Notes under the pieces: model-generated
What the model was told of the DNA's origin: nothing
The model's database searches: none
What the model saw: only the letters and a program-made list of their open reading frames with translations
From: an uncultured bacterium
GTDB taxonomy: Bacteria > Omnitrophota > Omnitrophia > Omnitrophales > Aquincolibacteriaceae
Assembly (NCBI GenBank): GCA_964385615.1
Contig: CAYLPP010000001.1
Coordinates: 256,484-320,483, forward strand
Length of the DNA: 64,000 nt
Direction: 5' to 3'
Shown here: one piece after another, positions 1 through 64,000 of the stretch
Numbering within the stretch: position 1 is the stretch's first letter
Layout of the letters: every line of letters begins with the position of its first letter
Position numbers and translations under genes: made by a program

Positions 1-740
1 CACTGCTTCCAGGCCTGAGCTTTAAGAGTTTCCAACATTTCATTTTCTTCCTCAAGAATCACGGGAAGACGCGCCAAGGCCTGACGGACACGCGGATTAA
101 ATTCCCTAGCAAGCTGCGGCAGCAGAGAGTGGCGGATCCGGTTTCTTAAAAAACGAAGGGATTGGTTGCTTAAATCTTTACGAAACTCGATTTTTTCGGC
201 CCGTAAAAAACAAAGAAGCTCTTCCTTGCTGAAATCCAGAAGAGGCCGTACAAAACAGGCCCGGCCGTACTTAAAAGAACGGCGGATCCCTGCAAGCCCC
301 TGAGGTCCGGTTCCCTGAAGAACGCGCATCAGCACCGTTTCAGCCTGATCGTCCAGCGTATGAGCAGTTGCGATCTTTAAAATTTGATGCTTCTGAAACG
401 CTTGTTCAAAAAAAGCGTACCGCTCATGCCGGGCTGATTCTTCGGGAGATTTTCCGGTCTGTTCCTTACCCGTTTTTTCCGCGCGCCCGATAATGACCGG
501 AGCTTTTTCACGCCTTGCCAAACTGAGGACGAAACGCTCGTCAGCATCCGAAGCCTTGCCCCGCAAGCGGTGATTGAAATGAATCAAACCCAAACGAATT
601 CCAGGCGAGAGTGTTTTTTTGAGGAGAAAATAGAGGCTGACAGAATCAGGCCCGCCGGAACAGGCCACATAAACTTTTCCGCCGGGGCGAAAAAGTTTCT
701 GCGTCTCCAGGGACTGTTTAAAACGCTCTAGAAGATTCAT
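1..740 (-). CDS. tilS: tRNA(Ile)-lysidine synthetase, N-terminal part (gene continues beyond window start)
   Basis: Reverse-strand translation from ATG at 738-740 gives MNLLERFKQSLETQKLFRPGGKVYVACSGGPDSVSLYFLL... with the PP-loop SGGxDS motif typical of TilS. It is absent from the ORF track because it runs off the window edge. Confidence 0.8.
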   Translation of the reverse strand, partial: MNLLERFKQSLETQKLFRPGGKVYVACSGGPDSVSLYFLLKKTLSPGIRLGLIHFNHRLRGKASDADERFVLSLARREKAPVIIGRAEKTGKEQTGKSPEESARHERYAFFEQAFQKHQILKIATAHTLDDQAETVLMRVLQGTGPQGLAGIRRSFKYGRACFVRPLLDFSKEELLCFLRAEKIEFRKDLSNQSLRFLRNRIRHSLLPQLAREFNPRVRQALARLPVILEEENEMLETLKAQAWKQ

Positions 741-746
741 TAATTT

Positions 747-822
747 TGGTGGCGGGGAGCGGGATCGAACCGCTGACACGAGGCTTATGAGTCCTCTGCT
801 CTACCAACTGAGCTACCCCGCC
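747..822 (-). tRNA. tRNA with CAU anticodon (elongator tRNA-Met or tRNA-Ile2/lysidine type), CCA encoded
   Basis: The reverse complement folds as a cloverleaf: acceptor GGCGGGG/CCCCGCC, D-arm TAGCTCAGTTGGTAGAGC, anticodon loop CTCATAA, T-arm AGCGGTTCGATCCCGCT, ACCA 3' end. G1-C72 is paired, so it is not an initiator. There is one A/G mismatch at the base of the anticodon stem (31-39). Confidence 0.75.
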
Positions 823-825
823 CCG

Positions 826-873
826 ATAAAAAAATGCTGGGCCGGACACGTCCTTCTTTAGAAGTGCCGGCCC
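826..873 (-). terminator. putative intrinsic terminator (imperfect 14-bp hairpin GGGCCGG...CCGGCCC followed on the minus strand by AGCA-TTTTTTT)
   Basis: Inverted repeat 839-873 with a run of 7 A on the plus strand (T on the minus strand) at 828-834. It lies downstream of the spacer RNA region and 5 nt upstream of the tRNA-CAU 5' end. Confidence 0.4.
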
Positions 874-880
874 TGTACTG

Positions 881-1045
881 AATCGAAGGATTCAGTGAGC
901 CCGGATGCACCCGCGCCTTTGCGCGAGCACCTCTCGGCAGAACTTTGAAAGTTCTGCCCGAGACGGGCCCTTTGGCGAACCTGTGCGGCCGCCGCAGGCA
1001 GTCTTCCTTAAACTGCCGCGACGCCGTACTTGTTCTTAGGAACAA
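881..1045 (-). ncRNA. candidate small structured RNA or degenerate tRNA-like element in the tRNA-Lys/tRNA-CAU spacer
   Basis: The 220-nt spacer contains an 8-bp hairpin GGCAGAAC-UUUCAAA-GUUCUGCC (936-958) whose 7-nt loop has U33 and a UCA anticodon-like triplet. A second GC hairpin is CGCGC-AAAG-GCGCG. A 14-nt copy of the tRNA-Lys 3' end (AGTGAGCCCGGATG, 894-907) can pair with GGGCCCG to form an acceptor-like stem. No D-arm or canonical T-loop is present. Confidence 0.25.
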
Positions 1046-1046
1046 G

Positions 1047-1119
1047 TGAGCCCGGATGGATTCGAACCATCGACACCGTCCTTAAAAGGGACGTGCTCTG
1101 CCAACTGAGCTACGGGCTC
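1047..1119 (-). tRNA. tRNA-Lys (UUU)
   Basis: Reverse complement GAGCCCG-TA-GCTC-AGTTGGCA-GAGC-A-CGTCC-CTTTTAA-GGACG-GTGTC-GATGG-TTCGAAT-CCATC-CGGGCTC-A is a canonical 73-nt cloverleaf with anticodon UUU. CCA is not encoded. Confidence 0.85.
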
Positions 1120-1156
1120 TAAAATTAACTCTGCTCACATAGGGTTATCCGGCAGA

Positions 1157-1184
1157 AATATATCTTGCACGGCACTTATGTGAA
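1157..1184 (-). promoter_or_regulatory. putative sigma70-type promoter for the tRNA-Lys transcription unit
   Basis: Minus strand reads TTCACA-16 nt-TATATT about 40 nt upstream of the tRNA-Lys 5' end. A GC hairpin (1188-1203) downstream of the frr stop overlaps it. Confidence 0.3.
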
Positions 1185-1213
1185 CCGCCGGGCTTTAGCC
1201 CGGGCTCGCGAAA

Positions 1214-1789
1214 TCAGATCGCGTGGATCTCAGCCTCTTTGGCTTTCAAAGCTTCGTCCACCTGCGCGATAGAACTATCCGTGACCTTCTGAATTTCCTT
1301 CTGAGTCGCATGGGAAATATCTTCAGGTACGGTCTTGGCCTTTTCCATTTTCTTAACCGTTTCAATGCCTTCATGCCGGGCATTGCGCACGGAAATACGG
1401 CCTTCTTCAGCGACCTTGCGCACAAGCTTAGTCAATTCTTCACGGCGTTCATCCGTCAACGGGGGAATCTGCATACGCACAATTTTACCGTCATTGATCG
1501 GCGTCAGCCCCAAGCCGGATTTCATAATCCCCTTTTCGATTTCACCGATAAGAGAAATATCCCAAGGCTGAACAGCAATGGTCTTAGGGTCGGGGGTGGA
1601 AATATTCGCCACGCCTTTAAGCGGAGTCGGCGTATTATAATAATCCACCATGACCCCTTCAAGGAGGGCGATCGAAGCTCTTCCGGTACGGATGTTCTGA
1701 AACTCTTTTTTCGTCGCTTCAACCGATTTGAGCATTTTTTTCTTGGTTTCTTCAACGAGCTTCTTAACGTCTCCAGCAGTTTCAGCCAT
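1214..1789 (-). CDS. frr: ribosome recycling factor
   Basis: 191-aa ORF with full-length Frr-like sequence (…RTGRASIALLEGVMVDYYNTPTPLKGVANI…). It is the last gene of the rpsB-tsf-pyrH-frr arrangement. Confidence 0.95.
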   Translation of the reverse strand: MAETAGDVKKLVEETKKKMLKSVEATKKEFQNIRTGRASIALLEGVMVDYYNTPTPLKGVANISTPDPKTIAVQPWDISLIGEIEKGIMKSGLGLTPINDGKIVRMQIPPLTDERREELTKLVRKVAEEGRISVRNARHEGIETVKKMEKAKTVPEDISHATQKEIQKVTDSSIAQVDEALKAKEAEIHAI

Positions 1790-1802
1790 AAAAACCTCCC
1801 GG

Positions 1803-2516
1803 TTAGGAAACTTTTGTGCCGATGTTTTCGCCCATCATGACCTTACGGATATTTCCGTACTTAGTCATGTTGAAAACAATGATCGGAAGTTTGTTGTCCA
1901 TACAAAGTGAAATCGCGGTCGCGTCCATAACTTCAAGCCGTTTCCGGAGCACTTCCAAATAGCGGAGATGCGCGTACTTCTTGGCTTTTTTATCTTTCAT
2001 GGGGTCACTCGTGTAAACCCCGTCGACCTTGGTCGCTTTTAAAATCGCATCAGCACCGATCTCAACAGCGCGAAGCGCGGCGGCTGTGTCCGTCGTAAAA
2101 TAAGGATTTCCGGTGCCCGCGGCAAAAATAACAACCCGGCCTTTTTCAAAATGCCGGATGGCGCGCCGGCGGATATAAGGCTCCGCCAGTTCCTGAATCT
2201 CGATTGCTGAAAGAACCCGGGTTTGAACACCTTTTTTTTCAAGAGCGTCCTGAAGCACCATGGAATTCATCACGGTAGCAAGCATTCCCACATAGTCGGC
2301 CGTCGCGCGGTCCATACCCGCGCCTGAAGCTTTCAGCCCGCGGAAGATATTGCCGCCGCCGATCACAACCGCCAGTTCAATCCCCATGCCGTGAACCTCT
2401 TTAATCTGGTCCGCGATTTCAGAAGCAACTTTGGGATCAACGCCATACCCCAGCTTGCCTTGAAGGGCCTCGCCGGAAAGCTTCAAAACAACCCGCTTAA
2501 AGACAGGTTTATTCAC
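1803..2516 (-). CDS. pyrH: UMP kinase
   Basis: 237 aa with VLKLSGEAL…GGGNIFRG amino-acid-kinase motifs typical of PyrH. It sits between tsf and frr. Confidence 0.95.
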
Positions 2517-2628
2517 ACGATGCTCCTTGTAGGAAAAAGAGAAAGGGAACCATCCTTTTCAGAATGGAAAGTCAGGCAGGAAAAAACTGGCAGCGACTCG
2601 AAATCCATCGAGTCATTCCTTCATTTTT

Positions 2629-3234
2629 TTAGGCTCCGCCGAGTTCGAACCGAACAAAGCGGCGAATGACGATGTTCTCACCGATCCGGGCAATCACTTC
2701 ATTCAAATAATCCTGGATGGTTTTAGAATCATCTTTGATGAACTTCTGATTCATCAGGCAAATCTCTTCAAAACGTTTCGCGAGTTTGCCCTGAAGAATT
2801 TTTTCGGCAACCTGTTCCGGCTTGCCCTTAATCTCAGCCTGGAAATTGGCTTTTTCTTTTTCCAGATCCGCCGCGGGAATATTCTCAGAGGAAACATAGA
2901 GAGGGTATCCAGCCGCGACCTGCATGGCGATGTCTTTAGCAAAAGCCTGAAACTGCTCATTGCGGGCGACGAAATCGCTTTCGCAGTTGATTTCAAGCAT
3001 AACGCCAAGCTTACCATTACCGTGAATATAAGAAAGGATCAGACCTTCCTTAGCTTCACGCGTGGATTTCTTCTTGGCAATATCCAAACCTTTACGGCGG
3101 ATAATATCCTGCGCGGTTTTCAAATCACCCTTGGCTTCGACCATGGCGGCTTTGCAATCCATCATGCCGGCGCCAGTGAGTTCTCTGAGTTTAAGCAATG
3201 CGGTTTTATCGTCGTTTTGAGCAGTCATGTTCAT
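2629..3234 (-). CDS. tsf: elongation factor Ts (short form)
   Basis: 201 aa with the N-terminal UBA-like LRELTGAGMMDCKAAL motif of EF-Ts. It is immediately downstream of rpsB. Confidence 0.9.
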   Translation of the reverse strand: MNMTAQNDDKTALLKLRELTGAGMMDCKAAMVEAKGDLKTAQDIIRRKGLDIAKKKSTREAKEGLILSYIHGNGKLGVMLEINCESDFVARNEQFQAFAKDIAMQVAAGYPLYVSSENIPAADLEKEKANFQAEIKGKPEQVAEKILQGKLAKRFEEICLMNQKFIKDDSKTIQDYLNEVIARIGENIVIRRFVRFELGGA

Positions 3235-3243
3235 AACCAGACC

Positions 3244-4137
3244 TTATTTCCCGGCGCGGGTTTCTTTGCGGGGAGATTTTTTTACTTTGGATTTATCTTT
3301 TTCAACTTCAACGGCCTGTCCGGCAAAGCGGGCAGCCAGCTCTTCTTCAACGCGGTCCGTAGTCGGCGCATCTTCATCGCCTTCGGCGGCCGCCGTCTTA
3401 GCGGCTTCAGCTTCCGCGGCGGCTTCAGCAGCCTGCGCGGCCTGAGTATTCTTAAGCTGTTCACGGCCGTCAGTAATCGCCTGAGCGACCAGTTCACAGA
3501 AAAGTTTGACGGCGCGAATGGCGTCATCATTTCCAGGAATCGGGTAATTGACCAGATCCGGATCACAGTTAGTGTCCAGAACGGCAACCACGGGAATACC
3601 AAGCTTGATAGCTTCCTTGATGCCGATTTCTTCTTTCTTGGAATCAATTACAAAAAGAGCTCCGGGGAGACGGCGCATCTTGCGGATACCGCTGAGGTTC
3701 TTAACCAGTTTCTCGCGCTCTTTCTTGAGCATACCGACTTCTTTCTTGGTTACGAAAGAAAAGCTGCCGTCTTGCTCCATCTTATCGATCTGTTCAAGGC
3801 GAGACACAGATTTACGAATCGTTTCAAAGTTGGTCAGCATACCGCCGAGCCATCTCTGCTGAACATAAGGCATACCGCAGCGTTCCGCGGCTTCTTTCAA
3901 AGGCTCCTGGGCCTGGCGCTTGGTGCCGACCAGCAGAATTTCCTTACCTTCAGACGTGACTTGCTTAAGGTAAGCAAGGGCTTTTTCAAGACAGGAAAGG
4001 GTAATTTCCAGATTGATAATGTAAATGCCGTTTCTTTCCCCGAAAATGTACTTCTTCATCTTGGGGTTCCAGCGTTGCGTTTGGTGACCGAAGTGAACGC
4101 CCGCTTCTAAAAGTTGTTTGATTGTGACTTGAGCCAA
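3244..4137 (-). CDS. rpsB: 30S ribosomal protein S2 with Ala/Glu-rich C-terminal tail
   Basis: 297 aa; [27 protein letters not shown] is the canonical S2 N-terminus. A roughly 60-aa low-complexity AE-rich C-terminal extension follows. Confidence 0.95.
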
Positions 4138-4250
4138 AAAATCCTCCTGTTGAAAAACATCCCTTTTCTAGATTTCACGGGGAAATTCCGTGCAAACTGC
4201 TGCGGACTGGACCTGCCTTGATAGACGACCTGCACCGCGGAAATTGGGTA

Positions 4251-4292
4251 CCCATTATAACAAAAGACTTTACGCACACAAGTCTTTTTTAT
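4251..4292. terminator. bidirectional intrinsic terminator-like hairpin between bcp and rpsB
   Basis: Perfect 7-bp stem AAGACTT/AAGTCTT (4264-4286) with a 9-nt loop. It is followed by TTTTTTAT on the plus strand and by TTGTTATAATGG on the minus strand. The TATAAT in that minus-strand run could also serve as a -10 for rpsB. Confidence 0.5.
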
Positions 4293-4330
4293 AAAGGGCT
4301 TAATTATAACGGGAATCCGCTATAACCCAT

Positions 4331-4798
4331 TTAATCGCAAGGGGTTAACGACTTAATCACTTCGTCGATATGCCCAGTGACCTTCACCTTGGGGAAAATT
4401 TTAGCCACTTTCCCCTTCGGGGCAATGACCACAGTGGTTCTTTCAATACCCATGTACTTCTTACCATACATGCTTTTTTCTTTCCAAACACCATATTTTT
4501 TAATGATTTCCTTACTTTCATCGCTGAGAAGCGGAAAAGGAAGTTTATATTTTCCGGAAAATTTCTGATGCGCCGCGACGGAATCCGCGCTGATCCCTAA
4601 AATAACGGCTTTTTGTTTCTGGAATTTTTTAAACGAATCCCGGAAATCGCAGGCTTCCTGCGTGCACCCTGGAGTATCGTCCTTCGGATAGAAATATAAA
4701 ATGACGGTCTGATCTTCAAAATCCGAAAGGCTGATTTCTCTACCCTCAGAAGAGGGAAGTGAAAAAGCGGGGGCTTTGGAACCTTCTTTAATCGCCAT
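4331..4798 (-). CDS. bcp: thiol peroxidase / peroxiredoxin Bcp (thioredoxin-dependent)
   Basis: 155 aa with the PKDDTPGCT peroxidatic-cysteine motif of the AhpC/TSA-Bcp family. Confidence 0.9.
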   Translation of the reverse strand: MAIKEGSKAPAFSLPSSEGREISLSDFEDQTVILYFYPKDDTPGCTQEACDFRDSFKKFQKQKAVILGISADSVAAHQKFSGKYKLPFPLLSDESKEIIKKYGVWKEKSMYGKKYMGIERTTVVIAPKGKVAKIFPKVKVTGHIDEVIKSLTPCD

Positions 4799-4887
4799 TT
4801 GTTCCTTTCCTCAAGATTCAGACATCCTGTTACAGCACCGCTCGAACCGCGAAAGAATACTGGTTTGTGCGGTCCTCGCCTACTTGC

Positions 4888-4924
4888 GGGCTGGATTTTT
4901 CATTACCATTAAAAATCCTAGCCC
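4888..4924. promoter_or_regulatory. 13-bp inverted repeat (GGGCTGGATTTTT-N10-AAAAATCCTAGCCC) upstream of bcp
   Basis: Seen directly in the sequence. It lies about 90 nt upstream of the bcp start codon in the bcp/aspA intergenic region. It is a candidate operator or 5'-UTR hairpin of a peroxide-stress gene. Confidence 0.3.
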
Positions 4925-4968
4925 TTTAGTTGCTTTCACAGGAGTCTTCATCTCTCGTCAATTGAAAA

Positions 4969-6345
4969 TTAATTTTTAGGCTGTGTGAGCCGTACGGGAG
5001 AGAGGATTTTATCAATTTCGCGGGCGGAAAGATATTTTTTATCGAGAATCGTTTGGCGCAGCGTTTTTCCGGTCTTGGCTGAAAGCTTGACGCATTCAGC
5101 CGCTTTCTCATAACCGATAAACGGATTAAGCGCCGCGGCGATGCCGTAACTTTCTTCCGCGTATTTACGGCAGCGTTTGGTATCGGCCGTAATTCCGGAG
5201 ACACAGAATTTCGCGAAAAGCCGGGTGACGTTTTTTAGGATTTCCAGCGACTGCATTAAATTGTAGGCAATCACGGGGCGCATGACATTTAATTCCAACT
5301 GACCGTAAGTAGAAGCCAGTGCGATCGCTTGGTCGTTTCCGGTCACTTGAAAACCGGCCTGCATCGCGGCTTCGGGCATGACCGGATTAACCTTGCCCGG
5401 CATAATGGAAGACCCCGGCTGACGGGCGGGCAAATGAATTTCCCCCAGTCCCGTGTGCGGTCCTGAAGAAAGAAAACGCAGATCATTGGAAATTTGAATC
5501 AGTGAAAGCCCGTAATTTTTAAGACTGCTGGAAACCGCCGCGAAATCCGCGTCAGACTGCATGACCTCAAAAAGATTTTTGGCACTGCGGACTTTCAAAC
5601 CGCTCTGTACCGCCAGGGCTCGAACCACTTTCCGGCGGATGGAAATACTTGTGTTCAACCCGGTGCCGACAGCGGAACCGCCGATCCCCAGCTCACGCAA
5701 AAATTCTCCGGCCTTCTCAGCTTTGATCCTGCCCTTTTCAAGTTGGCGTGCCCAACCGCCGAATTCCTGCCCGAGCGTGATCGGCGCGGCGTCCTGTAAA
5801 TGCGTCCGGCCTGATTTCAGCACATAACGAAATTCGCGGGCTTTATCCTGAAATGCTTTTTCGAGAACTTTTGAAGACTCCAAAAATTCCCCCAGCAATT
5901 TAAGAGCGGCGAGACGCATGGCGGTTGGAATCACATCATTGGTGGACTGACCGCGGTTGACATGATCATGCGGATTCAGGAAAGCGTAGTCCCCTTTTTT
6001 ACGCCCTAAAATTTCCAATGCCCGGTTAGCCACGACTTCATTCATGTTCATGTGAAGTGAAACACCCGCGCCGGACTGAAGCGCGTCAGTCACAAACTGA
6101 TCGTGAAGTTTCCCCTGAAGAATTTCATCACAGGCGCGGATGATCGCCCGGGTTTTACCGGCGGGAATCAGCCCCATCGATTGGTGGACTTGCGCGTAAA
6201 CTTTTTTAACTAAGGCCAGACTACGCACCAATTCCGGATGAAACCTCCAGCCGGAAACCGGAAAATTCTCCACGGCGCGGAGAGTTTCGATACCGTAATA
6301 CACATGCGCTGGGACAGGCCTCTGCCCGAGCGAATCTTTCTCCAT
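4969..6345 (-). CDS. aspA: aspartate ammonia-lyase (class II fumarase/aspartase family)
   Basis: Contains the GSSIMPGKVNPVMPE signature. The NPV-type motif, N-terminus and length (about 460 aa) point to aspartase rather than fumarase. The start is taken at MEKDSLG; an in-frame ATG 7 codons upstream (6366) is also possible. Confidence 0.8.
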   Translation of the reverse strand: MEKDSLGQRPVPAHVYYGIETLRAVENFPVSGWRFHPELVRSLALVKKVYAQVHQSMGLIPAGKTRAIIRACDEILQGKLHDQFVTDALQSGAGVSLHMNMNEVVANRALEILGRKKGDYAFLNPHDHVNRGQSTNDVIPTAMRLAALKLLGEFLESSKVLEKAFQDKAREFRYVLKSGRTHLQDAAPITLGQEFGGWARQLEKGRIKAEKAGEFLRELGIGGSAVGTGLNTSISIRRKVVRALAVQSGLKVRSAKNLFEVMQSDADFAAVSSSLKNYGLSLIQISNDLRFLSSGPHTGLGEIHLPARQPGSSIMPGKVNPVMPEAAMQAGFQVTGNDQAIALASTYGQLELNVMRPVIAYNLMQSLEILKNVTRLFAKFCVSGITADTKRCRKYAEESYGIAAALNPFIGYEKAAECVKLSAKTGKTLRQTILDKKYLSAREIDKILSPVRLTQPKN

Positions 6346-6374
6346 GCGTGTGCGGTTTTTTTTCATGGCTAGCC

Positions 6375-6803
6375 TCAGGAAGGGTTGCCGGGGCCGAGAG
6401 GTTCCCGGGAAGTAAAACCTTTACCGACTTCGTGCCAGTAGCCCACCTGTTTCTCTCCCAATTTCCAGCAGAGATAAACCACGCGGTCCTGCACTTTGCC
6501 GTAAAAATCAATTAAACCTTCATCCAGATCTTTTAAAAAACAGCCGCTGGCGTGAATCTCTTCCATCAATACATAGAAATCGCCGACGGAGCGGGTGTAC
6601 TCATCCACTTTACGGCTCAGCCCGGGCGAAGACCCCCCGTCATCTTTTTCAGCAACCAGCTCAATGGAATCAATTTCGACTTCGAGGGAAAGGATATGGC
6701 GGCGTTTCTCCTGGAGATTCACGATAATCTCCGTCAGGCGCGGCAAAAGCGCGTTGGCCTCCTGAACGGTAAAAACCTTGAGTTTTTGATCTCCGGAATC
6801 CAT
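6375..6803 (-). CDS. DUF2203-family small protein (function unknown)
   Basis: 142 aa; the N-terminal KVFTVQEANALLPRL resembles the conserved start of DUF2203 proteins. The family assignment is from memory and tentative. Confidence 0.5.
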   Translation of the reverse strand: MDSGDQKLKVFTVQEANALLPRLTEIIVNLQEKRRHILSLEVEIDSIELVAEKDDGGSSPGLSRKVDEYTRSVGDFYVLMEEIHASGCFLKDLDEGLIDFYGKVQDRVVYLCWKLGEKQVGYWHEVGKGFTSREPLGPGNPS

Positions 6804-6840
6804 GTCAGAATTATAGCATAAAGGAAGGCGCGGGCCGGGA

Positions 6841-6900
6841 GGGTAAAAAAGAAAACCGGCGTAGGAAAAAGCCTCTAAAAAAAGCCCTTTTCTACGCCGG
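6841..6900 (-). terminator. intrinsic terminator downstream of the HU gene
   Basis: 9-bp stem CCGGCGTAG/CTACGCCGG (6856-6900) with a large A/T-rich loop. On the minus strand it is followed by TTTTCTTTTTT, corresponding to plus-strand 6841-6855. Confidence 0.5.
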
Positions 6901-6908
6901 AGTTCAGA

Positions 6909-7184
6909 TTACTTCTTCAAAGCTTTCTTAAGCTCGGCGCCTGCGGAAAAAGCAGGAACTTTGCGGGCTTTGATCTGGATGGTTTCCCCTGTTTTGGGAT
7001 TCCGGCCGGTACGCGCCTTTCTCTGACGGACGAGAAAGCTGCCGAAACCGATCAAGGAAACTTTCTGTCCCTTTTTAAGGGAACCCTTGATGGATTCGAA
7101 AATCGCGCTCACGGCTTCCCAGGCCTTAGCCTTGGAAAGCTGGGTCTTCTTGGCAACTTCAGCGGCCAATTCGGACTTGTTCAT
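6909..7184 (-). CDS. hup: DNA-binding protein HU
   Basis: 91 aa; MNKSELAAEVA…GFGSF…RKARTGRNPKTGE is the diagnostic HU/IHF fold sequence. Confidence 0.9.
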   Translation of the reverse strand: MNKSELAAEVAKKTQLSKAKAWEAVSAIFESIKGSLKKGQKVSLIGFGSFLVRQRKARTGRNPKTGETIQIKARKVPAFSAGAELKKALKK

Positions 7185-7298
7185 GGTTGAGTACTCCTTT
7201 CCTTCTGAATTACCTTTTTACCGAAAGGCTAAACGGCTGCCTGCTGAGTCATCTCTCCGGAACTCCCCAAGCCCCGGATTGAATTCACAGCGTGCGAA

Positions 7299-8318
7299 TC
7301 AGTACTGCTTCCACTCCTCATGGGCATCACGCTGAAGCAAATCCAACACCGCTTGGCGGGGATCCTTGCCCGTGAAAAGAATGTTATAAACTTCTCCGAT
7401 AATCGGAAGATCAACTTTCAAATTCTTGCAAAGTTCATGGAGGCTTTCGGCCGAATCGACACCCTCAGCCACCATCTCCATCCCGGCCAAAATCTCTTTA
7501 ATTTTTTTACCTTCCCCCAGTTCACGGCCGACACGAAGATTCCGGCCATGCTGAGAAAAAGAGGTCGTCACCAGATCACCCAACCCGGAAAGCCCAAAAA
7601 ATGTGCTCGGATTCGCACCCATCTTGGTGCCCAGCCGTGTCATTTCCAGTAAACCGCGCGAAATCAGACCAGCTTTGGTGTTATCACCGAACTTCAACCC
7701 GTCACAAACACCGGCCGCGATCGCGATCACATTTTTAAGAGCTCCGCCCAATTCCACACCAAGCATATCCGGCTGAACGTAAACGCGGAAATAGGTATCG
7801 ATAAAAGCTTCCTGTACGGCAACCGCGTCAGCCGAATTCAGTCCGGCAACCACCACAAGCGTCGGAATGTTACGGGCAACTTCTTCCGCGTGAGAAGGCC
7901 CTGAAAGCACGACCAGACGGACATTTTCACCCAGGATGGATTTAATGATCTCGGAAGGGCGCAGAAGGGTCTTCTTCTCAATACCTTTAGAGACCCCGAC
8001 AAAAATTTTCTGACTTAACCCAATCTCTTTGACCTTGAAAAGGACGTTGCGCAGAAACTGGGTTGGAATCGCCAGGACAATAATATCCGCGAATTCAACG
8101 GCTTCTTTGAGATCGGAGCTGATTTTAAGGTTGGAAGGCAGAGGAACGCCCGGAAGAAACTTGACGTTCTCTCGTTTTTGCTCGATGACTTTGGCGTAAT
8201 CCGGAAAAGCGGACCAAAGCATAACTTCATTATTCTTGCGCGCGTTAACAATCGCAAGAGCGGTTCCCCAACCGCCGTCCCCAAGGACTGTGACCCGGTA
8301 TTTTTTCATACTCTCCAC
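7299..8318 (-). CDS. gpsA: NAD(P)H-dependent glycerol-3-phosphate dehydrogenase
   Basis: 339 aa; the N-terminal VTVLGDGGWGTALA Rossmann motif and length are typical of GpsA. Confidence 0.9.
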   Translation of the reverse strand: MESMKKYRVTVLGDGGWGTALAIVNARKNNEVMLWSAFPDYAKVIEQKRENVKFLPGVPLPSNLKISSDLKEAVEFADIIVLAIPTQFLRNVLFKVKEIGLSQKIFVGVSKGIEKKTLLRPSEIIKSILGENVRLVVLSGPSHAEEVARNIPTLVVVAGLNSADAVAVQEAFIDTYFRVYVQPDMLGVELGGALKNVIAIAAGVCDGLKFGDNTKAGLISRGLLEMTRLGTKMGANPSTFFGLSGLGDLVTTSFSQHGRNLRVGRELGEGKKIKEILAGMEMVAEGVDSAESLHELCKNLKVDLPIIGEVYNILFTGKDPRQAVLDLLQRDAHEEWKQY

Positions 8319-8429
8319 TTTGAGAAATTAATCGGGTTTACTTCTGTCCAATCCCTTGTGGCACAAGGGCTCGACGGGGGCGTACTCTAACACGGAAAAA
8401 ATAGCGGGTCAAGAAGGGAAAAAAGAAAA

Positions 8430-8852
8430 TCAGATTTTTTTTTCGAGAAGAGAGTGTTCTTCGACTTTTTCCCGGATTTCATCCGGCATCCGGACCGGTT
8501 TAAGCGAAGTGTCAACGAAAGCATGTACCGAAAAACCAGTCGCGATCAATTTCTCGGAGCTTTTTTGAAAAACCCGGTACTCAAAATGAATTGAGGTCCC
8601 GCCCATCTGACTGACGCTGGTGCGGACTACAATCAAATCATCATAAGTGGAGGGCGAGTAGTACTGAGCGCCCGTTTTAATTACAGGGAGAAAGTAGCCT
8701 TTCTTCTCGCATTCCGTGTAAGGCATTCCCAGCGCGCGGAAATACTCCGTCCGCGCCGCTTCAAACCAGGTGAAATAGTTTCCGTAATAGCCGATTCCCA
8801 TTTTGTCGGTATCGCCGTAACGGACACGGTACTCAAAATCAAAATATTTCAC
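8430..8852 (-). CDS. acyl-CoA thioesterase, YbgC/4HBT hotdog family
   Basis: 140 aa; YRVRYGDTD…GYYGNYFTWFE matches the 4HBT/YbgC thioesterase signature. Confidence 0.8.
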   Translation of the reverse strand: MKYFDFEYRVRYGDTDKMGIGYYGNYFTWFEAARTEYFRALGMPYTECEKKGYFLPVIKTGAQYYSPSTYDDLIVVRTSVSQMGGTSIHFEYRVFQKSSEKLIATGFSVHAFVDTSLKPVRMPDEIREKVEEHSLLEKKI

Positions 8853-9268
8853 GCTGTTTCCTTTGTTTTAATAAAAACACGAGCCAGAACCAGGGCTAAC
8901 GCGGTGCCCGTCAAGTCGGCCAGCCAGTCATAGAAGTCACAGGATCTGCCGGGAACATAGAGTTGGCATACCTCCGTCACAACCCCCATGATACTGCCAT
9001 AAAAAAGGGCAAGCACAAAACTCTTACTGCGGAAGAAAGAAGGTTTTGCTTTGCGAAAAGCATGAACCGCGACGAGGGCCAAAATAAAATATTCCGTTCC
9101 GTGAATGACCTTGTCATTAAACTGGGCCAGGAAACCGGGGATTTTGCGCGGAGGCAGAATAGCACTTTGAAAAACGATTAAACTGACGGCGAAGAACGGC
9201 ACCCAGCCCAACAGCCAGCGTTCAAGAAATCCGGATACGGAATCAGAGGGATTCTTTGAGGTGGTCAA
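8849..9268 (-). CDS. VanZ-like membrane protein
   Basis: 139 aa with 4 predicted TM segments and a VanZ-like conserved core. It overlaps the dnaJ 3' end by 26 nt and ybgC by 4 nt. Confidence 0.65.
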
Positions 9269-10376
9269 AAAAACCTTTCTTGTGGCGGGTCTGATTTTTA
9301 CCGCCGCGCGACTTGGCGAATTCCTGCAGAAGCTTTTTTTGTTCTGGAGTTAAATCATCCGGCACTTCAATTTCAACACGCACGTACTGTTCCCCGCGGT
9401 GCTGACCGCGGCCGAGAACAGGAAGACCCTGCTCTTTGATTTTAAAAATTTTACCAGAAGGCGTTCCCGCCGGAATTTTCAGGGAAGTTTCCGCTTCCAG
9501 CGTAGGCACCGGAACATCTCCGCCTAGAGCGGCTGACGTAAAAGGAATCAGAATTTCGCAGTAAAGATCCGCACCGCGGCGCTCGAAAAAAGAATGCTCT
9601 TTCACGCGGACATAGACATAAAGGTCTCCGCGAGGACCGCCTTTGGCGCCGGCCTCACCTTCTCCGGTCACCTTCAGCCGGGTTTCATTCTCAATGCCGG
9701 CGGGCACCTTAATGCTCAGTTTCCGTACCTTTTTAACGCGTCCTTCCCCTCTACAGACGGAACATGGTTTTTCAATTTTCTCACCCTCCCCCTGACAGGT
9801 TGGGCAAGTCCGGCGCATCGTAAAAAATCCCTGGCTGACACGAACTTCTCCATGTCCCCCGCAATCCCGGCAAACGGTTTTCTTGGAACCTTTTTCGGCG
9901 CCTTCACCGGAACATTCAGTGCAGGTTTCACGCCGGGGAATTTCGATCGGAACTTCCTTACCTTTAAGAACTTCTTCCAGCGTCAGCTCAAGGCCCATCT
10001 CCATATCGGACCCTCGCCGGCCCCGGCCGCCCTGACGCCCACGGCCTCCTCCCACGCCGAAGAAATCTTCAAAAATATCGCCAAACACATCCCCAAAACC
10101 GCGGAAACTGTCTTCAAAACCTTCAAAGCCCTGAAAACCGCGCCCGCCTAAAGAATGGCCGAACTGGTCATATTGAGCTCTTTTGGAAGAATCGCTTAAA
10201 ACCGCGTAGGCTTCGGCGGCTTCCTTAAATTTTTCTTCAGCCTGTTTATCCCCCGGATTACGGTCGGGGTGATATTGCATGGCGATTTTGCGGTAGGCTT
10301 TCTTGATGTCGTCGGCGCCGGCGCTGCGGTCGACACCGATAATTTCATAATAATCACGTTTAGCGGCAGATGCCAT
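9243..10376 (-). CDS. dnaJ: chaperone DnaJ
   Basis: 377 aa: J-domain (YYEIIGV…HPDRN), G/F-rich linker, four CxxCxGxG zinc-finger repeats, C-terminal domain. Confidence 0.95.
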
Positions 10377-10392
10377 AATCGAAGCGGAACAA

Positions 10393-10956
10393 TCAGGTCA
10401 GATTGTCCTGCTTTTCCTCCTCTGCGTTCTGATTTTGCGGGGAGGCACCGCGCACGCGGACTTTGGCGGCACGAAGCAGGCGGTCGTGGAGAGAATAGCC
10501 GGGCTCGACTTCTTCGACCACGACGTTTTCTTTCCCCTTGTCATGGACATATCCCACCGCTTCATGTTTATGCGGGTCAAAGTCTTCCCCAATGCTGACA
10601 ATCCGTTTGAGGCCCTGGCTTTTTAAAATTTCCGTCATCTGTTTAAAAACCATCTGAACACCGGTCAGAACAGCTTTAGCGGGACCATCAGCGCCGGCGG
10701 GAATATGCGCCAGCGCGCGTTCAAAATTATCCAAAACCGGAAGCAAATCACGAAGTAACGTTTCCTGGCTGTATTTGACAAATTCTTCCTTGTCGCGCGC
10801 CAGCCTCTTTTTTGCATTCTCAAAATCCGCGGCGGAACGCACGAAACGCTCGCGCATACCTTCAAGTTCAGCAACTTTCGCGCGGAGCTGTTCCAGTTCT
10901 TGCTGAGATTCGGAATTCTCCGGAGAAGGTCCGGAAGTTTGCGGTTCGGAACTCAT
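10393..10956 (-). CDS. grpE: nucleotide exchange factor GrpE
   Basis: 187 aa with a GrpE-like coiled-coil and C-terminal beta domain. It lies directly between hrcA and dnaJ. Confidence 0.9.
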
Positions 10957-11723
10957 GAGAAAAAACGTCCTCCTTGAATCGCGGATTCAACCATCTGACT
11001 CATGCGGGAAATCAGCGGTAAAACGCGGGAATAACGCATCCGGCGAGGCCCGATCAGAGCCAAGGTTCCGGTTTTTCCGCCCTGCGTCTGGTAACGGCCG
11101 GTCACCACCGAACATCCGCGAAAAACAGGGTTCCCGTTTTCCTCGCCGATTTTAACCATAACAGGCTGAGGCGCTAAGGTTCCCTGAAAACATTGCTGGA
11201 GGCTTTGGCGGTCTTCGAAAATTTTCAAAAGCGGTTTAACGGCCGTCATATCCTGAAATTCAGGCTGATCAAGGAGCCGGCTGGATCCCTGCACGTAACA
11301 GCGGGATTTGGCTCCGCGGTCTTCGGGAAGCGTAACCACGCCAACCTGCTCAGATAACGCGGAAAGAACCGCTGAAACCTTTTCAGCTAAATCATCAAGC
11401 TCGCGCGCCGCTTCAAAAAGCTCACGGGCCACCTTGCGTAAGGTATCCGCCGGCAGACTTTCCTGCTGAAGGCTGTTATCCACGTAATAACGGTAACCTT
11501 GATCGGTTGGGACCCGGCCCGCGGAAGTATGGGGATGCGTCAAATAACCGGTTTCTTCCAAAACTCCCATTTCGTGCCTAACTGTGGCAGGAGAATAAGA
11601 CCGGCGGTAAATTTCATTGAAAAGCCCGGTAATCTGCAGGGAGCCTACAGGCTGGGCAGTTTCCACGTGCGTATCAATGACACGGGTCAAAATGGCTTGT
11701 TGTCTGGGAGAAAGCGGCTGCAT
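10953..11723 (-). CDS. hrcA: heat-inducible transcription repressor HrcA (compact, 256 aa)
   Basis: N-terminal wHTH LSPRQQAILTRVI…PVGS and C-terminal GTLALIGPRRMRYSRVLPLI are HrcA hallmarks. It is about 80 aa shorter than typical HrcA. Confidence 0.85.
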   Translation of the reverse strand: MQPLSPRQQAILTRVIDTHVETAQPVGSLQITGLFNEIYRRSYSPATVRHEMGVLEETGYLTHPHTSAGRVPTDQGYRYYVDNSLQQESLPADTLRKVARELFEAARELDDLAEKVSAVLSALSEQVGVVTLPEDRGAKSRCYVQGSSRLLDQPEFQDMTAVKPLLKIFEDRQSLQQCFQGTLAPQPVMVKIGEENGNPVFRGCSVVTGRYQTQGGKTGTLALIGPRRMRYSRVLPLISRMSQMVESAIQGGRFFS

Positions 11724-11772
11724 AGGGGCGTTATGATAGCAAAAAAGAAGGTATTCCTCAACCTGGAAGGAT

Positions 11773-13149
11773 TTAGACTTTGGACAGGGTCATCAAACCC
11801 TGGAGCATGACTTTTTTACGGCGGAAAAGCTCGAGATCATCCCGCCCGATCACCCAGGGCGCGGATTCCTGGGCCAAATTTAATTTCAGGTAGTCAAAAT
11901 TTGAAAATTGATAACTGCGGAGAAGATCCACGAACTCACGCGAAGCGAGGGTCAAAAGATAAATCATATCTTCATGAAGCGCCATCGACTGTTTGCGGTA
12001 ATTGTTTAAATCGCGAAGCACGGCTTCCGTTTCAAGTGAGAAGTAAGGAGTTTGCGGGTTCTCATCGTGATAAACGAAATCCATTTTAGCTTCACGGAAC
12101 GTGTTTTGGATCCGCTCATCCACGGCAATAATCCCCTGAAGGCGGCGCGTCAGCTGCTGGGCCAGAAAAGCTCCCATCTGAACGTCTTCAACCTGAAATT
12201 CCGTTTCCCACTGATCCAGGTTTTCCTGAATCTGAAGCTCTTTGGGAAAAGGGATTTTTTCCATCTGCCCCGAATCATTCTTATATTGAAACGGCACAAT
12301 ACGGGCGATTTTCCCTTCCTCCCCCTGCAGGACAAGGATAAAAAGATACTGAAGTTCCGCGGCTTCCTTCCGGCCGGGAATCGAAGCTTCCGTTTTCGCG
12401 TAGACCAGAACCTGGTTTCTGTTTACCGCCGCACTGCGCATATCAACCACATCCCAGACAGGCTTCTGACTTTCAGGAGCTCCCGCGGGCCGGGCCATGT
12501 CAAAAAAAAGTTTCTGAAGCGCTTCCGTGCTCATAGTGTCCCCAAAATAACGGGCCTGAATCTGAGCGACATCCAGATCTTCAAGATCTTTAAAAAATTT
12601 ATGGACGGGCTTATGCCAGATAACCGCGCGGTTCAGTCTCAGCTCATGGACCACGCGCTTGCGGTATTCATTGCGGGAAATATCCCAGACGCGCACGCGC
12701 TTGATATCATTGACGCATCCGGTCAGCACCAGCTGCATGCCGGTCTTTTCAGAATCCGTGGCTTCAAGCACGTAAAAATCCAGAGGGCGGTCAGTGCTGA
12801 GCAAAACGCGGGAAACAGAAAAGAGAACGTCTTCGACTTTCTCCAGAGCTTCCGGCGAGGGTTCGAAAAGAGTTTCAAGATTGCGGACTTTTCCGGTGAC
12901 CGCGGCTTCCTTGAAATCAGCGGCAAAAAGCTTCTTGAGCGGAAGGTAAACACCGATGGTCTTACCGTTGATTTTGACGTCAACGTCTTCAATGCCGTAT
13001 TCCTTACGGCAGATATCCCCAAGAGCTTCTTTCAGTTTGTCGGCAGGATAGGACTGCGTCATACAGCCGGAGCTCATGACTGAAAGCAAAAGACCGGCTA
13101 TCCAAAATATCCTCTTACCGGAACAAATCAACGACCTGCTTTGCTTCAC
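11773..13149 (-). CDS. lipoprotein of unknown function (458 aa), translationally coupled to the upstream FtsH paralog
   Basis: Signal peptide plus lipobox (LLSVMSSGC). No recognisable domain. The start overlaps the ftsH-like stop by 4 nt (13146-13149). Confidence 0.7.
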   Translation of the reverse strand: MKQSRSLICSGKRIFWIAGLLLSVMSSGCMTQSYPADKLKEALGDICRKEYGIEDVDVKINGKTIGVYLPLKKLFAADFKEAAVTGKVRNLETLFEPSPEALEKVEDVLFSVSRVLLSTDRPLDFYVLEATDSEKTGMQLVLTGCVNDIKRVRVWDISRNEYRKRVVHELRLNRAVIWHKPVHKFFKDLEDLDVAQIQARYFGDTMSTEALQKLFFDMARPAGAPESQKPVWDVVDMRSAAVNRNQVLVYAKTEASIPGRKEAAELQYLFILVLQGEEGKIARIVPFQYKNDSGQMEKIPFPKELQIQENLDQWETEFQVEDVQMGAFLAQQLTRRLQGIIAVDERIQNTFREAKMDFVYHDENPQTPYFSLETEAVLRDLNNYRKQSMALHEDMIYLLTLASREFVDLLRSYQFSNFDYLKLNLAQESAPWVIGRDDLELFRRKKVMLQGLMTLSKV

Positions 13150-14792
13150 TCTGGAGAAACATCCTTTTCCTTCTTGAGGCTGAAACGGCGGGGGTTCATC
13201 TTGCCGTACTCGGCAAAAATCGCTTCGATCTCGTCGTATTCCAGCTCGCCCTTGACCAGGAGTTCGTGGGCGAAGCGCTCAAAAAGCACATTTTCCTTCT
13301 TTAAAAGCTCTTCCACATCCGCCAGGCACTGCTTAAGAATCTTGTCAGTGTCCTGGTTCAGACGGTTTTTGGTTTCGGCTGAAAGCTCAGATTCAGGAAT
13401 GGAGCTGTAGTCCCCAACCAATCCTGAAGGCCCCATACCCAAACGCCAGACCATTGTATGAGCGATTCTCATGGCACCGCGGAAATCGCTGGAAACTCCG
13501 CTGGTGGTCGTGCCGTATTTCACTTTTTCGGCAACATAACCGGCCAGAAAAGATTTGATATCCGCCATCATGACTTCACGGTCCTGAGAAAACCACTCCT
13601 CAATCGCTTGAGGATGAACCACGCCCAGCGTTCCTTTGCGGGGAATGATGGAAGCTTTAAACACGTCATTACGCGGATGGATCAAATAACCGACAATCAA
13701 GTGGCCGGTTTCATGATAGGCCGTCATTTCTTTTTCTTTATCCGTCATGCGCACGCGGTTTTTCACGCCGAGTTCAATGCGCTCAATAGCTTCGGAAATT
13801 TCCTTGAGAGAAACGGTTTCCTTGCCGTTACGCGTGGCAATCAGCGCGGATTCCTTGACGATATTTTCAATTTCCGCGGGAGTTTTCCCAACCGCTTTAC
13901 GGGCGAGGCGGCCGATGTCAATCGACGCTTCGTGATTGACCTTCCCAAGATAAAATTTGAAGAGTGCTTCACGGCCTTCCAGACCAGGTTTGGTGATATA
14001 AACTTTGCGGTCAAACCGGCCGGGGCGAAGCAGCGCGTCATCCAGCACTTCTTCAGACGCGTTCGTCGCGCCGATTACGATCACGTTTTCAGCTTTACCG
14101 CCAAGACCATCCATTTCAACGAGAAGCTGGTTCTGTGTATTATTGCTTTCCGCGCCGCCGAACTGGTTGAAAGTTCTCTTATGGCCCATCGCGTCAAGTT
14201 CGTCGATGAAAATAATGCAGCCGCCGAAACCGTACGCGAGACTTCTAGCTTTCTGGAAAAGAGTGCGGATACGGCTGGAACCCACGCCGACGAAAACTTC
14301 GTTAAATTCGCTGGCCGCCATGGAAAGAAACGGCAGACCGGCTTCCGTCGCGATCGCTTTGGCGAGATAAGTTTTTCCGCAGCCCGGAGGTCCAATCATG
14401 AGAATGCCGCGCAGAATTTTTCCGCCGATTTTTTTAAGCTTAGCGTGATCTTTGATCAGTTGAACAACTTCCCAGCATTCTTCTTTCGCTTCATCAATGC
14501 CGATCACGTCGGAAAATTTAATGCTGACGTCTTTGGCTTTAACGCTTTTCTTGTCAATCTTCGTGAACCCGCCCTTGAGTACCAGCGCGTACATATAAAC
14601 GAAGACCAAGCTGTTGACGATGACAAGCAGAATGGAAATGGGCATCTGAGCGAGTGTGATATTGCGGTAATAGCTTTCCAACGACATCATGCCGTAGATG
14701 GAAAGAACGATCAGGAGAATAACGCCTGAGATCACCAGGATTTTAACCCGGTTATTCAGCCAGTGCATTTTCAAACGGCGTCCGTAATTCAT
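13146..14792 (-). CDS. ftsH: ATP-dependent zinc metalloprotease FtsH paralog with minimal periplasmic loop
   Basis: 548 aa: two N-terminal TM helices separated by only about 20 aa, AAA+ module (GPPGCGKT Walker A, DELD Walker B) and M41 peptidase with the HETGH zinc motif. Confidence 0.85.
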   Translation of the reverse strand: MNYGRRLKMHWLNNRVKILVISGVILLIVLSIYGMMSLESYYRNITLAQMPISILLVIVNSLVFVYMYALVLKGGFTKIDKKSVKAKDVSIKFSDVIGIDEAKEECWEVVQLIKDHAKLKKIGGKILRGILMIGPPGCGKTYLAKAIATEAGLPFLSMAASEFNEVFVGVGSSRIRTLFQKARSLAYGFGGCIIFIDELDAMGHKRTFNQFGGAESNNTQNQLLVEMDGLGGKAENVIVIGATNASEEVLDDALLRPGRFDRKVYITKPGLEGREALFKFYLGKVNHEASIDIGRLARKAVGKTPAEIENIVKESALIATRNGKETVSLKEISEAIERIELGVKNRVRMTDKEKEMTAYHETGHLIVGYLIHPRNDVFKASIIPRKGTLGVVHPQAIEEWFSQDREVMMADIKSFLAGYVAEKVKYGTTTSGVSSDFRGAMRIAHTMVWRLGMGPSGLVGDYSSIPESELSAETKNRLNQDTDKILKQCLADVEELLKKENVLFERFAHELLVKGELEYDEIEAIFAEYGKMNPRRFSLKKEKDVSPE

Positions 14793-14855
14793 TTCATGCT
14801 CCGATCTTATTAAAATACAATAACTTACAAAATGAAGACTGATAATTGTCCGGTA

Positions 14856-14885
14856 ATGATACTCTCTATTTTAAACCCTTGTCAA
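14856..14885 (-). promoter_or_regulatory. putative sigma70 promoter of the ftsH-lipoprotein-hrcA-grpE-dnaJ unit
   Basis: Minus strand reads TTGACA-18 nt-TATCAT about 60 nt upstream of the ftsH start. No CIRCE inverted repeat was found nearby. Confidence 0.35.
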
Positions 14886-14916
14886 CTGGCAGGCTTTGCT
14901 CAATATACGCCTGAAA

Positions 14917-15318
14917 TCAGGTCTTGGATGGGGTTGTTCCGGAGAAACTGTCTTCATCCTCTTCTGACCACCAGCTTTCCTCATCATCAACGGCTTTTTT
15001 GGCCGATTCTTGACCCGCTCCCCCCTGAGATTCCCAGAGTCCCTGCCCGGTTTCTTCGGGCGCTTCCGCCTGGGGCTCCGTCTTCTTATTGACGGGAGCT
15101 TTGACCATAAACTGGTTGCTTCCTCCTCCGTAAAATGTCATGGAAGGGCTGGGAGCTCCCTTTTTGCCGTCTTTTTCCTCTTCAAGCTTCTGCTGGAGAG
15201 AAATAGGGCTGGTCTGGGCCTCCGTCACCGTCAGCACATCTTCCTTCTTGCGAATACTCCCCATCGCCAGGAAAGCGATTAAAACAACCACCCCCAGCTT
15301 GAGAAACTTGCCGTTCAT
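14917..15318 (-). CDS. hypothetical membrane-anchored protein with acidic Glu/Asp/Trp-rich C-terminus
   Basis: ORF 14917..15357; the likely start is the internal MNGKFLKLGVVVLIAFLAMGS, which is a single TM or signal anchor. No recognisable domain. Confidence 0.5.
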   Translation of the reverse strand: MNGKFLKLGVVVLIAFLAMGSIRKKEDVLTVTEAQTSPISLQQKLEEEKDGKKGAPSPSMTFYGGGSNQFMVKAPVNKKTEPQAEAPEETGQGLWESQGGAGQESAKKAVDDEESWWSEEDEDSFSGTTPSKT

Positions 15319-15366
15319 AACCCCTCCAGGAAGGTATTCAAAAGATACATTCCTCACAGCAAAAGA

Positions 15367-18168
15367 TCAAACCACACCCGGTTTGACGGAAACTTCCTGT
15401 AGATGCTTCAATAAAAATTGCCCCGTATAAGACCCTTTAACTTTCAGAATCCCCTCTAAGTCTCCCGCGTAAATCAGTTCCCCGCCTTTGTCCCCGCCTT
15501 CCGGCCCCAGATCAACCACCGCATCCGCAGAGCGGATGACTTCCATATTGTGCTCAATGATGACCAGAGAATGGCCCCGGTTCAGGAGTTCATCAAAAGC
15601 TTCCATGAGGTAGTGAATATCGTGATAGTGAAGGCCCGTAGTCGGTTCATCAAAAAGGTAAAGAATATGTCCGTCTTTTTTTTCCGACATTTCAAAAGCC
15701 AGCTTCATGCGCTGAGCTTCCCCGCCGGAAAGAGTCGTCGCTGACTGACCAAGGCGTAAATAACCCAGCCCAACTTTTCTGAGAATGGAAAATTTCTGGA
15801 AAAGATTTTTTTCATTTTTAAAAAATTCGGACGCGTCATCAACCGTCATGGAGAGCACATCATCCACATTTCTGCCTTGATAGGTAACTTCCAGAATTTC
15901 CGGTTTAAATCTTTTCCCCCGGCATTGCTCGCAGGTCATGTAAATATCCGCCAGGAAATGCATTTCCACCTTGATCCGGCCGTCGCCTTTGCAGGCAGGA
16001 CACCGGCCTCCGTCCACGTTGAAAGAAAAATGGCCGGGCTCAAACCCTTCCCGCTTGGCCTGACCCGTCGCCGCGAAAAGTTTTCGAATGTCATCAAAAG
16101 CGTTCAGATACGTCGCGGGATTGGAACGGGGCGTGCGTCCGATCGGCGACTGATCCACGACGACCATTTCATCAATCTGCTCAAACCCTTCGATTTTTTT
16201 AACCTGCCCCAGATCCTGAACGGGGCGGCCGCGGTAGCGCAGGTACTGTTTATGAAGAATATCGTAAAGCAGTGTGCTTTTCCCTGAGCCGGAGACACCG
16301 GTAATCACGACGAAAGACTCCAGCGGAATAGAAACAGAAATATTTTTAAGATTATTCTGAACCGCGCCTTGGATCTTGATGAATTTCTGTTTTTTGGGTT
16401 TATTTCCGGAGCGTCTCTTGACCTCCATCCTCCCGGATAAATATTGGCCTGTCAAAGACTCCCGGCTTTTTTTAATCTGTGAAACGCTTCCCTGAAAAAG
16501 AATCCGCCCTCCGCCTTCACCGCCCGAAGGTCCCAGATCGATAATTTCATCCGCGGCTTCCATCATCGCGCGGTCATGTTCAACCACCACCACGGTGTTG
16601 CCAAGTTCACGAAGACGGTGAAGAAGGCTGATCAGAAGATGATTGTCCCGCTCGTGAAGACCCACACTGGGTTCGTCCAGAACATAAAGAGTATCGACAA
16701 GCGCTGAACCCAGCGAGGTCGCCAAATGAATCCGCTGAACTTCTCCGCCTGAAAGCGTGCGCGATAAACGGCCTAAGCTGAGATAACTGAGCCCGACATC
16801 ATTTAAGAACCGCACGCGGCGCTGGAGCTCCAGATAAACGGGTTCGGCTTTTTCTTTTTCAGCCGCGGAAAGCTTCATGCCGTCAAAAAAATCCCGGACG
16901 GCTTCCAGGCTCATCAGCTGAAGCTCATGGATGTTTTTCCCGCGCACCAAAACCCAAAGTGATTCGGGTTTTAACCGCGTTTCCGCGCAGGTTTTGCAGG
17001 GCTCAAAACAGCGGTACTTCGCCAGGAAAATACGGACATGCATTTTGTAGGTTTTCTTTTCGAGGTATTTAAAAAACTCCTGAACGCTGAAATAATCGCC
17101 TTCTTTCTGATAGGGTTTCCCGGGCTCCCCCGTAAGAATCCAGTCACGATGGGTTTTGGAAAGTTTTTTCCATGGAACATCCATGGGGATTTTCTTCTGC
17201 TTGCAGAATACGGCGAGCCTTTTAGCTTCCCACTCTGAACTGGGTTTGGTCCAGGGCTCAATCGCGCCTTCCGCCAAGGTTTTATTTTCGTCCGGAATGA
17301 CCAGGTTCCAGTCCAGGGTAATGACCCGTCCGAAGCCCTGGCAGACCGGGCAGGCTCCCAGCGGACTATTGAAAGAAAAGAGATTTGGGACAGGTTCCCG
17401 GAAAGTTTTTCCGCAAGAAAAACAGCCTAGTTTTTCAGAGAACTCAAGCAGTTTACCGCCCGCGAAAACCTGGGCTTCGCCTTTGCCGTAGCGGAAGGCC
17501 AGTTCTAACGAATCCATAAGGCGTTTGCGGGACGCAGGTGAAACCTCAACGCTGTCCACAACAACGCGCACATCTTTGATTTTTTTCAGAGAAAGCAGTT
17601 CTTCAGCCGTAAGAATTTTCCCGCCATTAAAAAATTCCGTGAAACCCTGGCGCTCGAGCTCCGGGAGAAATTCTTTAAGATGTTTGGCCGCTTTTTCGCC
17701 AACCGCGACCTTGTAAAGGATCAGGGTTTTCTGACCCGCGTATTTTTCCCGAAGAAATTCCGAAACGCTTTCAGGACGGCTGGCCCGGACTTCAACCTTG
17801 CAATCTGGGCAAAAGGTCAGGCCGATCCGGGCAAAGAAAACCCGGAGATAATCGTTAATTTCCGTTTGGGTTCCAACCGTGGAGCGGGCGTTGGTGATCA
17901 CGTTCTTGGCTTCAATCGCGATCGCGGGAGGGATGCCGGAAACGGAGTCCGCGTCCGGCTTTTCCATGCGCTCCAGAAACTGGCGCGCGTAAGAAGAAAG
18001 GGATTCCACATAGCGGCGCTGGCCCTCAGCATAAAGCGTGTCGAAAGCAAGCGAAGACTTACCTGAACCTGAGACACCAGTTACCACGTAAAGCTTCCGG
18101 TGAGGCAGAATCAGATCAAAATTCTTGAGATTATGGGTTTTGACACCCTGAAGAATAATCGCGTCCAT
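15367..18168 (-). CDS. uvrA: excinuclease ABC subunit A
   Basis: 933 aa with two ABC ATPase modules (GVSGSGKSS twice), zinc-finger insertions and a canonical N-terminus MDAIILQGVKTHNLKN. Confidence 0.95.
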   Translation of the reverse strand: MDAIILQGVKTHNLKNFDLILPHRKLYVVTGVSGSGKSSLAFDTLYAEGQRRYVESLSSYARQFLERMEKPDADSVSGIPPAIAIEAKNVITNARSTVGTQTEINDYLRVFFARIGLTFCPDCKVEVRASRPESVSEFLREKYAGQKTLILYKVAVGEKAAKHLKEFLPELERQGFTEFFNGGKILTAEELLSLKKIKDVRVVVDSVEVSPASRKRLMDSLELAFRYGKGEAQVFAGGKLLEFSEKLGCFSCGKTFREPVPNLFSFNSPLGACPVCQGFGRVITLDWNLVIPDENKTLAEGAIEPWTKPSSEWEAKRLAVFCKQKKIPMDVPWKKLSKTHRDWILTGEPGKPYQKEGDYFSVQEFFKYLEKKTYKMHVRIFLAKYRCFEPCKTCAETRLKPESLWVLVRGKNIHELQLMSLEAVRDFFDGMKLSAAEKEKAEPVYLELQRRVRFLNDVGLSYLSLGRLSRTLSGGEVQRIHLATSLGSALVDTLYVLDEPSVGLHERDNHLLISLLHRLRELGNTVVVVEHDRAMMEAADEIIDLGPSGGEGGGRILFQGSVSQIKKSRESLTGQYLSGRMEVKRRSGNKPKKQKFIKIQGAVQNNLKNISVSIPLESFVVITGVSGSGKSTLLYDILHKQYLRYRGRPVQDLGQVKKIEGFEQIDEMVVVDQSPIGRTPRSNPATYLNAFDDIRKLFAATGQAKREGFEPGHFSFNVDGGRCPACKGDGRIKVEMHFLADIYMTCEQCRGKRFKPEILEVTYQGRNVDDVLSMTVDDASEFFKNEKNLFQKFSILRKVGLGYLRLGQSATTLSGGEAQRMKLAFEMSEKKDGHILYLFDEPTTGLHYHDIHYLMEAFDELLNRGHSLVIIEHNMEVIRSADAVVDLGPEGGDKGGELIYAGDLEGILKVKGSYTGQFLLKHLQEVSVKPGVV

Positions 18169-18171
18169 AAA

Positions 18172-18206
18172 TAAAAAAGGGGCGGCGCTTGGTTTCGCGC
18201 CGCCCC
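18172..18206 (-). terminator. strong intrinsic terminator (10-bp GC stem GGGGCGGCGC/GCGCCGCCCC, 8-nt loop, then TTTTTTAT on minus strand)
   Basis: Seen directly. It is downstream of the OM-protein operon (lipoprotein stop at 18230) and ends 4 nt before the uvrA ATG. Confidence 0.65.
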
Positions 18207-18229
18207 TGCATTATACACCAAATTCCGGT

Positions 18230-18643
18230 TTAAAGTTCCGAACTGACGTACTTCTCGATTTTCTTGAGCATCGCGCCCCCGCCGAGAACATGGCGGGATT
18301 CCGGAGCAATCTCAACCGTTGTAATTTTCCGGGTAAGCCTTTTAACTACGAACGTCATCAACCGGCGGTCAGAATCATCCGGGCGCGTCCAATCCAGATT
18401 GCGGACCCTAATCGTTCCCTTTTCTTTTTCGGTAATATCAAGCTCCCAGCCTTCCATGTTACCCACCGCTTCAAGAGTGCGGAGGTAAACCAGGTCATAC
18501 GGAAGTTCATATTGAAGAACTTCATCATTCGCGGGATAAATAATGCTCTTCTGAATAGACGATTTACAGCCCGCGGTGAAAAACAGAATGCTCACGAGAG
18601 AATAAAAGAAAAATGCTTTCGACTTCATAAATAGTCTCCTCAC
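18230..18643 (-). CDS. small lipoprotein (137 aa), last gene of the OM-protein operon
   Basis: Signal peptide with lipobox FFTAGC. The start codon overlaps the stop of the 1555-aa protein (TAATG). No recognisable domain. Confidence 0.6.
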   Translation of the reverse strand: MRRLFMKSKAFFFYSLVSILFFTAGCKSSIQKSIIYPANDEVLQYELPYDLVYLRTLEAVGNMEGWELDITEKEKGTIRVRNLDWTRPDDSDRRLMTFVVKRLTRKITTVEIAPESRHVLGGGAMLKKIEKYVSSEL

Positions 18644-21600
18644 TAAATCTTCCCGGTCAAGCGGACAAAAGGGCCATGACTGTTGATATTACTGCTCTTA
18701 CGTAGATCATCGTCAAAATCCGTAAAATTATAACCCACCCCGAGGCGGACATAATCATAAAGTTCACGGTCAACCTCAACCAGGGCGCCGTGCTTGAGGG
18801 TCTGAGCCGCGTCAAACTGCCATAGCGCCCGGTATTCCAGAGCCACGTCCCACTTGCGGGTCACATGAAAATTGAACCGGTTGACCCACAGAAAATTATG
18901 CAGCACCAGCTGGTTGGTCAGACTGCCGTCAAGCAGGGAGCGCTTATAGGCCAGTTTCTCGACCAATCCCAAATTGCGGTGAATTTCGTAAGCCAGGTCA
19001 ATCGCCAGAATGTGAGCCGTCTCATCCACGTTGGCTCCCTGATAGATACCGCCGTAAAACTGCGCATCATTGGCAATATCTTTCAGGTAGGTATAACGGG
19101 TAAGGATATTCAGGCGGTCATTATCCACAGGCCGGTACGCGGCACCCATGCTCATCTCCGTAAAGCCCGCCTGTAAATTATCAGGATCTATAAAATCGGT
19201 TTTGCCGTAATCAAATTTTCCAAGCGCGCTGATATCCTGCGTTACTTTGTGTTCAACCAGATTACGGCTGACCCATTGAGAAAGACGGGGCGTATCCTGA
19301 TCGCGCCGGTACTCCAAAGAAACACGGGCTTTGGTTTTTTTGTAGTTATTGTAGGCGACACCGCCGGTAATTGTATTGAAACTGTTTGAGCGGATGTATC
19401 CAGCCTGCGCGGTATCATCCAGCAGGCGGGTCGTGGAATTTTTCAAATGCCGGCGCTCGCCTCTTAACTCGAAACTCCACTGATCATTGATCTGATTTTG
19501 ATAACCCATTGCGTCGGTCGCGTACCCGTCAACGGAAGAGTAAGAAGTGTACTGGCGTTCCGAATAGAGCCGGGATTTCTCAGTTAGAGAGAAAGAATCC
19601 CCGAGAGTCGTGGTTAAAAGCGGTAACCCGGTACCCAAATCAAGCATACGCATATTGGCATACGAACGGGTTGAACCGCGGTACTGTTCGATCCCGAACT
19701 GAGTCGAATCCCCGATATTGCCAAACATCTGTTCCACATAGGCGAACATATGGTTCACAAGCTCATAACGGACACCGGCGCCGTACTGGCGGTTAGGTTT
19801 ACCGTCAAAAGTCGTCTGCACTTTCACATAAGGCAGGATCCTGTCGTTAAAGCGCTTCCCGATTTTTCCGGTCAGAGCGTTTTTATTCTGATCTTCATAG
19901 AGAAGCGTCGGAAGAAGATTGACCGGAGGGAAAGCCGCTACGCTTCTGCGGTATTCAACTTCTCCCAGCCAGTTACCGTCATCGTAAACCAGCTCGCCGG
20001 TATGATTGCGGTAACTGCTGAACGGCGCCGAAAGCCCGGTCGTTTCAAGCGGAAGAGCGCGGTTTTCAGCCGCTGCATTATCAAAACGGTAGCGGGCATA
20101 AATCGAATCCGTGAATTTATATTTCGCGGCAAATCCGTATTTATGGGTTCCCGCCTGGCTTTGCGTGTTGCTGGTTGAAAATCCGGGATGAATCCCCTGA
20201 ATGTACCCGGAAGTTTCAAGATTCTTGACCGGTTTGGACTCCGCCTTCAAAAGATAAGCCTTATCGGGAACGGTCCTTCGCGCCTGCGGAAGCCGTGTAT
20301 CACCGAAAGTCAAACCGCCGTTATAAGAAACTCCCGACTCCGTCTGTTGGTTCTTGGATTCCGCGTATTCCATCGTCACTTTGGTGTTACGGCCCATTTT
20401 GATGGTGCCGTCAATTCCACGCACATCGTAATCCAGATTCTGACGCTTTTCTTTAACCGCGGTCGCGCCAATGCGGATATGATCGCCCATGTGCGTGTAA
20501 CCGCGAAGTCCGCCGTTATTGTTATCAAAAGCCGAAGGCCCCGCGTCATATTCGTAATCCACAATTAAATAAAGCGGGGCGCCGTCAAGAATATCGGTTG
20601 AACTCAAGGTGTCGGAAGCCGTTACGGAAGAAAGCGGACGGGACAAAAGAATACGGCCTTCCCGGTAATCAATCTCATAATCCTTCCCCTCAACGAGATC
20701 ATAGCTCTGAAGAACCATATCCTGGATTTTATCGCGTACTTCCACCCGGATTTTCTCGCTTCCTTCAATGATGTTGCGGAAACGGACATAGTAAAGCGAT
20801 CCGCCGGTTGCCGCGAACTCGTTATGATCCGGGAGGTTCTGCGTGCGCGCTCCGAAAAATTTAATTCCCCGCTTCGGATCACCGTAAGGCGTACTGTCGA
20901 GCGTTTCAAAACTCCCCTGAAGCCCCGTAAGTGTCCGGTTGTAAGTGGCTAATTCCGTATCGGTAAACCCGGTTTTAAAACTTCCGTATTTCAGATGAGC
21001 CTTGTCCTGTTCAACGACGAGAAAAAACCGGCTGGCCGTGTCGCGCGCCTCATAATCAATCGAGGAAGCATCTCCGTAAACCGGATAGTACTGATCGGGA
21101 TCCAGATTGGTAAAAAGAGCTGACCGGCGGTCATCGGTATCATAATGGGACTTAACAATAAACTTCCCTTTAATCTTCCCTTTCAAATAATAGGAAAGCC
21201 GTCCCTCTTCATAAAAACCGTCTTTAAAGGTATCTTCCTGAGCCACGGTCTGAAGGTTGCCGTCCGTGAAATTAATCCCCATTTGCTCTTCGCCTAAAGC
21301 TGTCATAAAAAACGTGCTGTCTTTGACCAGGATGGACTTCTGAACCGTTGTCGTTTCTCCTTCGGGGCTGGCCGTGCTGACTTGAATCTGCTTTTGGCCG
21401 GGCGCAGTGTAAATTTGCGTTTCAAAAAGACCGTCAGGCTGAACTTCAATTGTGTACGAATTCACGCGTACCTTGTTGCCCGGCTTGGTCCGGCCCTGAA
21501 CCCGGATCGTGGGCTTGGCGATCAAAGGAATACTGCGGCGCCCGTCTTTAAAAATATTAAAATCTCCGATGGGAGGAATTTCCTGGATTTTTTTCTCGGC

Positions 21601-23310
21601 GTCTTTATCAAGCTTGGAAATAACCCGGAAAAACTGAAGCGGGGTCCAATCCTGGTGCCCCTGGGCATCCGTCACTTTAAATTGATAAGAATAAACTCCC
21701 GGCTTCACCATAAGACCGTTTTCCGCTTTTCCGGGCCAAATGACTTCATCCGGCGGAGCGGAAACACCGAAACCAGTCCAAACTTCCGCGCCGGATTCAT
21801 CCCGAATTTCCAGGTACCATCCCTTGACCATATCAGGATAATTAATTTTGAATCTAAAAGAAGGCTCCTTTTCCAAGACTCCGATCCCTATCTTCAGCAG
21901 ATCCGGCTCGATCTGAACACCCAGAGTCGGCTGTGCCGTATCCAGGCCTTGAGTCACGGAAACCGACAAATCTTTTTCAAAAGCGGCGGGAAGCTGCGAC
22001 GGCGGAATCCAGACAGCGAAATTGGCTTTATTTAAAATACCCGGCGTTGTTTTAACGAGAAAGGATTCTTCCGTTACAAACTGAGACCCCTCCGGAAGAC
22101 TGTGACCGTCAACTTTAATCACGTGCCGGCCCGGCTTAACCGCGGGGATGTGATACATACCGTTTTCGTCTGTCGTGACAACAATTCCCTCTTCAGTCGC
22201 GATCTGCACGAAAGGAATTCCTTTTTCACCGCCGGTGCATTTTTCCGCTGTCCCGACAATCACGCAATCATCCTGAACTCCGTTTTTATTGAGGTCATTA
22301 AAAACCTTACCGATAATGGTTCCTTCGTCGAAAACAGGATCCAGTTCAGGCCGGACAATCACTTCAACAGGAGTTGTCACCCCGTTCGAGTGCCTTACGA
22401 AAATGGTCAGAACATAACTCTTGCCGGCAACGGCCGCGGATGAAAGCACAACCGGAATCCCGAAGACCACGTCTTCACCGGCGTTCAAATTGAGGCCGAA
22501 AATAACCGAACCTTCGCGATTGCCAAGCGGCCGGCCGTCAAACTTAGCTTGGTCAGCTTTGACAATCAGACCATCCTGAGGCTCAATGACCAAATCGCCG
22601 GATTGCGTAATGGAAGTCTGGTTGTGAAGCTGAACGGTGATTAATTTCAGCTGACCGGGTTTGGAGCTGGAATTCACCGGGGAAGCGTTGACGGTGATGG
22701 GATCGCTTGAAAAGGTTCCGATCATATTATCGAAATCCGCGATAAATGTTCCACCGACATCCCCTGCCGTGGACGGCTGAATACGAATCACGAAAGTCAC
22801 CTGCCCGGTACCGGCCGGAGCCGTACCGCTGACAGAGTATCTTGAGAAGGTTGAAGTCACCGCGGTCGGAAGTGAAAAGGTATCCGCGCTGATAAAAACG
22901 CCCGCGGCAGTCTGGTACTCCAGACGAATCTGCGCGACTTCAGCACCGTTATTGGCAACCACCCGGCCCAAACCGCTGAAAGTGACAACTTGGCCGACGC
23001 TGGCACCTGTGACCGTCTGAAAGGTGAAAACTCCGCCAAAACCGGCATTGAGCGTTGAAGGTTCTGAAAGACGCATATAGCTGGAACCTTCAGGCGCGTC
23101 GGAAGCCGTGCGCTGTGAAATACCGCGGTTGGATTCACTGTTCCAGTTCGTCTGCCCGTTGGTATTGCCCAAAGCATTTTCAAAGTTGGGGTTTTGAAGA
23201 ACGTTAGCCGCGGCATACGCTTCCACCGTGGAAAAGAAAATACCCGCAGCCAGCGTAAAAAATACGGCCGTCTTCACTGCCATTGGGTTTAACCGCGGTC
23301 TTTTATCCAT
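18643..23310 (-). CDS. giant secreted/outer-membrane multidomain protein (1555 aa): signal peptide, CBM4_9-like N-terminal module, SdrD-B/CarboxypepD_reg-like and Ig-like repeats, about 900-aa aromatic-rich beta-rich C-terminal region
   Basis: Cleavable signal peptide (…FSTVEAYAAAN). NPNFENALGNTNGQTNW resembles a carbohydrate-binding CBM4_9 start. GKVFNDLNKNGVQDD…TTDENGMYHI is an SdrD-B-type fold. The C-terminal two-thirds is Y/F/W/G-rich with alternating hydrophobicity but lacks a terminal Phe. Confidence 0.8.
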   Translation of the reverse strand: MDKRPRLNPMAVKTAVFFTLAAGIFFSTVEAYAAANVLQNPNFENALGNTNGQTNWNSESNRGISQRTASDAPEGSSYMRLSEPSTLNAGFGGVFTFQTVTGASVGQVVTFSGLGRVVANNGAEVAQIRLEYQTAAGVFISADTFSLPTAVTSTFSRYSVSGTAPAGTGQVTFVIRIQPSTAGDVGGTFIADFDNMIGTFSSDPITVNASPVNSSSKPGQLKLITVQLHNQTSITQSGDLVIEPQDGLIVKADQAKFDGRPLGNREGSVIFGLNLNAGEDVVFGIPVVLSSAAVAGKSYVLTIFVRHSNGVTTPVEVIVRPELDPVFDEGTIIGKVFNDLNKNGVQDDCVIVGTAEKCTGGEKGIPFVQIATEEGIVVTTDENGMYHIPAVKPGRHVIKVDGHSLPEGSQFVTEESFLVKTTPGILNKANFAVWIPPSQLPAAFEKDLSVSVTQGLDTAQPTLGVQIEPDLLKIGIGVLEKEPSFRFKINYPDMVKGWYLEIRDESGAEVWTGFGVSAPPDEVIWPGKAENGLMVKPGVYSYQFKVTDAQGHQDWTPLQFFRVISKLDKDAEKKIQEIPPIGDFNIFKDGRRSIPLIAKPTIRVQGRTKPGNKVRVNSYTIEVQPDGLFETQIYTAPGQKQIQVSTASPEGETTTVQKSILVKDSTFFMTALGEEQMGINFTDGNLQTVAQEDTFKDGFYEEGRLSYYLKGKIKGKFIVKSHYDTDDRRSALFTNLDPDQYYPVYGDASSIDYEARDTASRFFLVVEQDKAHLKYGSFKTGFTDTELATYNRTLTGLQGSFETLDSTPYGDPKRGIKFFGARTQNLPDHNEFAATGGSLYYVRFRNIIEGSEKIRVEVRDKIQDMVLQSYDLVEGKDYEIDYREGRILLSRPLSSVTASDTLSSTDILDGAPLYLIVDYEYDAGPSAFDNNNGGLRGYTHMGDHIRIGATAVKEKRQNLDYDVRGIDGTIKMGRNTKVTMEYAESKNQQTESGVSYNGGLTFGDTRLPQARRTVPDKAYLLKAESKPVKNLETSGYIQGIHPGFSTSNTQSQAGTHKYGFAAKYKFTDSIYARYRFDNAAAENRALPLETTGLSAPFSSYRNHTGELVYDDGNWLGEVEYRRSVAAFPPVNLLPTLLYEDQNKNALTGKIGKRFNDRILPYVKVQTTFDGKPNRQYGAGVRYELVNHMFAYVEQMFGNIGDSTQFGIEQYRGSTRSYANMRMLDLGTGLPLLTTTLGDSFSLTEKSRLYSERQYTSYSSVDGYATDAMGYQNQINDQWSFELRGERRHLKNSTTRLLDDTAQAGYIRSNSFNTITGGVAYNNYKKTKARVSLEYRRDQDTPRLSQWVSRNLVEHKVTQDISALGKFDYGKTDFIDPDNLQAGFTEMSMGAAYRPVDNDRLNILTRYTYLKDIANDAQFYGGIYQGANVDETAHILAIDLAYEIHRNLGLVEKLAYKRSLLDGSLTNQLVLHNFLWVNRFNFHVTRKWDVALEYRALWQFDAAQTLKHGALVEVDRELYDYVRLGVGYNFTDFDDDLRKSSNINSHGPFVRLTGKI

Positions 23311-23312
23311 AA

Positions 23313-24893
23313 TTAGAAGCGCCTGCTCGACCAGTTAACGCCGAATCTCAAATCCCAATCGGGATGCGTCTGGGAATCATTGACCCCTTGTTTGGTGCTG
23401 TAAGCTCCGCCCACACCGACATACTCAACAAAAAGTTTGGTCTTATACAGCCATTCATTATCGCGCCATTTATAAGTGCGGAAAGGCATCCAGCGAATAC
23501 CGCCGGCCAGGAACCAGCGGTTCTGGTAAGGAAAAGAAAATTCGCTGTTGTTGACGTGCTCCAGACGGGCATAAGGCATGGCAACGAATTCATCGTTAAT
23601 AGGGTTGGGGGGAAGCGGAATGCCCGGCATGGTCAACCCAAGCGTGATTGAAGAGTTAAAAATGAAAGCGTTAAAATCATCTTCGATTGAAAAGCCCGTA
23701 CGGTCAAACGTGTAACTGCCGAAATACTCACCCCAGGTGTAAAGACGCAGGTAATCCTGCCAGGTTGAAGGCGCGACAGCATCCGCGATCGCCGGCAAAT
23801 CCACTCCCCATTCATAGAAAATATTGACGCCGGCAATAAGGTTGTAGTTGCGGCTGCCCGTAATGTCATCGCGCAGGTTAATGCGGGTGCCATACTGGAC
23901 AAACATCCGGTAACTCTTAACAAAATCCAGGAGATGCAAACCGAAGGGCGCGTAATTGCTCAAAAAAGTATTATTAGCCAGAGGGCGGTATTCAAGACCC
24001 GTAAAGATCTGCATATTTTGTTTGAATCCAATGCTGTTGGACTCAAGCGCGGCGGTAATTTCAATATACGGGTCAATCGTATTTAACGGAGCGCGGATCC
24101 CCTTAAACACAAACCGGTTGGTCCAGAAACCTACCTGCGAATGGAATTTTTCAGATTCAAGGTTGGTTAAACGGTAGGAAGATTCCCCGAAAGACTGCCA
24201 TACGAATTTCTCGCCGACAGGCGTTCCCTGAAACGGCCCGAAAAGCTCGTTGCCGATATCCAGCTGATCCATGAATTTGAGCGCGATCTGCTCTTCCTTT
24301 TCAAACTGCTCGCGGGTCTGCGGAGTTTCAATCACGGTGTCAGAAACCGGAACAAAAACCTTGTCGGCTTCCTGAACCGATTTCATGAAATCACCGCCCT
24401 TGGATTCGATAACCGTGCGGGACATGGTCACTTGAGCTTCAGCGGCCTGACTGGAGTCAAAAGCTTTATGCCCGACCCAGTAAACCATTTTTTCATTACC
24501 AACACCCGATGGAATCGCAAGGCGCTTAATCATCACACCCTGAAAATCCGCCGTCTGAATTTTTTCCTTCACCCATTTCTGAACATCTTCAAGACTGTTC
24601 AAATTGGGGATGTAACGGCTCTTGACCGCGTTAGGTCCGAAATCGGTAACTACGGAATATTGGGTATTGAGTTCCCGGTCGGGAGTTTGGATGAAAACAA
24701 GACCGCCGACACTGGCTGTCTTATATTGAAGACGCTGATCGCTGGGAAGATAGAATTCCTGCGCGAATAAATTGGATTGGGGCGCGGCGGGTTCAGCAGC
24801 CGGAACCGCGGACGGCGCTTTAACCTTAACTTCTTCAGCAAAGGCACTGCCGGACATCAGCGCCAGACTGACTATTAAAACCCAGAAACGCAT
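23313..24893 (-). CDS. outer-membrane beta-barrel protein (about 526 aa mature), first gene of the OM operon
   Basis: Signal peptide MRFWVLIVSLALMSGSAFA. The C-terminal half has an amphipathic beta-strand pattern ending …VNWSSRRF (C-terminal Phe, the OMP sorting signal). The ORF extends to 24956, but the signal peptide starts at the internal Met. There is a 2-nt gap to the giant gene. Confidence 0.75.
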   Translation of the reverse strand: MRFWVLIVSLALMSGSAFAEEVKVKAPSAVPAAEPAAPQSNLFAQEFYLPSDQRLQYKTASVGGLVFIQTPDRELNTQYSVVTDFGPNAVKSRYIPNLNSLEDVQKWVKEKIQTADFQGVMIKRLAIPSGVGNEKMVYWVGHKAFDSSQAAEAQVTMSRTVIESKGGDFMKSVQEADKVFVPVSDTVIETPQTREQFEKEEQIALKFMDQLDIGNELFGPFQGTPVGEKFVWQSFGESSYRLTNLESEKFHSQVGFWTNRFVFKGIRAPLNTIDPYIEITAALESNSIGFKQNMQIFTGLEYRPLANNTFLSNYAPFGLHLLDFVKSYRMFVQYGTRINLRDDITGSRNYNLIAGVNIFYEWGVDLPAIADAVAPSTWQDYLRLYTWGEYFGSYTFDRTGFSIEDDFNAFIFNSSITLGLTMPGIPLPPNPINDEFVAMPYARLEHVNNSEFSFPYQNRWFLAGGIRWMPFRTYKWRDNEWLYKTKLFVEYVGVGGAYSTKQGVNDSQTHPDWDLRFGVNWSSRRF

Positions 24894-24981
24894 GCCGTTC
24901 CTTCCAGCGTTCGTCTTTCTAATGAGTTGAAAGAAGTTAACAAAAAAATTGAGCATTCATCATTGAACGCTCAACAACCTT

Positions 24982-25788
24982 TTAGACGAGACCCAGCACC
25001 TGCTGCATATTAAATAGCCCGTTCTTCTTTTTGGCAAGGAATTTGGCTGCGCGCAAAGCCCCGCCGGCGAAAGCCTCCCGGGAACTGGCCCGGTGACTGA
25101 GCTCAATACGCTCCCCGTCACCCAGGAAATAAACGGTATGATCTCCAACCACATCGCCTCCGCGCAGAGCCAGCACACCCAACTCTCCACGGGGACGGGC
25201 GCCGACTTCACCTTCACGGCCATACACGACGTCTTTTTTGAGATTTTTTTTACGGGCGGATGCTGCGGCTTCAAGAAGGCCCATAGCCGTTCCGCTTGGG
25301 GAATCTTTTTTCATGCGGTGATGGATTTCCGCGATTTCAATATCGTAACTTTCATCCAGGGCTCCGGCAGTCATCTCGGTCAGTTTAAAAAGCAGATTCA
25401 CGCCGATGCTCATATTCGGGGACTGAACAATCGCGATTTTTTTGGAAGCTTTCACGAGCAAAGCCTTGAGCTTGTCATCCAAGCCGGTGGTTCCGACCAC
25501 ATAACCCGCTCCGGTTTTAAGCGCGGCATCCAAATAAGCCGGAAGCGCGGAAGGATGCGTAAAATCAATCAGAACATCTGAACCCGCGAGCACCTTTTCA
25601 GGCTGAGCACTGATATCAACTCCCAGCGGCTCACCGCAGCCGATGATTTTAGAAACATCTTCACCCAGCAGTTCGCTTTCGGAATTCTCAAGCGCACCGG
25701 TGATTTTAAAAGCCTTATCACGCGAAGCAAGAGTCAGAATGGTTTTGCCCATTCTGCCGGAAGCGCCGGCAACCGAGAGACGAATCAT
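24982..25788 (-). CDS. dapB: 4-hydroxy-tetrahydrodipicolinate reductase
   Basis: 268 aa; the N-terminal VAGASGRMG NAD(P)-binding motif and overall DapB-like sequence. Confidence 0.9.
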   Translation of the reverse strand: MIRLSVAGASGRMGKTILTLASRDKAFKITGALENSESELLGEDVSKIIGCGEPLGVDISAQPEKVLAGSDVLIDFTHPSALPAYLDAALKTGAGYVVGTTGLDDKLKALLVKASKKIAIVQSPNMSIGVNLLFKLTEMTAGALDESYDIEIAEIHHRMKKDSPSGTAMGLLEAAASARKKNLKKDVVYGREGEVGARPRGELGVLALRGGDVVGDHTVYFLGDGERIELSHRASSREAFAGGALRAAKFLAKKKNGLFNMQQVLGLV

Positions 25789-26675
25789 GAACGTTTTCCG
25801 ATCAGGCCCACTTTTTTCAGAACAGCGGCCAGTTTGGCGCGGTTATCCGCGGACATTTCGCAAAGAGGCAGACGGAATTCGAGTTTAATTTTTCCCATAA
25901 GCGCCAGCGCGGTTTTCACCGGAATCGGATTTGTTTCAATAAACATAACTTTCGAAAGCTCCACAAGACCGCGGTGAATTTCGGCGGCTCCCTGCCAGTC
26001 ACCTTCCATGGCGCTATGAACAAGATCACGCACCTTCCCCGGCACGATATTGGCCGTCACGGAAATCACGCCTTTGGCGCCAAGGACCATCATTGGGACA
26101 GTCAGAGGATCATCGCCGGAAATAATCGTCAGGTCACAAAGATTCATAATCTGGTCGACCTGATCCAGACTTCCGCTGGCTTCTTTAATCGCGACGATAT
26201 TATCAATTTTTGAAAGCCGGGCCACGGTTGAAGGCGCCATCGAAACACCGGTTCTTCCGGGCACGTTGTAGAGAATAAACGGAATGTCCGCGCGTGAAGC
26301 CAGAAATTCATAGTGCCGGTAAAGGCCTTCCTGGGTCGGCTTGTTGTAATAAGGCGTGACGACCAGAACCCCGTCCGCGCCGATTTTTTTAGCGTGCTGA
26401 ACAAGCCCAAGAGCTTCCTGAGTGTTATTGGAACCCGCGCCGCAGACCACAGGCACACGTCCATCGACATAATCGACGACCAGCGACATGACCCGGCGAT
26501 GCTCATCATGCGAAAGCGTGGCAGACTCCCCTGTTGTTCCGCAAGGGACAATAACATCCGTTCCGTTCTCGAGATGGAAATCCAAAAGGCCTTTAAGGGC
26601 TTTCTCATCCACCTTGTTATTGCGGAGCGGAGTCACCAGCGCAACCATAGAACCCGAAAACTCGCGTTTTTTCAT
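25785..26675 (-). CDS. dapA: 4-hydroxy-tetrahydrodipicolinate synthase
   Basis: 296 aa; GSMVALVTP…GTTGES…Y…K active-site pattern of DapA. 4-nt overlaps with dapB and dapF. Confidence 0.95.
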   Translation of the reverse strand: MKKREFSGSMVALVTPLRNNKVDEKALKGLLDFHLENGTDVIVPCGTTGESATLSHDEHRRVMSLVVDYVDGRVPVVCGAGSNNTQEALGLVQHAKKIGADGVLVVTPYYNKPTQEGLYRHYEFLASRADIPFILYNVPGRTGVSMAPSTVARLSKIDNIVAIKEASGSLDQVDQIMNLCDLTIISGDDPLTVPMMVLGAKGVISVTANIVPGKVRDLVHSAMEGDWQGAAEIHRGLVELSKVMFIETNPIPVKTALALMGKIKLEFRLPLCEMSADNRAKLAAVLKKVGLIGKRS

Positions 26676-27478
26676 AAAAACAAATTCCCTTCAAACACAA
26701 ACTGCGCCTCGCCTTCAAGCGTCACATTTGTAATTTTTTCTTTTTCTTTTTTAAAATCGACGGACAAAATTTCGCCGCCCTTGGTTTTAACCTGCACCGG
26801 CGTTTTTACGTAACCCTGCAGGGTTGAAATAATCGCGGAAGCCGTGGAACCCGTACCGCAGGCCAGCGTTTCTTTTTCAACACCGCGCTCGTAGGTGCGA
26901 ACCTGAACCTGTCTGGAACCTTTGACTTCCACAAAGTTCACATTGGTTCCTTTCGGCTGAAAATCTTTATGAAACCGGATCGCGCGGCCTAAATTATCCA
27001 CATCGATTTTTTCAAGACCTTCGACAAAAATCACCGTGTGAGGAACTCCGGTGTTGATAAACGAGTAATGAAGCCGGTGACCTAAAGCCTGAAGCTCCGC
27101 TTTTTCACGAAGCCCCGACGGATTGACCAACTGGACTTTAATCCGGCTTCCCTTCACCTGAGCCTCAACAATCCCGGCCAATGATTCAAAACGAAACTTA
27201 GCGGGATATCCCATTTTTTCGCGGGCATACCGGGCGATACAGCGGAAACCGTTTCCGCAGGCTTCAGCCTCAGAACCGTCAGAATTAATAATCCGCATTT
27301 TAAAATCAGCTTTGCGGGATTTTTCAAAAAGAAGAACGCCGTCCGCGCCGACGCCGGTATGAAACTCACAAATGCGCGCCGTACGTTTGACGGGATCTTT
27401 GAAAACGCCTTTCCGGTTATCAATGACAATAAAGTCATTTCCGGAGGCAACCATCTTTACAAAAGGTATTGTCTTCAT
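26672..27478 (-). CDS. dapF: diaminopimelate epimerase
   Basis: 268 aa; KMVASGNDFIVID and CGNG active-site cysteine motifs. Confidence 0.9.
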   Translation of the reverse strand: MKTIPFVKMVASGNDFIVIDNRKGVFKDPVKRTARICEFHTGVGADGVLLFEKSRKADFKMRIINSDGSEAEACGNGFRCIARYAREKMGYPAKFRFESLAGIVEAQVKGSRIKVQLVNPSGLREKAELQALGHRLHYSFINTGVPHTVIFVEGLEKIDVDNLGRAIRFHKDFQPKGTNVNFVEVKGSRQVQVRTYERGVEKETLACGTGSTASAIISTLQGYVKTPVQVKTKGGEILSVDFKKEKEKITNVTLEGEAQFVFEGNLFL

Positions 27479-27562
27479 GGGAGGGCACCATTCTACCCGG
27501 AGTGGGCAAACCTGTCACATGGAAATTTCGGGGGCTAAATCAGCGGAAGTGAAGCCCGTAGC

Positions 27563-28309
27563 TCAGGATAGAGAGGCTTGAAAATAGGTGTTTCCGCCGC
27601 GTTCCAGAGCCTCAAGCCGGGCTATGCGCTCTGGAGTAGGCGGATGTGTGCTCAAAAAGGAAAAAGGGGCGGATCCTTGGGATGAAGCCTCGAGCCGTTT
27701 GAAAAACCGGATCAATCCCCCCGTCGGGGTACCGGAACGCTTCAGGAGCCCGTAGCCGATTTCATCCGCTTTAAATTCCTCATCCCGGCCGTAACGCAAA
27801 AGAACGCTCTGCTGAACCAACTGCCAGGTCATTTTCTTAAACTGTGTTTGATTTTCTTTAAAAAGCAGTTTCGCGAGAAAATCAGCTCCAAACTGACGCG
27901 ACAATCCTTTAGCCGGGTGATGGTCATACGCATGCCCGATCTCATGGGCAATGACTCCCGCGACTTCATCATCCCCCGCCGCGAATTTCAAAAGCCCTGT
28001 ATGAACATAAATAGACCCGCCTGGAATCGTAAAAGCGTTGGGCGTTGGATCTTCAACCAGAAAAAACTGATAATTGTAATCACGGTTCGGAAGCGCGGCC
28101 GTTAACCGGTTACCGATAGCGCTAACCCTCTGTGCGTCCGCTGTTCCCGTAATTACTTTCATATCTTTGGCAATTTGAGACTGCATCTGGACTCCGATGC
28201 CGGTTTCTTGGGAAGGAGAAATAATGTTGAAGCCCTCCACCAAAGGCTCGACATAAGCGCAGCCAGACAAACTCAAAACCAGGAGAATAGAGAGGATTTT
28301 TTTAGTCAT
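27563..28309 (-). CDS. M48-family zinc metallopeptidase lipoprotein
   Basis: Lipobox LSLSGC and HEIGHAYDHH (HExxH) zinc site. The BepA/LoiP-like architecture lacks a TPR tail. Confidence 0.85.
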   Translation of the reverse strand: MTKKILSILLVLSLSGCAYVEPLVEGFNIISPSQETGIGVQMQSQIAKDMKVITGTADAQRVSAIGNRLTAALPNRDYNYQFFLVEDPTPNAFTIPGGSIYVHTGLLKFAAGDDEVAGVIAHEIGHAYDHHPAKGLSRQFGADFLAKLLFKENQTQFKKMTWQLVQQSVLLRYGRDEEFKADEIGYGLLKRSGTPTGGLIRFFKRLEASSQGSAPFSFLSTHPPTPERIARLEALERGGNTYFQASLS

Positions 28310-28355
28310 AGGCTGTAATTATAATTCAGAGGAATAAGACGGGGCTAATTGTTTT

Positions 28356-28832
28356 TTATTCGTTGGGATAAGGGACAATAATTTTACGGACAGGGTCTCC
28401 GTAAGAACCGTAACCGCGAAGAACCGACTCGAGAATAAAAAAGCACTGCCCCCGGCCCAGCACGGTTCTAAAAATGCGGACACGCTGTCCGCCGTCAAGG
28501 CTCCAGATATCAACGTACCCCTGCTTTTTGGTCATCCCGCTGAGATTCTCTGTTTTCCATTTATCGATTTGGCTGATCTGAAGGCTTTTGGTGCCAAGAT
28601 CCGGCCCGGGTCCCCGCACCTCAGTTTCAGTGACCGTAATTGTAAAAATCTTACGGACCAAGGTGAACCAGATCAAAACTTCAAGAACGTTTAAAATAGC
28701 GGCAATCGCGAGAAAACCCGTAAAAAACGTGGTGGAAACCGCGTAGATCAGCAGAAAAAAAACATCTGTGACAAGAATAATATCGATCAGGAATCTTCCG
28801 CGAGGAAAATAGCTTTTACTGGCTTCTGTCAT
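28356..28832 (-). CDS. membrane protein with C-terminal bacterial PH-like (bPH_2/YdbS-like) domain
   Basis: Two N-terminal TM helices followed by a TITVTE…GYVDIWSLDGGQRVRIF beta-rich segment resembling bPH_2. Tentative. Confidence 0.5.
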   Translation of the reverse strand: MTEASKSYFPRGRFLIDIILVTDVFFLLIYAVSTTFFTGFLAIAAILNVLEVLIWFTLVRKIFTITVTETEVRGPGPDLGTKSLQISQIDKWKTENLSGMTKKQGYVDIWSLDGGQRVRIFRTVLGRGQCFFILESVLRGYGSYGDPVRKIIVPYPNE

Positions 28833-29500
28833 GATTTCCCGATTTTGTTTTCTTCAAAAACCATTGCGATTGCTTCTCCTATCTTACGGTAAGTTTCAAC
28901 ATCCGGGTGCAATTCATCCGGAGTTCCGGCTAACTTCCCCGGCTTATCAGGAGCTTCCGCGGCGCGGTAAGTATCGCAGAAAAGCATACCATGCTCCCGC
29001 GCGTATTCGCGGATCCACGCGTTAACACGCTGTACCCGCGCGGAAACCTCAGGAGTCATGAAATTATAGGGCAGAATGGAGCAAGCTAACACCGGAATTT
29101 TAGACTCCGAAGCTTTTCGGTAAATCATCTCCAAATTCTTCATGACAAAGTTCTCATCTCTGCCCTGATAAAGGTCGTTCACGCCGGCCATCACAATCAA
29201 AAATCCCGGCTTTTCAGCCAAAACGTCTTTGTCGAAACGCGCCAAAATCTGGTCCGACCTTTCCCCGCTAACCCCTTTATTTAAAATTCCCCAATCCGGA
29301 AACTTCTTATTCAGCCAGTATCCATATTGGCTTTCAGGATTCCCCTGTCCCCGCGGAGGCTTCATCACCGGCGAATCGAAACCCGGTGATCCGGCCGTAG
29401 TCGAGTCCCCCAGCGCGACAACCGTCATAGCGCGGGCAGGCGCGCAAAAACCCGCCGTCATCATAATTCCTCCTAAAAAAAAGAAAAGAAAATTCCGCAC
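28829..29500 (-). CDS. SGNH/GDSL-family hydrolase (secreted esterase/lipase-like)
   Basis: Signal peptide, then the block I motif VVALGDSTTAG and a C-terminal DxxH catalytic motif (DELHPD). Confidence 0.8.
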   Translation of the reverse strand: MRNFLFFFLGGIMMTAGFCAPARAMTVVALGDSTTAGSPGFDSPVMKPPRGQGNPESQYGYWLNKKFPDWGILNKGVSGERSDQILARFDKDVLAEKPGFLIVMAGVNDLYQGRDENFVMKNLEMIYRKASESKIPVLACSILPYNFMTPEVSARVQRVNAWIREYAREHGMLFCDTYRAAEAPDKPGKLAGTPDELHPDVETYRKIGEAIAMVFEENKIGKS

Positions 29501-29506
29501 TAAACC

Positions 29507-30421
29507 TCAGCTGATCTTTTTTAAAACCGTGGAATGTTTATGAACTTCGTGGCGAACGGCATTTCTTCCCGATTTTTTGGCGGTGTACATAAGACGGTCC
29601 GCGAGCTGGATCATTTTTTCAACGGAAGCCGGAGGAGAAGCACACGTAACAACCCCGATACTCACCGTCACGGGCCAGCGGTTCTGATCCATTTTCTGCC
29701 TTAAAATTTTCTGAATGCGCGCCACTGCAAGCCGCGAAGCCTCGTAATCCGCTTCAGGCATCAGCAGTCCGAATTCATCGCCGCCCAGCCGAACGGCAAT
29801 ATCGGTACTGCGGATATTCCCGGAAAGGGTTTCAGCGAAAATCTTCAGAAGTTTGTTGCCCGTGTGATGCCCCAGCGTGTCATTTACTTTTTTGAAACGA
29901 TCGCAGTCGAGAAAAGCGAAGCTGAGAGGCCGGCCGTAGCGCCGGGCACGGCTTAACTCGACTCCCGCCAACTCGAAGAAAGCCTGACGATTGGCAAGCC
30001 CCGTTAAATAGTCGCGTCTCGCGAATTTTTTTTCACGGTCCAGACTGTGAAGGATTCCCACGACACAGGCGAAAAAATAAAACCGGACCGCGGCACTCCC
30101 CGCGAAAACCCAGGGATGACTTCCGGGTAATTCAAACCAGGAATCCGCCCAAAGCCAGCTTCCGGTTCCCGCCAGCGAGGCCGCCAATCCCCAATAATTT
30201 CCGGCAGCGCGCGTGACCATAAAAATGGAAAGGAAATAGAAAAGAGAAAGACCCAATTGGCGCCGGGTCAGAATTTCAGCAAAAGTAATGACGGGTATCA
30301 GTAAAAAGCCAAGGGTTGTAAGGAAGGCCCGGGAATATTTTTTGCGGGCATCCCAAGGCCGGAAGACAGGCGTTTCCTTCGCCGCCTCCATAAGCCGGGC
30401 TTTTAAAAGGGCTTTGATCAT
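29507..30421 (-). CDS. membrane-anchored diguanylate cyclase (GGDEF domain)
   Basis: N-terminal TM segments and C-terminal GGDEF with intact RLGGDEFGLL active site and RxxD I-site. Confidence 0.85.
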   Translation of the reverse strand: MIKALLKARLMEAAKETPVFRPWDARKKYSRAFLTTLGFLLIPVITFAEILTRRQLGLSLFYFLSIFMVTRAAGNYWGLAASLAGTGSWLWADSWFELPGSHPWVFAGSAAVRFYFFACVVGILHSLDREKKFARRDYLTGLANRQAFFELAGVELSRARRYGRPLSFAFLDCDRFKKVNDTLGHHTGNKLLKIFAETLSGNIRSTDIAVRLGGDEFGLLMPEADYEASRLAVARIQKILRQKMDQNRWPVTVSIGVVTCASPPASVEKMIQLADRLMYTAKKSGRNAVRHEVHKHSTVLKKIS

Positions 30422-30476
30422 GCCTATTTTATCGGCTTTTTGGTTTTCGGGGTGAAGGGGGCTTTATTAAGGGCCC

Positions 30477-30716
30477 TTAGCTCCGAAAACGCGTCCAAAG
30501 TTCTAAAGCCCACTGTCCCAATGGGGTTTCCGCCGGATGATGATAAAAATCGAGGTACCGTTGAAGGTACTGAGAAGAAGTCTCACCTCCCAGCAAAACC
30601 CGAAAAATCCAGCCTAGGGCGAAAAGGGCAAAAACGGCAATCAGGATGGATAATAGGAAAGAAATAATTGCCCCAATAAAAGACACCGCGGCTCGAATCA
30701 GTTTCCACAGAAACAA
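30477..30716 (-). CDS. small hypothetical membrane protein (79 aa)
   Basis: Two predicted TM helices; no known domain. Coding status is uncertain. Confidence 0.4.
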   Translation of the reverse strand: MFLWKLIRAAVSFIGAIISFLLSILIAVFALFALGWIFRVLLGGETSSQYLQRYLDFYHHPAETPLGQWALELWTRFRS

Positions 30717-30745
30717 ATCCGCACCTCCGTTACAAAACGCTGTTC

Positions 30746-32008
30746 TTATTGAGTAACAAACGAAGGAATGGTCTCCCCTTCAAGGAGGCTTGCCACGGTT
30801 TCCCGCTTGCGGACTACGGCAAATTTATTTCCCTTAACCAGAACTTCCACGGGACGCGGATGGGAATTGTAGTTCGACGACATGACAAAACCATAAGCAC
30901 CGGCACTCATGAAAGCGACAAGATCTCCCGATTTCAATTCCTGAATGTGCCGTTCTTTGGCCAGAAAGTCGCCACTCTCGCAGATAGGCCCGACCACATC
31001 GTAAACCCACTTCGAGCTTTTCTCATTTTTAGTCAGCGGATAAACTTCATGATGCGCGCCGTAAAGCGTGGGGCGGATCAGGCTGTTCATACCCGTATCG
31101 ATAATCGCGAAATTCTTAACCTTGGTCTGTTTGATGTAAAGAACCTTGCTGACCAGGATACCGCCGTTAGCGGAAATAAACCGGCCGGGTTCAAAAATAA
31201 CCTGATATTTCCGCCCGCGGAAAAGAGGCAGTACATTTTTAGCGAATTCTTCAGCCGTTTGGGGATTTTCGGTACTGTAAATCACGCCCAGTCCGCCTCC
31301 AAGATTTAGAAACTTAATCTTAACCTTATCTTTCTCAAGTTCATCAATAAATGCCAGAACTTTCCAGAAAGCTTCAACAAACGGCTGACCGGTTACGATC
31401 TGAGAGCCGATATGCACGTGAATACCGCAGATTGAAAGGTTCGAATAATGCGCGCGGCGGTGAAAAACACCGCGGGCCGTGTCCAGATCCATGCCGAATT
31501 TGCTCTCCGCTTTTCCGGTCGCGATATGATCATGCGTCTTGGGGTCAACGCCGGGATTGATGCGGAGTGAAATGTTCGCGGTTTTTTTCAAACGCTTGGC
31601 GACGGCATTAATCGCATCCAGCTCAGGAACGGATTCAACGTTAAAAAGCAGAATCCCGTAACGGATCGCCTGCTCAATTTCATCCTCAGTTTTTCCCACG
31701 CCCGCGTAAACAATTTTCTCAGGCGGACAGCCTGCCTTTTTCGCGCGGTAAAGTTCACCGCCCGAAACAATGTCCAGCCCCGCGCCTTTGGCAACCAGAG
31801 ATTTCAGGATGGCCAGATTGGAATTGGCCTTCATGGAATAGCAGATCAGCGGCTTAACCGATTTAAACGCCTTTTGAATTTTAGCCAAATGCTCCGTGAA
31901 TGTTTTGTGGCTGTAAATATAAACGGGGGTTCCGACCTTTTCCGCGATATCACGGACGCGGACCTTTTCACAATAAAGTTCGTTTCCAGAATAAAAAAAA
32001 TCGTGCAT
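30746..32008 (-). CDS. lysA: diaminopimelate decarboxylase
   Basis: 420 aa; fold-III PLP decarboxylase with the CYSMKAN lysine motif and C-terminal ESGD region typical of LysA. Confidence 0.95.
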   Translation of the reverse strand: MHDFFYSGNELYCEKVRVRDIAEKVGTPVYIYSHKTFTEHLAKIQKAFKSVKPLICYSMKANSNLAILKSLVAKGAGLDIVSGGELYRAKKAGCPPEKIVYAGVGKTEDEIEQAIRYGILLFNVESVPELDAINAVAKRLKKTANISLRINPGVDPKTHDHIATGKAESKFGMDLDTARGVFHRRAHYSNLSICGIHVHIGSQIVTGQPFVEAFWKVLAFIDELEKDKVKIKFLNLGGGLGVIYSTENPQTAEEFAKNVLPLFRGRKYQVIFEPGRFISANGGILVSKVLYIKQTKVKNFAIIDTGMNSLIRPTLYGAHHEVYPLTKNEKSSKWVYDVVGPICESGDFLAKERHIQELKSGDLVAFMSAGAYGFVMSSNYNSHPRPVEVLVKGNKFAVVRKRETVASLLEGETIPSFVTQ

Positions 32009-32028
32009 GAACCAGCTCCTTCTTTCTT

Positions 32029-33411
32029 TTAACCGCGGAATTTTTTCTGCCAGCCGGCAATTTCCTGCTTAACCCGCGCGGGGTGAGTACTGCCGATGGT
32101 TTTTTTGGCATTCACCGAAACCTGCGGGTCGAAAAGTTCGTAAACCCGGGAATCGAAAAACTTCGAAAAGGTTTTCCATTCATTCATTGAAAGCTCACGA
32201 ATCTGTTTGTCGGCGTCCTGCGCGTAGCGGACAACTTTACCGACCGTTTCATGCGCTTCCGAAAAAGCCGCGCCCTTGCAAACCAGGTATTCCAGAATAT
32301 CCGTCGCGAAAAGCGTGTCATCCAAAACCGATTCGGCCAAAGCCCGCGGTTTAAAAGACACGGTTTCAACTGTCAGCGCGAGGAGTTCAAGCGCCATCAG
32401 AGTTTTCCGGGAAGCTTCAAATACCGCAGGTTTATCTTCCTGAAGATCCCGGTTGTACGCCAACGGCAGGCCTTTCTGCAGAGTCAAAATCGCCTGAAGA
32501 TTGGAGAACACCACGCCCGCCCGGCCGCGGACCAGTTCAAACACGTCCGGATTTTTTTTCTGAGGCATCAGGCTCGAGCCCGTCGCGAACGCGTCATCCA
32601 GCTCGATGTAGCCGAAAGCTTCTGAGTTCCACAAAATAAAATCTTCCGAAAGACGCGACAAATGAACCCAGAGAATCGAAACCGCGCTTAAAAATTCCGC
32701 GAGAAAACCACGGTCACTCGTCGCCGCCATGCTGTTGGAGGCAATTTTAGAAAAACCCAGTTCTTTGGCGACCGACTTTTGATCCAGAGGCAGCGCGGAA
32801 CCGGCCAGAGCGGCGGAGCCTAAAGGCATGACATTGACCCGTTTGAGCGCGTCCGCGAGACGTTCCCGGTCTTCTTCAATCATTTCAACATATGCCAGCA
32901 GGTGATGCGCGACAAGCACCGGCTGGGCTTTACGAAGGTGTGTCATACCGGCAAAAACCCGCTCTTCCGCCTTGACCGCGAGTTTCACAAGCGCCTTCTG
33001 CAGACCCCGGGTTCCGGCAAGAATCCCTTCCATTTTTTCACGCAGGCAAACCCGCGTGGAAGTCACCACAAGATCATTACGGCTCCGGCCTGTGTGAATC
33101 TTTTTAGCCACGGCACCGGCTTTTTTTTCGACAAAAGACTGCACCAGACTGTGCACGTCTTCATATTCCCTCATGTATTCACAAAGCGGTTTGCCTTTCA
33201 ATTCTTTCTCAACGGAATTCAGGGCGCGCACAATTTTCCCGGCTTCGCTTTTCTTGATAATCCCCGTCCGGCCGAGCATTTTCGCCCAGGCCCGGTTAAC
33301 CCGGAGCTCAGCGGACAAAAGCTCCCCGTCAACAGCCAGTGAATAACTGAAGCATTTTAAAGCAGGATGCATTTCTTTTTTGAAACGCCCGCCCCACATC
33401 CCTTTTTTCAT
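32029..33411 (-). CDS. argH: argininosuccinate lyase
   Basis: GSSLMPQKKNPDVFELVRG signature of the fumarate-lyase family, ArgH type. The start is placed at MKKGMWGGRF; the ORF extends to 33438. Confidence 0.9.
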   Translation of the reverse strand: MKKGMWGGRFKKEMHPALKCFSYSLAVDGELLSAELRVNRAWAKMLGRTGIIKKSEAGKIVRALNSVEKELKGKPLCEYMREYEDVHSLVQSFVEKKAGAVAKKIHTGRSRNDLVVTSTRVCLREKMEGILAGTRGLQKALVKLAVKAEERVFAGMTHLRKAQPVLVAHHLLAYVEMIEEDRERLADALKRVNVMPLGSAALAGSALPLDQKSVAKELGFSKIASNSMAATSDRGFLAEFLSAVSILWVHLSRLSEDFILWNSEAFGYIELDDAFATGSSLMPQKKNPDVFELVRGRAGVVFSNLQAILTLQKGLPLAYNRDLQEDKPAVFEASRKTLMALELLALTVETVSFKPRALAESVLDDTLFATDILEYLVCKGAAFSEAHETVGKVVRYAQDADKQIRELSMNEWKTFSKFFDSRVYELFDPQVSVNAKKTIGSTHPARVKQEIAGWQKKFRG

Positions 33412-33484
33412 ATGAGTATGTCCTTTGTTTAACTGCACCCGCGAATGTGCCCGCGTTAACCTGGCGCGCGCAGCGCGGCAGGCA

Positions 33485-34684
33485 TTAATGGGCTTTTGTT
33501 TTTCGGCTCCCGAGTCCCTCGTATGGGAGCCCCCAGATTTTCATAAACCCTTCCGCGGATTTACGGTCAAAAATATCGCCTTCGGAATAAGTCGCGAGTT
33601 TTTCGGAATAAAGCGAAAACGGAGACTTACGGCCCACGATAATCGCATGGCCTTTTTCAAGTCTCATCCGTATTTTTCCGGTCACGCGCTTCTGATTCGA
33701 CGCGAAGAAATGGTCGAGCGAATCTTTCAGAGGCGAAAACCACAGACCGAAATAAACCAGTTCCGCGTACTTTTCGGAAAGCAGTTTCTTGTAGTGGCTG
33801 TACTCCCGGTCCATGACCATGCCTTCAAGGTCTTCATGCGCCTTAATCAGCACATGCGCGGCCGGAGCTTCATAAACCTCACGGCTCTTGATGCCGACCA
33901 GCCGGTTTTCGATCTGGTCAAAACGGCCCACACCGTAAGCGCCCGCGATTTCATTCAGTTCCTCGATCAGCTTCACAAAACCTTTGGCTTTGCCATCAAG
34001 CTTGACCGGAACACCTTCTTCAAAATCAATCTCGATATAACGGGGCTTGTTTGGAACCTTGTCTAAACCGCGGGTCATGACGTAAGCGTCTTCGGGCGGT
34101 TCCTGCATGGGGTTCTCAAGAATACCGGCTTCAATCGCGATGCCCCAAATGTTCTTGTCGATCGAGTACGGAGTTTTCTTGGTCGCGTCCACAGGAATAT
34201 TATTCTTCTTCGCGTATTCAATTTCTTCTTCGCGGGTTTTAAATTCCCAGGTGCGCAGAGGCGCGATGATTTTCAATTTCGGATTCAGCGTGCGGACCCC
34301 GACTTCGATACGGACCTGATCGTTGCCTTTCCCCGTGCAGCCGTGGGCGATGTATTCCGCTTTTTCTTTTTCAGCAACCTGAACCAGATGCTTGGCAATC
34401 AGCGGACGGCCAAGCGCGGTCGCGAGAGGATAACCGCCTTCATAACGCGCGTGCGCCCAAAGCGCCGGCATGAGGAAATCCCGGGCAAACTCTTCCTTGA
34501 GATCTTCAATGTAAACCGTGGTGGAACCGGCCGCATTCGCGCGGGTGATCAGTTTTTTCTTATCGCTAACTTCTCCGATAAATGCTGAAAAACAGACGAC
34601 TTCAAAGCCGTACTGATCCTGAAGCCATTTAACCGCGCATGAGGTGTCGAGACCGCCCGAATAAGCCAAAACTACTTTCTTCAT
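33485..34684 (-). CDS. argG: argininosuccinate synthase
   Basis: MKKVVLAYSGGLDTS PP-loop start; 399 aa. The ORF track's 40-codon upstream extension is unlikely to be coding. Confidence 0.9.
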   Translation of the reverse strand: MKKVVLAYSGGLDTSCAVKWLQDQYGFEVVCFSAFIGEVSDKKKLITRANAAGSTTVYIEDLKEEFARDFLMPALWAHARYEGGYPLATALGRPLIAKHLVQVAEKEKAEYIAHGCTGKGNDQVRIEVGVRTLNPKLKIIAPLRTWEFKTREEEIEYAKKNNIPVDATKKTPYSIDKNIWGIAIEAGILENPMQEPPEDAYVMTRGLDKVPNKPRYIEIDFEEGVPVKLDGKAKGFVKLIEELNEIAGAYGVGRFDQIENRLVGIKSREVYEAPAAHVLIKAHEDLEGMVMDREYSHYKKLLSEKYAELVYFGLWFSPLKDSLDHFFASNQKRVTGKIRMRLEKGHAIIVGRKSPFSLYSEKLATYSEGDIFDRKSAEGFMKIWGLPYEGLGSRKTKAH

Positions 34685-34797
34685 TTTAAATCTCCTTAAT
34701 GAGCGCAAGATTTGCGGAGCCGAAGGCACCGCCAAATCTCCCGCGCGAATTAACCCCAGGAGCCCGCGGCCTAGCGGGCGACGTGGGATTTCAAATA

Positions 34798-35724
34798 TCA
34801 AATTCCGATAAGATGCAAAAGAATCGCTTTTTGAATGTGTAACCGGTTTTCCGCCTGATCAAAAACCACGGAATTCTTACTTTCCATGACTTCATCCGTG
34901 ATTTCTTCTCCGCGGTGCGCGGGCAGGCAGTGCATCACCAGAACATTTTTCTTGGCATGACTAAGCAGTTTACGGTTGATCTGCATCCCTGAAAACTCTC
35001 TCATTTTTCGCGCCCGAATTTTCTCCTCACCCATACTGACCCAGACATCGGTATAAATCACGTCGGCATTTTTTACCGCCTGAGCGGGATCCAGGAAGCC
35101 TTCAATAACGGCCCCCGTTTTCCTGGCAATTCCACGGGCCTCATTCAGCACAGCCGGAGAAGGTTTATATTTTGCCGGCGTCGCGTAACGGATATGCCCG
35201 CCGGTTTTAGCGGCAAGAAGCACGAGCGAATTAAAAACATTGTTGCCGTCGCCCACAAAAACCACAATAGGCTTTGATTTTGTTCCCAGTTTTTCACGGA
35301 TCGTCAGATAGTCCGCCAAAGCCTGACAAGGGTGCTCAAAATCAGACAAACCGTTGATCACCGGTTTATCAAAATATTTTTCAAACTCCGTGATGGTCTT
35401 ATGCGCGAAAGTCCGGAGAATCACGCCCGACAAGTAGCGGTTAAGTACGCGGGCAATGTCGCGCACTTCTTCACGCACTCCGAGCTTAATATCATCCGGG
35501 CCCAAATAAATCGCCGACCCGCCCATGGAAAAAATCCCGGTTTGAAAAGAAACCCAAGTCCGGGTTGATGGTTTTTCAAAGATCAGGCCGAATGTTTTCC
35601 CTTTAAGGGCCTCGCCGTATTTCCTGGGGGTTTTCTTTAGTTTCGAAGCCAGCGAAAAAATACTTTCGATTTCCTGGGCCGACAAATCATTAATTGAAAG
35701 AAGGTGTGCCCGGGAGGTTTTCAT
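34798..35724 (-). CDS. argF: ornithine carbamoyltransferase
   Basis: 308 aa; STRTW carbamoyl-phosphate motif and HCLP ornithine-binding motif. Confidence 0.9.
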   Translation of the reverse strand: MKTSRAHLLSINDLSAQEIESIFSLASKLKKTPRKYGEALKGKTFGLIFEKPSTRTWVSFQTGIFSMGGSAIYLGPDDIKLGVREEVRDIARVLNRYLSGVILRTFAHKTITEFEKYFDKPVINGLSDFEHPCQALADYLTIREKLGTKSKPIVVFVGDGNNVFNSLVLLAAKTGGHIRYATPAKYKPSPAVLNEARGIARKTGAVIEGFLDPAQAVKNADVIYTDVWVSMGEEKIRARKMREFSGMQINRKLLSHAKKNVLVMHCLPAHRGEEITDEVMESKNSVVFDQAENRLHIQKAILLHLIGI

Positions 35725-36911
35725 GACGCCTCCTGCAGTGTTTTTTCAAGAATAGCCATTCCTTTGTCGAGCAAAGTTTTAGTGACAGTCATCGCGGGCA
35801 TAATCCGCAAAACTTTTTCTTGGGTGCAGTTGATTAAAAGACCGTGGTCACGGGCCTTGTCCGCAATCGCGGCTCCAGGCACGGAAAGCTCAAGCGCCCG
35901 CATCAGCCCCATGCCTTTGACCTTCACGATCAAATTGGGAAATTTCTGACGGAGGGTTTCCATTTTTTTACCGAGGTAATCCCCCATCTTCACGGTATTG
36001 GCCAGAAGTTTTTCCTGCTTCACGGCTTTAAATACCGCGAGCGCGGCCGCGCAAACCAGCGGGTTACCGCCGTAAGTTGACGCGTGAGTACCTGGAGTAA
36101 AAACTTCTTTTTTGATTTTTTTATTGGCCACCAGCGCCCCGATCGGAACGCCATTGCCGAAAGATTTAGCCAGAGTCATCAGGTCGGGTTCAATACCGTA
36201 GTGCTGGTAAGCGAACATTTTCCCGGTCCGCCCCATGCCGGTCTGGACCTCATCCAGAATCAGAAGCATATCTTTTTCATCGCAAATCTTCCGCAGGGCC
36301 TTCATAAACTCCGGAGCGGCAACATTCACGCCGCCTTCCCCTTGAATGGGCTCCAGAAAAATCGCGATGGTTTTATCCGTTATCTGGCTTTTGACCGATT
36401 CCAGATCATTCAATTCCGCGTATTTAAAACCCGCGGGCAGCGGTTCGAACCCTTTTTTAACCTTATCCTGCCCCGTCGCGGCAATTGCCGCCAGCGTGCG
36501 CCCGTGAAAGGATTGTTTCATGGTGATAATTTCATACCGGCCGGAATCATGGCCGTACTTGCGGGCAAATTTCACGGCGGCTTCGGTCGCTTCGGCGCCG
36601 GAATTACAGAAAAAAGACCGGGCCGGAAAAGACGCTTTCGAAATGGCTTCCGCCAGCAGAGCCTGTTTGGGATTCAGAAAATTATTGGAGACATGAAACA
36701 TTTTCCGCGCCTGTTCTTTCACGGCATTCACAACCGCGGGGTGACAATGGCCGAGGCCGGAAACCGCCCATCCGGGGAAAAAATCGAGATATTCTCTACC
36801 TTCCAAATCCCAGACGCGCGAACCCTTGCCTTTAACCAGGCAGACGGAAACCTGCGTGTAGGTCGGAAGAACGTACTGCTGATAGAGAGCCTGAATGTCT
36901 TTAGTTTTCAT
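35721..36911 (-). CDS. argD: acetylornithine aminotransferase
   Basis: 396 aa class-III aminotransferase with a [17 protein letters not shown]-lysine region. Confidence 0.9.
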
Positions 36912-36919
36912 GGTAAAAG

Positions 36920-37780
36920 TTAAGACGGAAGGTAAATTTCAGTACCAATACCCTGATCGGTGAAAATTTCAAGAAGCAGGGAGTGCGGAATGCGTCCGTC
37001 GATAATATGGGCTTTTTTGACTCCGCCGCGCAAGGCGTTAATGCAGGAACGAACTTTCGGAATCATACCGCCTGAAATAACTTTTTTACGGATCATGTCT
37101 TCAGCTTCATCCGCGCTGACGGAAGAATAAAGAGAACTTTCCACCGCAGGATCACCCATGATCCCCCGGACATTGGTCAAAACAATCAATTTCTGCACGC
37201 CCATCGCGATCGCGATTTTAGCCGCGGCTTCATCGGCGTTCACGTTATAAGTCTCGCCTTTTTCATCAATCCCGACAGGATAAACCACAGGAATAATATT
37301 GAACTCTGTCAATTCTTTAAGCGGCATGAGATTCACGGAAGTCACATCGCCGACATAGCCGACATCGCCTTCAGCCGTATGCTTGATCACGTTTAGAATT
37401 TCCGCGTCGTGACCCGAAAGACCGATTGCCCGCGCGCCAAACCGGTTGATATCGTGAACAATATTCATGTTCAATTCCGCAAGCGTGTCCACAACCACAT
37501 CAATGGTTTCCTTGGTGGTTACGCGCAGACCGTTAACAAACTCAGACTGCACGCCGCGTTTTTTCAAGTTTTCGGTGATAAAAATTCCGCCGCCGTGGAT
37601 CAGGATAGGCTTGATTCCGACATAGTTCAGAAACACCAGGTCCTGAAGAACATTGTTGCGGATATCTTCAAAGGTGAGAGCCGCGCCTCCGTACTTAATG
37701 AGGACTTCCTTGCCGCGGAATTTCTTAATGTACGGCAGGGCTTCAATCAGGATGCTGGCTTTTTCGACGAGTTCCTGCAT
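36920..37780 (-). CDS. argB: acetylglutamate kinase
   Basis: 286 aa amino-acid kinase with KYGGAA / IHGGG motifs. Confidence 0.9.
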   Translation of the reverse strand: MQELVEKASILIEALPYIKKFRGKEVLIKYGGAALTFEDIRNNVLQDLVFLNYVGIKPILIHGGGIFITENLKKRGVQSEFVNGLRVTTKETIDVVVDTLAELNMNIVHDINRFGARAIGLSGHDAEILNVIKHTAEGDVGYVGDVTSVNLMPLKELTEFNIIPVVYPVGIDEKGETYNVNADEAAAKIAIAMGVQKLIVLTNVRGIMGDPAVESSLYSSVSADEAEDMIRKKVISGGMIPKVRSCINALRGGVKKAHIIDGRIPHSLLLEIFTDQGIGTEIYLPS

Positions 37781-37781
37781 T

Positions 37782-39002
37782 TCAGGAGTAAGACGAATTG
37801 ATCAACACGTATTTCGTGGTCAAATCGGAGGTCACAAATTGCGCCCTCCCTCTTCCTTTCCCGATAGTCACGTCAATCGTATATTCTTTTTTCATCAAAA
37901 TCCGCCGGGCCTTGGGAAGGTTCAAAACTCTCAGCCGGCCATGGTGCACTACCATAGCATTTCCAATTGAAATATTCAAATGATCGGGATTGAAACCGAC
38001 CCCGCTGGCACCGATCGCCGCCACAATACGCCCCCAGTTGGCATCCGCGCCGGCAAGCATGGTCTTGAACAGCATCGAGTTGGCGATTTGGCGGGCCGCT
38101 TTTTCGGCTTCAGTCGGGTTCTTCGCTCCCGCGATCCGCAGTGTGCAGACATGGGTCACGCCTTCGCCGTCCTTGATCAATTCATAAGCAATAATCCGGC
38201 AAACCTCTTCAAGCGCTTCCCGGAAAAGCCGGTAATCTTTATCAACTTTCTGGATCGGCGTGTTTTTAGCTTCACCGCTGGCAAGAATCAGTACCGTATC
38301 GTTGGTGCTCATATCATTGTCAATCGCGATGGTATTAAAAGTATCATCAACGGCGTGGCGAATAGCCCGGCGCAGAAGAGGCTTCGTGATGGCGCAATCG
38401 GTGGTAATGAAGCATAGCATGGTGGCCATGTTCGGGTGGACCATCCCCGCGCCCTTCGCGCAGGCGCCGATCGTGACTTTCTTGTCGCCGATAAAAAAGG
38501 AAAGCGCGACTTCTTTGACGGAAAGATCCGTAGTTAAAATCCCCTTGCCGGCCATATACCCGCCGTCCGGAGAAAGTTTGCGTACGAGTTTAGGAATAGC
38601 TTTCTTGAAGCGCGTCACGGGAAACGGCACGCCGATCAGCCCGGTCTGAGCAATCAGAATTTCTTCTTCCCGAATCGCGAGTTCACGGGCCAGCTCCGCA
38701 ATACATTCAGAAACAGCCTGTTTGCCGTTGGGACCGTTCATACAGTTGGCATTACCGCTGGAAGCCAGAATGGCGTGGTGGCGAGCCGCCTGGATATTCC
38801 TCATAGACTGCTGGACCGGCCAGGCTTTCACCTTATTAATGGTAAACGTACCGGCCGCAATGCAGGGAATCCGGCTGAAAATCAGTGAGCAATCCGGGCG
38901 TTTTTTCTTCTTTTTAATGCCGGAATGCATCCCGCTGGCCAAAAATCCGAGCGGAGTGGTAACTCCTCCCCGCCGCCTTTTTTCCCAAAAAGGTTTTACC
39001 AT
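37782..39002 (-). CDS. argJ: bifunctional glutamate N-acetyltransferase / amino-acid acetyltransferase
   Basis: 406 aa with the ATMLCFITTD autoproteolysis/active-site motif of ArgJ. Confidence 0.9.
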   Translation of the reverse strand: MVKPFWEKRRRGGVTTPLGFLASGMHSGIKKKKKRPDCSLIFSRIPCIAAGTFTINKVKAWPVQQSMRNIQAARHHAILASSGNANCMNGPNGKQAVSECIAELARELAIREEEILIAQTGLIGVPFPVTRFKKAIPKLVRKLSPDGGYMAGKGILTTDLSVKEVALSFFIGDKKVTIGACAKGAGMVHPNMATMLCFITTDCAITKPLLRRAIRHAVDDTFNTIAIDNDMSTNDTVLILASGEAKNTPIQKVDKDYRLFREALEEVCRIIAYELIKDGEGVTHVCTLRIAGAKNPTEAEKAARQIANSMLFKTMLAGADANWGRIVAAIGASGVGFNPDHLNISIGNAMVVHHGRLRVLNLPKARRILMKKEYTIDVTIGKGRGRAQFVTSDLTTKYVLINSSYS

Positions 39003-40030
39003 GTCTTCAATCCCTCGTCTTCCCCAAATCCGGCCCGGATATTCATATTCTGGACCGCCTGCCCGGAGGCTCCCTTGAGCAGATTATCAATGGCTGAAAT
39101 CACGATCAGCCGGTCGCTGCCGCTTTCGGCGAAAAATCCAATATCACAATAGTTGGTACGCTGAACATCTTTAAGAGCCGGATACGCGCCGTCTTCCTTT
39201 AAACGGATAAACGGCTCACTGCCGTACCATTTTTCAAACGCTTCCCGGACCTTTTCTCCCGTCACGCCCTTTTTACGCTTCAAATAAACCGTGGTCAGGA
39301 TTCCCCGGTCGAGCGGAAGCAGGTGCGGGACAAAGGTAACGTGAATTTTTTTATCTGAGACATCCGACAACGCCTGTTCAATTTCCGGCGTGTGCTGATG
39401 CCTGCCCACTTTATAGGCGTAAAAATTTCCATCCAGCTCCGCGAACTGCGTTGCTGAAGTAAGCTTTTTCCCCGCGCCGCTGACTCCGGATTTGGAATCA
39501 ATCGCGATCGAGTCAAACTCCGCCAGTTTCTCGTGAAGCAGCGGAGCAATGGCCAAAATCGCGCTGGTCGGATAACACCCGGGATTAGCGATTAAATCCG
39601 CCTGCTTGATTTCCTCACGAAACCATTCAGGCAGTCCATAAACCGCTTCTTTCAGTAAAAGTTTATTGGTATGTTTTTTGTCATACCATTTTTCGTAAAC
39701 CGCCGCTTCTCTCAGCCGGAAATCAGCGGAAAGATCAATCACAATTTTTCCGGCCTTGCGAAACTCACCGGCCGTTTCCATGGCTTCCGTGTGAGGCAGA
39801 CACAAAAAAACCAGATCCGCCTTCTTTTTAACATCTGAGAAAGAATAAGTTTCAATTCTCAGATTTACATCCGGAGGAAGATTCGGAATCAGCTTCGAAA
39901 CCGGAATAAATTCCTTTTGCCGGGTTGTTAACGCGGCAATCCGGACATGAGGATGCCTCAGCAGAATTTTGATGAGCTCAATCCCGGTGTAACCGGTCGC
40001 ACCTACAACGGCAACGTTTATCATGGTCAA
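38996..40030 (-). CDS. argC: N-acetyl-gamma-glutamyl-phosphate reductase
   Basis: 344 aa; N-terminal VAVVGATGYTG and active-site Cys region (PGCYPT). Confidence 0.9.
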   Translation of the reverse strand: MTMINVAVVGATGYTGIELIKILLRHPHVRIAALTTRQKEFIPVSKLIPNLPPDVNLRIETYSFSDVKKKADLVFLCLPHTEAMETAGEFRKAGKIVIDLSADFRLREAAVYEKWYDKKHTNKLLLKEAVYGLPEWFREEIKQADLIANPGCYPTSAILAIAPLLHEKLAEFDSIAIDSKSGVSGAGKKLTSATQFAELDGNFYAYKVGRHQHTPEIEQALSDVSDKKIHVTFVPHLLPLDRGILTTVYLKRKKGVTGEKVREAFEKWYGSEPFIRLKEDGAYPALKDVQRTNYCDIGFFAESGSDRLIVISAIDNLLKGASGQAVQNMNIRAGFGEDEGLKTW

Positions 40031-40082
40031 AGGGCGTTTATTATAAGAAACACCCTCTCAATACGCAAGAAAAGATGCGGAA

Positions 40083-40886
40083 TTGCCGTTAATTACCCCT
40101 ATGAAAAGGCCTTTTGGACGTAAAAAACCGGTAAAACGCCTTAAAACCGCCGGGAAATCCGCCGCGGGTCCCGGCAAACTCTTTGGTATCCGCTTCCGCC
40201 GGAAAGCGTTGCTTCAGGCCGCGCTTTACCACCCCTCCTACCGGAATGAAACCAGCCTCGGCCGAAATTTTGAAAATTTTGACCGGATGGAATTTTTCGG
40301 CGATGCTATTTTAAATTTTGTCGTCTGCAAAAAACTTTATTCGGTTTTCCCTGAAGCTGACGAAGGCATGCTGTCAAAACTCCGCTCCATTCTGGTTTCA
40401 CGCAAAATTCTTTCCAGAATCGCCAAAGAACTGAAACTTCCCAAACATATGCGCCTGGGGAAAAGTCTTCAGAAACAGCAGCTTTACATGAAATCAAAAT
40501 TATTCGCGGATGTTTTTGAAGCTTTGATTGCCGCGCTCTATTTTGATCAAGGGTTCCCAAAAACGAGCGAATTCATTCTTAAACATTTCAAATCCTACTT
40601 TGACGCAAAAAAACTTTTCAGATTAGACCCGAATCCTAAAAGCACGCTTCAGGAACTCGTTCAAAAACACTGGCAGAAACTTCCGCAATATGACAGCAAG
40701 CTGGAAGAAGACAGGGTTGAAACCACAGTATCAATTACTCGCGGACGAAAAGCGACCGCCACCGCGAGGACGCGCCGGGAATCTGAGGAAAAAGCGGCAA
40801 GAGTTCTTTTAAAACAACTGCGTCAGGAATTGCTGGGGCGCTTAAGCAAAAAATCTTCGGGCAGGAAACTGTTAAAAACTTTGTAG
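40083..40886 (+). CDS. rnc: ribonuclease III
   Basis: RNase III signature ERMEFFGDAILNFVV and a C-terminal dsRBD; there is a basic N-terminal extension. The 3' end overlaps the AsmA-family gene by 64 nt in convergent orientation. Confidence 0.85.
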   Translation: MPLITPMKRPFGRKKPVKRLKTAGKSAAGPGKLFGIRFRRKALLQAALYHPSYRNETSLGRNFENFDRMEFFGDAILNFVVCKKLYSVFPEADEGMLSKLRSILVSRKILSRIAKELKLPKHMRLGKSLQKQQLYMKSKLFADVFEALIAALYFDQGFPKTSEFILKHFKSYFDAKKLFRLDPNPKSTLQELVQKHWQKLPQYDSKLEEDRVETTVSITRGRKATATARTRRESEEKAARVLLKQLRQELLGRLSKKSSGRKLLKTL

Positions 40887-43327
40887 GATTTTTTCTTCTG
40901 AAGGTCTTCCTGAAAATCCGCGATCCGCTTAGGATCCGCTTTAAGCTGCAAATTCTCGAAATCTCCCGCGAGCAGGAAAGAAATCGGCCCTAACTGCTTT
41001 TTTTCCGGGCCGGCCGGAACCTGGATTTTCAATTCGTTCAGTACCGTTTCTGATAAAACCTGAGACAAAAATGCGTCCAGCCGGTAATTAAAGGCCCCGT
41101 CGGAGAGCGAGATATTGCCGTCAGCTTTGGCGCTGACATCCGCCCCGATCAAGTCCACCTTCTCCGTATAGACCTTTCCATCCTCAACTTTAAATGAAGA
41201 CCTAAGATCGTCGAAACGCGTCTGCCCCGACGCGTAAGACGTCAGAGGCTTGAGTTCCGGGATCGCGCCGATTCCGCCGATCAAATCCACTTGAGAAAAG
41301 GCTCCCGCCGTCACGGAAAAAATGCCTTCCCCCGCAAGGTCTTTCTGCCACCCTTCATCCGAAGCCGTCCCCTGGCCTTCAAAAGTCATAAATAAATTAC
41401 CGTCGAGTAAAGGCCTTTCCCTTCCTTTTTGAAAACCGAGACGCCCCAGTGCAAGATGATCCAGCTGCCCGTTTAAATGATAAACGCTGGAACTCTTTTG
41501 GTAATCCATTTTAAGTTTCAAATCTCCGTCTAAGACCTGGCCTTGCAAATCCTTCACGGTCCAGACATCCGATTGATAATTCAGGTCAAGCACCAGATTT
41601 TTAATATCCTCGTCTCCCAGGAAAAAAGAAACCGATTGGCTGACATAGTCGAGTCTTTTGGAAAGCTCTCCGCCCTTGAAAAACTTCTCGGAAATTTTTC
41701 GATACAGCCCGACTAGATCAGGAAAATAAACCGACGGGGAATTAAGCTTTAGCTGAATTTCCGGATCTTTCAGAGGATGAAACGCGGTCATAGACCCCGC
41801 CACAAGGGAACGCCCGGTTTCAAAGCTGAATTTCCGGACCTCAAACGAAACCGGAGCAAAATCGAGACTGAGGGAAATATTCTTGAGACCCCACGAATCC
41901 GGAAAAACCAAACTCGCATTATCCAGAGTAAAATTCACCATGGTTTTAATCTGGTCGGCCTGTGGCTGGCGAAGAAGATTACCCTGATAATTGGCCAGCA
42001 ATTTAATCTCTCCCCCAAGCAAAGCATTTTCAAACGGAAGGAGCATTTTTTCCCAACCCGCCAGGTTAAATTTATTGCTGATAATATTCACCTCAGCATC
42101 CCCTGTCCTTAAATTGAGCCGGGGCAAAGCGCCTTTAAAAACAGCTTCTTTAAAAATTAATGAGAAATTACCGGAAAGAGATTCGCGGTTCTCCAGCTGA
42201 AAGTCAAAAACAAGATTCGCCGGAATTTGTTTAGGCTTTGAAAAATACCGGGCATAGCTGAGAAGCATTCCCGTCATGTCCCAATCCGTGTGGAGAGAAA
42301 GCTTTTCAAGAATACCTTCAATGGAAATTTCAGCCCGGCTAGGCCCGGAAAATCCAAAATTAAACGGAATCGCGCCGGCCAACGGCGGATAATAAAGCGA
42401 AACACCGTCGAGGCTGAAGTCGATCAGACTCAGATGCATTCCTTTAAAAGTCCGGCTTCGTGAAAAAAAACTTCCGTAAAGCTCCGCCTGACCAAAAGGC
42501 AGCTGAAGTGTGTTTCTGCGGAAAACCCATTCTCCGGTCGTAAAATTCCATAAAAAATTAATCAGCATATCCGCCTGGACGGGAGGCGACTGAAATCCGC
42601 TTGAAGAATTTTTTGAATGATAAACGAAATCGCGTGCCTGCGATTTACCTTCAAACGTAAGATACGTTTCGCCTGATTTTTTATAAAACTTCAGCGTGCC
42701 TCCTGCTGTTCCCGATTCAATATCCCAAGGGCGGTTTTCGCCAAAATACTCCTCAAATGGTTTCAGATTTAAATCTTTAATCTGAAGATTGCCGTTAACC
42801 ATCATATTCTGCAGATTCAATCCGCCGGACCGGGCGATGCGGAAGTTTCCTTTAGAAACCAAAGACCTGGAAGACCCTTCAATATCTCCGCGAACTTCAA
42901 ACCGCATATTCTGGGAATATCCAATATTTTTCAACCCTGCTGAAAAATTCCGAATTTCCAGCGGTTTCGCAAAGGCCTCGGAAAATTTGATTTTAAAATT
43001 TCCGTTTTCCGCCTTAAGGAAAGACGGAACCGCTTTCCCTTTCCAAAAAAACGGGAAAGTCAAACCTACGCTGATTTTCGGCGCGCTAAGCTTTAAGTGT
43101 CTTGAAGGAAGTTCGAATTCCGCGTTTTTCAGGACCAGCGCTAAAGAAGGGAAAGCCTGAAGCTCAGCGCTTTCAAACTGAAGATCTCCGCCGGTTTGGA
43201 CGGCAAATTCTCTTAAGGAAGATTCAAGCAGAGGTTTTTTGAGGAGTTTCGGCGTCACAGTCTGAAAAGCCAGCCACATACAGACCAGAACGAACCCAAC
43301 GATCGCGAGAATTTTTTTATCTAACAT
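40823..43327 (-). CDS. AsmA-family outer-membrane biogenesis protein
   Basis: 834 aa; an N-terminal signal-anchor TM then long beta-rich repetitive sequence typical of the AsmA/TamB-like family. Confidence 0.7.
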   Translation of the reverse strand: MLDKKILAIVGFVLVCMWLAFQTVTPKLLKKPLLESSLREFAVQTGGDLQFESAELQAFPSLALVLKNAEFELPSRHLKLSAPKISVGLTFPFFWKGKAVPSFLKAENGNFKIKFSEAFAKPLEIRNFSAGLKNIGYSQNMRFEVRGDIEGSSRSLVSKGNFRIARSGGLNLQNMMVNGNLQIKDLNLKPFEEYFGENRPWDIESGTAGGTLKFYKKSGETYLTFEGKSQARDFVYHSKNSSSGFQSPPVQADMLINFLWNFTTGEWVFRRNTLQLPFGQAELYGSFFSRSRTFKGMHLSLIDFSLDGVSLYYPPLAGAIPFNFGFSGPSRAEISIEGILEKLSLHTDWDMTGMLLSYARYFSKPKQIPANLVFDFQLENRESLSGNFSLIFKEAVFKGALPRLNLRTGDAEVNIISNKFNLAGWEKMLLPFENALLGGEIKLLANYQGNLLRQPQADQIKTMVNFTLDNASLVFPDSWGLKNISLSLDFAPVSFEVRKFSFETGRSLVAGSMTAFHPLKDPEIQLKLNSPSVYFPDLVGLYRKISEKFFKGGELSKRLDYVSQSVSFFLGDEDIKNLVLDLNYQSDVWTVKDLQGQVLDGDLKLKMDYQKSSSVYHLNGQLDHLALGRLGFQKGRERPLLDGNLFMTFEGQGTASDEGWQKDLAGEGIFSVTAGAFSQVDLIGGIGAIPELKPLTSYASGQTRFDDLRSSFKVEDGKVYTEKVDLIGADVSAKADGNISLSDGAFNYRLDAFLSQVLSETVLNELKIQVPAGPEKKQLGPISFLLAGDFENLQLKADPKRIADFQEDLQKKKSYKVFNSFLPEDFLLKRPSNS

Positions 43328-43417
43328 AAAAAAAGGCGCTACCTGACCGTCCGGCTAAACCTTTAAAAAGATCAGCCTGGCACATCAGGTAACGCCTCCG
43401 TGAATATTTGCGGGTTT

Positions 43418-43546
43418 TTAATAACCGTTACTGCTGTAACCCGAACCGCTGACAGGGCTATAGCCGTAATCGTCAAAAAAACCCTGGCAGGACGAAAGTG
43501 TTAAACAAGAAAAAAGCAGAAATAGAACCGCTAAAAGTTTTTTCAT
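43418..43546 (-). CDS. possible 42-aa lipoprotein (unannotated small ORF)
   Basis: Manual translation: MKKLLAVLFLLFSCLTLSSCQGFFDDYGYSPVSGSGYSSNGY, a signal peptide plus lipobox followed by a Gly/Tyr/Ser tail. It is below the ORF-track length cutoff and lies in the rpsI-asmA intergenic region. Confidence 0.3.
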   Translation of the reverse strand: MKKLLAVLFLLFSCLTLSSCQGFFDDYGYSPVSGSGYSSNGY

Positions 43547-43577
43547 GGCCTGCTTGAAATGAAAAACTAAGGGAAAA

Positions 43578-43973
43578 TTAACGCTTGGTGTACTGGAAGC
43601 GTTTGCGGGCGCCTTTGCGTCCGAACTTCTTACGTTCCTTCTTACGGGGATCGCGCGTCATTAAACCCGAGGCACGCATGGAAGTGCGGAGCTTTTCATC
43701 ATAAGCCACAAGCGCGCGCGCAACGCCAAGACGGATCGCTCCGGCCTGACCAGCCATTCCGCCGCCGTGCACTTCAGCGCGGACGCGGAAGTTATCGGAA
43801 GCATTCGCCGCTTTCAGGGGCTGCTCAACAATCATCTCAAGGTTAGGACGCTGAAGGTAGGCGTGAGTGTCCTGACCGTTAACCGTAAAACCCTTTTGTC
43901 CGGGAAAAATCCAGACGCGGGCGATAGCATTTTTTCTTCTTCCAGTTGCGTAAAAGGAGGTATCTTGAGCCAT
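43578..43973 (-). CDS. rpsI: 30S ribosomal protein S9
   Basis: 131 aa; YATGRRKNAIARV and a C-terminal basic tail ending in R. Confidence 0.95.
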   Translation of the reverse strand: MAQDTSFYATGRRKNAIARVWIFPGQKGFTVNGQDTHAYLQRPNLEMIVEQPLKAANASDNFRVRAEVHGGGMAGQAGAIRLGVARALVAYDEKLRTSMRASGLMTRDPRKKERKKFGRKGARKRFQYTKR

Positions 43974-43975
43974 TT

Positions 43976-44404
43976 TTAAACTTCCAGTGCGACAGGTTTT
44001 TGGGCTTGATGATTATGCTCAGCGCCGGCGTAAACACGAAGGCGGCGCAGCATTTCACGGCCGAGTTTATTTTTGGGAAGCATGCGGGAAACCGCGCGCT
44101 CGATAATTTCTTCAGGCTTTTTGGCCATCAACTCTTCAAAAGAATAGGTCTTGAGGCCGCCCGGATAACCGCTGTAGTGCTTGTAGATTTTCTGTTCTTT
44201 CTTTTTGCCGGTCACGTGAACTTCAGTGGCATTGATCACAATGACCTGATCGCCGGAAAGCTGATCCGGAGCAAAAACGGCTTTTCTCTTGCCGATCAAA
44301 ACGGTGGCAACTTTGCTTGCAAGGCGGCCGAGCGTTTTGCCGGACGCATTGACGAGATAAGTTTTTCTATCAAAATCTTTTTCAGTGGGTAAAAACGTTT
44401 TCAT
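43976..44404 (-). CDS. rplM: 50S ribosomal protein L13
   Basis: 142 aa, uL13-like sequence. It is immediately upstream of rpsI in the conserved rplM-rpsI order. Confidence 0.95.
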   Translation of the reverse strand: MKTFLPTEKDFDRKTYLVNASGKTLGRLASKVATVLIGKRKAVFAPDQLSGDQVIVINATEVHVTGKKKEQKIYKHYSGYPGGLKTYSFEELMAKKPEEIIERAVSRMLPKNKLGREMLRRLRVYAGAEHNHQAQKPVALEV

Positions 44405-44488
44405 TAGATTTAGCTCCTGGGAAAAATGAGCACGAAGTATAACAATTTACCCCATGCGTGTCAAACCATTTATTTAAGTCGTTTATAA

Positions 44489-45268
44489 TCAATAAGTTAC
44501 GTCAACCAGATACAGGCCTTGAGCCGGGGCTCCCTGCCCCACGGAACGGCGGTCCCTGGCCTTCAAAATTCCGGGCAATTCATTAAAGTCCAGCCGTCCC
44601 CGGCCTATTTCCACCAAAGCTCCGGTCAAATTCCTGACCATCCGGTAGAGAAATCCGTCCGCCGTCACGCGAATCCGGACCACATCCCCTTCCCTTTTAA
44701 CCTCAAACTTTTTAATCGTCCGCACCGCGTTGTTCCCGCGCCGGTCCGGGTCTGTGGTACAAAAAGACCGGAAATCATGCTTCCCGGTCAAAATTTTCGC
44801 AGCCTTGCGCATTTTGGAAAGATTCAGGCGGTCGCGTACGTGCCAGGCCCGCTGAGCGTAAAAAGGCGACCGTGCCTCGTGATTCCAAATCAGATATTCA
44901 TACGTTTTTTCTTTGGTATGAAACCGCGAATGGAATTCATCCGGTACATCCAGCGCTTCCCGCACCGCGACGGAGGGCGGTAAAATCGCGTTCAAGGCTT
45001 TGCGGATTTCCCACGGCGTCAGCAGACTTTGTGTTTTGAAATGCACCACTTGAGAAGAAGCGTGAACTCCCGCGTCCGTGCGCCCGCTCGCGGCACCGAT
45101 CTTCACCGCGGATCCGGTCAATTTTTGAAGAGCCTCTTCGAGAGCGGCCTGCACCGTCGGGCGCGAAGGCTGTCTTTGGAATCCATGAAAGCCGGTGCCG
45201 TCGTACTGAAGCACCAGTTTTATATTTCTATTTTTTAGAGGCCCAGATTTCGGCGATTTGGACGGCAT
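44489..45268 (-). CDS. truA: tRNA pseudouridine(38-40) synthase
   Basis: 259 aa; LVLQYDGTGFHGFQRQ N-terminal motif and catalytic Asp region of TruA. Confidence 0.9.
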   Translation of the reverse strand: MPSKSPKSGPLKNRNIKLVLQYDGTGFHGFQRQPSRPTVQAALEEALQKLTGSAVKIGAASGRTDAGVHASSQVVHFKTQSLLTPWEIRKALNAILPPSVAVREALDVPDEFHSRFHTKEKTYEYLIWNHEARSPFYAQRAWHVRDRLNLSKMRKAAKILTGKHDFRSFCTTDPDRRGNNAVRTIKKFEVKREGDVVRIRVTADGFLYRMVRNLTGALVEIGRGRLDFNELPGILKARDRRSVGQGAPAQGLYLVDVTY

Positions 45269-46241
45269 TGAGAGCGGCCCCCTTCCAGAGCTGATCTCCC
45301 GCGACCATCAGGGCGAGGCCGTTTTCAGAAGACAGATCTTTGCGGATTCTGCCGACCAGCACATTTTCCCGGCCGCTGGCTTCAATGGGCATGGGGAAAT
45401 GATTCGCTTTCGAATCATCCTGAATATCGACTCCCGGGGCCTGCCTGAGGATTTCTTTCGCCTGCTCAGGCGTCATGGGCTTTTCGAATTCAAGATAAAG
45501 AACTTCTGTGTGAGCGCGCAAAACGGGGACCCGGATGCACGTCGTGACAATTCTCACCGAATCATCATGCAGAATTTTATGCGCTTCCTGAATCATCTTG
45601 AGTTCTTCCCCGTTGTAACCGCCGTCTTCAACCGCGGCGTTATGAGAAAACAAATTAAACGCGATCTGATGCGGAAAAACCTTCTTGGTCGCGGGCTTCC
45701 CTTCCAGAACTTCCCGAGTCTGGTTTTTTAATTCTTCCATCGCGACCGCTCCCGCGCCGCTAACCGCCTGATACGTGGAAACCAAAATCCGGCGAACCCG
45801 GTTCTTGCGGTGAAGCGGAGCTACCGCCATCAGCATAATAATCGCGGAACAATTCGGGTTAGCGATAATGCCTTTGTTTTTAAAAATATCATCCCCGTTA
45901 ATTTCAGGCACCACGAGCGGAACATCCGGGTTCATACGGAAAGCACTCGTGTTATCAATAATCAAAGCGCCGTCCTTGATCGCGTGCGGTACGAACTGTT
46001 TACTGACCGAAGCGCCCGGGCTGGATAAGACGACGTCGATTCCTTTAAATTCTCCGGGCTGGGACTTCAATTCCAGAATCGGGTACTCCGCGCCGTTGAA
46101 ACGGACCTTCTGGCCGGCGGACCGGGCGGAGCCGAACGGGCGGAATTCCCCCACCGGAAATTTGCGCTTTTCAAGTAATGTGATAATTTCGTGACCGACC
46201 GCGCCTTTGGCGCCGACAACCGCAATATTAAATGTCTTCAT
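45228..46241 (-). CDS. asd: aspartate-semialdehyde dehydrogenase
   Basis: 337 aa; N-terminal VGAKGAVG NAD(P)-binding motif and active-site Cys (NPNCS). Confidence 0.95.
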   Translation of the reverse strand: MKTFNIAVVGAKGAVGHEIITLLEKRKFPVGEFRPFGSARSAGQKVRFNGAEYPILELKSQPGEFKGIDVVLSSPGASVSKQFVPHAIKDGALIIDNTSAFRMNPDVPLVVPEINGDDIFKNKGIIANPNCSAIIMLMAVAPLHRKNRVRRILVSTYQAVSGAGAVAMEELKNQTREVLEGKPATKKVFPHQIAFNLFSHNAAVEDGGYNGEELKMIQEAHKILHDDSVRIVTTCIRVPVLRAHTEVLYLEFEKPMTPEQAKEILRQAPGVDIQDDSKANHFPMPIEASGRENVLVGRIRKDLSSENGLALMVAGDQLWKGAALNAVQIAEIWASKK

Positions 46242-46284
46242 CTCTTTAAAATTTCCTTTTCACCCCTCAGTAATCAGGCTGGTC

Positions 46285-46396
46285 CTGCGGCACCGTCGGT
46301 CCGGCATTTCTCATGCCGTCCGTCTACACCCTCGGCGTTTGGTACCGCCCCAAACGCCTGCGGGAGTTGCCTCCGAACCACCTGCTTGCTTCGGTC
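46285..46396. repeat. copy 1 of a ~112-nt conserved structured element (leuB-asd intergenic)
   Basis: About 85% identical to 63324-63434. The shared core GGCACCGTCGGTCCG…CGTCCGTCTACAC…GGCGTTTGG-TNCCGCC-CCAAAC…GAGTTGCC…TGCTTGCTTC has compensatory substitutions in two hairpins. Confidence 0.6.
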
Positions 46397-46398
46397 TT

Positions 46399-47469
46399 TT
46401 ATTTAATGCGGTCAATAACAAGCTGTCCCATTTGAACACAGCCGACTTTGGTATTGCCTTCCGAATAAATATCTGCGGTGCGGTAACCTTCAGCCAGCAC
46501 CTGCTCCACAGCCTTTTCGATCGACTGCGCGAGTTCGTACAAGTTGAAGGAATGTTCCATCATCATCGCGACGGAAATAATCGCCGCCAGCGGATTGGCC
46601 AGATCTTTACCCGCGATATCCGGCGCGGAACCATGCACCGGTTCATAGAGAGCGTGATTCATGCCGATTGAAGCCGACGGCAGCATCCCGATAGAACCCG
46701 CGACCATAGCGCCTTCGTCACTCAAAATATCGCCGAACAGGTTCGTGGTAACCATAACATCAAATTGACCGGGATTTTTAATCAACTGCATCGCGCAATC
46801 ATCCACATAACGGTGATCAAGCTGAATATCCGGAAACCGTTTATGAACTTCGGTCACGACTTTGCGCCACAGCTGACTGGACTCCAGCACATTAGCTTTG
46901 TCCACGGAAGTCACCTTCCGCCGGCGCTTGCGCGCGAATTCAAAAGCTTTGACCGCGATACGTTCAATCTGCGGTGTGGTGTAGTATTCCGTGTTGATAC
47001 CTTCTTCAGAACCATCCGCGAGCTTCTTAACACCTCTTGGCTGACCGAAATAAATCCCGCTGACCAGCTCGCGAAAAATAATCATATCCACGCCTTTGAC
47101 CACTTCCGGTTTCAGCGGAGAATTCGCGACAAGCTGAGGGAACATTTTCACAGGCCGCAGGTTCGCGAACACATCCAAACCTTTACGCAAAGCGAGCAGC
47201 GCCTTTTCGGGCCGTTTCGCGGTTTCAACATGGTCCCACTTGGGGCCGCCGACCGCGCCCAGAAAAACAGCGTCGGCATTTTTGGCTTTTTCCAGATTCT
47301 CAGGCGTAATCGGCTCACCGAACTTATCAATAGAAGCCCCGCCGATAATCCCTTCCTCGATCTCAAAAACCAGATGGAACTTTTTGCCCAGATGCTGAAT
47401 CAGCTTTACCGCCTGCTGAGTGACTTCCACACCGATCCCGTCACCGGGGAATGCCGTAATCTTGTACAT
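46399..47469 (-). CDS. leuB: 3-isopropylmalate dehydrogenase
   Basis: 356 aa; typical isocitrate/isopropylmalate dehydrogenase motifs (NLFGDILSD). Confidence 0.95.
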   Translation of the reverse strand: MYKITAFPGDGIGVEVTQQAVKLIQHLGKKFHLVFEIEEGIIGGASIDKFGEPITPENLEKAKNADAVFLGAVGGPKWDHVETAKRPEKALLALRKGLDVFANLRPVKMFPQLVANSPLKPEVVKGVDMIIFRELVSGIYFGQPRGVKKLADGSEEGINTEYYTTPQIERIAVKAFEFARKRRRKVTSVDKANVLESSQLWRKVVTEVHKRFPDIQLDHRYVDDCAMQLIKNPGQFDVMVTTNLFGDILSDEGAMVAGSIGMLPSASIGMNHALYEPVHGSAPDIAGKDLANPLAAIISVAMMMEHSFNLYELAQSIEKAVEQVLAEGYRTADIYSEGNTKVGCVQMGQLVIDRIK

Positions 47470-47480
47470 AATCTTCTTCC

Positions 47481-48041
47481 TTATTTCATCATTCCCGAAG
47501 CTTTGGCGTATTTAAAAACGTCGCCGGCTTCGATGATCGGGAGAACATCGCCGATCGGTTTCAAATTGTAGGTTTTTCCGGTCGTTAAATTTTTCAGGCT
47601 GTGATTTTTAACATCCAGCTCGACTTCCTCGCCCGTTTTCAAAATCGTCGAAAGGCGCTCATCGGTTTCAAACGGAATCAAATAACCGCCGTTGACCGAA
47701 TTACGGAAGAAGATGCGCGAATAAAATTCCGCGACTACGGCCGTACAGCCCGCTTCACGCATACAAAACGAGGCATGCTCACGGGAGGAACCGCAGCCGA
47801 AGTTCTTACCGCCGATCACGATTTTATAGTCAGACACAAAACTGTCTGATGAGACAAACGGAATTTTCCCGTAAGGAAGGCCCTGACCGTTTTCCGGAAC
47901 GCCCGAAAGCGCGTAACGCGCGTACATCTTGCGCTCTTCAGGAAGACTCAGGCTGTAGCTGAGATACTGAGCCGGAATAATCTGGTCCGTATCCACATCG
48001 TCACCCACCACATAGCATTTTCCGCGAATGATATTTTCCAT
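47481..48041 (-). CDS. leuD: 3-isopropylmalate dehydratase small subunit
   Basis: 186 aa aconitase swivel domain; adjacent to leuC. Confidence 0.9.
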   Translation of the reverse strand: MENIIRGKCYVVGDDVDTDQIIPAQYLSYSLSLPEERKMYARYALSGVPENGQGLPYGKIPFVSSDSFVSDYKIVIGGKNFGCGSSREHASFCMREAGCTAVVAEFYSRIFFRNSVNGGYLIPFETDERLSTILKTGEEVELDVKNHSLKNLTTGKTYNLKPIGDVLPIIEAGDVFKYAKASGMMK

Positions 48042-48043
48042 GA

Positions 48044-49342
48044 TTACACCAAAAACTTTCTAGGGTCTGTGATTTTCCCCTCAACGGCCGAAGCCGCGAC
48101 CGTGTACGGCGAGGCCAGATAGACTGAAGACTGTTTTGAACCCATACGGCCCGGGAAATTCCGGTTCGTGGTGGAGATACAGACTTCCGCCTTGTTCAGA
48201 CGGCCGAAAGTGTCCGTGGGACCGCCCAGACACGCGGCACAAGAAGCGTCGCCCATCTTGGCGCCGGCTTCGATAAAAATCTGGCGAAGGCTTTTCCCGC
48301 CGATTTTTTCCGTGTCCAGCACGCGGCTGACTTCCGTCGTCGCGGGAACAATATAAAGATCCGTTTTCGCTTTACGGCCGTTCAAAATTTTAGCCGCGGC
48401 AATAAAGTCCGTGATCTTTCCGCCCGTGCAGGAACCCACGTACGCACGGTCAATGGCCGTGCCTTCAACTTCACGCACCAGGGCTTTGTTATCCGGTGAA
48501 TGCGGTTTTGCCACAACCGGTTCAAGGTCTTTAGTCTTGTAAACTTTCTCGACGAAATATTTCGCGTCGGAATCATTCTGCACCGCATTGAAGGGCATTT
48601 TGGTTTTAGATTTCACAAAATCAATCGTGACCTGGTCGGGCGCGATAATGCCGTTTTTGCCGCCGGCTTCAATGACCATATTGCAAAGCGTCATGCGCTC
48701 TTCAATATTTAAAGAAAACACACCATCGCCCGCGAATTCCATGGCGCGGTAAATGGCGCCGTCCACACCGATATCACCGATGATATGCAGAATCAAATCC
48801 TTGGCCATCAGGTAAGGCGGAAGAGGGCCGTCAAAAACGAACCGCATGGTGGGCGGAACCTTGACCCAGAGTTTTCCAGTCCCCAAGATAAAACCCGCGT
48901 CGGTATTACCAATGCCGGTGGCGAATTCGCCAAAAGCGCCGGCCGTGCAGGTGTGAGAATCCGTACCGAACAGCACTTCGCCCGGGCGCGTGTGGCCTTC
49001 TTCCGGAAGCGCGATATGACAAACCCCTTTATAGCGTTCGGAATTCACGTCATAAAAATGCGGGATATTCTGCTCTTTCACGAAATCACGAAGAATGTCC
49101 ACGTTGCGGTGGCATTTTTCGTCGGCCGTGAAAATATAATGATCCGGGATAATCACGACCTTGTTCCGGTCCCAGACTTTCGCCTGCTTGCCGAAGTGAT
49201 CCTTGAAAACGCCGATCGTGCCGGGACCGCACACGTCATGCGTCATGAGTACGTCAACATCAATCCAGATATTGTCGCCGGGTTTCACCGCGTTTTTTCC
49301 GGCGTGTTTGGCTAAAATTTTATCAGTAATCGTCATTCCCAT
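48044..49342 (-). CDS. leuC: 3-isopropylmalate dehydratase large subunit (short/archaeal-type)
   Basis: 432 aa aconitase catalytic domain with Fe-S cysteine ligands (…GSCTGG…). Confidence 0.9.
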   Translation of the reverse strand: MGMTITDKILAKHAGKNAVKPGDNIWIDVDVLMTHDVCGPGTIGVFKDHFGKQAKVWDRNKVVIIPDHYIFTADEKCHRNVDILRDFVKEQNIPHFYDVNSERYKGVCHIALPEEGHTRPGEVLFGTDSHTCTAGAFGEFATGIGNTDAGFILGTGKLWVKVPPTMRFVFDGPLPPYLMAKDLILHIIGDIGVDGAIYRAMEFAGDGVFSLNIEERMTLCNMVIEAGGKNGIIAPDQVTIDFVKSKTKMPFNAVQNDSDAKYFVEKVYKTKDLEPVVAKPHSPDNKALVREVEGTAIDRAYVGSCTGGKITDFIAAAKILNGRKAKTDLYIVPATTEVSRVLDTEKIGGKSLRQIFIEAGAKMGDASCAACLGGPTDTFGRLNKAEVCISTTNRNFPGRMGSKQSSVYLASPYTVAASAVEGKITDPRKFLV

Positions 49343-49368
49343 AAATTTCTCTTTTCCTTAGAATTTTT

Positions 49369-50157
49369 TCAGGACTTGATTAACTTCAGACCTTCCTGAG
49401 GGCTTGAAGCGGAAGCGTATTCTTTCACGGGCATCCGGCCCGCTAGGAATGCCTTACGGCCTGCTAGAACAGCGTCTCTCATGGCTTCAGCCATAAGGAC
49501 CGGATCTTTGGCTTCGGCAATCGCGGTATTCATCAGAATCCCGTCCGCGCCGAGCTCCATACAAACCGCGGCATCGGAAGCCGTGCCCACGCCCGCGTCG
49601 ACAATCACGGGGCATGAAACCGCTTCCATGACAAACTTTAAATTCAGCGGGTTTTGAATTCCCCGGCCTGAACCAATCGGCGAAGCCAACGGCATGACAC
49701 AGGCAGCGCCCGCGTCTTCCAGCTTTTTAGCCATGACCGGATCATCCGTCGTATAAGGCATGACGGTGAACCCTTCTTTTACCAGAACCTGCGTGGCTTC
49801 CAGCAGACCCACCACATCCGGCATGAGGGTTTTTTTATCCCCGATCACTTCAACTTTAACCAAGTCGCCGCAGCCGGCTTCGCGCGCGAGACGGGCAATG
49901 CGAATCGCGTCCTGCGCCGTGTAAGCCCCGGCCGTGTTGGGCAAAAGCGTGTACTTTTTGCGGTCGATAAAATCCAGAATGTTTTTCTGGGAACGGTCGG
50001 CAAGATTCACCCGTCCGATCGCGACCGTAATCATCTGTGAGCCGGAAATCTCAAGCGCTTCGGCCATCAGCTCAAGCGTCTTGTATTTGCCCGTGCCTAA
50101 AATCAGGCGTGAACTCAATTCATATTTTCCGATTTTTAAAGTTCCCAGGTCCGCCAT
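49369..50157 (-). CDS. thiG: thiazole synthase
   Basis: 262 aa; [20 protein letters not shown]-terminus and Schiff-base Lys region typical of ThiG. No thiS/thiE or TPP riboswitch is adjacent. Confidence 0.9.
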
Positions 50158-51618
50158 TTAAACCGACAAAGTCCTTTTTTTAGTCATTTCGTAAATTTTT
50201 TCATACTGCTTCGCGGAAGCACCCCACGAAAAATCACACGCCATCGCGTTTTCAATCAGCGTCATCCAGGCTTTGGAGTCCTTATAAACTCCCGCGGCCC
50301 TTTGAATCGTGTCCTTCAAAACTTCAGCCTTGTAATCTTTAAAGACAAACCCGTTTCCCTTACCGGTTTTCGGATCAAACTCAGTCACCGTATCCGCGAG
50401 ACCGCCCGTGTAGCGGACGACGGGTATCGTGCCGAACCTCAGGCCGATCATCTGCGCCAAACCGCAAGGCTCATAATAGGACGGAAGCAAAAGCATATCG
50501 CAGCCGGCGTAAATCTGTTTCGCCAGCTTGGCGTCAAAGGTCACCCGCACGCTGATCCGGCCCTTATTACGCTTGGCAAGATCGCGCAAAGCATGGTGGT
50601 ATTTCTCTTCCCCCGTGCCCAGCACGATAAACTGGTACCCGGAAGCGCCCAAAGCTTCCATGGCGGGAATCAGAATATCAATCCCCTTCTGCTCCACTAA
50701 GCGCGAAACCACTCCAAAAACCGGGGCCTTGGTGTCAACATTCAGCCCGTTCTCTTTCTGGAGACCGGTTTTGTTCGCGGCTTTCTTTTCGATTTTTTTA
50801 AAATCGTATTTTTCGTAAATATCCGAATCCGTCGCGGGATTCCAATCTTTCAGATCAATCCCGTTGAGAACCCCGTAAAGATTCTCACGCCGGCGCACCA
50901 AAACACCTTCCAGACCGGCGCCGAATTCCTTGCTTTGAATTTCCTGCGCGTAGCGTTCACTAACCGTCGTCACGCTGTCCGCGTCTAAAATTCCGCCCTT
51001 TAAAAAACTGAACTTGCCGTAAAACTCCAGGCGTTCCATGCGGAAATGCTCCCAACCCAGCCCCGTCATAGGCATGGAATCCGGGGGGAAATTCCCCTGG
51101 TAAGCCAAGTTGTGAATCGTAAAAATCGATTTGGTTTTAGCGAAAAACGGGTCATTCGCGTAAACCGTTTTCAGATAAACCGGAATCAAGCCGGTCTGCC
51201 AGTCGTGACAGTGAATCACATCCGGTTTAAACGGGATACGCTTCAGGCTCTCCAGAACCGCGCGCTGGAAAAACGTGAAGCGCCGGTCATTGTCCGGATA
51301 ATCGCCTGAAGCATTTCCGTAAAAGGAATCCCGCACGAAAAATTCAGGCTGATCAATAAAATAGACCGTGACGCCGTTTTTTGCCGTCAGGCCTAAAACC
51401 GTGCTTTTGATTTTTTCCGCGCCCAGCTGAATTTCAAGATTTTCAACGACCGTCTGGAGGCCTTTTTTGCCCGGATCAATATTTTTGTAGCGGGGCAGAA
51501 AAGCGATCACTTCATGGCCAAGCGCCTTGATCTCACCGGTCAAAGAACCGAGGACATCCGCCAAACCGCCTGTTTTTGCGAAAGGCTCCATTTCGGAAGC
51601 CGCGAACACAATTTTCAT
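50158..51618 (-). CDS. glgA: glycogen synthase (ADP-glucose type, GT5)
   Basis: 486 aa; N-terminal KIVFAASEMEPFAKTGGLADV motif diagnostic of GlgA. Confidence 0.9.
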   Translation of the reverse strand: MKIVFAASEMEPFAKTGGLADVLGSLTGEIKALGHEVIAFLPRYKNIDPGKKGLQTVVENLEIQLGAEKIKSTVLGLTAKNGVTVYFIDQPEFFVRDSFYGNASGDYPDNDRRFTFFQRAVLESLKRIPFKPDVIHCHDWQTGLIPVYLKTVYANDPFFAKTKSIFTIHNLAYQGNFPPDSMPMTGLGWEHFRMERLEFYGKFSFLKGGILDADSVTTVSERYAQEIQSKEFGAGLEGVLVRRRENLYGVLNGIDLKDWNPATDSDIYEKYDFKKIEKKAANKTGLQKENGLNVDTKAPVFGVVSRLVEQKGIDILIPAMEALGASGYQFIVLGTGEEKYHHALRDLAKRNKGRISVRVTFDAKLAKQIYAGCDMLLLPSYYEPCGLAQMIGLRFGTIPVVRYTGGLADTVTEFDPKTGKGNGFVFKDYKAEVLKDTIQRAAGVYKDSKAWMTLIENAMACDFSWGASAKQYEKIYEMTKKRTLSV

Positions 51619-51638
51619 AAGGGTTTTATTTCTTCAGG

Positions 51639-51899
51639 TTATTGAAGTTCAAGAATGCAATTCCAACTCCCGAAAGGGTTCGGAATGCACTCAACCGGCT
51701 TTTGATCGTTCTGCCAGGTCCCGTCCACGAGGAAACGGTATTCATAGCGGCCCGACGGCAGCGAAAGCTCTACCTTCCACTTACCGTTACGGTCTTTTTT
51801 GAGGGAGGTATGATCGGCCTGCCAGTTGTTAAAATTCCCGGCGAGCCCGACTTTCTCAGCTTGCGGTGCGTAAAACTCAAAAATCACTTTCTTTTTCAA
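51639..51899 (-). CDS. stand-alone CBM48 glycogen-binding domain protein
   Basis: 86 aa; FEFYAPQAEKVGLAGNFNNW…W…YEYRFLVDGTW matches the AMPK-beta/isoamylase N-terminal glycogen-binding module. TTG start with an AAGGAGG Shine-Dalgarno (SD) sequence 7 nt upstream. Confidence 0.7.
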   Translation of the reverse strand: MKKKVIFEFYAPQAEKVGLAGNFNNWQADHTSLKKDRNGKWKVELSLPSGRYEYRFLVDGTWQNDQKPVECIPNPFGSWNCILELQ

Positions 51900-51981
51900 G
51901 GGTATGCCTCCTTAAAACGGCAGCCCCTCGCGGGGAATGTCCTCGAAACGAACGAGCGTGAGTATATAACAGAAAAAACCC

Positions 51982-52010
51982 CTTGCCAAGACGGTTCTCT
52001 TTGCATAGAA
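51982..52010 (+). promoter_or_regulatory. sigma70 promoter of rpmB (TTGCCA-17 nt-TAGAAT), probably producing a leaderless transcript
   Basis: Near-consensus hexamers seen directly. The -10 ends about 8-9 nt before the rpmB ATG, with no SD. Confidence 0.45.
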
Positions 52011-52019
52011 TTCCCCGCT

Positions 52020-52292
52020 ATGCAACATTGTGCCGTTTGTGACAAAAAACCTATTGTAGGCCGCTCAATCGCCCGCCGCGGTTTGGCCAAGAAGTCAGGC
52101 GGTATCGGTAAGAAGATCACCGGTATCACGCGCCGCCGCTTCTTCCCGAACCTTCAGCGCGTCAAAGCCCGCTTCCCCAATGGAACCGTTCGCCGGATTA
52201 ACGTCTGTGCGTCCTGCCTCCAGGCCGGGAAAGTCGTCAAGGCCGTCTCTTACAAACTCCAGCGCAAGAAAGAAGCCTCCGCTTCAAAGTAG
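52020..52292 (+). CDS. rpmB: 50S ribosomal protein L28
   Basis: Taken from the internal Met of ORF 51642-52292: MQHCAVCDKKP…RRRFFPNLQRVKARFPNGTVRRINVCASCLQAGKV matches the bL28 core (RRxxxPNLQ…R…VC..CL..GKV). The ORF's upstream 126 codons are antisense to the CBM48 gene and not coding. The start coordinate is +/-1. Confidence 0.75.
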   Translation: MQHCAVCDKKPIVGRSIARRGLAKKSGGIGKKITGITRRRFFPNLQRVKARFPNGTVRRINVCASCLQAGKVVKAVSYKLQRKKEASASK

Positions 52293-52300
52293 TTTTTCCC

Positions 52301-53953
52301 CTAAACCGGGTTTGCCGCTTTGATTTCGAGCTGCATGTTTTCCATGCCGTTCCAGGCTTTCATCTTGACCGTGTAGGAGATGTCTAGGGTCATCCCCTTT
52401 TCAATCCAAAGGTATTCGTCCGCGTTGCGCCCTGAGATCAGGGCCTCGTAGATCGCCCCTTCCTGGGAGAGCCAGAATTTCAGCCCGTCGCCGAAACGTT
52501 CCGGCTTGGCTTTAACCAAAACTCCTGAAGTTTGAAAGACCGGCCGCGGATTGCCCATCCCGTGAGGCTCCAACATTTGCAGTTCATCCAGAAACAGCGT
52601 ATTAAAATCCGTGAATTTCATCGGCAGATCCACTTTCACTTTACGGACAAAATCCTCAGGCTGATAAAGCTCAAGGGCGTGCTGATTGATTTTAGCCCGG
52701 AAAGCCGCGAGATTTTCTTTAAGAATACTCAGGCCCGCGGCCTGCTCGTGCCCGCCGAACTGCACAAAAAGATCTTTGCAGGCGTCAAGCGCGTTAAAAA
52801 GATGAAACCCTTTAATCGACCGGCCGGAACCTTTTCCTTTCCCGTCCTGAAAAGCAATCACAACCGCCGGGCGGTTGTATTTATCTACCAGCCTCGAGGC
52901 CACAATACCGATTACTCCCTGATGCCAGCCTTCACGGCCCACGACAATGACCCGGTCGCGGTTGAAATTCATAACCCGCTCCGTTTCTTCAATCGCTTCT
53001 TTAATCATCTGGCGCTCTTCCTTCTGGCGCGTTTTATTTTCTTCTTCAACCACAGCCGCCAGGCTCTCCGCTTCCTTCGCGTTTTCCGTCATGAGAAGAC
53101 GGAGCGCGATTTCAGGCGAGCTCATCCGTCCGGCAGCATTAATTCTCGGCCCCAGCATAAAACCGACATGCCCGACATTCAGCGCCCGGGTTTTAATACC
53201 CGCGGATTGCGCCATCGCTTTCACGCCTTGGTTTTTCCGCTGAGCCAAAATTTCGAGACCCTTCTTGACGATAATCCGATTTTCAAGCTCAAGAGGGGCA
53301 ACATCACAAATCGTAGAGAGCGCGGCTAAATCGAGGAACTCATAGGCTTTATCCCCCAGAAGCGCCTGAGCTAGTTTAAACGCAAGACCGCCCGCGGAAA
53401 GCTCTTTGAATTCATAAGGACAGTCCTGCTGGCGCGGGTTTAAAACCGCGTTGGCATTCGGAACACCTTCTTCGGGAACCCGGTGGTGATCAATAATAAT
53501 GACGTCCATTCCAAGAGAACGGGCCGCCTTGATTTTTTCTCCGGCGGTAATGCCGCAATCCACGGTGATCAGCATTTTCATACCTTCACCATGCGCCGTA
53601 CGGATCGCGTTTTCACTGACGCCATAACCGTCCTCGACACGGTCCGGAAGAAAAATCCGGAAATCCGCGCCCAGAGCCGCCAATGTCCGGCCGACAATCG
53701 CGGCGCCGGTCACCCCGTCTACGTCATAATCGCCGTGAATTAGAATTTTGCTTTTCCGTTCCGCGCAGGAGCGGATCAGCTCCACGGCTTTTTTCATACC
53801 TTTCATGCGGAAAGGATCGCTCAAACTTTCAAGACCGGAAAAAAGAAAACTTTCGATATCCTGAGAAGAAAAAAGCCCCCTTTTCTCCAAAAGTCTGGAA
53901 AAAAGAGGGCTGAACGAAACCTTACCGGCAAAACCCGCGGCCGGCTGCTGCAT
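52301..53953 (-). CDS. recJ: single-stranded-DNA-specific exonuclease RecJ
   Basis: DHH (ILIHGDYDVDGVTG…DHH) and DHHA1 domains plus a C-terminal OB fold. The start is placed at MQQPAAG (ATG 53951-53953), which overlaps the secDF stop as TAATG; the ORF track extends it to 54091 inside secDF. Confidence 0.8.
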   Translation of the reverse strand: MQQPAAGFAGKVSFSPLFSRLLEKRGLFSSQDIESFLFSGLESLSDPFRMKGMKKAVELIRSCAERKSKILIHGDYDVDGVTGAAIVGRTLAALGADFRIFLPDRVEDGYGVSENAIRTAHGEGMKMLITVDCGITAGEKIKAARSLGMDVIIIDHHRVPEEGVPNANAVLNPRQQDCPYEFKELSAGGLAFKLAQALLGDKAYEFLDLAALSTICDVAPLELENRIIVKKGLEILAQRKNQGVKAMAQSAGIKTRALNVGHVGFMLGPRINAAGRMSSPEIALRLLMTENAKEAESLAAVVEEENKTRQKEERQMIKEAIEETERVMNFNRDRVIVVGREGWHQGVIGIVASRLVDKYNRPAVVIAFQDGKGKGSGRSIKGFHLFNALDACKDLFVQFGGHEQAAGLSILKENLAAFRAKINQHALELYQPEDFVRKVKVDLPMKFTDFNTLFLDELQMLEPHGMGNPRPVFQTSGVLVKAKPERFGDGLKFWLSQEGAIYEALISGRNADEYLWIEKGMTLDISYTVKMKAWNGMENMQLEIKAANPV

Positions 53954-56343
53954 TATTTTCTTTTGACTGCCATCTCCGGCTTTCCGGATTTGACCGGCAC
54001 GGCAGGCGCCGTGCGGCGGCCGCTCCAGTCCACCAGAAGCGCGGAAGCCACAAACACTGTGGAATAAATACCAATCGTGAAACCGATACAAAGCGTGAAC
54101 GCAAAATCATTAATACCGCTTCCGCCGAACAGAAACAGCGCAACCGCGCAGAAAAGCACGGTCAAGCTGGTCAGAATCGTACGCCCCAGCGTCTGGTTAA
54201 TCGAAAGCTCAACGATTTCGGAAAAACTTTTCTTACGGACTGTTTTCATGTTTTCCCGGACACGGTCAAACGTGATGATCGTATCGTTGATTGAATAACC
54301 CATGATCGTCAGAATCGCGGCCACGATCGGAAGGTTAATTTCACGCCCGCTAAGCGCGTAAACACCTGCGGTAAAAAGCGTGTCATGCAGAAGCGCGACC
54401 ACGGCGGCAAAAGCAAAGCGCATTTCGAACCGCACGGCCAGATAAATCAGGATTCCGATCACCGACCAGAAAACGGCCCACAGCGCTTTGGTTTTCAAAT
54501 CACCGCTCACGGAAGGCCCGACCTGATCGACCTTTAAAGTCTGATAAGAAGCATCTATTTCTTTCCCGGCTTTTTCAATTTTCTGGACACTGGATTCACG
54601 CGTCTTGACCAAAAACTGGGAAGCCGCGCCGGTCGTAGTCTGCCCCACAATCTGAATGGACGGCTCAACAATACCTTCTTTGGTCAGAGCCTTGCGCAAT
54701 TCAGATGTTTCAACGGGTTTCTGAAATTGCATTTGAATCATGGTGCCGCCGGTGAATTCGACGCCGAAATTCTCATGCCCGCGCAGGAAGAAACTGCCCA
54801 CGCCGACCACAAGCGTCAGCACCGAAAAGCCGTAAGCAAAAAACCGGCCTTTCAAGAAACGGATATTGGTGGTTCCGATCAAGTGGAGCATATTGAATTT
54901 AATATTCGGGTTGCGGGAAGCCAGAAAATCCAGCACCACGCGAGTCACCGTCAGTGAAGAAAACATACTGGCGATCAGACCGAAAGAAAGCGTCACGGCA
55001 AAACCTTTGATCGGTCCCGTGCCGAATAAAAACAAAAGCAGAGACGTGATCAGCGTCGTGATATTAGAGTCTAAAATCGCGGCAAAAGCCCGATGATAGC
55101 CGGCGGAAATCGCCGCGCGCGCGGTTTTCCCCGTTGAAATTTCTTCGCGCATACGTTCGTAAATCAGCACGTTCGCGTCAACCGCCATACCGATGGAAAG
55201 AATAAAACCTGCAATACCCGGCAAGGTCAGTGAAGAATGGAAAATAGCAAGAGACCCCATAACCATGATGACATAAACGATCAAACCGACGTTAGCCACC
55301 AATCCGCAGAGCATGTAATAAATAGGCATAAACAAAAACACCAGCCCGGCACCCAAAAGACCCGACTTCACGCCTTTTTCAATGGAGTCACGGCCGAGAG
55401 TCGGTCCCACGGTGCGCTCTTCAATGACATGAACCGGAGCCGGCAAAGCACCGGCGCGAAGCACGAGAGAAAGATCACTGGCTTCATCCGAAGTAAAACT
55501 GCCTGATATCTGGGCCTGACCATTCGGAATACGGTCACGAATGACCGGCGCGGAATGAACCCGGCCGTCCAGCACAATGGCCAGCTGTTTGCCGACATTT
55601 TGAAATGTCACACGGTCAAAAATTTTCGCGCCCTCAGTGTCAAACTGAAGCTGAACGATCGGCTGACCATACTGGTCAAAGCCAACGGAAGCGTTCGTCA
55701 GATGATCCCCGGAGAGAACGGATTCTTTGGAAAGAAGAAGTTTGGCACCGGCACCTTGATTCTTGACGCTGTCCACAAACTCATAGCCTTCCGGCATTTT
55801 GGCATTCGCAAGCTTGGAAGCGGCCAGTTTTGCCATAGACTCTGAGGTTGTTTCAACCGCCTTTGGAACCGCTTCGCCGGCCGTCGCAACAGCCGCCGGG
55901 GCTTCAACTTTTGGAACTTCAGGAACTGGCGGAGGGGGAAGAGCGGCTTTCGCGGCCGCATCCGCTTGAGCGATAACATCAGGATTATCCGCGACAAAAC
56001 GGAATTCCAAGTGCGCGGTTTTCCCGACAATTTCTTTCGCGCGGTCGCGGTCTGTTACGCCTGGAAGCTGAACCACTACCTGCTCTTTACCCTGCTTGGT
56101 GATCACAGGTTCACGCACGCCGAATTCGTCAATACGGTTACGGATAATTTCCACCACGCGGTCCGTCGCGTCCTGACGGTGCTCTGCCGGAACCTTGTCC
56201 AGATCAACCTGAAGCAGAAGCTGCATACCACCCTGCAAGTCGAGACCTAAATTGATTTTTTGATCAATAGGATGAACTTTCCAGATGGAAAAAACGACAA
56301 TTGCGATAATCAGCAGTACTTTCCATTTATAGTAACGGTCCAT
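53953..56343 (-). CDS. secDF: fused protein-export membrane protein SecDF
   Basis: 796 aa; SecD-like N-terminal half with a large periplasmic domain and SecF-like C-terminal half, 12 TM in total. Confidence 0.9.
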   Translation of the reverse strand: MDRYYKWKVLLIIAIVVFSIWKVHPIDQKINLGLDLQGGMQLLLQVDLDKVPAEHRQDATDRVVEIIRNRIDEFGVREPVITKQGKEQVVVQLPGVTDRDRAKEIVGKTAHLEFRFVADNPDVIAQADAAAKAALPPPPVPEVPKVEAPAAVATAGEAVPKAVETTSESMAKLAASKLANAKMPEGYEFVDSVKNQGAGAKLLLSKESVLSGDHLTNASVGFDQYGQPIVQLQFDTEGAKIFDRVTFQNVGKQLAIVLDGRVHSAPVIRDRIPNGQAQISGSFTSDEASDLSLVLRAGALPAPVHVIEERTVGPTLGRDSIEKGVKSGLLGAGLVFLFMPIYYMLCGLVANVGLIVYVIMVMGSLAIFHSSLTLPGIAGFILSIGMAVDANVLIYERMREEISTGKTARAAISAGYHRAFAAILDSNITTLITSLLLFLFGTGPIKGFAVTLSFGLIASMFSSLTVTRVVLDFLASRNPNIKFNMLHLIGTTNIRFLKGRFFAYGFSVLTLVVGVGSFFLRGHENFGVEFTGGTMIQMQFQKPVETSELRKALTKEGIVEPSIQIVGQTTTGAASQFLVKTRESSVQKIEKAGKEIDASYQTLKVDQVGPSVSGDLKTKALWAVFWSVIGILIYLAVRFEMRFAFAAVVALLHDTLFTAGVYALSGREINLPIVAAILTIMGYSINDTIITFDRVRENMKTVRKKSFSEIVELSINQTLGRTILTSLTVLFCAVALFLFGGSGINDFAFTLCIGFTIGIYSTVFVASALLVDWSGRRTAPAVPVKSGKPEMAVKRK

Positions 56344-56351
56344 GGCTCCCC

Positions 56352-56672
56352 TCAGGATTCCCGCAGGCCGGAAACGGCGCTTTTCAGGACTTCCATTTTA
56401 GTGTTGTCATTGTCACCCGTTTTAATCACAAGATAATCGTTCTGGATGCCTGTAACGGTTCCGATAATCCCGCCAATCGTCACCACCCGGTCGCCCTTTT
56501 TCAGGTTGGCGATGGTTTTCTGGACTTCCTGCTGTTTCTTCTGCTGGGGGCGGATCATAAAGAAGTAAAAAACCACCATAACCAGCGACATCATGACAAA
56601 GAAATGCATGGGGTTAGTGGTGCCTTCGGCGGTGCCGGCGGCAGGTGCTGCGTATGCTAATTTCTCAAACAT
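56352..56672 (-). CDS. yajC: preprotein translocase subunit YajC
   Basis: 106 aa; single TM then QQKKQQEVQKTIANLKKGDRVVTIGGIIGTV, the YajC signature. Conserved position upstream of secDF. Confidence 0.85.
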   Translation of the reverse strand: MFEKLAYAAPAAGTAEGTTNPMHFFVMMSLVMVVFYFFMIRPQQKKQQEVQKTIANLKKGDRVVTIGGIIGTVTGIQNDYLVIKTGDNDNTKMEVLKSAVSGLRES

Positions 56673-56751
56673 TGAAATCTCCCTTTTTGGAATGTTCCCC
56701 GCCGCAAGCTTGGCTTACTCAGGGGAACAGACGCTTTATTGCTGTGTACGA

Positions 56752-57894
56752 TTATCGGCTGTCTGGGTCAAATTGATTGACAAAATTTTTCTTAAATTCC
56801 CGGAAGGTTCCCGCCCGGATATGCTGGCGGATGCCCTTCACGAACTGCACGAAAAAGTAAATATTGTGGATCGAAATCAGCTGTCCGCCCAGCATTTCGC
56901 CGGCATTCATCAGGTGGCGGATATAACCCCGTGAAAAATTCCGGCAGCAGTAGCACTCACAGCCTTCTTCAATCGGTCTTTCGTCTTTCGTGTATTTCGA
57001 ATTACGCGCGATCACCATGCCGGTATGCGTAAACGCACCGCCGTTGCGCCCATAACGCGTCGGATTAACGCAGTCAAACATATCGGCACCGCGCTCGATC
57101 GACTCTACAAAATCCAAGGGCGTTCCGATACCCATCATGTAGCGCGGCTTGTCCTTGGGCATTTTCGGAATCACGGCATCAAAAATCGTGATCGTGTCCG
57201 GCTTGGCTTCCCCGACGCAAAGACCGCCGAGCGCGTAACCGTCAAAACCGATTTCCACCGTGCGTTCCAGCGATTCCAGCCTCAGGTCAGGAAAAAATCC
57301 GCCCTGCACAATTCCGAAAAGCGCCTGAGACTCCAGCTTGTGATGCTTTTTACATCTTGCGGCCCACCGCAGTGTCAGCTCCAGCGACTTGCGGATACGC
57401 TCCTTATCGGGAGTCGGCGGAGGGCATTCATCAAAAATCATCGCAATGTCACTGCCCAGAATTTCCTGGATTTCCATGACATTTTCGGGAGAGAGAAAAA
57501 CTTCCCGCCCGTCAAAATGAGAACGGAACCTGGCGCCCTCTTCGGTAATCTCCCTCATTTTGCTCAGGGAAAAAACCTGAAACCCCCCGCTATCCGTCAG
57601 GACAGGGCCGGGCCAACTCATGAAGCGGTGTATCCCGCCGAAGTGTTTGATTATATCAGTACCGGGTCTTATGTAAAGGTGGTAGGTATTGGAGAGAATG
57701 ATCTCAGAGCCTGCCTCCTTCAAGTCCCGGGGCGTCACGGCTTTAACCGTGCCCTGAGTGCCGACCGGCATGAAAACGGGGGTTTCAAAAACGCCGTGCG
57801 CCGTGCGGACTTTCCCCACGCGGGCGTGCGTATGCTTGTCCTCGTGAAGAACTTCAAACCCGAAAATCGCGGGATCCGCGCAATGACTTTTCAC
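56752..57894 (-). CDS. tgt: queuine tRNA-ribosyltransferase
   Basis: 380 aa; TIM-barrel Tgt with a C-terminal zinc site CxCxxC…H (CECYCC). Confidence 0.95.
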   Translation of the reverse strand: MKSHCADPAIFGFEVLHEDKHTHARVGKVRTAHGVFETPVFMPVGTQGTVKAVTPRDLKEAGSEIILSNTYHLYIRPGTDIIKHFGGIHRFMSWPGPVLTDSGGFQVFSLSKMREITEEGARFRSHFDGREVFLSPENVMEIQEILGSDIAMIFDECPPPTPDKERIRKSLELTLRWAARCKKHHKLESQALFGIVQGGFFPDLRLESLERTVEIGFDGYALGGLCVGEAKPDTITIFDAVIPKMPKDKPRYMMGIGTPLDFVESIERGADMFDCVNPTRYGRNGGAFTHTGMVIARNSKYTKDERPIEEGCECYCCRNFSRGYIRHLMNAGEMLGGQLISIHNIYFFVQFVKGIRQHIRAGTFREFKKNFVNQFDPDSR

Positions 57895-57909
57895 GAAATC
57901 ACCCTGGCA

Positions 57910-58950
57910 TCACAGAATAACCATGGCGTCGCCGTAGCTGTAAAAATGATATTTTTCACGAATCGCTTCCTTATAAGCATCAAGCAGTTTTTCCCGGCTT
58001 TCCAGAAAAGCCGCGACCAACAGCATCAGCGAACTTTTGGGTAAATGAAAATTAGTAATCAAACCGCGCACCATTTTAAAGGAATATGGCGGATAAATGA
58101 AAATATTTGTCGAGGCCCTGCCCGGCCGAAGAATCCCGTCTTTTTGAACAGCAGACTCGAGGGTGCGGACGGAAGTCGTCCCGCAGGCAATAATCCTGCG
58201 CTTTTCTTTCTGAGCTTTGTTCAGAGCCTCCGCGGCTTCAGGCGAAATTTCATAGTCCTCTTCAAACAGCTTGTTCTTTTCGACCTCTTCATGGTCCAAC
58301 GGCTGAAACGTTCCATAACTCGTATGAAGCGTGACTTCCACAATTTCCACCCCCTTGGCCCGAACACGGTCCAACAGCGGTTGATTGAAATGCAGGCCCG
58401 CGGTCGGCGCCGCGACCGCGCCTTCCTGACTGGCAAAAACAGTTTGATAGAGATTCCGGTCAACGGCAGTGTCCGGACGGTCAATATAAGGAGGCAGAGG
58501 GATATGCCCGATCCGGGCTAAAACCTGCAGAGTGTCGGCATTGATAAAACTCAAAAGGCGCTCAGCGGAATCGGGCTGAGGATCATCCAGAACACGGGCA
58601 TCAAAACTGACGCCATTTTCACCCAAAGTAATCACAGCGTCTTTTTTGATTCTACCGCCGGGACGGAGCAGGACCCGCCAGGCATTTTTCTCCGCGCGCT
58701 TCAAAAAAAGCGCTTCGACCTTCCCCCCGCTCTGACGCACCCCAAACACCCGGGCGGGAATAACTTTGGTGTTGTTAAGCACCAGCACATCGCCGGGATT
58801 TAAAAAATCCGGAATATCCCGAAAGGTATCATTCGAAAATTTTCCAGACCTCCTGTCGATTTTCAGTAAGCGGGCACTGGCACGGTCTTCAGGCGGAAAA
58901 GCCGCGATTAATTCAGAGGGCAGTTCGTAATTAAAATCGGAAAGCTTCAT
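57910..58950 (-). CDS. queA: S-adenosylmethionine:tRNA ribosyltransferase-isomerase
   Basis: 346 aa; MKLSDFNYELPSELIA canonical QueA N-terminus. Confidence 0.95.
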   Translation of the reverse strand: MKLSDFNYELPSELIAAFPPEDRASARLLKIDRRSGKFSNDTFRDIPDFLNPGDVLVLNNTKVIPARVFGVRQSGGKVEALFLKRAEKNAWRVLLRPGGRIKKDAVITLGENGVSFDARVLDDPQPDSAERLLSFINADTLQVLARIGHIPLPPYIDRPDTAVDRNLYQTVFASQEGAVAAPTAGLHFNQPLLDRVRAKGVEIVEVTLHTSYGTFQPLDHEEVEKNKLFEEDYEISPEAAEALNKAQKEKRRIIACGTTSVRTLESAVQKDGILRPGRASTNIFIYPPYSFKMVRGLITNFHLPKSSLMLLVAAFLESREKLLDAYKEAIREKYHFYSYGDAMVIL

Positions 58951-59468
58951 TGACGCAGAGCGGATTTCAAGGCGCGGACGGCGGCTTCACAGGACAAAGC
59001 CGTTTGAATCCAGGGGCTTGTGACCATTCCTTCTTTCTGGCTGACATAGTGAAAAAAAGCCTGAATACTTTCCCCTGTCAGGATGATAGGTTTTGAAAAA
59101 ATTTTTTTATTCGCCATTTCCCAAACTGTAAAAAATTCAACCAGCGTTCCCGTCGCGCCGTCAAGCACGACATACCCTTTCCCCGCGTCAATTAAAGCCG
59201 AAAGTCTTTCACGCCAGGTCGGCGCGACGCGCACTTCATCCATCCAGGGATTGGCAACACCGCCAAGCTGAGAAGAAATAATACCGAGGGTTCTGCCTCC
59301 CGCTTCTTTGGCGCCATGAGCGGAAGCTTCCATAACGCCGGCGTAACCGCCGTTGCAGACATCAAAACCCGCCTGCGCCAGCGCGTAGCCGGTCTGATAG
59401 GCAAGTTCATAGGCAGACGTTTCAGACTTAACTTGCCCGCTGCCGAAAACCGTGATAACCGGCCTCAT
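58947..59468 (-). CDS. LOG-family (TIGR00725-type) Rossmann-fold nucleotide-binding protein
   Basis: 173 aa; the GSG…GGYAGVMEA…PGGxGTxxE pattern resembles LOG/YvdD-like SLOG proteins. Confidence 0.7.
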   Translation of the reverse strand: MRPVITVFGSGQVKSETSAYELAYQTGYALAQAGFDVCNGGYAGVMEASAHGAKEAGGRTLGIISSQLGGVANPWMDEVRVAPTWRERLSALIDAGKGYVVLDGATGTLVEFFTVWEMANKKIFSKPIILTGESIQAFFHYVSQKEGMVTSPWIQTALSCEAAVRALKSALRQ

Positions 59469-60145
59469 GACACCTGCTCCCCTTTTAAAATTTCAGGAAC
59501 CGGGCGCGTATCGATTCGAAATCCGCCGTCATGCTCAATTTTTAAAGTGTAAATTGTGCCGGGCAGGAACATAGACCCAGGGGCTTCGATCTGAGCGTTC
59601 TTGATTCCTGACCGCTCACGCTCTTTAGGGTCCAGCGCGTATTTCCAGAATTTTTCCCAGAGGGCGGTTTCAAATTTAGATTTTTCGCCGGGGATTTTAT
59701 ATCCAGCGGGAATGGAATGAAGCGGGGTAATTTCAAATTCCTGAGTGCGCGGACCATCGAGCACAAACGCCTTGGTAAAGAGATAAGCGCTTTTTCCGCG
59801 CAGTTTGTCACCGCCCAGCACAAACTTGTCTTCGAACCGAATGACCAGCGCCTGAAACTGAATGATATTGCCTTCGAAGGTGAAATAATTGGGAGAAACC
59901 GGCCGGCCTCCCGCGTCGTACTCCAGAAATTTGATCGTCGTTTTAATTTTTCCGCTGGCTTCATCAAGTTCCGTGCGGGTCACCAGAACCTCCGCCGCGC
60001 GAGAGTCGGCGGAAAGACGCTGAACCATTTTCTTGAGCACCCGCACCTGGTCAAAATAATTAAACGCCTTGTGCCCCAGCCAGCCAAGCGCGGCCAACAG
60101 CAAGCAAAAAAACGTGACGCGAATACCCCAAGGTAAGTTTTTCAT
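59465..60145 (-). CDS. hypothetical membrane-anchored protein
   Basis: ORF 59465..60247; the probable start is the internal MKNLPWGIRVTFFCLLLAALGWLG (single TM). No recognisable domain. Confidence 0.5.
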   Translation of the reverse strand: MKNLPWGIRVTFFCLLLAALGWLGHKAFNYFDQVRVLKKMVQRLSADSRAAEVLVTRTELDEASGKIKTTIKFLEYDAGGRPVSPNYFTFEGNIIQFQALVIRFEDKFVLGGDKLRGKSAYLFTKAFVLDGPRTQEFEITPLHSIPAGYKIPGEKSKFETALWEKFWKYALDPKERERSGIKNAQIEAPGSMFLPGTIYTLKIEHDGGFRIDTRPVPEILKGEQVS

Positions 60146-60203
60146 ATGTCTAGGGTTATCATCATACCAACTTGGAGCGGATTCTGAAAGCCCGTTTAAA
60201 AAA

Positions 60204-62120
60204 TCAGGCGGGGGGCAGGTTCCCGCGGGGTTTCTTGTCCAAAACATCCCGCAGGGTTAAAAGAAATTCTCCGTAAGTATAGGGTTTCTGAATGAACTTA
60301 CAGCCTTGTTGGATCCATTTATTAACCGCCGTATGATCCGTATAACCGGACGTAAAAACAATTTCAGCGTTCGGGCAGACGGCTGAAAATTTTTCTGCCA
60401 ATTCCCCGCCCCCCATGTACGGCATCACGATATCCGTGATCAACGCGTCAATGCTGTCTCTCTGTTTGCGGGCAATGTTCAACGCGTCCAGCCCGTTACG
60501 CGCTTCAAGCACATGAAACCCCTGCTTGGAAAGCACCTGCACCGCCAGCCCGCGGACTAAATCTTCATCTTCGGCAACAAGAATCGTTTCGGTTCCCCGG
60601 GGCAGTTCAAGCGGAGCAGCAGCCAAATGAGCGGGTGATAACTCCGCATCAAGGACGGGAGGGAAATAAATTGAGAAAGCCGCACCTTTGCCGGGCTCAC
60701 TGTCTACATAAACATAACCATGCGACTGTTTAACAATGCCGTAAATCGTGGCAAGCCCGAGGCCTGTTCCCTTGCCTTTCTCCTTCGTGGTAAAAAAAGG
60801 CTCAAACAAATGAACCTTGATTTCTTCGCTGATACCGCAGCCGGTGTCCTGAACCTTGAGCTTCACGTATTCCCCGGGAACAAACCCCGGGTAGCGGGAA
60901 GCTTCCGCGGCGCTGACTTGAACGAGAGAAGTTTCGACAATGATTTTACCGCCCTTCGGCATGGCATCCCGGGCATTCACAGCAAGGTTCATAATAACCT
61001 GCTCAATCTGGGAAGTATCCACCCTGATTTTTTTCATCCCTGTCCCGAAGATAGTCACAAATTCAATATCCTCGCCCAACAGACGGCGGATCATTTTATC
61101 GCAGCCCAGTACAATCTCATTAAGATCAACCACTTTCGTCTGCAGAATTTGTTTCCGGCTGAAAGCGAGCAGCTGCCGCGTAAGACTCGCCGCTCTCATT
61201 CCCGCGATTCGAATTTCCGATACGGAGTCCCGGTTCTTATCAGAAGGGCTGAGCCTGTTCATTAAGAGATCACACTGCCCGAGAATGACTGTCAAAAGGT
61301 TGTTAAAATCATGAGCGACTCCGCCCGAAAGCCTTCCGACAGCTTCCATCTTCTGGGCCTGGCGAAACTGCGCTTCCAGTTTTTTGTCGGAAGAAATATC
61401 TTCCATGATCGCGATGAAATTCGTGATTTGCCCCTCAGAATTTTTAACGGGAGTTATTTTTTTTCTTTCAAAATAAAGCGTCGAATCCTTCCGGCGGTTG
61501 ATCAATTCGCCGGTCCAGGGCTCTCCCGAAAGGATAGTTCGCCAAAGTTCTTCATAAAGGGAGGGGGTTTGCTCTCCGGATTTTAAAATACGGGGGGTTT
61601 TCCCAACCGCTTCCTGCAAAGCATAACCGGTCATTTTCGAAAAAGCCTCGTTGACCCATAAGATAAGCCCGCTGACATCCGTAATCATAATTCCGTTGGC
61701 AGTAGCCTCAAGCGCGGCCGCTTGCAGACGCATCCGTCCCTCAGAGGCTCGCCTTTCCGTAATGTCACGTGAACAAACAACCACTCCCCGCACAACCGAA
61801 TCGAAAAGAAGATTTCTGCCCAAACATTCGAGGTATTTCCAGCTGCCATCCTTGTGGCGAAACCGCATTTCAACCTTTTCAACCGCCTCCTTGCGCAGAA
61901 TCGCCTTCATAAAAACGGAGAAAACTTTTTTATAATCCGATGGATGGATGAAATCGAAGGCGCTTTTCCCAATCATCTCAGAAGGTAAGTAGCCGAGCAC
62001 GGCTGTGATGGAAGAGCTCTCGTAGCGGATTTTACCATCCACTTCGAGGATGGTAATAATATCCGTGATATTCTCAATAATCGACTCCAGATAATGGAGT
62101 TTACCGTCTTGACTATCCAT
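60204..62120 (-). CDS. cytoplasmic hybrid sensor histidine kinase (2 PAS, HisKA, HATPase_c, C-terminal REC)
   Basis: 638 aa; H-box GGVAHDFNNLL, N/G1/G2 boxes, then a receiver domain (ILVAEDEDLVR…DALITDIVMP…K). Confidence 0.85.
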   Translation of the reverse strand: MDSQDGKLHYLESIIENITDIITILEVDGKIRYESSSITAVLGYLPSEMIGKSAFDFIHPSDYKKVFSVFMKAILRKEAVEKVEMRFRHKDGSWKYLECLGRNLLFDSVVRGVVVCSRDITERRASEGRMRLQAAALEATANGIMITDVSGLILWVNEAFSKMTGYALQEAVGKTPRILKSGEQTPSLYEELWRTILSGEPWTGELINRRKDSTLYFERKKITPVKNSEGQITNFIAIMEDISSDKKLEAQFRQAQKMEAVGRLSGGVAHDFNNLLTVILGQCDLLMNRLSPSDKNRDSVSEIRIAGMRAASLTRQLLAFSRKQILQTKVVDLNEIVLGCDKMIRRLLGEDIEFVTIFGTGMKKIRVDTSQIEQVIMNLAVNARDAMPKGGKIIVETSLVQVSAAEASRYPGFVPGEYVKLKVQDTGCGISEEIKVHLFEPFFTTKEKGKGTGLGLATIYGIVKQSHGYVYVDSEPGKGAAFSIYFPPVLDAELSPAHLAAAPLELPRGTETILVAEDEDLVRGLAVQVLSKQGFHVLEARNGLDALNIARKQRDSIDALITDIVMPYMGGGELAEKFSAVCPNAEIVFTSGYTDHTAVNKWIQQGCKFIQKPYTYGEFLLTLRDVLDKKPRGNLPPA

Positions 62121-62162
62121 AGCTAAAGACCGCCGTCGGTTAGAAAACCAGAACAGACTTTT

Positions 62163-62939
62163 TCAGCAAGAGCGAATAGGCATTTGTCCGTTGAGCGCCG
62201 CTTTAATGACTGATTTAACCGAATCGGAAAAATCAGACTTCAGCACCCAAGCCAGGTAATTGTAGTCGGATTTAATAATTTCATCCAGGGGCATTTTTCG
62301 GGCGTATTTGCCGAAGGTCAGATAGAGTTTTCCATTCCACCAGCAGAACTTTCTTTCAGAGTCATAAAAATCGCCGTGAGCCATATACTCAAATTTCTCA
62401 AGCACGTCGATATCTTCACGGCCTTCGCCGTATTTTTTCACCTGATTGCGTAGAATTTCAAAGACAGCTTCCGTGTCGGCCATGGCGGAGTGCGCGCCGA
62501 TCAGTTCCTTTTCACAGTAAAAACGGTAGGCAGCGGAAAGGTCCCTTTTCTCGTTCAGGTGATAAACTTTCTGGGCATCATAAATCTTCCGCGATTTCCA
62601 TTCGAATTTAATGCCGGCCTCGCCAAATTCCCTTTCAAGCAGAGGTAGATCAAAACGCTCAATATTGAAACCGCCCAAATCGGATTCTCCGATAAATTCC
62701 ATGATTTCCTGGGCCAGATGGCGGAAATTAGGCGCGCCCTTCACATCCTGGTCAAAAATCCCGGTTAATTCGCTTACAGTCTTAGGAATCGGCATCCCCG
62801 GATTGATTCTCTTATGGTAGGTTTCCTGCCCGCCTCCCGGCAGGCTTTTGATCATGGCAATTTCAATGATCTTGTCCTTTTCAATCCAGACGCCGGTCGT
62901 TTCAAGGTCGAGTACAATCAAGGGGCTCTTTAATTTCAT
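62163..62939 (-). CDS. DEDDh 3'-5' exonuclease (DnaQ/PolIII-epsilon-like) with about 80-aa C-terminal extension
   Basis: 258 aa; Exo I VLDLETTG, Exo II and Exo III HSAMADTEA motifs. Confidence 0.8.
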   Translation of the reverse strand: MKLKSPLIVLDLETTGVWIEKDKIIEIAMIKSLPGGGQETYHKRINPGMPIPKTVSELTGIFDQDVKGAPNFRHLAQEIMEFIGESDLGGFNIERFDLPLLEREFGEAGIKFEWKSRKIYDAQKVYHLNEKRDLSAAYRFYCEKELIGAHSAMADTEAVFEILRNQVKKYGEGREDIDVLEKFEYMAHGDFYDSERKFCWWNGKLYLTFGKYARKMPLDEIIKSDYNYLAWVLKSDFSDSVKSVIKAALNGQMPIRSC

Positions 62940-63216
62940 TCCATCCTGCTTTCCATCTGAGTCGGCTGAAGAACAAATCGAAGGCTTATTCTAAACCAAG
63001 ACCGCGGTCTTGGAAACAGACTTGTGCCCTGGAACCGCCGGGTAGGCCCTATTTTTTTTTGCGGTATTCGAGGAAAAATCAGGTAAAATGCTTTTCTTTC
63101 GCGCCGTACTTGCGCGGCCGCCCTTTAGGGCAGCTGGCAGTAATGATAAATTCGCGCCCGCACTTGCACTCATGTGCAAGTACAGCGCTCGCACGGCTTA
63201 AAGAAAGCCGTGTCTC

Positions 63217-63290
<74 letters not shown>

Positions 63291-63323
63291 TTCCTTCTTT
63301 CATCCTCCATCAAACATAGGTTC

Positions 63324-63434
63324 TTCGGCACCGTCGGTCCGCGCCAGCCGGCGCGTCCGTCTACACTCTCGGCGTTTGGTTCCGCCCCAAACACCTGCGA
63401 GAGTTGCCTTCGAATCCTATGTTTGCTTCAGTCT
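63324..63434. repeat. copy 2 of the ~112-nt conserved structured element (between tRNA-Arg and amt)
   Basis: See 46285-46396. Same orientation on the plus strand; the hairpin GCGCC-AGCC-GGCGC here replaces GGCAT-TTCTC-ATGCC in copy 1. Confidence 0.6.
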
Positions 63435-63638
63435 GAAATCATCCAATTAAATTAAAAAACGGGTCGATTTCGTGAAAAAAAATCAGTACAATGCCGGCCA
63501 GCGGTCAACCCGAATCCGGGGTAATGATGCTCCGGCAGCCGGCTCACGGTTCATGATCGGCCCGCGATCGGCAGGGACCCGCGCCTAACCGCGTTCTTTA
63601 CCAAAAGACGCCAACAATGACGTTGGAGGTTTTCAGCA

Positions 63639-64000
63639 ATGAAGAAAACAAAGGGGTTTCTTTTCATTTTTCTGGCAGGGCTTCTCTTCCTGTCGAGTGC
63701 TCATCCGGCTTTCGCCGCGGACGGAATTGATACCGGCGACACGGCTTGGGTTCTCATCGCTTCCGCATTAGTCCTTCTCATGACCCCCGGACTCGCCTTT
63801 TTCTACGGCGGTCTGGTCCGCAAGAAAAACTTTCTTTCGATTTTAATGCAGTGTTTCATGCTCATGTGTCTGATCACGATTCAGTGGGTCGTGTTCGGCT
63901 ACAGCCTTTCTTTCGGCCCTGATATTAAAGGCCTGATCGGCAGCCTGGACTGGGCCGGGCTTAAGAACGTCGGCCTTGAACCCAATGCTGATTACTCCGC
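63639..64000 (+). CDS. amt: ammonium transporter (N-terminal part, continues beyond window end)
   Basis: Signal peptide then TGDTAWVLIASALVLLMTPGLAFFYGGLVRKKN, the Amt/MEP signature. GGAGG SD 8 nt upstream. Confidence 0.85.
   Translation, partial: MKKTKGFLFIFLAGLLFLSSAHPAFAADGIDTGDTAWVLIASALVLLMTPGLAFFYGGLVRKKNFLSILMQCFMLMCLITIQWVVFGYSLSFGPDIKGLIGSLDWAGLKNVGLEPNADYS

Follow-up and report, generated by a model that had tools for sequence, protein, structure and literature searches.

The question raised by the locus described here is what fills the 223-nt spacer (823-1045, as defined by the ARAGORN and Rfam tRNA positions) between the genes for tRNA-Lys(UUU) and tRNA-Met(CAU) in a 64-kb stretch of Omnitrophota DNA (the whole stretch analysed, hereafter the window). 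The initial annotation had listed within it a duplicate of the tRNA-Lys 3′ end, several hairpins, a closing stem and a terminator, and had considered the anticodon arm of a tRNA-Sec or opal suppressor, a decayed tRNA, an attachment-site remnant, and a tRNA-like small RNA co-transcribed with tRNA-Lys. All of the listed features were found in their places and above chance expectation. The explanation that appears probable on balance, if only by a little, is that a transcribed RNA with extensive structure fills the gap between the two tRNAs, composed of modules specific to this Omnitrophota lineage that are found solely beside tRNA genes.

The spacer and its surroundings

All tRNA genes and spacer features of the Lys/Met locus are carried by the minus strand (Table 1). 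Read in the tRNA sense, the order is tRNA-Lys, the hairpins hpA and hpB joined by UAC (trailer module 1), a linker, a Y-shaped element with the hairpins hp1 and hp2, the 14-nt copy, trailer module 2, U7, and tRNA-Met. The CCA end of tRNA-Lys is not encoded, its discriminator being A1047. A tilS-like gene lies 6 nt downstream of tRNA-Met (ORF 740-3 vs. PF01171, 3.6e-49). On the minus strand between 600 and 1400, the promoter-like site upstream of tRNA-Lys is the sole one, and none was seen for tRNA-Met itself. Further upstream, the short copy of the tRNA-Lys 5′ acceptor strand sits at the foot of a hairpin behind the frr stop codon.

Table 1. Positions of the features discussed, in window coordinates
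Feature	Positions	Strand	Basis or remark
tRNA-Met(CAU)	747..822	-	ARAGORN and Rfam; CCA encoded
U7 tract	828..834	-	direct reading; 6 nt ahead of tRNA-Met
Trailer module 2	834..897	-	alignment A1; model R1, 71.2 bits
Second tRNA-Lys 3′ end, CAUCCGGGCUCACU	894..907	-	direct repeat; 2 matches vs. 0.02 expected by shuffling
hp2	907..930	-	GUGCUCGCGC-AAAG-GCGCGGGUGC, 10 bp; folds
hp1	933..962	-	12 pairs and bulged G957; loop UUCAA (949-945)
Linker	964..982	-	folds; holds GGGCCCG (970-964), 5′ strand of closing stem
Trailer module 1	983..1048	-	alignment A1 pair counts; model R1, 68 bits
tRNA-Lys(UUU)	1046..1119	-	ARAGORN; Rfam tRNA, 70.8 bits at 1047-1119
Promoter-like site TTCACA-16-TATATT	1157..1184	-	consensus match only, 10/12; upstream of tRNA-Lys
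tRNA-Lys 5′ acceptor-strand copy GAGCCCG	1201..1207	-	88 nt upstream of tRNA-Lys
Third hpA-hpB module	63161..63219	+	5′ leader of tRNA-Arg(CCG); model R1, 55.3 bits

The whole spacer folds at -114.5 kcal/mol (z = -8.3), a value equalled by none of 200 shuffles. Within the 64-kb window there are exactly two occurrences of the 14-nt copy, CATCCGGGCTCACT (894-907 and 1045-1058), as had been annotated, and none of 100 shuffles reached that number; at 73% identity the repeat extends to 40 nt (868-907 vs. 1019-1058). The locus consists of two tandem units of a tRNA-type 3′ end followed by hpA, UAC, and hpB. The first unit uses the 3′ end of the real tRNA-Lys, and in the second the Y element (hp1, G+C-rich hp2, and the 14-nt copy) replaces the tRNA body. 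The ORFs of the spacer (86 aa on the minus strand, 44 and 34 aa on the plus strand) were dismissed because they overlap the tRNA genes and their coding is not conserved in relatives. Searches of the window and ten related loci against Rfam at gathering thresholds returned real tRNAs only, plus noise, and nothing beyond these appeared at E <= 10 or E <= 5 (the spacer; locus L168 of a relative); the tRNA model RF00005 does not match the spacer even at E <= 10. A literature search on tRNA repeats in Omnitrophota gave nothing relevant.

Hairpins kept by compensatory substitutions

In trailer module 1, hpA (1047-1028) comprises 8 bp with a CUAA loop, its first pair joining the discriminator A1047 with U1028, and hpB (1023-990) carries the loop UUAAGGAAG. 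The corresponding hairpins of module 2, hpA′ (896-877, loop CUUC) and hpB′ (873-839, loop region CUUCUAAAGAAGGAC), are also separated by UAC, and AGCA divides the 7-bp GC foot of the latter (873-867 / 845-839) from the U tract (834-828). This arrangement had been annotated as a terminator; both the hairpin and the U7 tract are indeed there, but they are missed by a simple terminator scan (large loop, four-base gap). A canonical terminator version, with hairpin and U tract, is present in L167. In the window, the U7 tract may be the tail of an attenuating terminator or a U-rich tRNA leader. The third module of the window is bracketed by the 9-nt repeat TCGCGCCCG, which includes the 5′ acceptor strand of tRNA-Arg.

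Thirteen copies of hpA-hpB, three of them within the window, occur in the sequences compared. In their alignment (A1), 92.7% of 233 cells are paired and 13 of 18 pairs have changed on both sides; no shuffle out of 500 was as good, and slid controls reached 30-42%. The stems contain G·U and A·C combinations in a ratio of 11 to 0, and it is therefore the tRNA-sense strand that adopts the fold. Covariation alone would fit folded RNA or folded single-stranded DNA, and the G·U asymmetry together with the co-orientation with tRNA genes favours RNA. The model R1 matched, in the 154 kb of the window and close relatives, the 13 units of its training set and two partial units in L164, with no other match above about 25 bits; in 683 kb from other phyla it had no match. 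All matches adjoin tRNA-Lys, tRNA-Met or tRNA-Arg and are oriented as the tRNA. The start of hpA coincides with A73 of tRNA-Lys and, in L161, with A76 of the encoded CCA of tRNA-Met; the tRNA-Met and tRNA-Arg of the window have no trailing module. The hpB loop contains GGA in 10 of the 13 units, and in L083 the units form a tandem array (60-nt repeat, 4.7 units). hpA-hpB is absent from Rfam and constitutes a lineage-specific, covariation-backed candidate RNA motif family.

The hairpin with the UUUCAAA loop, hp1, is stronger than had been claimed, containing an 11-nt perfect inverted repeat (936-946 / 948-958); UUUCAAA is its loop drawn as 7 nt, with UCA at 948-946. Alignment of hp1 from four genomes (A5) gave 41 of 41 cells paired and double changes in 7 of 12 pairs. 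In these four homologues UCAA is invariant and follows U, C, U or A, and a Watson-Crick pair closes the loop into a pentaloop N-UCAA. The annotated CGCGC-AAAG-GCGCG hairpin is likewise present and grows to the 10-bp helix of hp2 (930-907), all 10 pairs of which persist in L001, where one pair differs on both sides and two on one side. Over the Y element as a whole, 22 of 22 pairs are kept between the window and L001, with five double and two G·U changes. Hence, the spacer hairpins are kept by compensatory substitutions. The closing stem also forms in the minimum-free-energy fold, as annotated, where GGGCCCG (970-964) pairs with CGGGCUC (903-897) from within the 14-nt copy; A896 then stands in the place of a discriminator, and three unpaired bases separate the stem from hp2. 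This acceptor-like stem is not conserved among relatives: it has 7 bp in the window and 4 bp in L001 and is absent in L083, and the GGGCCCG strand is missing from both L001 and L083, though both keep hp1, hp2, and the 3′ copy. The linker and the start of hp1 are also present in L163. In L164, the Y core is inverted relative to the tRNA and lies inside the apex of an hpB with TCAA intact, an arrangement that an RNA-only function does not predict and that hints at mobility or recombination at the DNA level. There is no second Y-core copy within the 64-kb window, and the spacer, used as a blastn-short query against the window and all loci, matched only itself. The Y comparisons are pairwise, with alignments of hp1 alone, as MAFFT applied to three full Y elements misplaced L083.

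Variation among relatives and alternative explanations

The distance between tRNA-Lys and tRNA-Met varies from 10 nt (L165/166) and 42 nt (L173), which are empty sites, through 61 nt (L081), 81 nt (L001), and the 223 nt of the window to about 229 nt (L164), 385 nt (L168/169), 388 nt (L163), and, with an ORF, 1709 nt (L161). Because close relatives manage with a 10-nt spacer, the modules are not essential for tRNA maturation. Close relatives gain, lose, duplicate, and invert modules, and a tRNA-end repeat marks many of the boundaries. Copies of the tRNA-Lys 3′ end, 9-20 nt long, recur downstream of tRNA-Lys in relatives, where they bound facultative inserts in the manner expected of an attachment-site remnant or a target duplication; the longer repeats (19 nt in L163 and 20 nt in L168/169 for tRNA-Lys, 18 nt in L081 for tRNA-Met) are identical to the tRNA variant of their own genome and end at the discriminator. 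An ISL3 transposase gene in L167 and an ORF of 483 aa in L161, to which no Pfam family was matched, occupy the same Lys-Met site, which is therefore an insertion hotspot. The 5′ acceptor-strand copy is found 88-102 nt upstream also in L001, L162, L165/166, L167, L170/171, and L173/174, and in L165/166 the upstream repeat of the tRNA-Lys 5′ end is 20 nt long. Most likely, the second tRNA-Lys 3′ end of the window results from local duplication or insertion at the 3′ end of tRNA-Lys, rather than from decay of a whole tRNA.

One mechanism by which such an end might be formed is site-specific integration. It takes the 14-mer for the displaced tRNA-Lys 3′ fragment (attR) and the tRNA’s own end for the regenerated attL, following the concept of a regenerated target and a displaced tRNA fragment (PMC4383910); the 137 nt between the repeats would then be an internally deleted element and the hairpins the ends of that element family. 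The repeat runs from the T-stem to the tRNA 3′ end, is identical in 14 of 14 positions, has a sharp 5′ boundary, and combines a perfect core with flanks 73% alike, as att sites do; the longer cores of L163, L168/169, and L081 and the presence or absence of the insert among close relatives at a hotspot (L167, L161) agree with it. However, there is no integrase or plausible ORF between the repeats in the window or in the insert-bearing relatives, whose inserts measure only 45-283 nt, no relative carries an integrase gene at this locus, and hp1 and hp2 show compensatory changes across genomes with Frr only 74-81% identical, while a dead scar would decay. The copies of 5′ acceptor strands upstream of tRNA-Lys and tRNA-Arg are also atypical for integrases that target 3′ ends. 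Nor did viral contigs, phage records or plasmid records provide a match: the Y-element pattern had 0 matches in viral contigs, where a 16-base pattern of a larger element, motif-2, had 35, about the number given by a rough chance estimate, and distant blastn against phage and plasmid collections found none. Integration is thus considered unlikely, albeit worth keeping in view; of the attachment-site remnant proposed initially, the repeats bounding variable inserts in relatives stand, but the integrase and cargo expected between them are missing.

It was also considered that the hairpins are miniature non-coding elements, mobile or recombinogenic, which insert or duplicate at tRNA termini with an end duplication of variable length, the Y core, the hpA-hpB unit, and motif-2 being different members. 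This is supported by the occurrence of the same families at different tRNAs, each bounded by the end repeat of its own tRNA (Lys 3′, 9-20 nt; Met 3′, 18 nt; Arg 5′, 9 nt; Lys 5′, 7-20 nt), by the tandem array of L083 and the inverted Y core of L164, and by the patchy distribution among close relatives. Still, none of the copies has a linked transposase, integrase or reverse transcriptase, all copies in the 64 kb of the window and about 100 kb of relatives lie beside tRNA genes, and some modules abut a tRNA without a repeat (module 1 of the window, L161, L167). Recombination between the two inverted arms of the hairpin around it can account for the inversion in L164, and selection on a transcript is favoured by the G·U asymmetry and by the common orientation of all hpA-hpB units. 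We find this explanation improbable. A combined version, in which small non-coding elements of this Omnitrophota lineage (hpA-hpB, Y core, motif-2) colonise tRNA ends, duplicate 7-20 nt there on insertion with no linked recombinase, are transcribed with the tRNA, and are then released as stable RNAs that sequester a cellular factor through their Shine-Dalgarno-like loops, is quite improbable as well.

A decayed tandem duplicate of tRNA-Lys, with its ends kept and its interior drifted into hairpins, is very unlikely. The stretch from GGGCCCG to the pseudo-discriminator measures 75 nt, close to the 73 nt of tRNA-Lys, its 5′ octamer is identical at 7 of 8 positions (GGGCCCGU vs. GAGCCCGU) and its 3′ 12-14 nt fully, and the trailer module that follows is duplicated too. 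Yet the global alignment of the interior with tRNA-Lys scores 5, at the level of shuffles (6.9 +/- 3.3), and tRNA-Met and tRNA-Arg score as high. Drift does not make near-perfect helices of 12 and 10 bp that covary between genomes, and L001 and L083, as described above, have the rest of the element without the 5′ strand that the duplicate should have left.

Bacterial EF-Tu or SelB and the ribosome require an acceptor/T-arm helix. A functional, D-armless and T-loop-less tRNA reading UGA (Sec or opal suppressor) with the anticodon UCA is largely refuted and hardly credible, for although UCA is unchanged in hp1 of the four homologues and the window offers a 7-nt loop with U33 and A37 and a 7-bp acceptor-like stem with an A discriminator, D-arm, T-loop, and encoded CCA are all absent (the sequence and folds give two long helices and no GG/TΨC-type loops, as the initial annotation had noted), position 33 varies in a Watson-Crick-closed pentaloop, the acceptor stem is not conserved, one homologue is inverted, close relatives lack the element, and no tRNA detector made a sense-strand call at any threshold tried. 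ARAGORN found nothing on the tRNA-sense strand over 967-893 in its default, -ps70, and -ps50 settings; its mitochondrial armless mode gave only a ‘Ser(tga)’ on the opposite strand, and whatever was called in its relaxed, mitochondrial, and tmRNA modes was spurious and never covered the Y element on the sense strand.

Proposed mechanism and comparison with known systems

Returning to the structured inter-tRNA RNA, the spacer was most likely assembled by duplication or insertion at tRNA ends and is most likely co-transcribed with the tRNAs, and we infer that it has a function. The compensatory changes and strand asymmetry fit this part of the initial proposal; co-transcription with tRNA-Lys, processing, and an action in trans are predictions from the sequence, and the indirect signs of co-transcription are the single promoter-like site, the start of tRNA-Met 6 nt behind the U tract, the G·U asymmetry of the sense strand, and the covariation. 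In the proposed mechanism, one precursor containing tRNA-Lys, the spacer, tRNA-Met, and possibly tilS would be transcribed from the promoter-like site (1184-1157). hpA, starting at the last encoded nucleotide of the tRNA, would mark and shield the 3′-processing site and block 3′ exonucleases, while hpB with the U tract would cause attenuation of transcription and stabilise the RNA. It is further proposed that the pseudo-acceptor stem, stacked on hp2, could be recognised by RNase P or RNase Z as a tRNA-like minihelix; this cut-site step is weakened because the closing stem is not conserved. Excision of the spacer might then yield one or two stable hairpin RNAs, whose purine-rich, Shine-Dalgarno-like or GGA loops (YUAAGGARG) may bind a factor.

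The analysis removes a false lead, a cryptic UGA-decoding tRNA in the spacer, and adds a candidate for a new covariation-backed, tRNA-gene-linked RNA motif from an uncultured phylum about which little is known. Processing of the modules from tRNA precursors would mean that tRNA maturation has an additional, lineage-specific layer or that stable small RNAs have a new source; mobility would make the modules an unusual class of miniature elements targeting tRNA ends. The hypervariable, repeat-rich tRNA flanks also affect the annotation of Omnitrophota genomes and the delimitation of islands, as the tRNA-end copies can be mistaken for genomic-island boundaries.

Several known systems resemble the spacer in part. 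Like selC and opal suppressor tRNAs, it presents UCA in the loop of a hairpin and has an A behind a 7-bp closing stem, but it lacks the D arm, the T loop, and the long variable arm, and neither U33 nor the acceptor stem is conserved. Similar to Islander-type islands (PMC4383910), it has a repeat identical to the 3′ part of a tRNA, from the T arm to the gene end, as well as presence/absence polymorphism and an insertion hotspot in relatives; in contrast to them, only 137 nt without integrase or cargo lie between the repeats, the interior is under structural selection, and 5′-end copies occur upstream of tRNAs. REP/BIME, BOX, and Correia or MITE-like elements are likewise short hairpin modules, combined, in tandem, and sometimes inverted, in which pairing outlasts sequence. 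The spacer modules, however, are not dispersed, every copy being beside a tRNA and in its orientation; they have no terminal inverted repeats or target duplication of fixed length, and their strand asymmetry points to RNA.

An antitoxin array of type III (ToxI-like) was considered and rejected: in the window, the two units are not adjacent and tRNA-Met and tilS come after them, and no ORF of note follows the array of L083 within its contig. The repeated hairpins with GGA or purine-rich loops, up to five in tandem in L083, and the terminator-like end also recall the sponge RNAs CsrB and RsmZ. Unlike in those RNAs, the modules are linked to tRNAs, only two such loops are present in the window, and the hpB loops look like a full Shine-Dalgarno sequence and not just ANGGA. 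A tblastn search for CsrA gave no match in the sequence covered, a tiny part of each genome, which makes the result uninformative.

The likeness to tRNA punctuation and minihelices recognised by RNase P and RNase Z lies in the 7-bp acceptor-like stem, the A discriminator, and the adjacent second helix, and cleavage as a tRNA could free the flanking RNAs; the difference lies in the restriction of the 7-bp stem to the window genome and in the three unpaired bases before hp2. Finally, external and internal transcribed spacers of E. coli tRNA operons can be functional RNAs, e.g., 3′ETS-leuZ and ITS fragments (Lalaouna 2015, summarised in PMC8166272). The spacer described here is much longer and has more structure (223 nt, six helices), is built of repeated modules, includes a copied tRNA 3′ end, and occurs in one lineage only; like those spacers, it is a structured non-coding stretch between or after tRNAs, presumably freed when the tRNAs are cut, that ends near a terminator-like hairpin.

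Organization of the spacer between tRNA-Lys and tRNA-Met

At the left end of the window, the minus strand carries rpsB, tsf, pyrH, frr and then tRNA-Lys(UUU). Judged by Frr, the closest genomes are Candidatus Omnitrophota MAGs (81% identity at the related locus L001), with metagenome relatives up to 90%. Only 6 nt separate the CAU tRNA from the tilS-like gene, and tilS follows this tRNA by ~30-270 nt in the related loci L001, L081, L161, L163, L165/166 and L173; because of this neighbourhood the CAU tRNA may be tRNA-Ile2 (lysidine) instead of elongator tRNA-Met. An A31·G39 mismatch in its anticodon stem is preserved in relatives.

The spacer is best described as two tandem units, each a tRNA-type 3' end followed by the hairpins hpA and hpB, with the second unit holding, in place of the tRNA body, a Y element (hairpin hp1, G+C-rich hairpin hp2 and a 14-nt copy of the tRNA-Lys 3' end). 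Every element described in the initial annotation is present in the sequence. The 14-mer CATCCGGGCTCACT has exactly two matches in the 64-kb window (894-907 and 1045-1058), against a shuffle mean of 0.02 with 0/100 reaching two, and belongs to a 40-nt repeat of 73% identity spanning the tRNA 3' end, the following hairpin and the next few bases. The UUUCAAA-loop hairpin is a perfect inverted repeat of 11 nt, folding with 12 pairs and one bulge, and the CGCGC-AAAG-GCGCG helix is longer than claimed (10 bp). In the minimum-free-energy structure the suggested closing stem pairs GGGCCCG (970-964) with CGGGCUC (903-897), forming with hp1 and hp2 a Y-shaped three-way junction; the whole spacer folds at -114.5 kcal/mol (z = -8.3). 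Of the proposed terminator, the hairpin (873-839) and the U7 tract (834-828) are present; a 4-base gap parts them, and a simple terminator scan makes no call. The tRNA-Met gene starts 6 nt past the U7 tract.

Features of the window and of related loci (L numbers)
Feature	Locus	Position or length	Strand	Remark
tRNA-Lys(UUU)	window	1119-1046	minus	
Inter-tRNA spacer	window	1045-823 (Lys-to-Met, 223 nt)	minus	
tRNA-Met(CAU)	window	822-747	minus	
ORF, PP-loop/TilS-type	window	3-740	minus	start 740, runs past window edge; PF01171, 3.6e-49
Module copy 1 of spacer	window	983-1048	minus	
Module copy 2 of spacer	window	834-897	minus	
Module copy	window	63161-63219 (with surroundings 63152-63222)	plus	tRNA-Arg(CCG) 5' leader
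Module copies	L083			five in 60-nt tandem array (TRF)
Module copies	L161			two: after tRNA-Lys; after encoded CCA of tRNA-Met
Module copies	L163, L164, L167			one each
Second RNA motif	L081	3807-3965		directly after tRNA-Met or tRNA-Lys
Second RNA motif	L163	3229-3395, 3650-3790		as for L081
Second RNA motif	L168 (= L169)	6995-7126		as for L081
Lys-to-Met spacer	L165/L166	10 nt		
Lys-to-Met spacer	L173	42 nt		
Lys-to-Met spacer	L081	61 nt		
Lys-to-Met spacer	L001	81 nt		
Lys-to-Met spacer	L164	about 229 nt		
Lys-to-Met spacer	L168/L169	385 nt		
Lys-to-Met spacer	L163	388 nt		
Lys-to-Met spacer	L161	1709 nt		with 483-aa ORF at 1480-2931

Pairing and covariation in the module and the Y element

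The first 66 nt past tRNA-Lys are one copy of the hpA-UAC-hpB module. It consists of hpA (8 bp), whose first pair includes the last encoded tRNA nucleotide, then UAC or UGC, then a longer hpB with a purine-rich loop. Thirteen full copies were found, all adjoining tRNA genes in the orientation of the tRNA. In their alignment 92.7% of 233 cells are paired, with both-side changes at 13/18 pairs; no shuffle paired as well, and slid controls gave 30-42%. In the stems G·U occurs in 11 cells and A·C in none, an asymmetry that points to selection on the tRNA-sense strand and fits a folded transcript. The hpB loops (consensus YUAAGGARG, e.g., UUAAGGAAG, AAAGAAGGA, CAAGGAGG, UAAGGAUGG) are near the Shine-Dalgarno sequence, with GGA usually present. 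Across 154 kb of the window and close relatives, a covariance model built from the copies matched only these plus two fragments; it had no match in 683 kb of other-phyla loci. The tRNA-Arg copy is flanked on both sides by a 9-nt direct repeat, TCGCGCCCG, containing the 5' acceptor strand of that tRNA; the stretch just 5' of the module (63050-63160) contains a degenerate unit as well as a promoter-like TTGCGG...TAAAAT. The L083 array (770-1053) holds 4.7 copies of the 60-nt unit with a super-period of 120 nt; it is positioned 3' of tRNA-Lys and a Y element, with no notable gene after it within the short contig.

In L001 and L083 too, hp1, hp2 and the tRNA-Lys 3'-strand copy occur together, there immediately 3' of tRNA-Lys. 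Between the window and L001, 22/22 pairs of the Y element are preserved, five of them through double changes and two through G·U changes; for hp1 in four genomes, 41/41 cells are paired and double changes affect 7/12 pairs. The closing stem has 7 bp in the window, 4 bp (GUGU/GCAC) in L001 and none in L083. L163 retains the linker and the hp1 base, the rest of the Y element being lost. In L164, a close relative (Frr 87%), the core of hp1 and hp2 lies inverted within the apex of an hpB (3651-3701), and the opposite strand still carries TCAA; the local alignment score of this core is 36 inverted versus 23 forward (shuffles 13.1 +/- 2.3; locus-wide null maximum 31).

Plasticity of the locus and copies of tRNA ends

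An ISL3-family transposase follows tRNA-Lys in L167 (7090-8310), and an IS end resembling it follows tRNA-Lys in L162 (about 3340-3560); a Pfam search of the L161 ORF found no family. Since spacer lengths vary so widely and the ISL3 and ORF insertions share the site, the structured element is dispensable and the tRNA-Lys trailer is an insertion hotspot. In L082 (887-1012, to the contig end) the sequence after tRNA-Lys (GGAAAGGAACAGGCCAUCCGGUAACGCCGCAUGCGG) is unlike every other spacer, and Rfam gives no match for it at the gathering score.

These loci generally carry copies of tRNA ends. In L163 and L168/169, a downstream copy of the tRNA-Lys 3' end (19 and 20 nt, respectively) bounds an insert of about 190 and 283 nt; each copy matches its own genome's T-loop variant exactly and ends at the discriminator. 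The 3' end of tRNA-Met, copied over 18 nt, bounds a related insert in L081. Common to the larger inserts is a further conserved motif, the second RNA motif of the table, whose stem P1 covaries (GGAGC-P1-...-GAGG-P1'-GGRKGGCCKACCNNAG); 3/4 instances of it end in a perfect 18-20-nt copy of the adjacent tRNA's 3' end; it has no Rfam match and is not present in the window. The 5' acceptor strand of tRNA-Lys, GAGCCCG, recurs upstream of the gene (1207-1201, minus, in the window), followed by a covarying hairpin. The copy stands 88-102 nt from tRNA-Lys in the window and in at least nine related loci examined, about half of related genomes (carriers: window, L001, L162, L165/166, L167, L170/171, L173/174; in L165/166 the repeat reaches 20 nt). 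The ~90-nt leader looks inserted at the 5' end of the tRNA, because genomes without the copy have tRNA-Lys close behind the frr stop codon.

Possible origins and role of the spacer

An explanation by RNA modules is preferred by a modest degree. The compensatory changes, the G·U/A·C asymmetry and the strict adjacency and co-orientation with tRNAs argue that the hairpins are structures of a tRNA-sense transcript. Counted against a purely RNA-level account are the inverted core in L164, the patchy distribution among relatives and the tRNA-end repeats at several different tRNAs. The second, less likely reading is an integration scar. As for the 14-mer itself, if all positions of the 40-nt repeat diverged alike, 14/14 identity would have a chance of ~0.73^14, roughly 0.01; a perfect core in a repeat otherwise 27% diverged needs explanation. 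It is possible that selection kept the copy, e.g., to supply the closing stem with its 3' strand, that recombination occurred within the identity core in the style of an attachment site, where a target is regenerated and a fragment displaced (PMC4383910), or that an insertion duplicated its target. The lack of a recombinase, the very small inserts and the conserved structure speak against a plain island scar. Miniature mobile elements are less probable still. These three readings are not mutually exclusive, and how the repeat arose is a separate question from what the hairpins do today. A decayed tRNA-Lys duplicate is improbable, since the interior of the 75-nt Y element, when aligned to tRNA-Lys, scores no higher than shuffled sequence does. 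A functional odd tRNA is scarcely credible: the reading as a tRNA-Sec or opal-suppressor anticodon arm was refuted, as the sense-strand calls of ARAGORN (default and relaxed thresholds) are the two genuine tRNAs only, its armless mitochondrial mode calls only the strand opposite to the tRNAs, the Rfam tRNA model has no match in the Y-element segment at E <= 10, and UCA belongs to a conserved pentaloop. In the hp1 loop UCAA is invariant, the preceding base varies (U, C, U or A) and a Watson-Crick pair closes a five-base loop, so the "U33-UCA" look in the window is a local accident.

For the RNA-module reading, co-transcription of tRNA-Lys, spacer and tRNA-Met as one precursor is favoured, since the sole promoter-like site on this strand within 600-1400 is at 1184-1157 and the U tract leaves no promoter room before tRNA-Met. 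In such a precursor, hpA would set and shield the 3'-processing site, and hpB with the U tract could attenuate transcription or block exonucleases. The pseudo-acceptor stem might permit tRNA-like cleavage in this genome, and excised hairpin RNAs perhaps bind a factor via their Shine-Dalgarno-like loops.

Structured tRNA spacers, tRNA-end repeats and intergenic hairpin repeats are already known kinds of element, and some tRNA spacers are known to have a function themselves, as for 3'ETS-leuZ (PMC8166272). The spacer has no match to other Rfam families, and the module family, not in Rfam, is tRNA-specific, lineage-specific and unusually plastic. What remains is a new, well-supported RNA motif in an uncultured phylum.

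Follow-up and report, generated by a model that had tools for sequence, protein, structure and literature searches.

A conserved pairing of a short-loop FtsH-like protease gene with a lipoprotein gene in Candidatus Omnitrophota, next to an hrcA-grpE-dnaJ cluster without CIRCE

A 64 kb stretch of DNA from Candidatus Omnitrophota, analysed here over its whole length and called the window, carries a gene for an FtsH-like protease directly followed by a lipoprotein gene, with an hrcA-grpE-dnaJ cluster downstream. We read these genes as two separate units, an ftsH-like/lipoprotein module and an hrcA-grpE-dnaJ(-vanZ) unit, in which the lipoprotein would dock on FtsH from the periplasmic side and the autoregulation of hrcA through CIRCE is gone; we put the probability of this reading as a whole at roughly 60%. 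FtsH is a universal membrane-bound quality-control protease, found in bacteria and organelles, and what its periplasmic domain does is poorly defined, a question on which a short-loop lineage with a linked lipoprotein offers a natural experiment. Our search of the literature on Omnitrophota or Velamenicoccus together with FtsH, or on FtsH lacking the periplasmic domain, returned nothing relevant.

The ftsH-like and lipoprotein genes are paired in every relative examined

All features described here lie on the minus strand of the window, with the genes in the order ftsH-like gene, lipoprotein gene, hrcA, grpE and dnaJ, as the original prediction had it. The ftsH-like gene (13146..14792), recognized by its Pfam AAA and Peptidase_M41 domains, encodes an AAA+/M41 zinc protease of 548 aa. 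Its TGA stop shares 4 nt (GTGA) with the GTG start of the gene for a 458-aa lipoprotein (11773..13149), an overlap that had also been foreseen. For 40/40 related loci with enough upstream sequence, the ftsH-like gene was found directly upstream of the lipoprotein gene. The same adjacency was detected for 6/6 distant homologues (profile E 1e-24 to 1e-49), each with its own genomic surroundings (L050, L051, L052, L053, L054 and L057), the pair in L054 being located between split transketolase genes. The adjacency was kept in every relative examined, the six distant homologues included, and the module was present in every Omnitrophota lineage sampled. This invariable arrangement suggests that the two proteins work together. 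Two loci on contigs of the same length (31,665) were considered as a case of two modules on one contig, which was ruled out, as they come from two different samples.

The spacing of the two genes is mostly tight. Across loci, the lipobox Cys codon lies a median of 79 nt from the FtsH stop, which puts the beginning of the signal peptide at this stop or across it. In most loci, the stop of the first gene touches or overlaps the start of the second, with the 4-nt overlap seen in several, the window included; in a few (L036, L037), the genes are 200-750 nt apart.

Promoter candidates separate this module from the heat-shock genes. Upstream of the ftsH-like gene, a sigma-70-like candidate for the ftsH-like/lipoprotein unit (TTGACA-N18-TATCAT, 14856..14885) has 11/12 consensus matches, and 26/43 related loci have the pattern TTGNNN-N16-18-TANNNT ahead of the ftsH-like start, generally at a distance of 90-105 nt and generally in the form TTGACA...TATAGT. 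A gap of 49 nt separates the lipoprotein gene from hrcA, against a predicted spacing of about 50 nt, and a conserved hrcA promoter, TTGAG-N17-TGCTATCAT, lies within this gap. In the window, the promoter scan gave TTGAGG-N17-TATCAT with a TG extension (11733..11761), and TTGAG...TTTTTGCTATCAT recurs in short-HrcA loci, often with small variations. Only 9 nt separate the end of the -10 box from the ATG, and a Shine-Dalgarno sequence is absent from the hrcA start; given a promoter so close to the ATG, the hrcA mRNA is probably leaderless. With a conserved promoter belonging to hrcA itself, the heat-shock genes form a unit that ftsH does not head. The pairs in distant lineages, in addition, have no heat-shock genes nearby. 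The original prediction had placed the pair at the head of the hrcA-grpE-dnaJ unit behind a single sigma70-like promoter; the site upstream of ftsH stands, while the presence of a second predicted promoter directly upstream of hrcA speaks against both the single promoter and the pair as head of the unit.

The FtsH-like protease combines complete catalytic modules with a short periplasmic loop

The FtsH-like protein scored 135 bits against Pfam AAA and 114 bits against Peptidase_M41 (cutoff 29.9). The AAA+ module contains Walker A (GPPGCGKT, residues 134-141), Walker B (IIFIDELD, 193-200), the pore loop FVGVG (167-171) and the arginine-finger motif RPGRFDR. The zinc-binding motif HETGH of the M41 domain is found at residues 360-364 (13701..13715), GVSSD downstream matches the third-ligand region, and HE[STA]GH is kept in 40/40 full-length relatives. 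These scores and motif positions bear out the expectation that both modules are complete. The closest PDB matches, at ~300 bits, were all FtsH and corresponded to its cytoplasmic regions. Canonical bacterial FtsH (TIGR01241; the E. coli, T. maritima, Thermus and Aquifex structures) has in common with the Omnitrophota protein the two-TM anchor, the AAA+ module and the M41 domain with HEXXH.

The two differ on the periplasmic side, where canonical FtsH has an N-domain of ~70 residues and the Omnitrophota protein has only an invariant loop of ~15 residues. The hydropathy profile places TM1 at residues ~17-35 and TM2 at ~51-72; since TM1 ends at ~35 and TM2 begins at ~51, the loop is about 15 residues long (residues ~36-50, SLESYYRNITLAQMP, 14643..14687, from hydropathy and motif tally). 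In the Pfam search, no match to PF06480, the folded periplasmic N-domain of ~70 residues, was detected in the protein. The original prediction of a near-absent periplasmic domain is thus upheld, although the helices are separated by ~15 residues and not by the ~20 given there. In a motif tally of 41 loci, the SLESYYRNITLAQ loop (SLES[YF]YRNITLA[QT][ML]P) hardly varied, in contrast to the TM residues on either side of it. Also unlike canonical FtsH, the Omnitrophota gene is always followed by the lipoprotein gene, and its product falls below the equivalog cutoff of TIGR01241 (441 bits against 600 bits, with the alignment starting only at model position 109). The score for NF008004 was likewise below the cutoff (321 bits against 1008 bits).

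The short-loop protein could be the single housekeeping FtsH of the lineage and not a paralog, with the lipoprotein as a lineage-specific accessory of one essential FtsH. We regard this as the strongest alternative, with a chance somewhat short of even; it is compatible with a partnership and removes the reading of the protease as a specialised paralog. The identity of the FtsH-like protein across Omnitrophota loci was 67-94%, compared to 55-83% for UvrA in the same loci, and its conservation exceeded that of both UvrA and DnaJ. Such high conservation is what this alternative leads one to expect, as are the intact state of every catalytic motif and the occurrence of the module in all of the lineages sampled. 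The window contains no second ftsH, which also agrees with a single FtsH, though the window is a small part of the genome. The TIGR01241 score, together with the name given to the family by NCBI (only 'AAA family ATPase'), is more typical of a diverged paralog, and the short-loop family has itself diversified, as seen for the tandem (AAA-M41)x2 forms within it. The best 120 matches listed for the FtsH-like protein all belong to this short-loop family. The KO table of a published study records K03798, K03705 and K04043 for some of its genome groups, with values that may not be copy numbers (PMC10066038).

A short HrcA without CIRCE in a cluster without dnaK

The second unit begins with hrcA (10953..11723, identified by TIGR00331), whose stop is overlapped by grpE (10393..10956; Pfam GrpE, 158 bits). 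Directly 3' of grpE lies dnaJ (9243..10376; Pfam DnaJ, DnaJ_CXXCXGXG and DnaJ_C), and the cluster ends with a conserved gene for a VanZ-like membrane protein (8849..9268; Pfam VanZ), which is syntenic across many related loci. The hrcA-grpE-dnaJ order and an HrcA above the TIGR00331 cutoff resemble the Bacillus-type hrcA-grpE-dnaK-dnaJ operon. Unlike the Bacillus type, the Omnitrophota operon of this class lacks dnaK, and the clade of the window also lacks CIRCE and has an HrcA that is shorter by ~90 residues. As predicted, grpE is followed by dnaJ with no dnaK between them; the grpE-dnaJ order was the same in all related loci with flanking sequence, and dnaK was absent from the cluster in every same-class related locus with grpE and dnaJ in view.

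The window HrcA, correctly described as short at 256 aa, scored 211 bits against TIGR00331 (cutoff 197 bits), in two stretches, and 104 bits against Pfam HrcA. Its match to PDB 1STZ covers the N-terminal wHTH (residues 3-94) and, weakly, the C-terminus. Alignment with the 344-349-aa HrcA proteins of other Omnitrophota revealed an internal gap of ~90 columns in the short form, and we take the missing residues to be the inserted dimerising domain of the T. maritima structure.

The lack of CIRCE (TTAGCACTC-N9-GAGTGCTAA) noted for the surroundings of hrcA extends to the entire 64 kb window, in which no site with <=3 mismatches was found. Among long-HrcA loci, 10/13 have CIRCE (0-3 mismatches) in the gap upstream of hrcA; in relatives with a full-length HrcA, a canonical, near-perfect element follows the -10 box and precedes the start of hrcA, as in the HrcA-CIRCE regulon. 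By contrast, no CIRCE was detected at hrcA in the short-HrcA loci (0/~25), with up to 5 mismatches allowed. Two or three long-HrcA loci (L026, L043) are without CIRCE at hrcA, and the correlation between HrcA length and CIRCE is therefore not absolute. With the element in front of hrcA lost, autoregulation of hrcA through CIRCE is gone in this clade. We consider the short HrcA, the missing CIRCE and the missing dnaK to be clade history.

These losses could be taken to mean that the short HrcA is a decaying, non-functional regulator and not a repressor relocated to another operator, a proposal that we find doubtful. In keeping with decay, ~90 internal residues are gone, the CIRCE of its own promoter is lost in all of the short-HrcA loci, and one relative (L015) has lost hrcA entirely. 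However, good conservation of the wHTH and an unbroken ORF in ~25 loci (39-79% identity) are signs of purifying selection; the short protein still passes the TIGR00331 cutoff, and CIRCE may persist at groESL or dnaK, both located beyond the sequence analysed. The short HrcA proteins of Campylobacterota (~260-276 aa) are functional repressors, which also counts against decay. The joint loss of the internal HrcA domain and of CIRCE would provide a clean example of repressor/operator decay within one phylum.

The lipoprotein family and its proposed role at FtsH

The lipoprotein starts with the signal peptide MKQSR...LLLSVMSSG-C, in which the lipobox follows a hydrophobic stretch. Cys29 (codon 13063-13065) is invariant and Gly28 nearly invariant (>=90%) in 29 homologues and in distant members. 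The SSGC lipobox of the original prediction is thereby confirmed, and the protein is predicted from the lipobox and its invariant Cys to be lipid-modified. The NCBI call of 429 aa, which begins after the lipobox Cys, is a start-site error. The residue following the Cys is variable among homologues, and the sequence therefore does not tell an inner- from an outer-membrane location.

At the sequence level, the lipoprotein has no recognizable domain, as had been noted; there were no Pfam or NCBIfam matches, even at E<=1, and no homologue with an assigned function was found. It is not an orphan, however, since it belongs to a sizeable lineage-restricted family. This family has 438 representatives at 50% identity, the names returned for it were only Omnitrophota or unclassified PVC MAGs, and it is restricted to the Omnitrophota lineage. 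The pairing with the ftsH-like gene gives a first functional lead for this unannotated family of several hundred members.

Structure models divide the protein into a small, conserved alpha/beta N-domain, a middle domain with an NTF2-like fold and another alpha/beta domain at the C-terminus. The model of the N-domain can be superposed on small alpha-beta-beta-alpha-beta folds, namely those of CamS, PrgK/EscJ, FliF, SpoIIIAH and BON; the CamS proteins are sex-pheromone lipoproteins, and EscJ and PrgK, also lipoproteins, sit on the inner membrane at its outer face. The middle domain has no sequence-level membership in the NTF2-like/SnoaL superfamily (no Pfam match). Short members of the family (~290-340 aa) appear without most of this domain, which consequently cannot be essential to the core role. 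An internal duplication relating the N- and C-domains was rejected (hhalign probability <1%).

We propose that the lipoprotein is a periplasmic partner of the FtsH-like protein. It would sit on the periplasmic side of the inner membrane, docked on the FtsH hexamer, probably via the invariant loop. From there, it may supply regulation or substrate selection in trans, and would stand in for the FtsH N-domain and for partners such as HflK/C of other bacteria. A periplasmic partner or adaptor acting in trans was part of the original prediction; the conserved adjacency and the lack of homologues with an assigned function are in its favour, and the interaction itself is what we infer. The likeness to FtsH-HflK/HflC is one of concept, a membrane-anchored modulator of FtsH that faces the periplasm. 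HflK/C bind the periplasmic domain of FtsH, which is absent in the Omnitrophota protein. The lipoprotein contains no Band_7/SPFH domain and has no sequence or fold match to HflK/C, and its predicted anchor is a lipid-modified Cys, in contrast to the TM helix of HflK/C.

More tentatively, the FtsH machine may be split into two polypeptides in Omnitrophota, a protease that retains only a docking loop and a co-translated lipoprotein that makes up the whole periplasmic part. The latter would gate or regulate substrate access and possibly oligomerise via its N-domain, which resembles those of ring-building proteins. If true, a split FtsH would be a previously undescribed architecture for a universal membrane quality-control protease.

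In an unlikely variant of the partnership, the lipoprotein is not a structural stand-in but senses the envelope or lipids and passes the signal to FtsH, with the NTF2-like domain binding lipid, by analogy to YejM/LapB, which tune the degradation of LpxC by E. coli FtsH. Against this variant, the short members keep the pairing although the larger part of their NTF2-like domain is missing, no residues for ligand binding were recognized in the lipoprotein, and the proximity of lpxK is a single case. Least probable of all is that the genes are neighbours by operon economy alone and that the lipoprotein serves the envelope in a way that has nothing to do with FtsH: its folds are generic periplasmic folds, intergenic gaps are large at some loci and the FtsH-lipoprotein interaction is one that we infer, but adjacency and orientation are kept down to a profile E of 1e-24 and in at least seven neighbourhoods while all other neighbours change, stop/start overlaps recur, and a pair is rarely preserved for so long by chance or economy.

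A small conserved ORF of 146 aa (14917..15357), without a Pfam match, lies between uvrA and the ftsH-like gene and provides context outside the two-gene module. It is absent in distant contexts and has 33-52% identity in same-class loci, and its product has an acidic tail and, at the N-terminus, a hydrophobic segment.

Conservation and relocation of the FtsH-like and lipoprotein genes

The FtsH-like gene (548 aa, 13146-14792) and the 458-aa lipoprotein ORF (11773-13149) lie on the minus strand in a row that begins, in transcription order, with uvrA (15367-18168) and a 146-aa ORF (14917-15357), and continues past the pair with hrcA (256 aa, 10953-11723), grpE (10393-10956), dnaJ (9243-10376) and a VanZ-like gene (8849-9268), all likewise on the minus strand. 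All were assigned with Pfam and NCBIfam, apart from the 146-aa and lipoprotein ORFs, which match nothing in either. A genome scan with one genome per species found 46 related loci, the named ones belonging to Omnitrophota plus one labelled Planctomycetia, and tblastn with the window proteins recovered the same gene order wherever the contig was long enough. The FtsH-like gene was directly upstream of the lipoprotein gene in all 40 loci having upstream sequence. Six distant family members that were examined occupied six different neighborhoods, with neither uvrA nor hrcA nearby, and in each an AAA+M41 gene lacking a periplasmic domain was immediately upstream of the lipoprotein gene (6/6). For one distant lineage (L054:3580-7985), the pair is located between the genes for the N-terminal and C-terminal subunits of a split transketolase, indicating that it relocates as a unit. 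The two genes behave as one module, kept together while all surroundings changed. In L037:479-1953, the FtsH-like match ends after ~235 residues and is followed by a 755-nt gap before the lipoprotein, which may reflect a pseudogene or an assembly problem.

The two reading frames also overlap, with the GTG start of the lipoprotein (13149) sharing the sequence GTGA with the TGA stop of the FtsH-like gene. Across all 52 loci, such 4-nt overlaps recur, and the lipobox Cys codon lies a median of 79 nt past the FtsH stop, so that the signal peptide begins at or over that stop. A promoter candidate for the FtsH-like gene, TTGACA-N18-TATCAT, has a matching upstream site in 26 of 43 loci.

An FtsH-like protease with a short periplasmic loop

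Pfam and NCBIfam searches together with a motif check found both the AAA+ module and the M41 domain to be complete (GPPGCGKT, FVGVG, IIFIDELD, RPGRFDR and HETGH at residues 360-364), and the closest solved structures are FtsH cytoplasmic regions (~300 bits). The near absence of a periplasmic domain, as called in the original prediction, was borne out: hydropathy places the TM helices at residues ~17-35 and ~51-72, and the loop between them is ~15 residues long, slightly under the earlier figure, and the TIGR01241 alignment begins only at model position 109, past the periplasmic domain. This loop, SLES[YF]YRNITLA[QT][ML]P, is almost unchanged across loci while the surrounding TM residues vary, and it deviates only in the most distant family members. 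Identity to the window protein is higher for the FtsH-like protein (67-94%) than for UvrA (55-83%) or DnaJ (56-72%), and is 37-79% for the lipoprotein.

The protein could be a paralog, or these organisms could have no other FtsH. Its high conservation fits either reading alike. The TIGR01241 score of 441 bits vs a cutoff of 600, together with the diversification of the family, puts the paralog reading slightly ahead. Some Omnitrophota carry a tandem fusion of ~930-1000 aa, TM1-loop-TM2-(AAA-M41)-(AAA-M41) (database proteins P0155 and P0161, and L057:2741-5521), three chains of which would make a hexamer-equivalent ring. For L057, the TM hairpin is in frame upstream (2500-2740) and was missed by the database gene call, and the fusion is followed by a short lipoprotein homologue (289 aa, lipobox LLSGC).

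The lipoprotein family

Across 29 aligned homologues, Cys29 never varies and Gly28 hardly does, and ahead of them come a basic N-terminus and then a hydrophobic segment; by sequence, this is a genuine lipobox. The public gene call (P0001, 429 aa) begins at Met30, beyond the lipobox Cys (13063-13149, minus strand), a start-site error that conceals the signal peptide as well as the fact that the gene overlaps the FtsH stop. None of the 29 members has a Pfam match, even at E<=1. From this alignment AlphaFold2 produced a confident model (pLDDT 84, pTM 0.76), and our reading of its secondary structure suggests three domains, the C-terminal one alpha/beta. The predicted folds are generic; none of the fold matches to the model domains assigns a function, and hhalign gave no sign of an internal duplication. 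When 1.84 billion representative proteins were searched with a profile, 438 members were returned at E<=0.001, among them full-length but diverged proteins and others of only ~290-340 aa, from which most of the middle domain seems to be missing. Names returned for family members were only Omnitrophota and "PVC group bacterium", and named homologues in protein searches were Candidatus Omnitrophota MAGs. The family is uncharacterised and lineage-restricted, and in this module it is paired with a variant form of the well-known FtsH machine; nothing on this module was found in the literature searched.

The retention of the pair, the translational coupling and the invariant periplasmic loop make a functional partnership the best reading of these comparisons. 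The partnership would probably be physical, with the lipoprotein supplying the periplasmic part of an FtsH complex. Comparative genomics supports, rather than proves, this role as originally proposed: the lipoprotein is without homologues of assigned function, and its adjacency to the FtsH-like gene is kept in relatives.

A separate hrcA unit

The pair had also been proposed to head hrcA-grpE-dnaJ as a single operon. This was incorrect: the 49-nt gap ahead of hrcA contains a promoter-like site of its own, TG-extended and reading TTGAGG-N17-TATCAT. Related loci with a short HrcA show the motif TTGAG...TTTTTGCTATCAT at this position too, often slightly varied. Since only ~9 nt separate the end of the -10 box TGCTATCAT from the ATG (11724-11772, minus strand) and this C-rich spacer is without a Shine-Dalgarno sequence, a layout shared by other short-HrcA loci, the hrcA mRNA is probably leaderless. 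No terminator-like site was found between the pair and the hrcA unit, and read-through is therefore possible.

The short HrcA without CIRCE noted previously is found in the window (256 aa) and extends to relatives: CIRCE was detected in none of ~25 loci, window included, with a 250-265-aa HrcA, and in 10 of 13 related loci with a 344-349-aa HrcA (located between the -10 box and the start of hrcA, with 0-3 mismatches). The missing operator and the short protein go together. L026 and L043 have a full-length HrcA yet no CIRCE (<=5 mismatches) within the ~13 kb examined, so the loss of CIRCE at hrcA does not depend strictly on the HrcA deletion. Aligned with the long form, the short form is missing ~90 internal residues, which we take to be the inserted dimerising domain of the T. 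maritima structure (1STZ). Because its winged-helix region is still well conserved, short HrcA may still be active at different promoters, for example that of groESL. L015 (JBFHCO010000033.1, 7378-7460) has no hrcA, and grpE-dnaJ comes straight after the lipoprotein gene, in keeping with a decaying HrcA system in the short-HrcA clade.

As first described, no dnaK separates grpE from dnaJ. Because dnaJ directly follows grpE in every related same-class locus with both genes in view, the dnaK-less operon is the arrangement of the lineage, not a peculiarity of one genome. The 64 kb window contains no dnaK, which must be elsewhere in the genome.

Upstream of uvrA (18230-24956, minus strand) are genes for 1555-aa and 547-aa proteins and a 137-aa putative lipoprotein, for which Pfam gives essentially no matches. 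Relatives keep the gene for the large protein in synteny with uvrA; their version is ~1533-1549 aa, with SdrD_B Pfam hits recorded in L001 and L055. The window also contains rpsB-tsf-pyrH-frr, an arginine biosynthesis cluster, and dap and leu genes. Across positions 1-64000, the minus strand carries nearly all plausible genes and GC skew stays negative from end to end, as would fit a compact genome sampled within one replichore.

Follow-up and report, generated by a model that had tools for sequence, protein, structure and literature searches.

Genes g1, g2 and g3 lie on the minus strand of a 64,000-nt stretch of Omnitrophota DNA (hereafter the window). Across Omnitrophota, g1-g2(-g3) forms an envelope operon that is inherited vertically. 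Based on signal peptides and a lipobox, all three products are predicted to be exported, g1 and g2 as integral beta-barrels of the outer membrane and g3 as a lipoprotein. We tentatively propose that the three form a core complex of the envelope, acting as a giant pore or as a connector bound to the periplasm or cell wall.

Gene layout and conserved linkage

As claimed in an earlier sequence-only reading, three co-directional open reading frames (ORFs) occupy positions 23313 to 24956 (g1), 18643 to 23310 (g2) and 18230 to 18643 (g3) of the minus strand, with a gap of 2 nt between g1 and g2. Since all three have many full-length homologues, they are genes and not chance ORFs. The TAATG stop/start overlap described for g2 and g3 is not present: the g2 stop is TAG and the junction reads TAGTGAGGAGACTATTTATG, which places the g3 start at ATG 18628, 14 nt past the g2 stop and with a GGAG Shine-Dalgarno motif in front. 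The product of g3 (18230 to 18628, minus strand) is accordingly 132 aa and not 137 aa long; its lipoprotein character stands, as the Cys of the lipobox FTAGC is invariant. Homologues of g3 start with MK..., and the NCBI record holds the exact 132-aa form. The 547 aa given for g1 also require revision. Its start is most likely ATG 24893, yielding a 526-aa protein (23313 to 24893, minus strand) with the signal peptide MRFWVLIV..., and the NCBI record carries the identical sequence in this form. The alternative ATG at 24956, which the longest ORF reaches, sits within a terminator-like hairpin after dapB.

Downstream of g3, an intrinsic-terminator-like hairpin with a T-run is found on the minus strand at 18168 to 18207 (AGGGGCGGCGC-GAAACCAA-GCGCCGCCCCT followed by TTTTTATTT). 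The hairpin itself (18178 to 18207) has 11 pairs, 10 of them G-C. The strong terminator said to close the operon was confirmed, but the unit is not cleanly closed toward uvrA, because the T-tract extends into the uvrA ATG at 18168. A second, weaker terminator-like hairpin with a T-run (24948 to 24975, minus strand) separates the stop of dapB from the start of g1, pointing to separate transcription of g1-g2-g3. The base composition of the three genes is like that of the surrounding DNA.

The housekeeping surroundings, uvrA downstream and dapB, dapA and dapF upstream, were confirmed. Every Omnitrophota locus with sufficient flanking sequence has the order dapB-g1-g2-g3-uvrA, with g3 sometimes missing, and this order persists down to 39–45% g2 identity with most junctions at 0–20 nt. 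Matches to the g3 HMM came from 23 Omnitrophota loci, solely directly downstream of g2; several lineages have no g3. Conserved order alone is weak evidence in Omnitrophota, because the functionally unrelated dapF-dapA-dapB ... uvrA block is conserved as well, and g1, g2 and g3 might be unrelated envelope genes in an old shared order. We regard this as highly improbable. In two unrelated contexts without dapB and uvrA, g1 is still the immediate upstream neighbor of divergent g2-like genes (36% identity). Among the 84 loci examined, members of the g1 and g3 families occur only beside g2 or g2-like genes, and the junctions measure 2 nt here and 0–20 nt elsewhere. The earlier idea of an undescribed gene module was borne out for the outer membrane, and its synteny is conserved.

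Predicted architecture of the three proteins

The g1 protein consists of a signal peptide (MRFWVLIVSLALMSGSAFA), a short Ala/Pro linker, an alpha/beta domain of ~140 aa, helices and a 12-strand beta-barrel. The signal peptide and the C-terminal ...SSRRF are both read in the sequence as previously noted, and the predicted structure (pLDDT 88) ends in a generic 12-strand barrel, which supports the assignment to the outer membrane. By structure comparison, the model was closest to PcoB, KdgM-type porins, OMPLA and autotransporter beta-domains, and the top Foldseek matches were the BrkA, Hbp and EspP beta-domains and FapF, with target-normalised TM-scores of only ~0.4. Neither g1 nor g3 matched any entry in Pfam, NCBIfam or PDB sequences, and g3 has no known relatives. 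No peptidoglycan-binding domain was matched in the N-terminal alpha/beta domain of g1. The g1 family is small, with 107 matches in protein databases, all unnamed or from Omnitrophota, and 108 in a search of 1.84 billion representatives. Remote relatives of the g1 barrel have an N-terminal Glyco_hydro_17 domain fused to it.

In the 1,555-aa g2 protein (18643 to 23310, minus strand), a signal peptide is followed by five beta-sandwich modules and, over the C-terminal 895 aa, by an outer-membrane barrel module. About 110 full-length homologues with 40–72% identity were found, all annotated as hypothetical; those with a named source are from Omnitrophica. Apart from SdrD_B-type Ig modules, g2 had no match in Pfam, NCBIfam or PDB sequences, and in the window's own protein the Pfam matches were confined to Ig modules and were sub-threshold. 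All modules described below are on the minus strand. The first beta-rich module (residues 35–205; 22696 to 23208) carries the motif NVLxNPxFE...NW...FTFQ...FD and had been likened to CBM4_9. In six of seven sequences, including the window's, it had no Pfam match at E ≤ 10, and the seventh gave only weak non-CBM matches (MG2 and two others). Searching PDB sequences with a profile of the module likewise retrieved no CBM, which leaves the glycan-binding reading unsupported. No peptidoglycan-binding domain was matched in this module either. It is followed by a DUF11-like Ig module (residues 206–325; 22336 to 22695), for which PF01345 is precomputed in several homologues. These two distal modules are the least conserved parts of g2, with mean column identities of 0.49 and 0.45, respectively.

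The SdrD_B/CarboxypepD_reg-like module (residues 326–440; 21991 to 22335; motif DxNxNGxxD) is highly conserved, with a column identity of 0.73, and is common to relatives in other phyla: tblastn recovered residues ~300–436 in most of 48 loci from these phyla. Two further Ig-like modules, FlgD_ig-like and Glucodextran_B-like by sub-threshold Pfam matches (residues 441–662; 21325 to 21990), contain AF2 strands at pLDDT 80–90 and are nearly constant in length among homologues. The Ig-like repeats proposed earlier are therefore present, but the window's own SdrD_B, FlgD_ig and Glucodextran_B matches fall below Pfam thresholds; SdrD_B is backed by PF17210, which is precomputed for most homologues, and by the sequence of the SdrD structure, which a profile matched at E = 1e-7.

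Conservation is highest across residues 326–912 (column identity 0.63–0.75, lengths almost fixed) and peaks in the pre-barrel segment (residues 663–912; 20575 to 21324; column identity 0.72–0.75), whose motif LDPDxYYPxYGDxS was used as a scan pattern. In the AF2 model, which is of moderate quality (pLDDT 71.8), residues 666–762 are at pLDDT <50 and residues 763–890 form a beta-domain; the segment represents a plug or else the opening strands of the barrel. Alignments with homologues from other phyla begin at residue ~661, so that it belongs to the 895-aa evolutionary unit. Residues 913–1555 (18646 to 20574) are modeled as a very large beta-barrel with 35 DSSP strands, or 34–36 after parity correction, a count that describes the predicted model and not a verified barrel closure. 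Short length-invariant turns alternate with longer variable loops in the alignment, a pattern that, as read from sequence, is the classic OMP topology. The reported absence of a terminal Phe applies to the window's ...VRLTGKI but not to the family, as at least 90% of homologues have ...GKF at this position, and the last residue in relatives from other phyla is Y, F or W.

In line with the sequence-only reading, the ~900-aa C-terminal region does not model as any known family. The closest structures were TonB-dependent transporters, LptD, MtrB, SlpA and FimD, but Pfam signatures for a TonB-dependent transporter, LptD or an autotransporter were absent from g2, and these assignments found no support in the tests applied. 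A role of g2 in nutrient uptake, as a gated importer like SusC or TonB-dependent transporters with a CarboxypepD_reg-type extension, a plug at 663–912 and g3 as a lipoprotein lid, seems quite improbable to us. It would account for the weak CarboxypepD_reg matches, for a barrel-then-lipoprotein order like that of SusC-SusD or BtuB-BtuG, and for the conserved pre-barrel segment, which could be a plug. However, g2 matched neither Plug (PF07715) nor TonB_dep_Rec (PF00593) even at E ≤ 0.1, the alignment to TonB-dependent transporters covered just 230–260 residues at 6–11% identity, the strand number is far above 22, no TonB box was identified, and g3, with only ~110 aa when mature, is missing in some lineages.

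Relatives in other phyla and the orientation of g2

The 895-aa module has at least 580 relatives in many phyla, where it is always C-terminal and has an aromatic last residue. It defines an un-named, widespread family whose members end in a very large barrel and vary in their N-terminal Ig-like arrays. An OmpA-type peptidoglycan-binding domain was found just before the barrel or in an adjacent gene in 30 of 48 non-Omnitrophota loci. In 13 loci it is within the same ORF as the barrel, and in 17 further loci it is at the C-terminal end of a giant DUF11 ORF that adjoins the barrel gene, on the upstream side in 16 cases and on the downstream side in one (L077). The order in P0115, P0116 and P0119 is DUF11 - SdrD_B - (FlgD_ig) - OmpA - Glucodextran_B - barrel, and OmpA also precedes the barrel in L059; P0115 additionally has Big_1/Invasin_D3 modules. 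Because relatives insert the OmpA-type domain among the same Ig modules before the barrel, at least the barrel-proximal modules are placed in the periplasm, which argues against g2 being a simple exoprotein. In the loci examined, g1 and OmpA are mutually exclusive, with no OmpA domain in g1 loci and no g1 in OmpA loci, although phylogeny alone could account for this complementarity.

This placement also bears on the possibility, to which we give a minor but real chance, that the giant barrel of g2 exports the protein's own N-terminal modules, alone or aided by g1, and that these act as an adhesin or host-recognition device of host-dependent nanobacteria. Omnitrophota have been proposed to be predators or parasites (PMC10066038). 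Like type Va autotransporters, g2 has a passenger-like N-terminus followed by a C-terminal barrel, with adhesin-type Ig modules (DUF11, SdrD_B, and Big_1/Invasin_D3 in P0115) and the greatest variability in its distal modules, as expected of exposed parts. Some relatives have 2,000–3,400 aa of DUF11, SdrD_B and Big_1-type modules, or adjoin giant DUF11/DUF7927 proteins. In g1, the succession of N-terminal domain, helix and C-terminal 12-strand barrel resembles type Va autotransporters and FapF, and the Glyco_hydro_17 fusions of its remote relatives would fit display. Against this, g2 has no Autotransporter (PF03797) match, its barrel is about three times too large, and conservation is higher in its SdrD_B and Ig modules than in the barrel, an unusual pattern if these were exposed passengers. 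Relatives carry an OmpA-type domain amid the same modules and show no obvious linker that would cross the membrane. The loss of the glycan-binding reading points the same way.

The analogies to two-partner secretion and ushers did not hold, as POTRA, ShlB, TPS, Usher and PapD signatures were lacking and g1 has 12 strands; on our favored reading, the genes do not encode a two-partner, usher or classical autotransporter secretion system. An unlikely alternative is a dedicated translocon exporting large substrates, with g2 as a gated giant channel like SprA or an usher, g1 as partner barrel and g3 as plug. The SprA-PorV-Plug translocon of type IX secretion has a 36-strand barrel, the largest solved; the g2 barrel is comparable in size, and both systems combine a giant barrel, a smaller outer-membrane barrel and a small accessory protein, a set that is conserved here. 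The size of the g2 barrel is near that of the largest known translocon (bioRxiv 10.64898/2026.03.07.710327). Candidate substrates would be giant proteins of Omnitrophota or, in Lysobacteraceae, the giant DUF11/OmpA proteins whose gene directly adjoins the barrel gene. However, no cargo gene is linked in Omnitrophota, where the neighbors are dapB and uvrA, no energising or periplasmic chaperone component was present, and several lineages do without g3.

A putative envelope complex

In the envelope complex that we tentatively favor, g1, g2 and g3 would assemble in the outer membrane, with g2 as a giant pore that segment 663–912 plugs or completes. The SdrD_B and Ig modules beside the barrel would extend into the periplasm as a stalk, and the complex would therefore be both a structural pore and a connector from the outer membrane to the cell wall. 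As obligatory partner of g2, g1, with its 12-strand barrel and N-terminal alpha/beta domain, may take the anchoring role of the fused OmpA domain in other phyla, and the dispensable g3 would accompany the barrel as a lipoprotein in the way that LptE accompanies LptD. Contrary to a connector, Omnitrophota g2 has no recognisable peptidoglycan-binding domain. Moreover, surface adhesins are where DUF11, SdrD_B and Big_1-type modules typically occur, and arrays of 2,000–3,400 aa are hard to fit into the periplasm.

Connector porins between outer membrane and cell wall are represented by SlpA of Deinococcus radiodurans and OmpM of diderm Firmicutes (PMC9388160, PMC10628300). The proposed complex would be alike in function, not in ancestry, to these and to OmpA. 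In contrast to SlpA and OmpM, to which it has no sequence relationship, g2 lacks an SLH domain and a coiled-coil stalk, its stalk being made of Ig-like modules; the Omnitrophota orthologue has no recognisable binding domain, and a partner barrel and a lipoprotein are co-encoded. OmpA family proteins have an 8-strand barrel and a C-terminal OmpA_C peptidoglycan-binding domain. Many g2 relatives in other phyla likewise have a genuine OmpA_C-like domain, either within the chain itself or encoded by an adjacent gene, but with the domain order reversed (binding domain before barrel) and a barrel several times larger, whereas the window's g2 has no OmpA domain. LptD-LptE combines a 26-strand barrel bearing an N-terminal beta-jellyroll with a plug lipoprotein; g2 differs in its larger strand count and the absence of LptD or OstA signals in Pfam and NCBIfam, and g3 in having no LptE signal and being dispensable in some lineages. 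Compared by description only, the size of the 895-aa module would fit the predicted superfamily of 38–40-strand single barrels (Solan et al, 2021, PNAS; PMC8346858), which comprises uncharacterised single-chain outer-membrane barrels that exceed all solved ones in size and frequently bear additional domains outside the barrel, and for which that paper gives no operon context or function. The genes g1-g2-g3 represent an operon with an un-named giant barrel that occurs throughout the uncultured phylum Omnitrophota and is unlike the secretion systems suggested earlier.

Gene boundaries, signals and surroundings

The operon consists of three linked minus-strand genes, g1 (small outer-membrane (OM) barrel protein), g2 (1,555-aa giant-barrel protein) and g3 (small lipoprotein), with dapF, dapA and dapB as upstream and uvrA and ftsH as downstream neighbours, and its GC content is that of the rest of the window. 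On the minus strand, the longest open reading frame (ORF) of g1 covers 23313..24956, the g2 ORF 18643..23310 and the longest g3 ORF 18230..18643. These coordinates bear out the 2-nt gap between g1 and g2 described in the sequence-only reading. The TAATG overlap that it placed between g2 and g3 is absent, since g2 ends in TAG and the junction reads TAGTGAGGAGACTATTTATG; the g3 start is accordingly ATG 18628, 14 nt past the g2 stop, with a GGAG Shine-Dalgarno sequence in front. This start agrees with the homologues, which begin MK..., and with the NCBI record, which holds the exact 132-aa form, so that the length of 137 aa given earlier has to be corrected. For g1, the most likely start is ATG 24893, yielding 526 aa with the signal peptide MRFWVLIVSLALMSGSAFA, and exactly this form is on record at NCBI. 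The upstream ATG of the longest ORF (24956) falls within a terminator-like hairpin directly after dapB (24948-24975; 12 pairs, only 4 of them G-C, then a T-run), which supports both the 526-aa start and a separate g1-g2-g3 transcript.

A strong hairpin with a T-run was also present 3' of g3 (18178-18207; 11 pairs, 10 of them G-C). The proposed strong intrinsic terminator is thus there, but its function as a clean operon end is doubtful, as the T-tract abuts the start codon of uvrA (18168) and leaves no space for a Shine-Dalgarno sequence or promoter beyond the hairpin. Consequently, expression of uvrA must depend on read-through or on a start inside the hairpin or shortly before it, and the hairpin may serve for attenuation instead of marking a clean end of the operon. 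A perfect TATAAT lies between the g3 stop and the hairpin (window 18168-18230), in ...TTTGGTGTATAATGC.... Matches in the sigma-70 promoter scan did not exceed shuffle expectation, with none directly upstream of g1, and Rfam and tRNA scans revealed no RNA element within or beside the operon.

The minus strand carries about 47 of the 54 ORFs of at least 100 aa in the window (1-64000), and every 2-kb bin has a negative GC skew (cumulative -2.3); the whole window belongs to one replichore, and its genes are strongly co-oriented. Beside the dap genes are lysA (30746-32008) and an arg cluster comprising argH, argG, argD and argJ (32029-39002). An 834-aa ORF (40823-43327, minus strand) gave weak, sub-threshold matches to DUF748 and YhdP (AsmA-like), and may encode an inter-membrane lipid-transport bridge protein, another envelope-biogenesis gene.

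g1 and g2 are linked throughout the Omnitrophota

About 110 full-length homologues of g2 were retrieved (1,530-1,600 aa, 40-72% identity), all "hypothetical", and every named one belongs to Candidatus Omnitrophica/Omnitrophota. The 107 homologues of g1 are unnamed or from Omnitrophota, two being labelled merely "bacterium" or "Verrucomicrobiae bacterium", and a word search returned 16 homologues of g3. Across 32 Omnitrophota loci (tblastn and HMM), the order dapB-g1-g2-g3-uvrA was found wherever the contig was long enough, down to 39-45% g2 identity. A few lineages lack g3 (loci L001, L014, L015 and L021), and there uvrA comes directly after g2. The linkage of g1 and g2 is hence phylum-wide, and the three genes form a genuine, conserved and uncharacterised envelope cassette. 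A literature search returned nothing relevant on the operon or on Omnitrophota outer-membrane proteins.

The placement between dapB and uvrA is a frozen gene order of the main lineage. Two divergent g2-like proteins (P0113 and P0114; 36% identity, ~1,830 aa) are encoded in quite different genomic contexts, where a g1 homologue lies immediately upstream of each gene (E = 1e-81 and 2e-63) and g3 is found at neither. Because g1 is kept beside these divergent genes and g3 is sometimes missing, the conserved core is the g1-g2 pair and g3 is accessory. That the association is a mere frozen gene order, as the constant dapB-uvrA setting might suggest, is very improbable given the g1 homologues beside the genes for P0113 and P0114. 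Divergent Omnitrophota paralogues of the C-terminal barrel module of g2 (L039, L046, L055 and L053; ~31% identity) were also observed outside the dapB-uvrA locus, unaccompanied by g1 and g3, in proteins of 1,005 aa (barrel only) up to 4,326 aa (Ca. Gygaella obscura).

Predicted architecture of the three proteins

The operon encodes two exported OM barrel proteins, one with 12 strands and one with a very large barrel of a widespread un-named family, along with a lipoprotein. Against Pfam and NCBIfam, none of the three proteins gave a match above threshold, and searches against PDB sequences, with single sequences and profiles, returned the SdrD B domain alone. The AlphaFold model of g1 (101-sequence alignment, mean pLDDT 88) comprises, in order, a disordered Ala/Pro linker, an alpha/beta domain of ~140 aa, two to three helices and a 12-strand barrel ending in ...SSRRF; together with the signal peptide, this upholds the earlier description of g1 as an integral OM beta-barrel. 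Five g1 orthologues (P0187, P0245, P0201, P0185 and P0168) carry N-terminal extensions of 200-430 aa, with no Pfam domain and of low complexity (Ala/Pro/Lys/Glu-rich) after a conserved LSEEEEIALMM...LE.FK motif. The assignment of g3 as a lipoprotein likewise holds: its lipobox FTAGC contains a Cys that is invariant in 24 homologues, always behind a hydrophobic stretch. The mature form of g3 is ~110 aa, with no Pfam or PDB relative.

A g1 profile searched against 1.84 billion representative proteins gave only 108 matches, of which the remote ones are barrel-only proteins. Two remote relatives of the g1 barrel (P0296 and P0280; 800-1,060 aa) have the barrel at the C-terminus and a Glyco_hydro_17-like domain at the N-terminus, an autotransporter-like architecture for enzyme display. 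Type Va autotransporters combine a C-terminal 12-strand beta-domain (PF03797) with a pore-threading helix. The best Foldseek matches of g1 were BrkA, Hbp and EspP (E 3e-6; target-normalised TM 0.39-0.43), and g1 has the 12-strand barrel and preceding helix in common with type Va proteins, a likeness at the fold level only. PF03797 matched neither g1 nor g2, the latter having a predicted barrel of ~34-36 strands. Autotransporter-like surface display by the operon is rather unlikely.

In g2, a signal peptide recognised from the sequence (residues 1-34) is followed by a beta-rich N-module (residues 35-205), a DUF11-like module (residues 206-325; precomputed Pfam matches in homologues), an SdrD_B/CarboxypepD_reg-like module (residues 326-440; sub-threshold in the window, PF17210 in most homologues, SdrD at E=1e-7 with the family profile), two Ig-like modules (FlgD_ig-like and Glucodextran_B-like, residues 441-662; sub-threshold Pfam matches and the model) and the 895-aa C-terminal barrel module (residues 663-1555; model and homologue alignment). 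The N-module had been called CBM4_9-like from a short motif. At E<=10 in Pfam, six of seven N-module sequences, including that of the window, had no match and the seventh had weak non-CBM matches only (MG2, Ig_NUP210_15th and TRAPPC9); a profile against PDB sequences at E<=10 found no CBM family either. With neither PF02018 nor the solved CBM4, CBM9 or CBM22 jelly-rolls matched, the label was abandoned. Among Omnitrophota, mean column identity was highest in the SdrD_B module (0.73), residues 663-762 (0.72) and residues 763-890 (0.75), intermediate in the barrel (0.61), and lowest in the distal N-module (0.49) and the DUF11-like module (0.45).

The barrel module behaves as one evolutionary unit: with most homologues in other phyla, the alignment starts near residue 661 and extends to the C-terminus, and some of these homologues are scarcely longer than the module (~1,005-1,010 aa in total). 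It was modelled within residues 440-1555 (48 sequences, pLDDT 71.8, pTM 0.63). Residues 666-762 (window 21025-21315) have a pLDDT <50 and almost no secondary structure in the model; they are among the most conserved stretches of g2, also across phyla (LDPDxYYPxYGDxS; [DN]xYYP[IV]YGD), and may fold only inside the barrel lumen or in a complex. A small beta-domain is modelled with confidence at residues 763-890, and residues 913-1555 form 35 consecutive strands. Odd strands are followed by turns with a mean of 3.6 aa and essentially constant length among homologues, and even strands by loops with a mean of 10.2 aa and variable length, which is the classic pattern of OM proteins. By parity, the barrel would have 34 or 36 strands, either because the very short sixth strand is spurious or because one is lacking ahead of the first. 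As stated in the sequence-only reading, g2 lacks a terminal Phe, its last residue being Ile; that residue is peculiar to this orthologue, however, and the beta-signal is present in the family (...GPFVRxTGKF; in other phyla ...GWFLNLVGKY, or F or W). From signal peptides, modelled strand arrays and the aromatic C-terminus of the family, both g1 and g2 are predicted to be integral OM beta-barrel proteins and BAM substrates.

Relation to known systems, the barrel family and possible roles

In two-partner secretion, TpsB combines POTRA domains with a 16-strand Omp85-type barrel (ShlB/POTRA_2 Pfam signatures), and TpsA carries an N-terminal TPS (Haemagg_act) domain on a beta-helical exoprotein with no membrane anchor. 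The 12-strand g1 is not a TpsB, and g2 has no Haemagg_act match and ends in its own OM barrel. Chaperone-usher systems have a 24-strand usher (Usher/PapC_N/PapC_C), a PapD-like chaperone and pilin genes, to which the operon does not correspond. The two-partner secretion and usher analogies suggested earlier therefore fail on every defining feature that could be tested. The hallmarks of SprA, the translocon of type IX secretion, are its sequence signature, a laterally gated 36-strand barrel and linked T9SS genes, and g2 does not qualify as an SprA; a dedicated translocon, which would share with SprA a barrel of about this strand number, is unlikely. TonB-dependent transporters, including SusC, have a plug domain (PF07715), a 22-strand TonB_dep_Rec barrel (PF00593) and a TonB box. 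g2 is not a member of this class, and we regard a SusC/TonB-like uptake channel, with g2 as its large barrel, as quite improbable. LptD/LptE is marked by an OstA/LptD_N jellyroll, an LptD C-terminal barrel signature and the LptE lipoprotein; neither g2 nor g3 gave a Pfam or NCBIfam match to it, and the structural match was generic. Kinship with the anammox S-layer protein Kustd1514 was dropped, its relatives being a handful of Planctomycete proteins only.

With each species represented by one genome, relatives of the C-terminal part of g2 were found to be encoded at 580 places. Carriers include Planctomycetia, Brocadiia/Scalindua, Nitrospirae, Nitrospinota and, in Gammaproteobacteria and other Pseudomonadota, Lysobacter, Pseudoxanthomonas, Arenimonas, Thiobacillus, Granulosicoccaceae and others. 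In every case outside Omnitrophota, the barrel module forms the very C-terminus of a protein of 1,000-4,300 aa and is preceded by an array of modules such as DUF11, DUF7927 and SdrD_B, which varies between the proteins. In three of these proteins (P0115, P0116 and P0119) the order is (Big_1)-DUF11-SdrD_B-(FlgD_ig)-OmpA-Glucodextran_B-barrel, in agreement with NCBIfam, which is that of g2 plus an inserted bona fide OmpA_C-type peptidoglycan-binding domain. An OmpA HMM derived from the three proteins matched the barrel ORF in 13 of 48 non-Omnitrophota loci, and in 17 more it matched the C-terminal end of an adjacent giant DUF11 ORF (upstream of the barrel gene in 16, downstream in L077). At L070, the upstream ORF stops 7 nt ahead of the barrel gene. 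A distant relative of g2 at L059 also has an OmpA_C-like domain, and PF00691 is absent from g2 of the window and all ~110 close homologues.

In Lysobacteraceae/Pseudoxanthomonas (L070, 1889-14953, and similarly L069-L080), the barrel gene adjoins that of a 2,400-3,000-aa DUF7927/DUF11/Cna-B-like repeat protein ending in OmpA; at L070, a CshA_NR2/SpaA_4/GEVED/DUF11 protein follows. Cultured Gram-negatives thus combine a giant OM barrel with a Gram-positive-pilin-like repeat protein. No universal partner gene was found beside the non-Omnitrophota barrel homologues; shadow ORFs dominated the clusters, and the sole recurrent neighbours were Ig-repeat and OmpA proteins.

Since OmpA_C domains function in the periplasm, at least the barrel-proximal modules of the OmpA-bearing relatives are periplasmic. 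By homology of module order, the SdrD_B and Ig modules of g2 are likely periplasmic as well. Neither g1 nor g3 was found at any of the 48 non-Omnitrophota loci, and no g2 accompanied by g1 has an OmpA domain; this complementarity is suggestive and could simply be phylogeny.

We tentatively favour a connector or pore, in which g1, g2 and g3 would form one OM complex. The giant barrel of g2 would be anchored to the periplasm or cell wall via its conserved Ig stalk, residues 663-912 would plug or complete the barrel, g1 would be the obligate partner and g3 accessory. OmpM/SlpA-type connectors bind pyruvylated cell-wall polymers through an N-terminal SLH domain, and no SLH was detected in g1, g2, the N-module sequences or the profile search against PDB. 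SlpA and OmpM are the closest functional analogues of the proposed connector (PMC9388160, PMC10628300). Among solved single-chain barrels, SprA is the largest, at 36 strands (bioRxiv 10.64898/2026.03.07.710327; 10.1101/2022.10.09.511469), and a superfamily of 38-40-strand barrels has been predicted from sequence (Solan et al., PMC8346858). A stronger claim is possible, if on the whole doubtful: that residues 663-1555 form a single-chain OM barrel of 34-40 strands, at least the size of SprA, which with g1 and g3 makes up a previously unrecognised, phylum-wide Omnitrophota envelope machine (either the main OM-to-cell-wall tether, in place of a fused OmpA domain, or a gated channel of giant size), its barrel module representing a large un-named family over many diderm phyla.

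If the strand count holds, the g2 barrel would rank with the largest known membrane barrels made of a single chain, which would raise the questions of its assembly by BAM/TAM, of the nature of its plug, and of OM tethering in lineages that lack classical tethers. The Omnitrophota, an uncultured phylum of mostly ultra-small and probably host-dependent bacteria, have an envelope that is, to our knowledge, essentially undescribed. A three-gene OM cassette found phylum-wide at one locus is a strong candidate for a core component of this envelope. Although Pfam, NCBIfam and PDB contain no relative of the barrel module, it occurs at a minimum of 580 places in the genomes of many phyla; its presence in cultured Lysobacter and Pseudoxanthomonas, among them Lysobacter yangpyeongensis KACC 11407 and Pseudoxanthomonas sacheonensis BE107, makes genetic study feasible, and its recurrent association with OmpA-type domains and giant DUF11 repeat proteins provides concrete, testable hypotheses. 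The main points are the size and breadth of this un-named barrel family, its recurrent link to peptidoglycan-binding domains and its likely core role in the envelope of an uncultured phylum.
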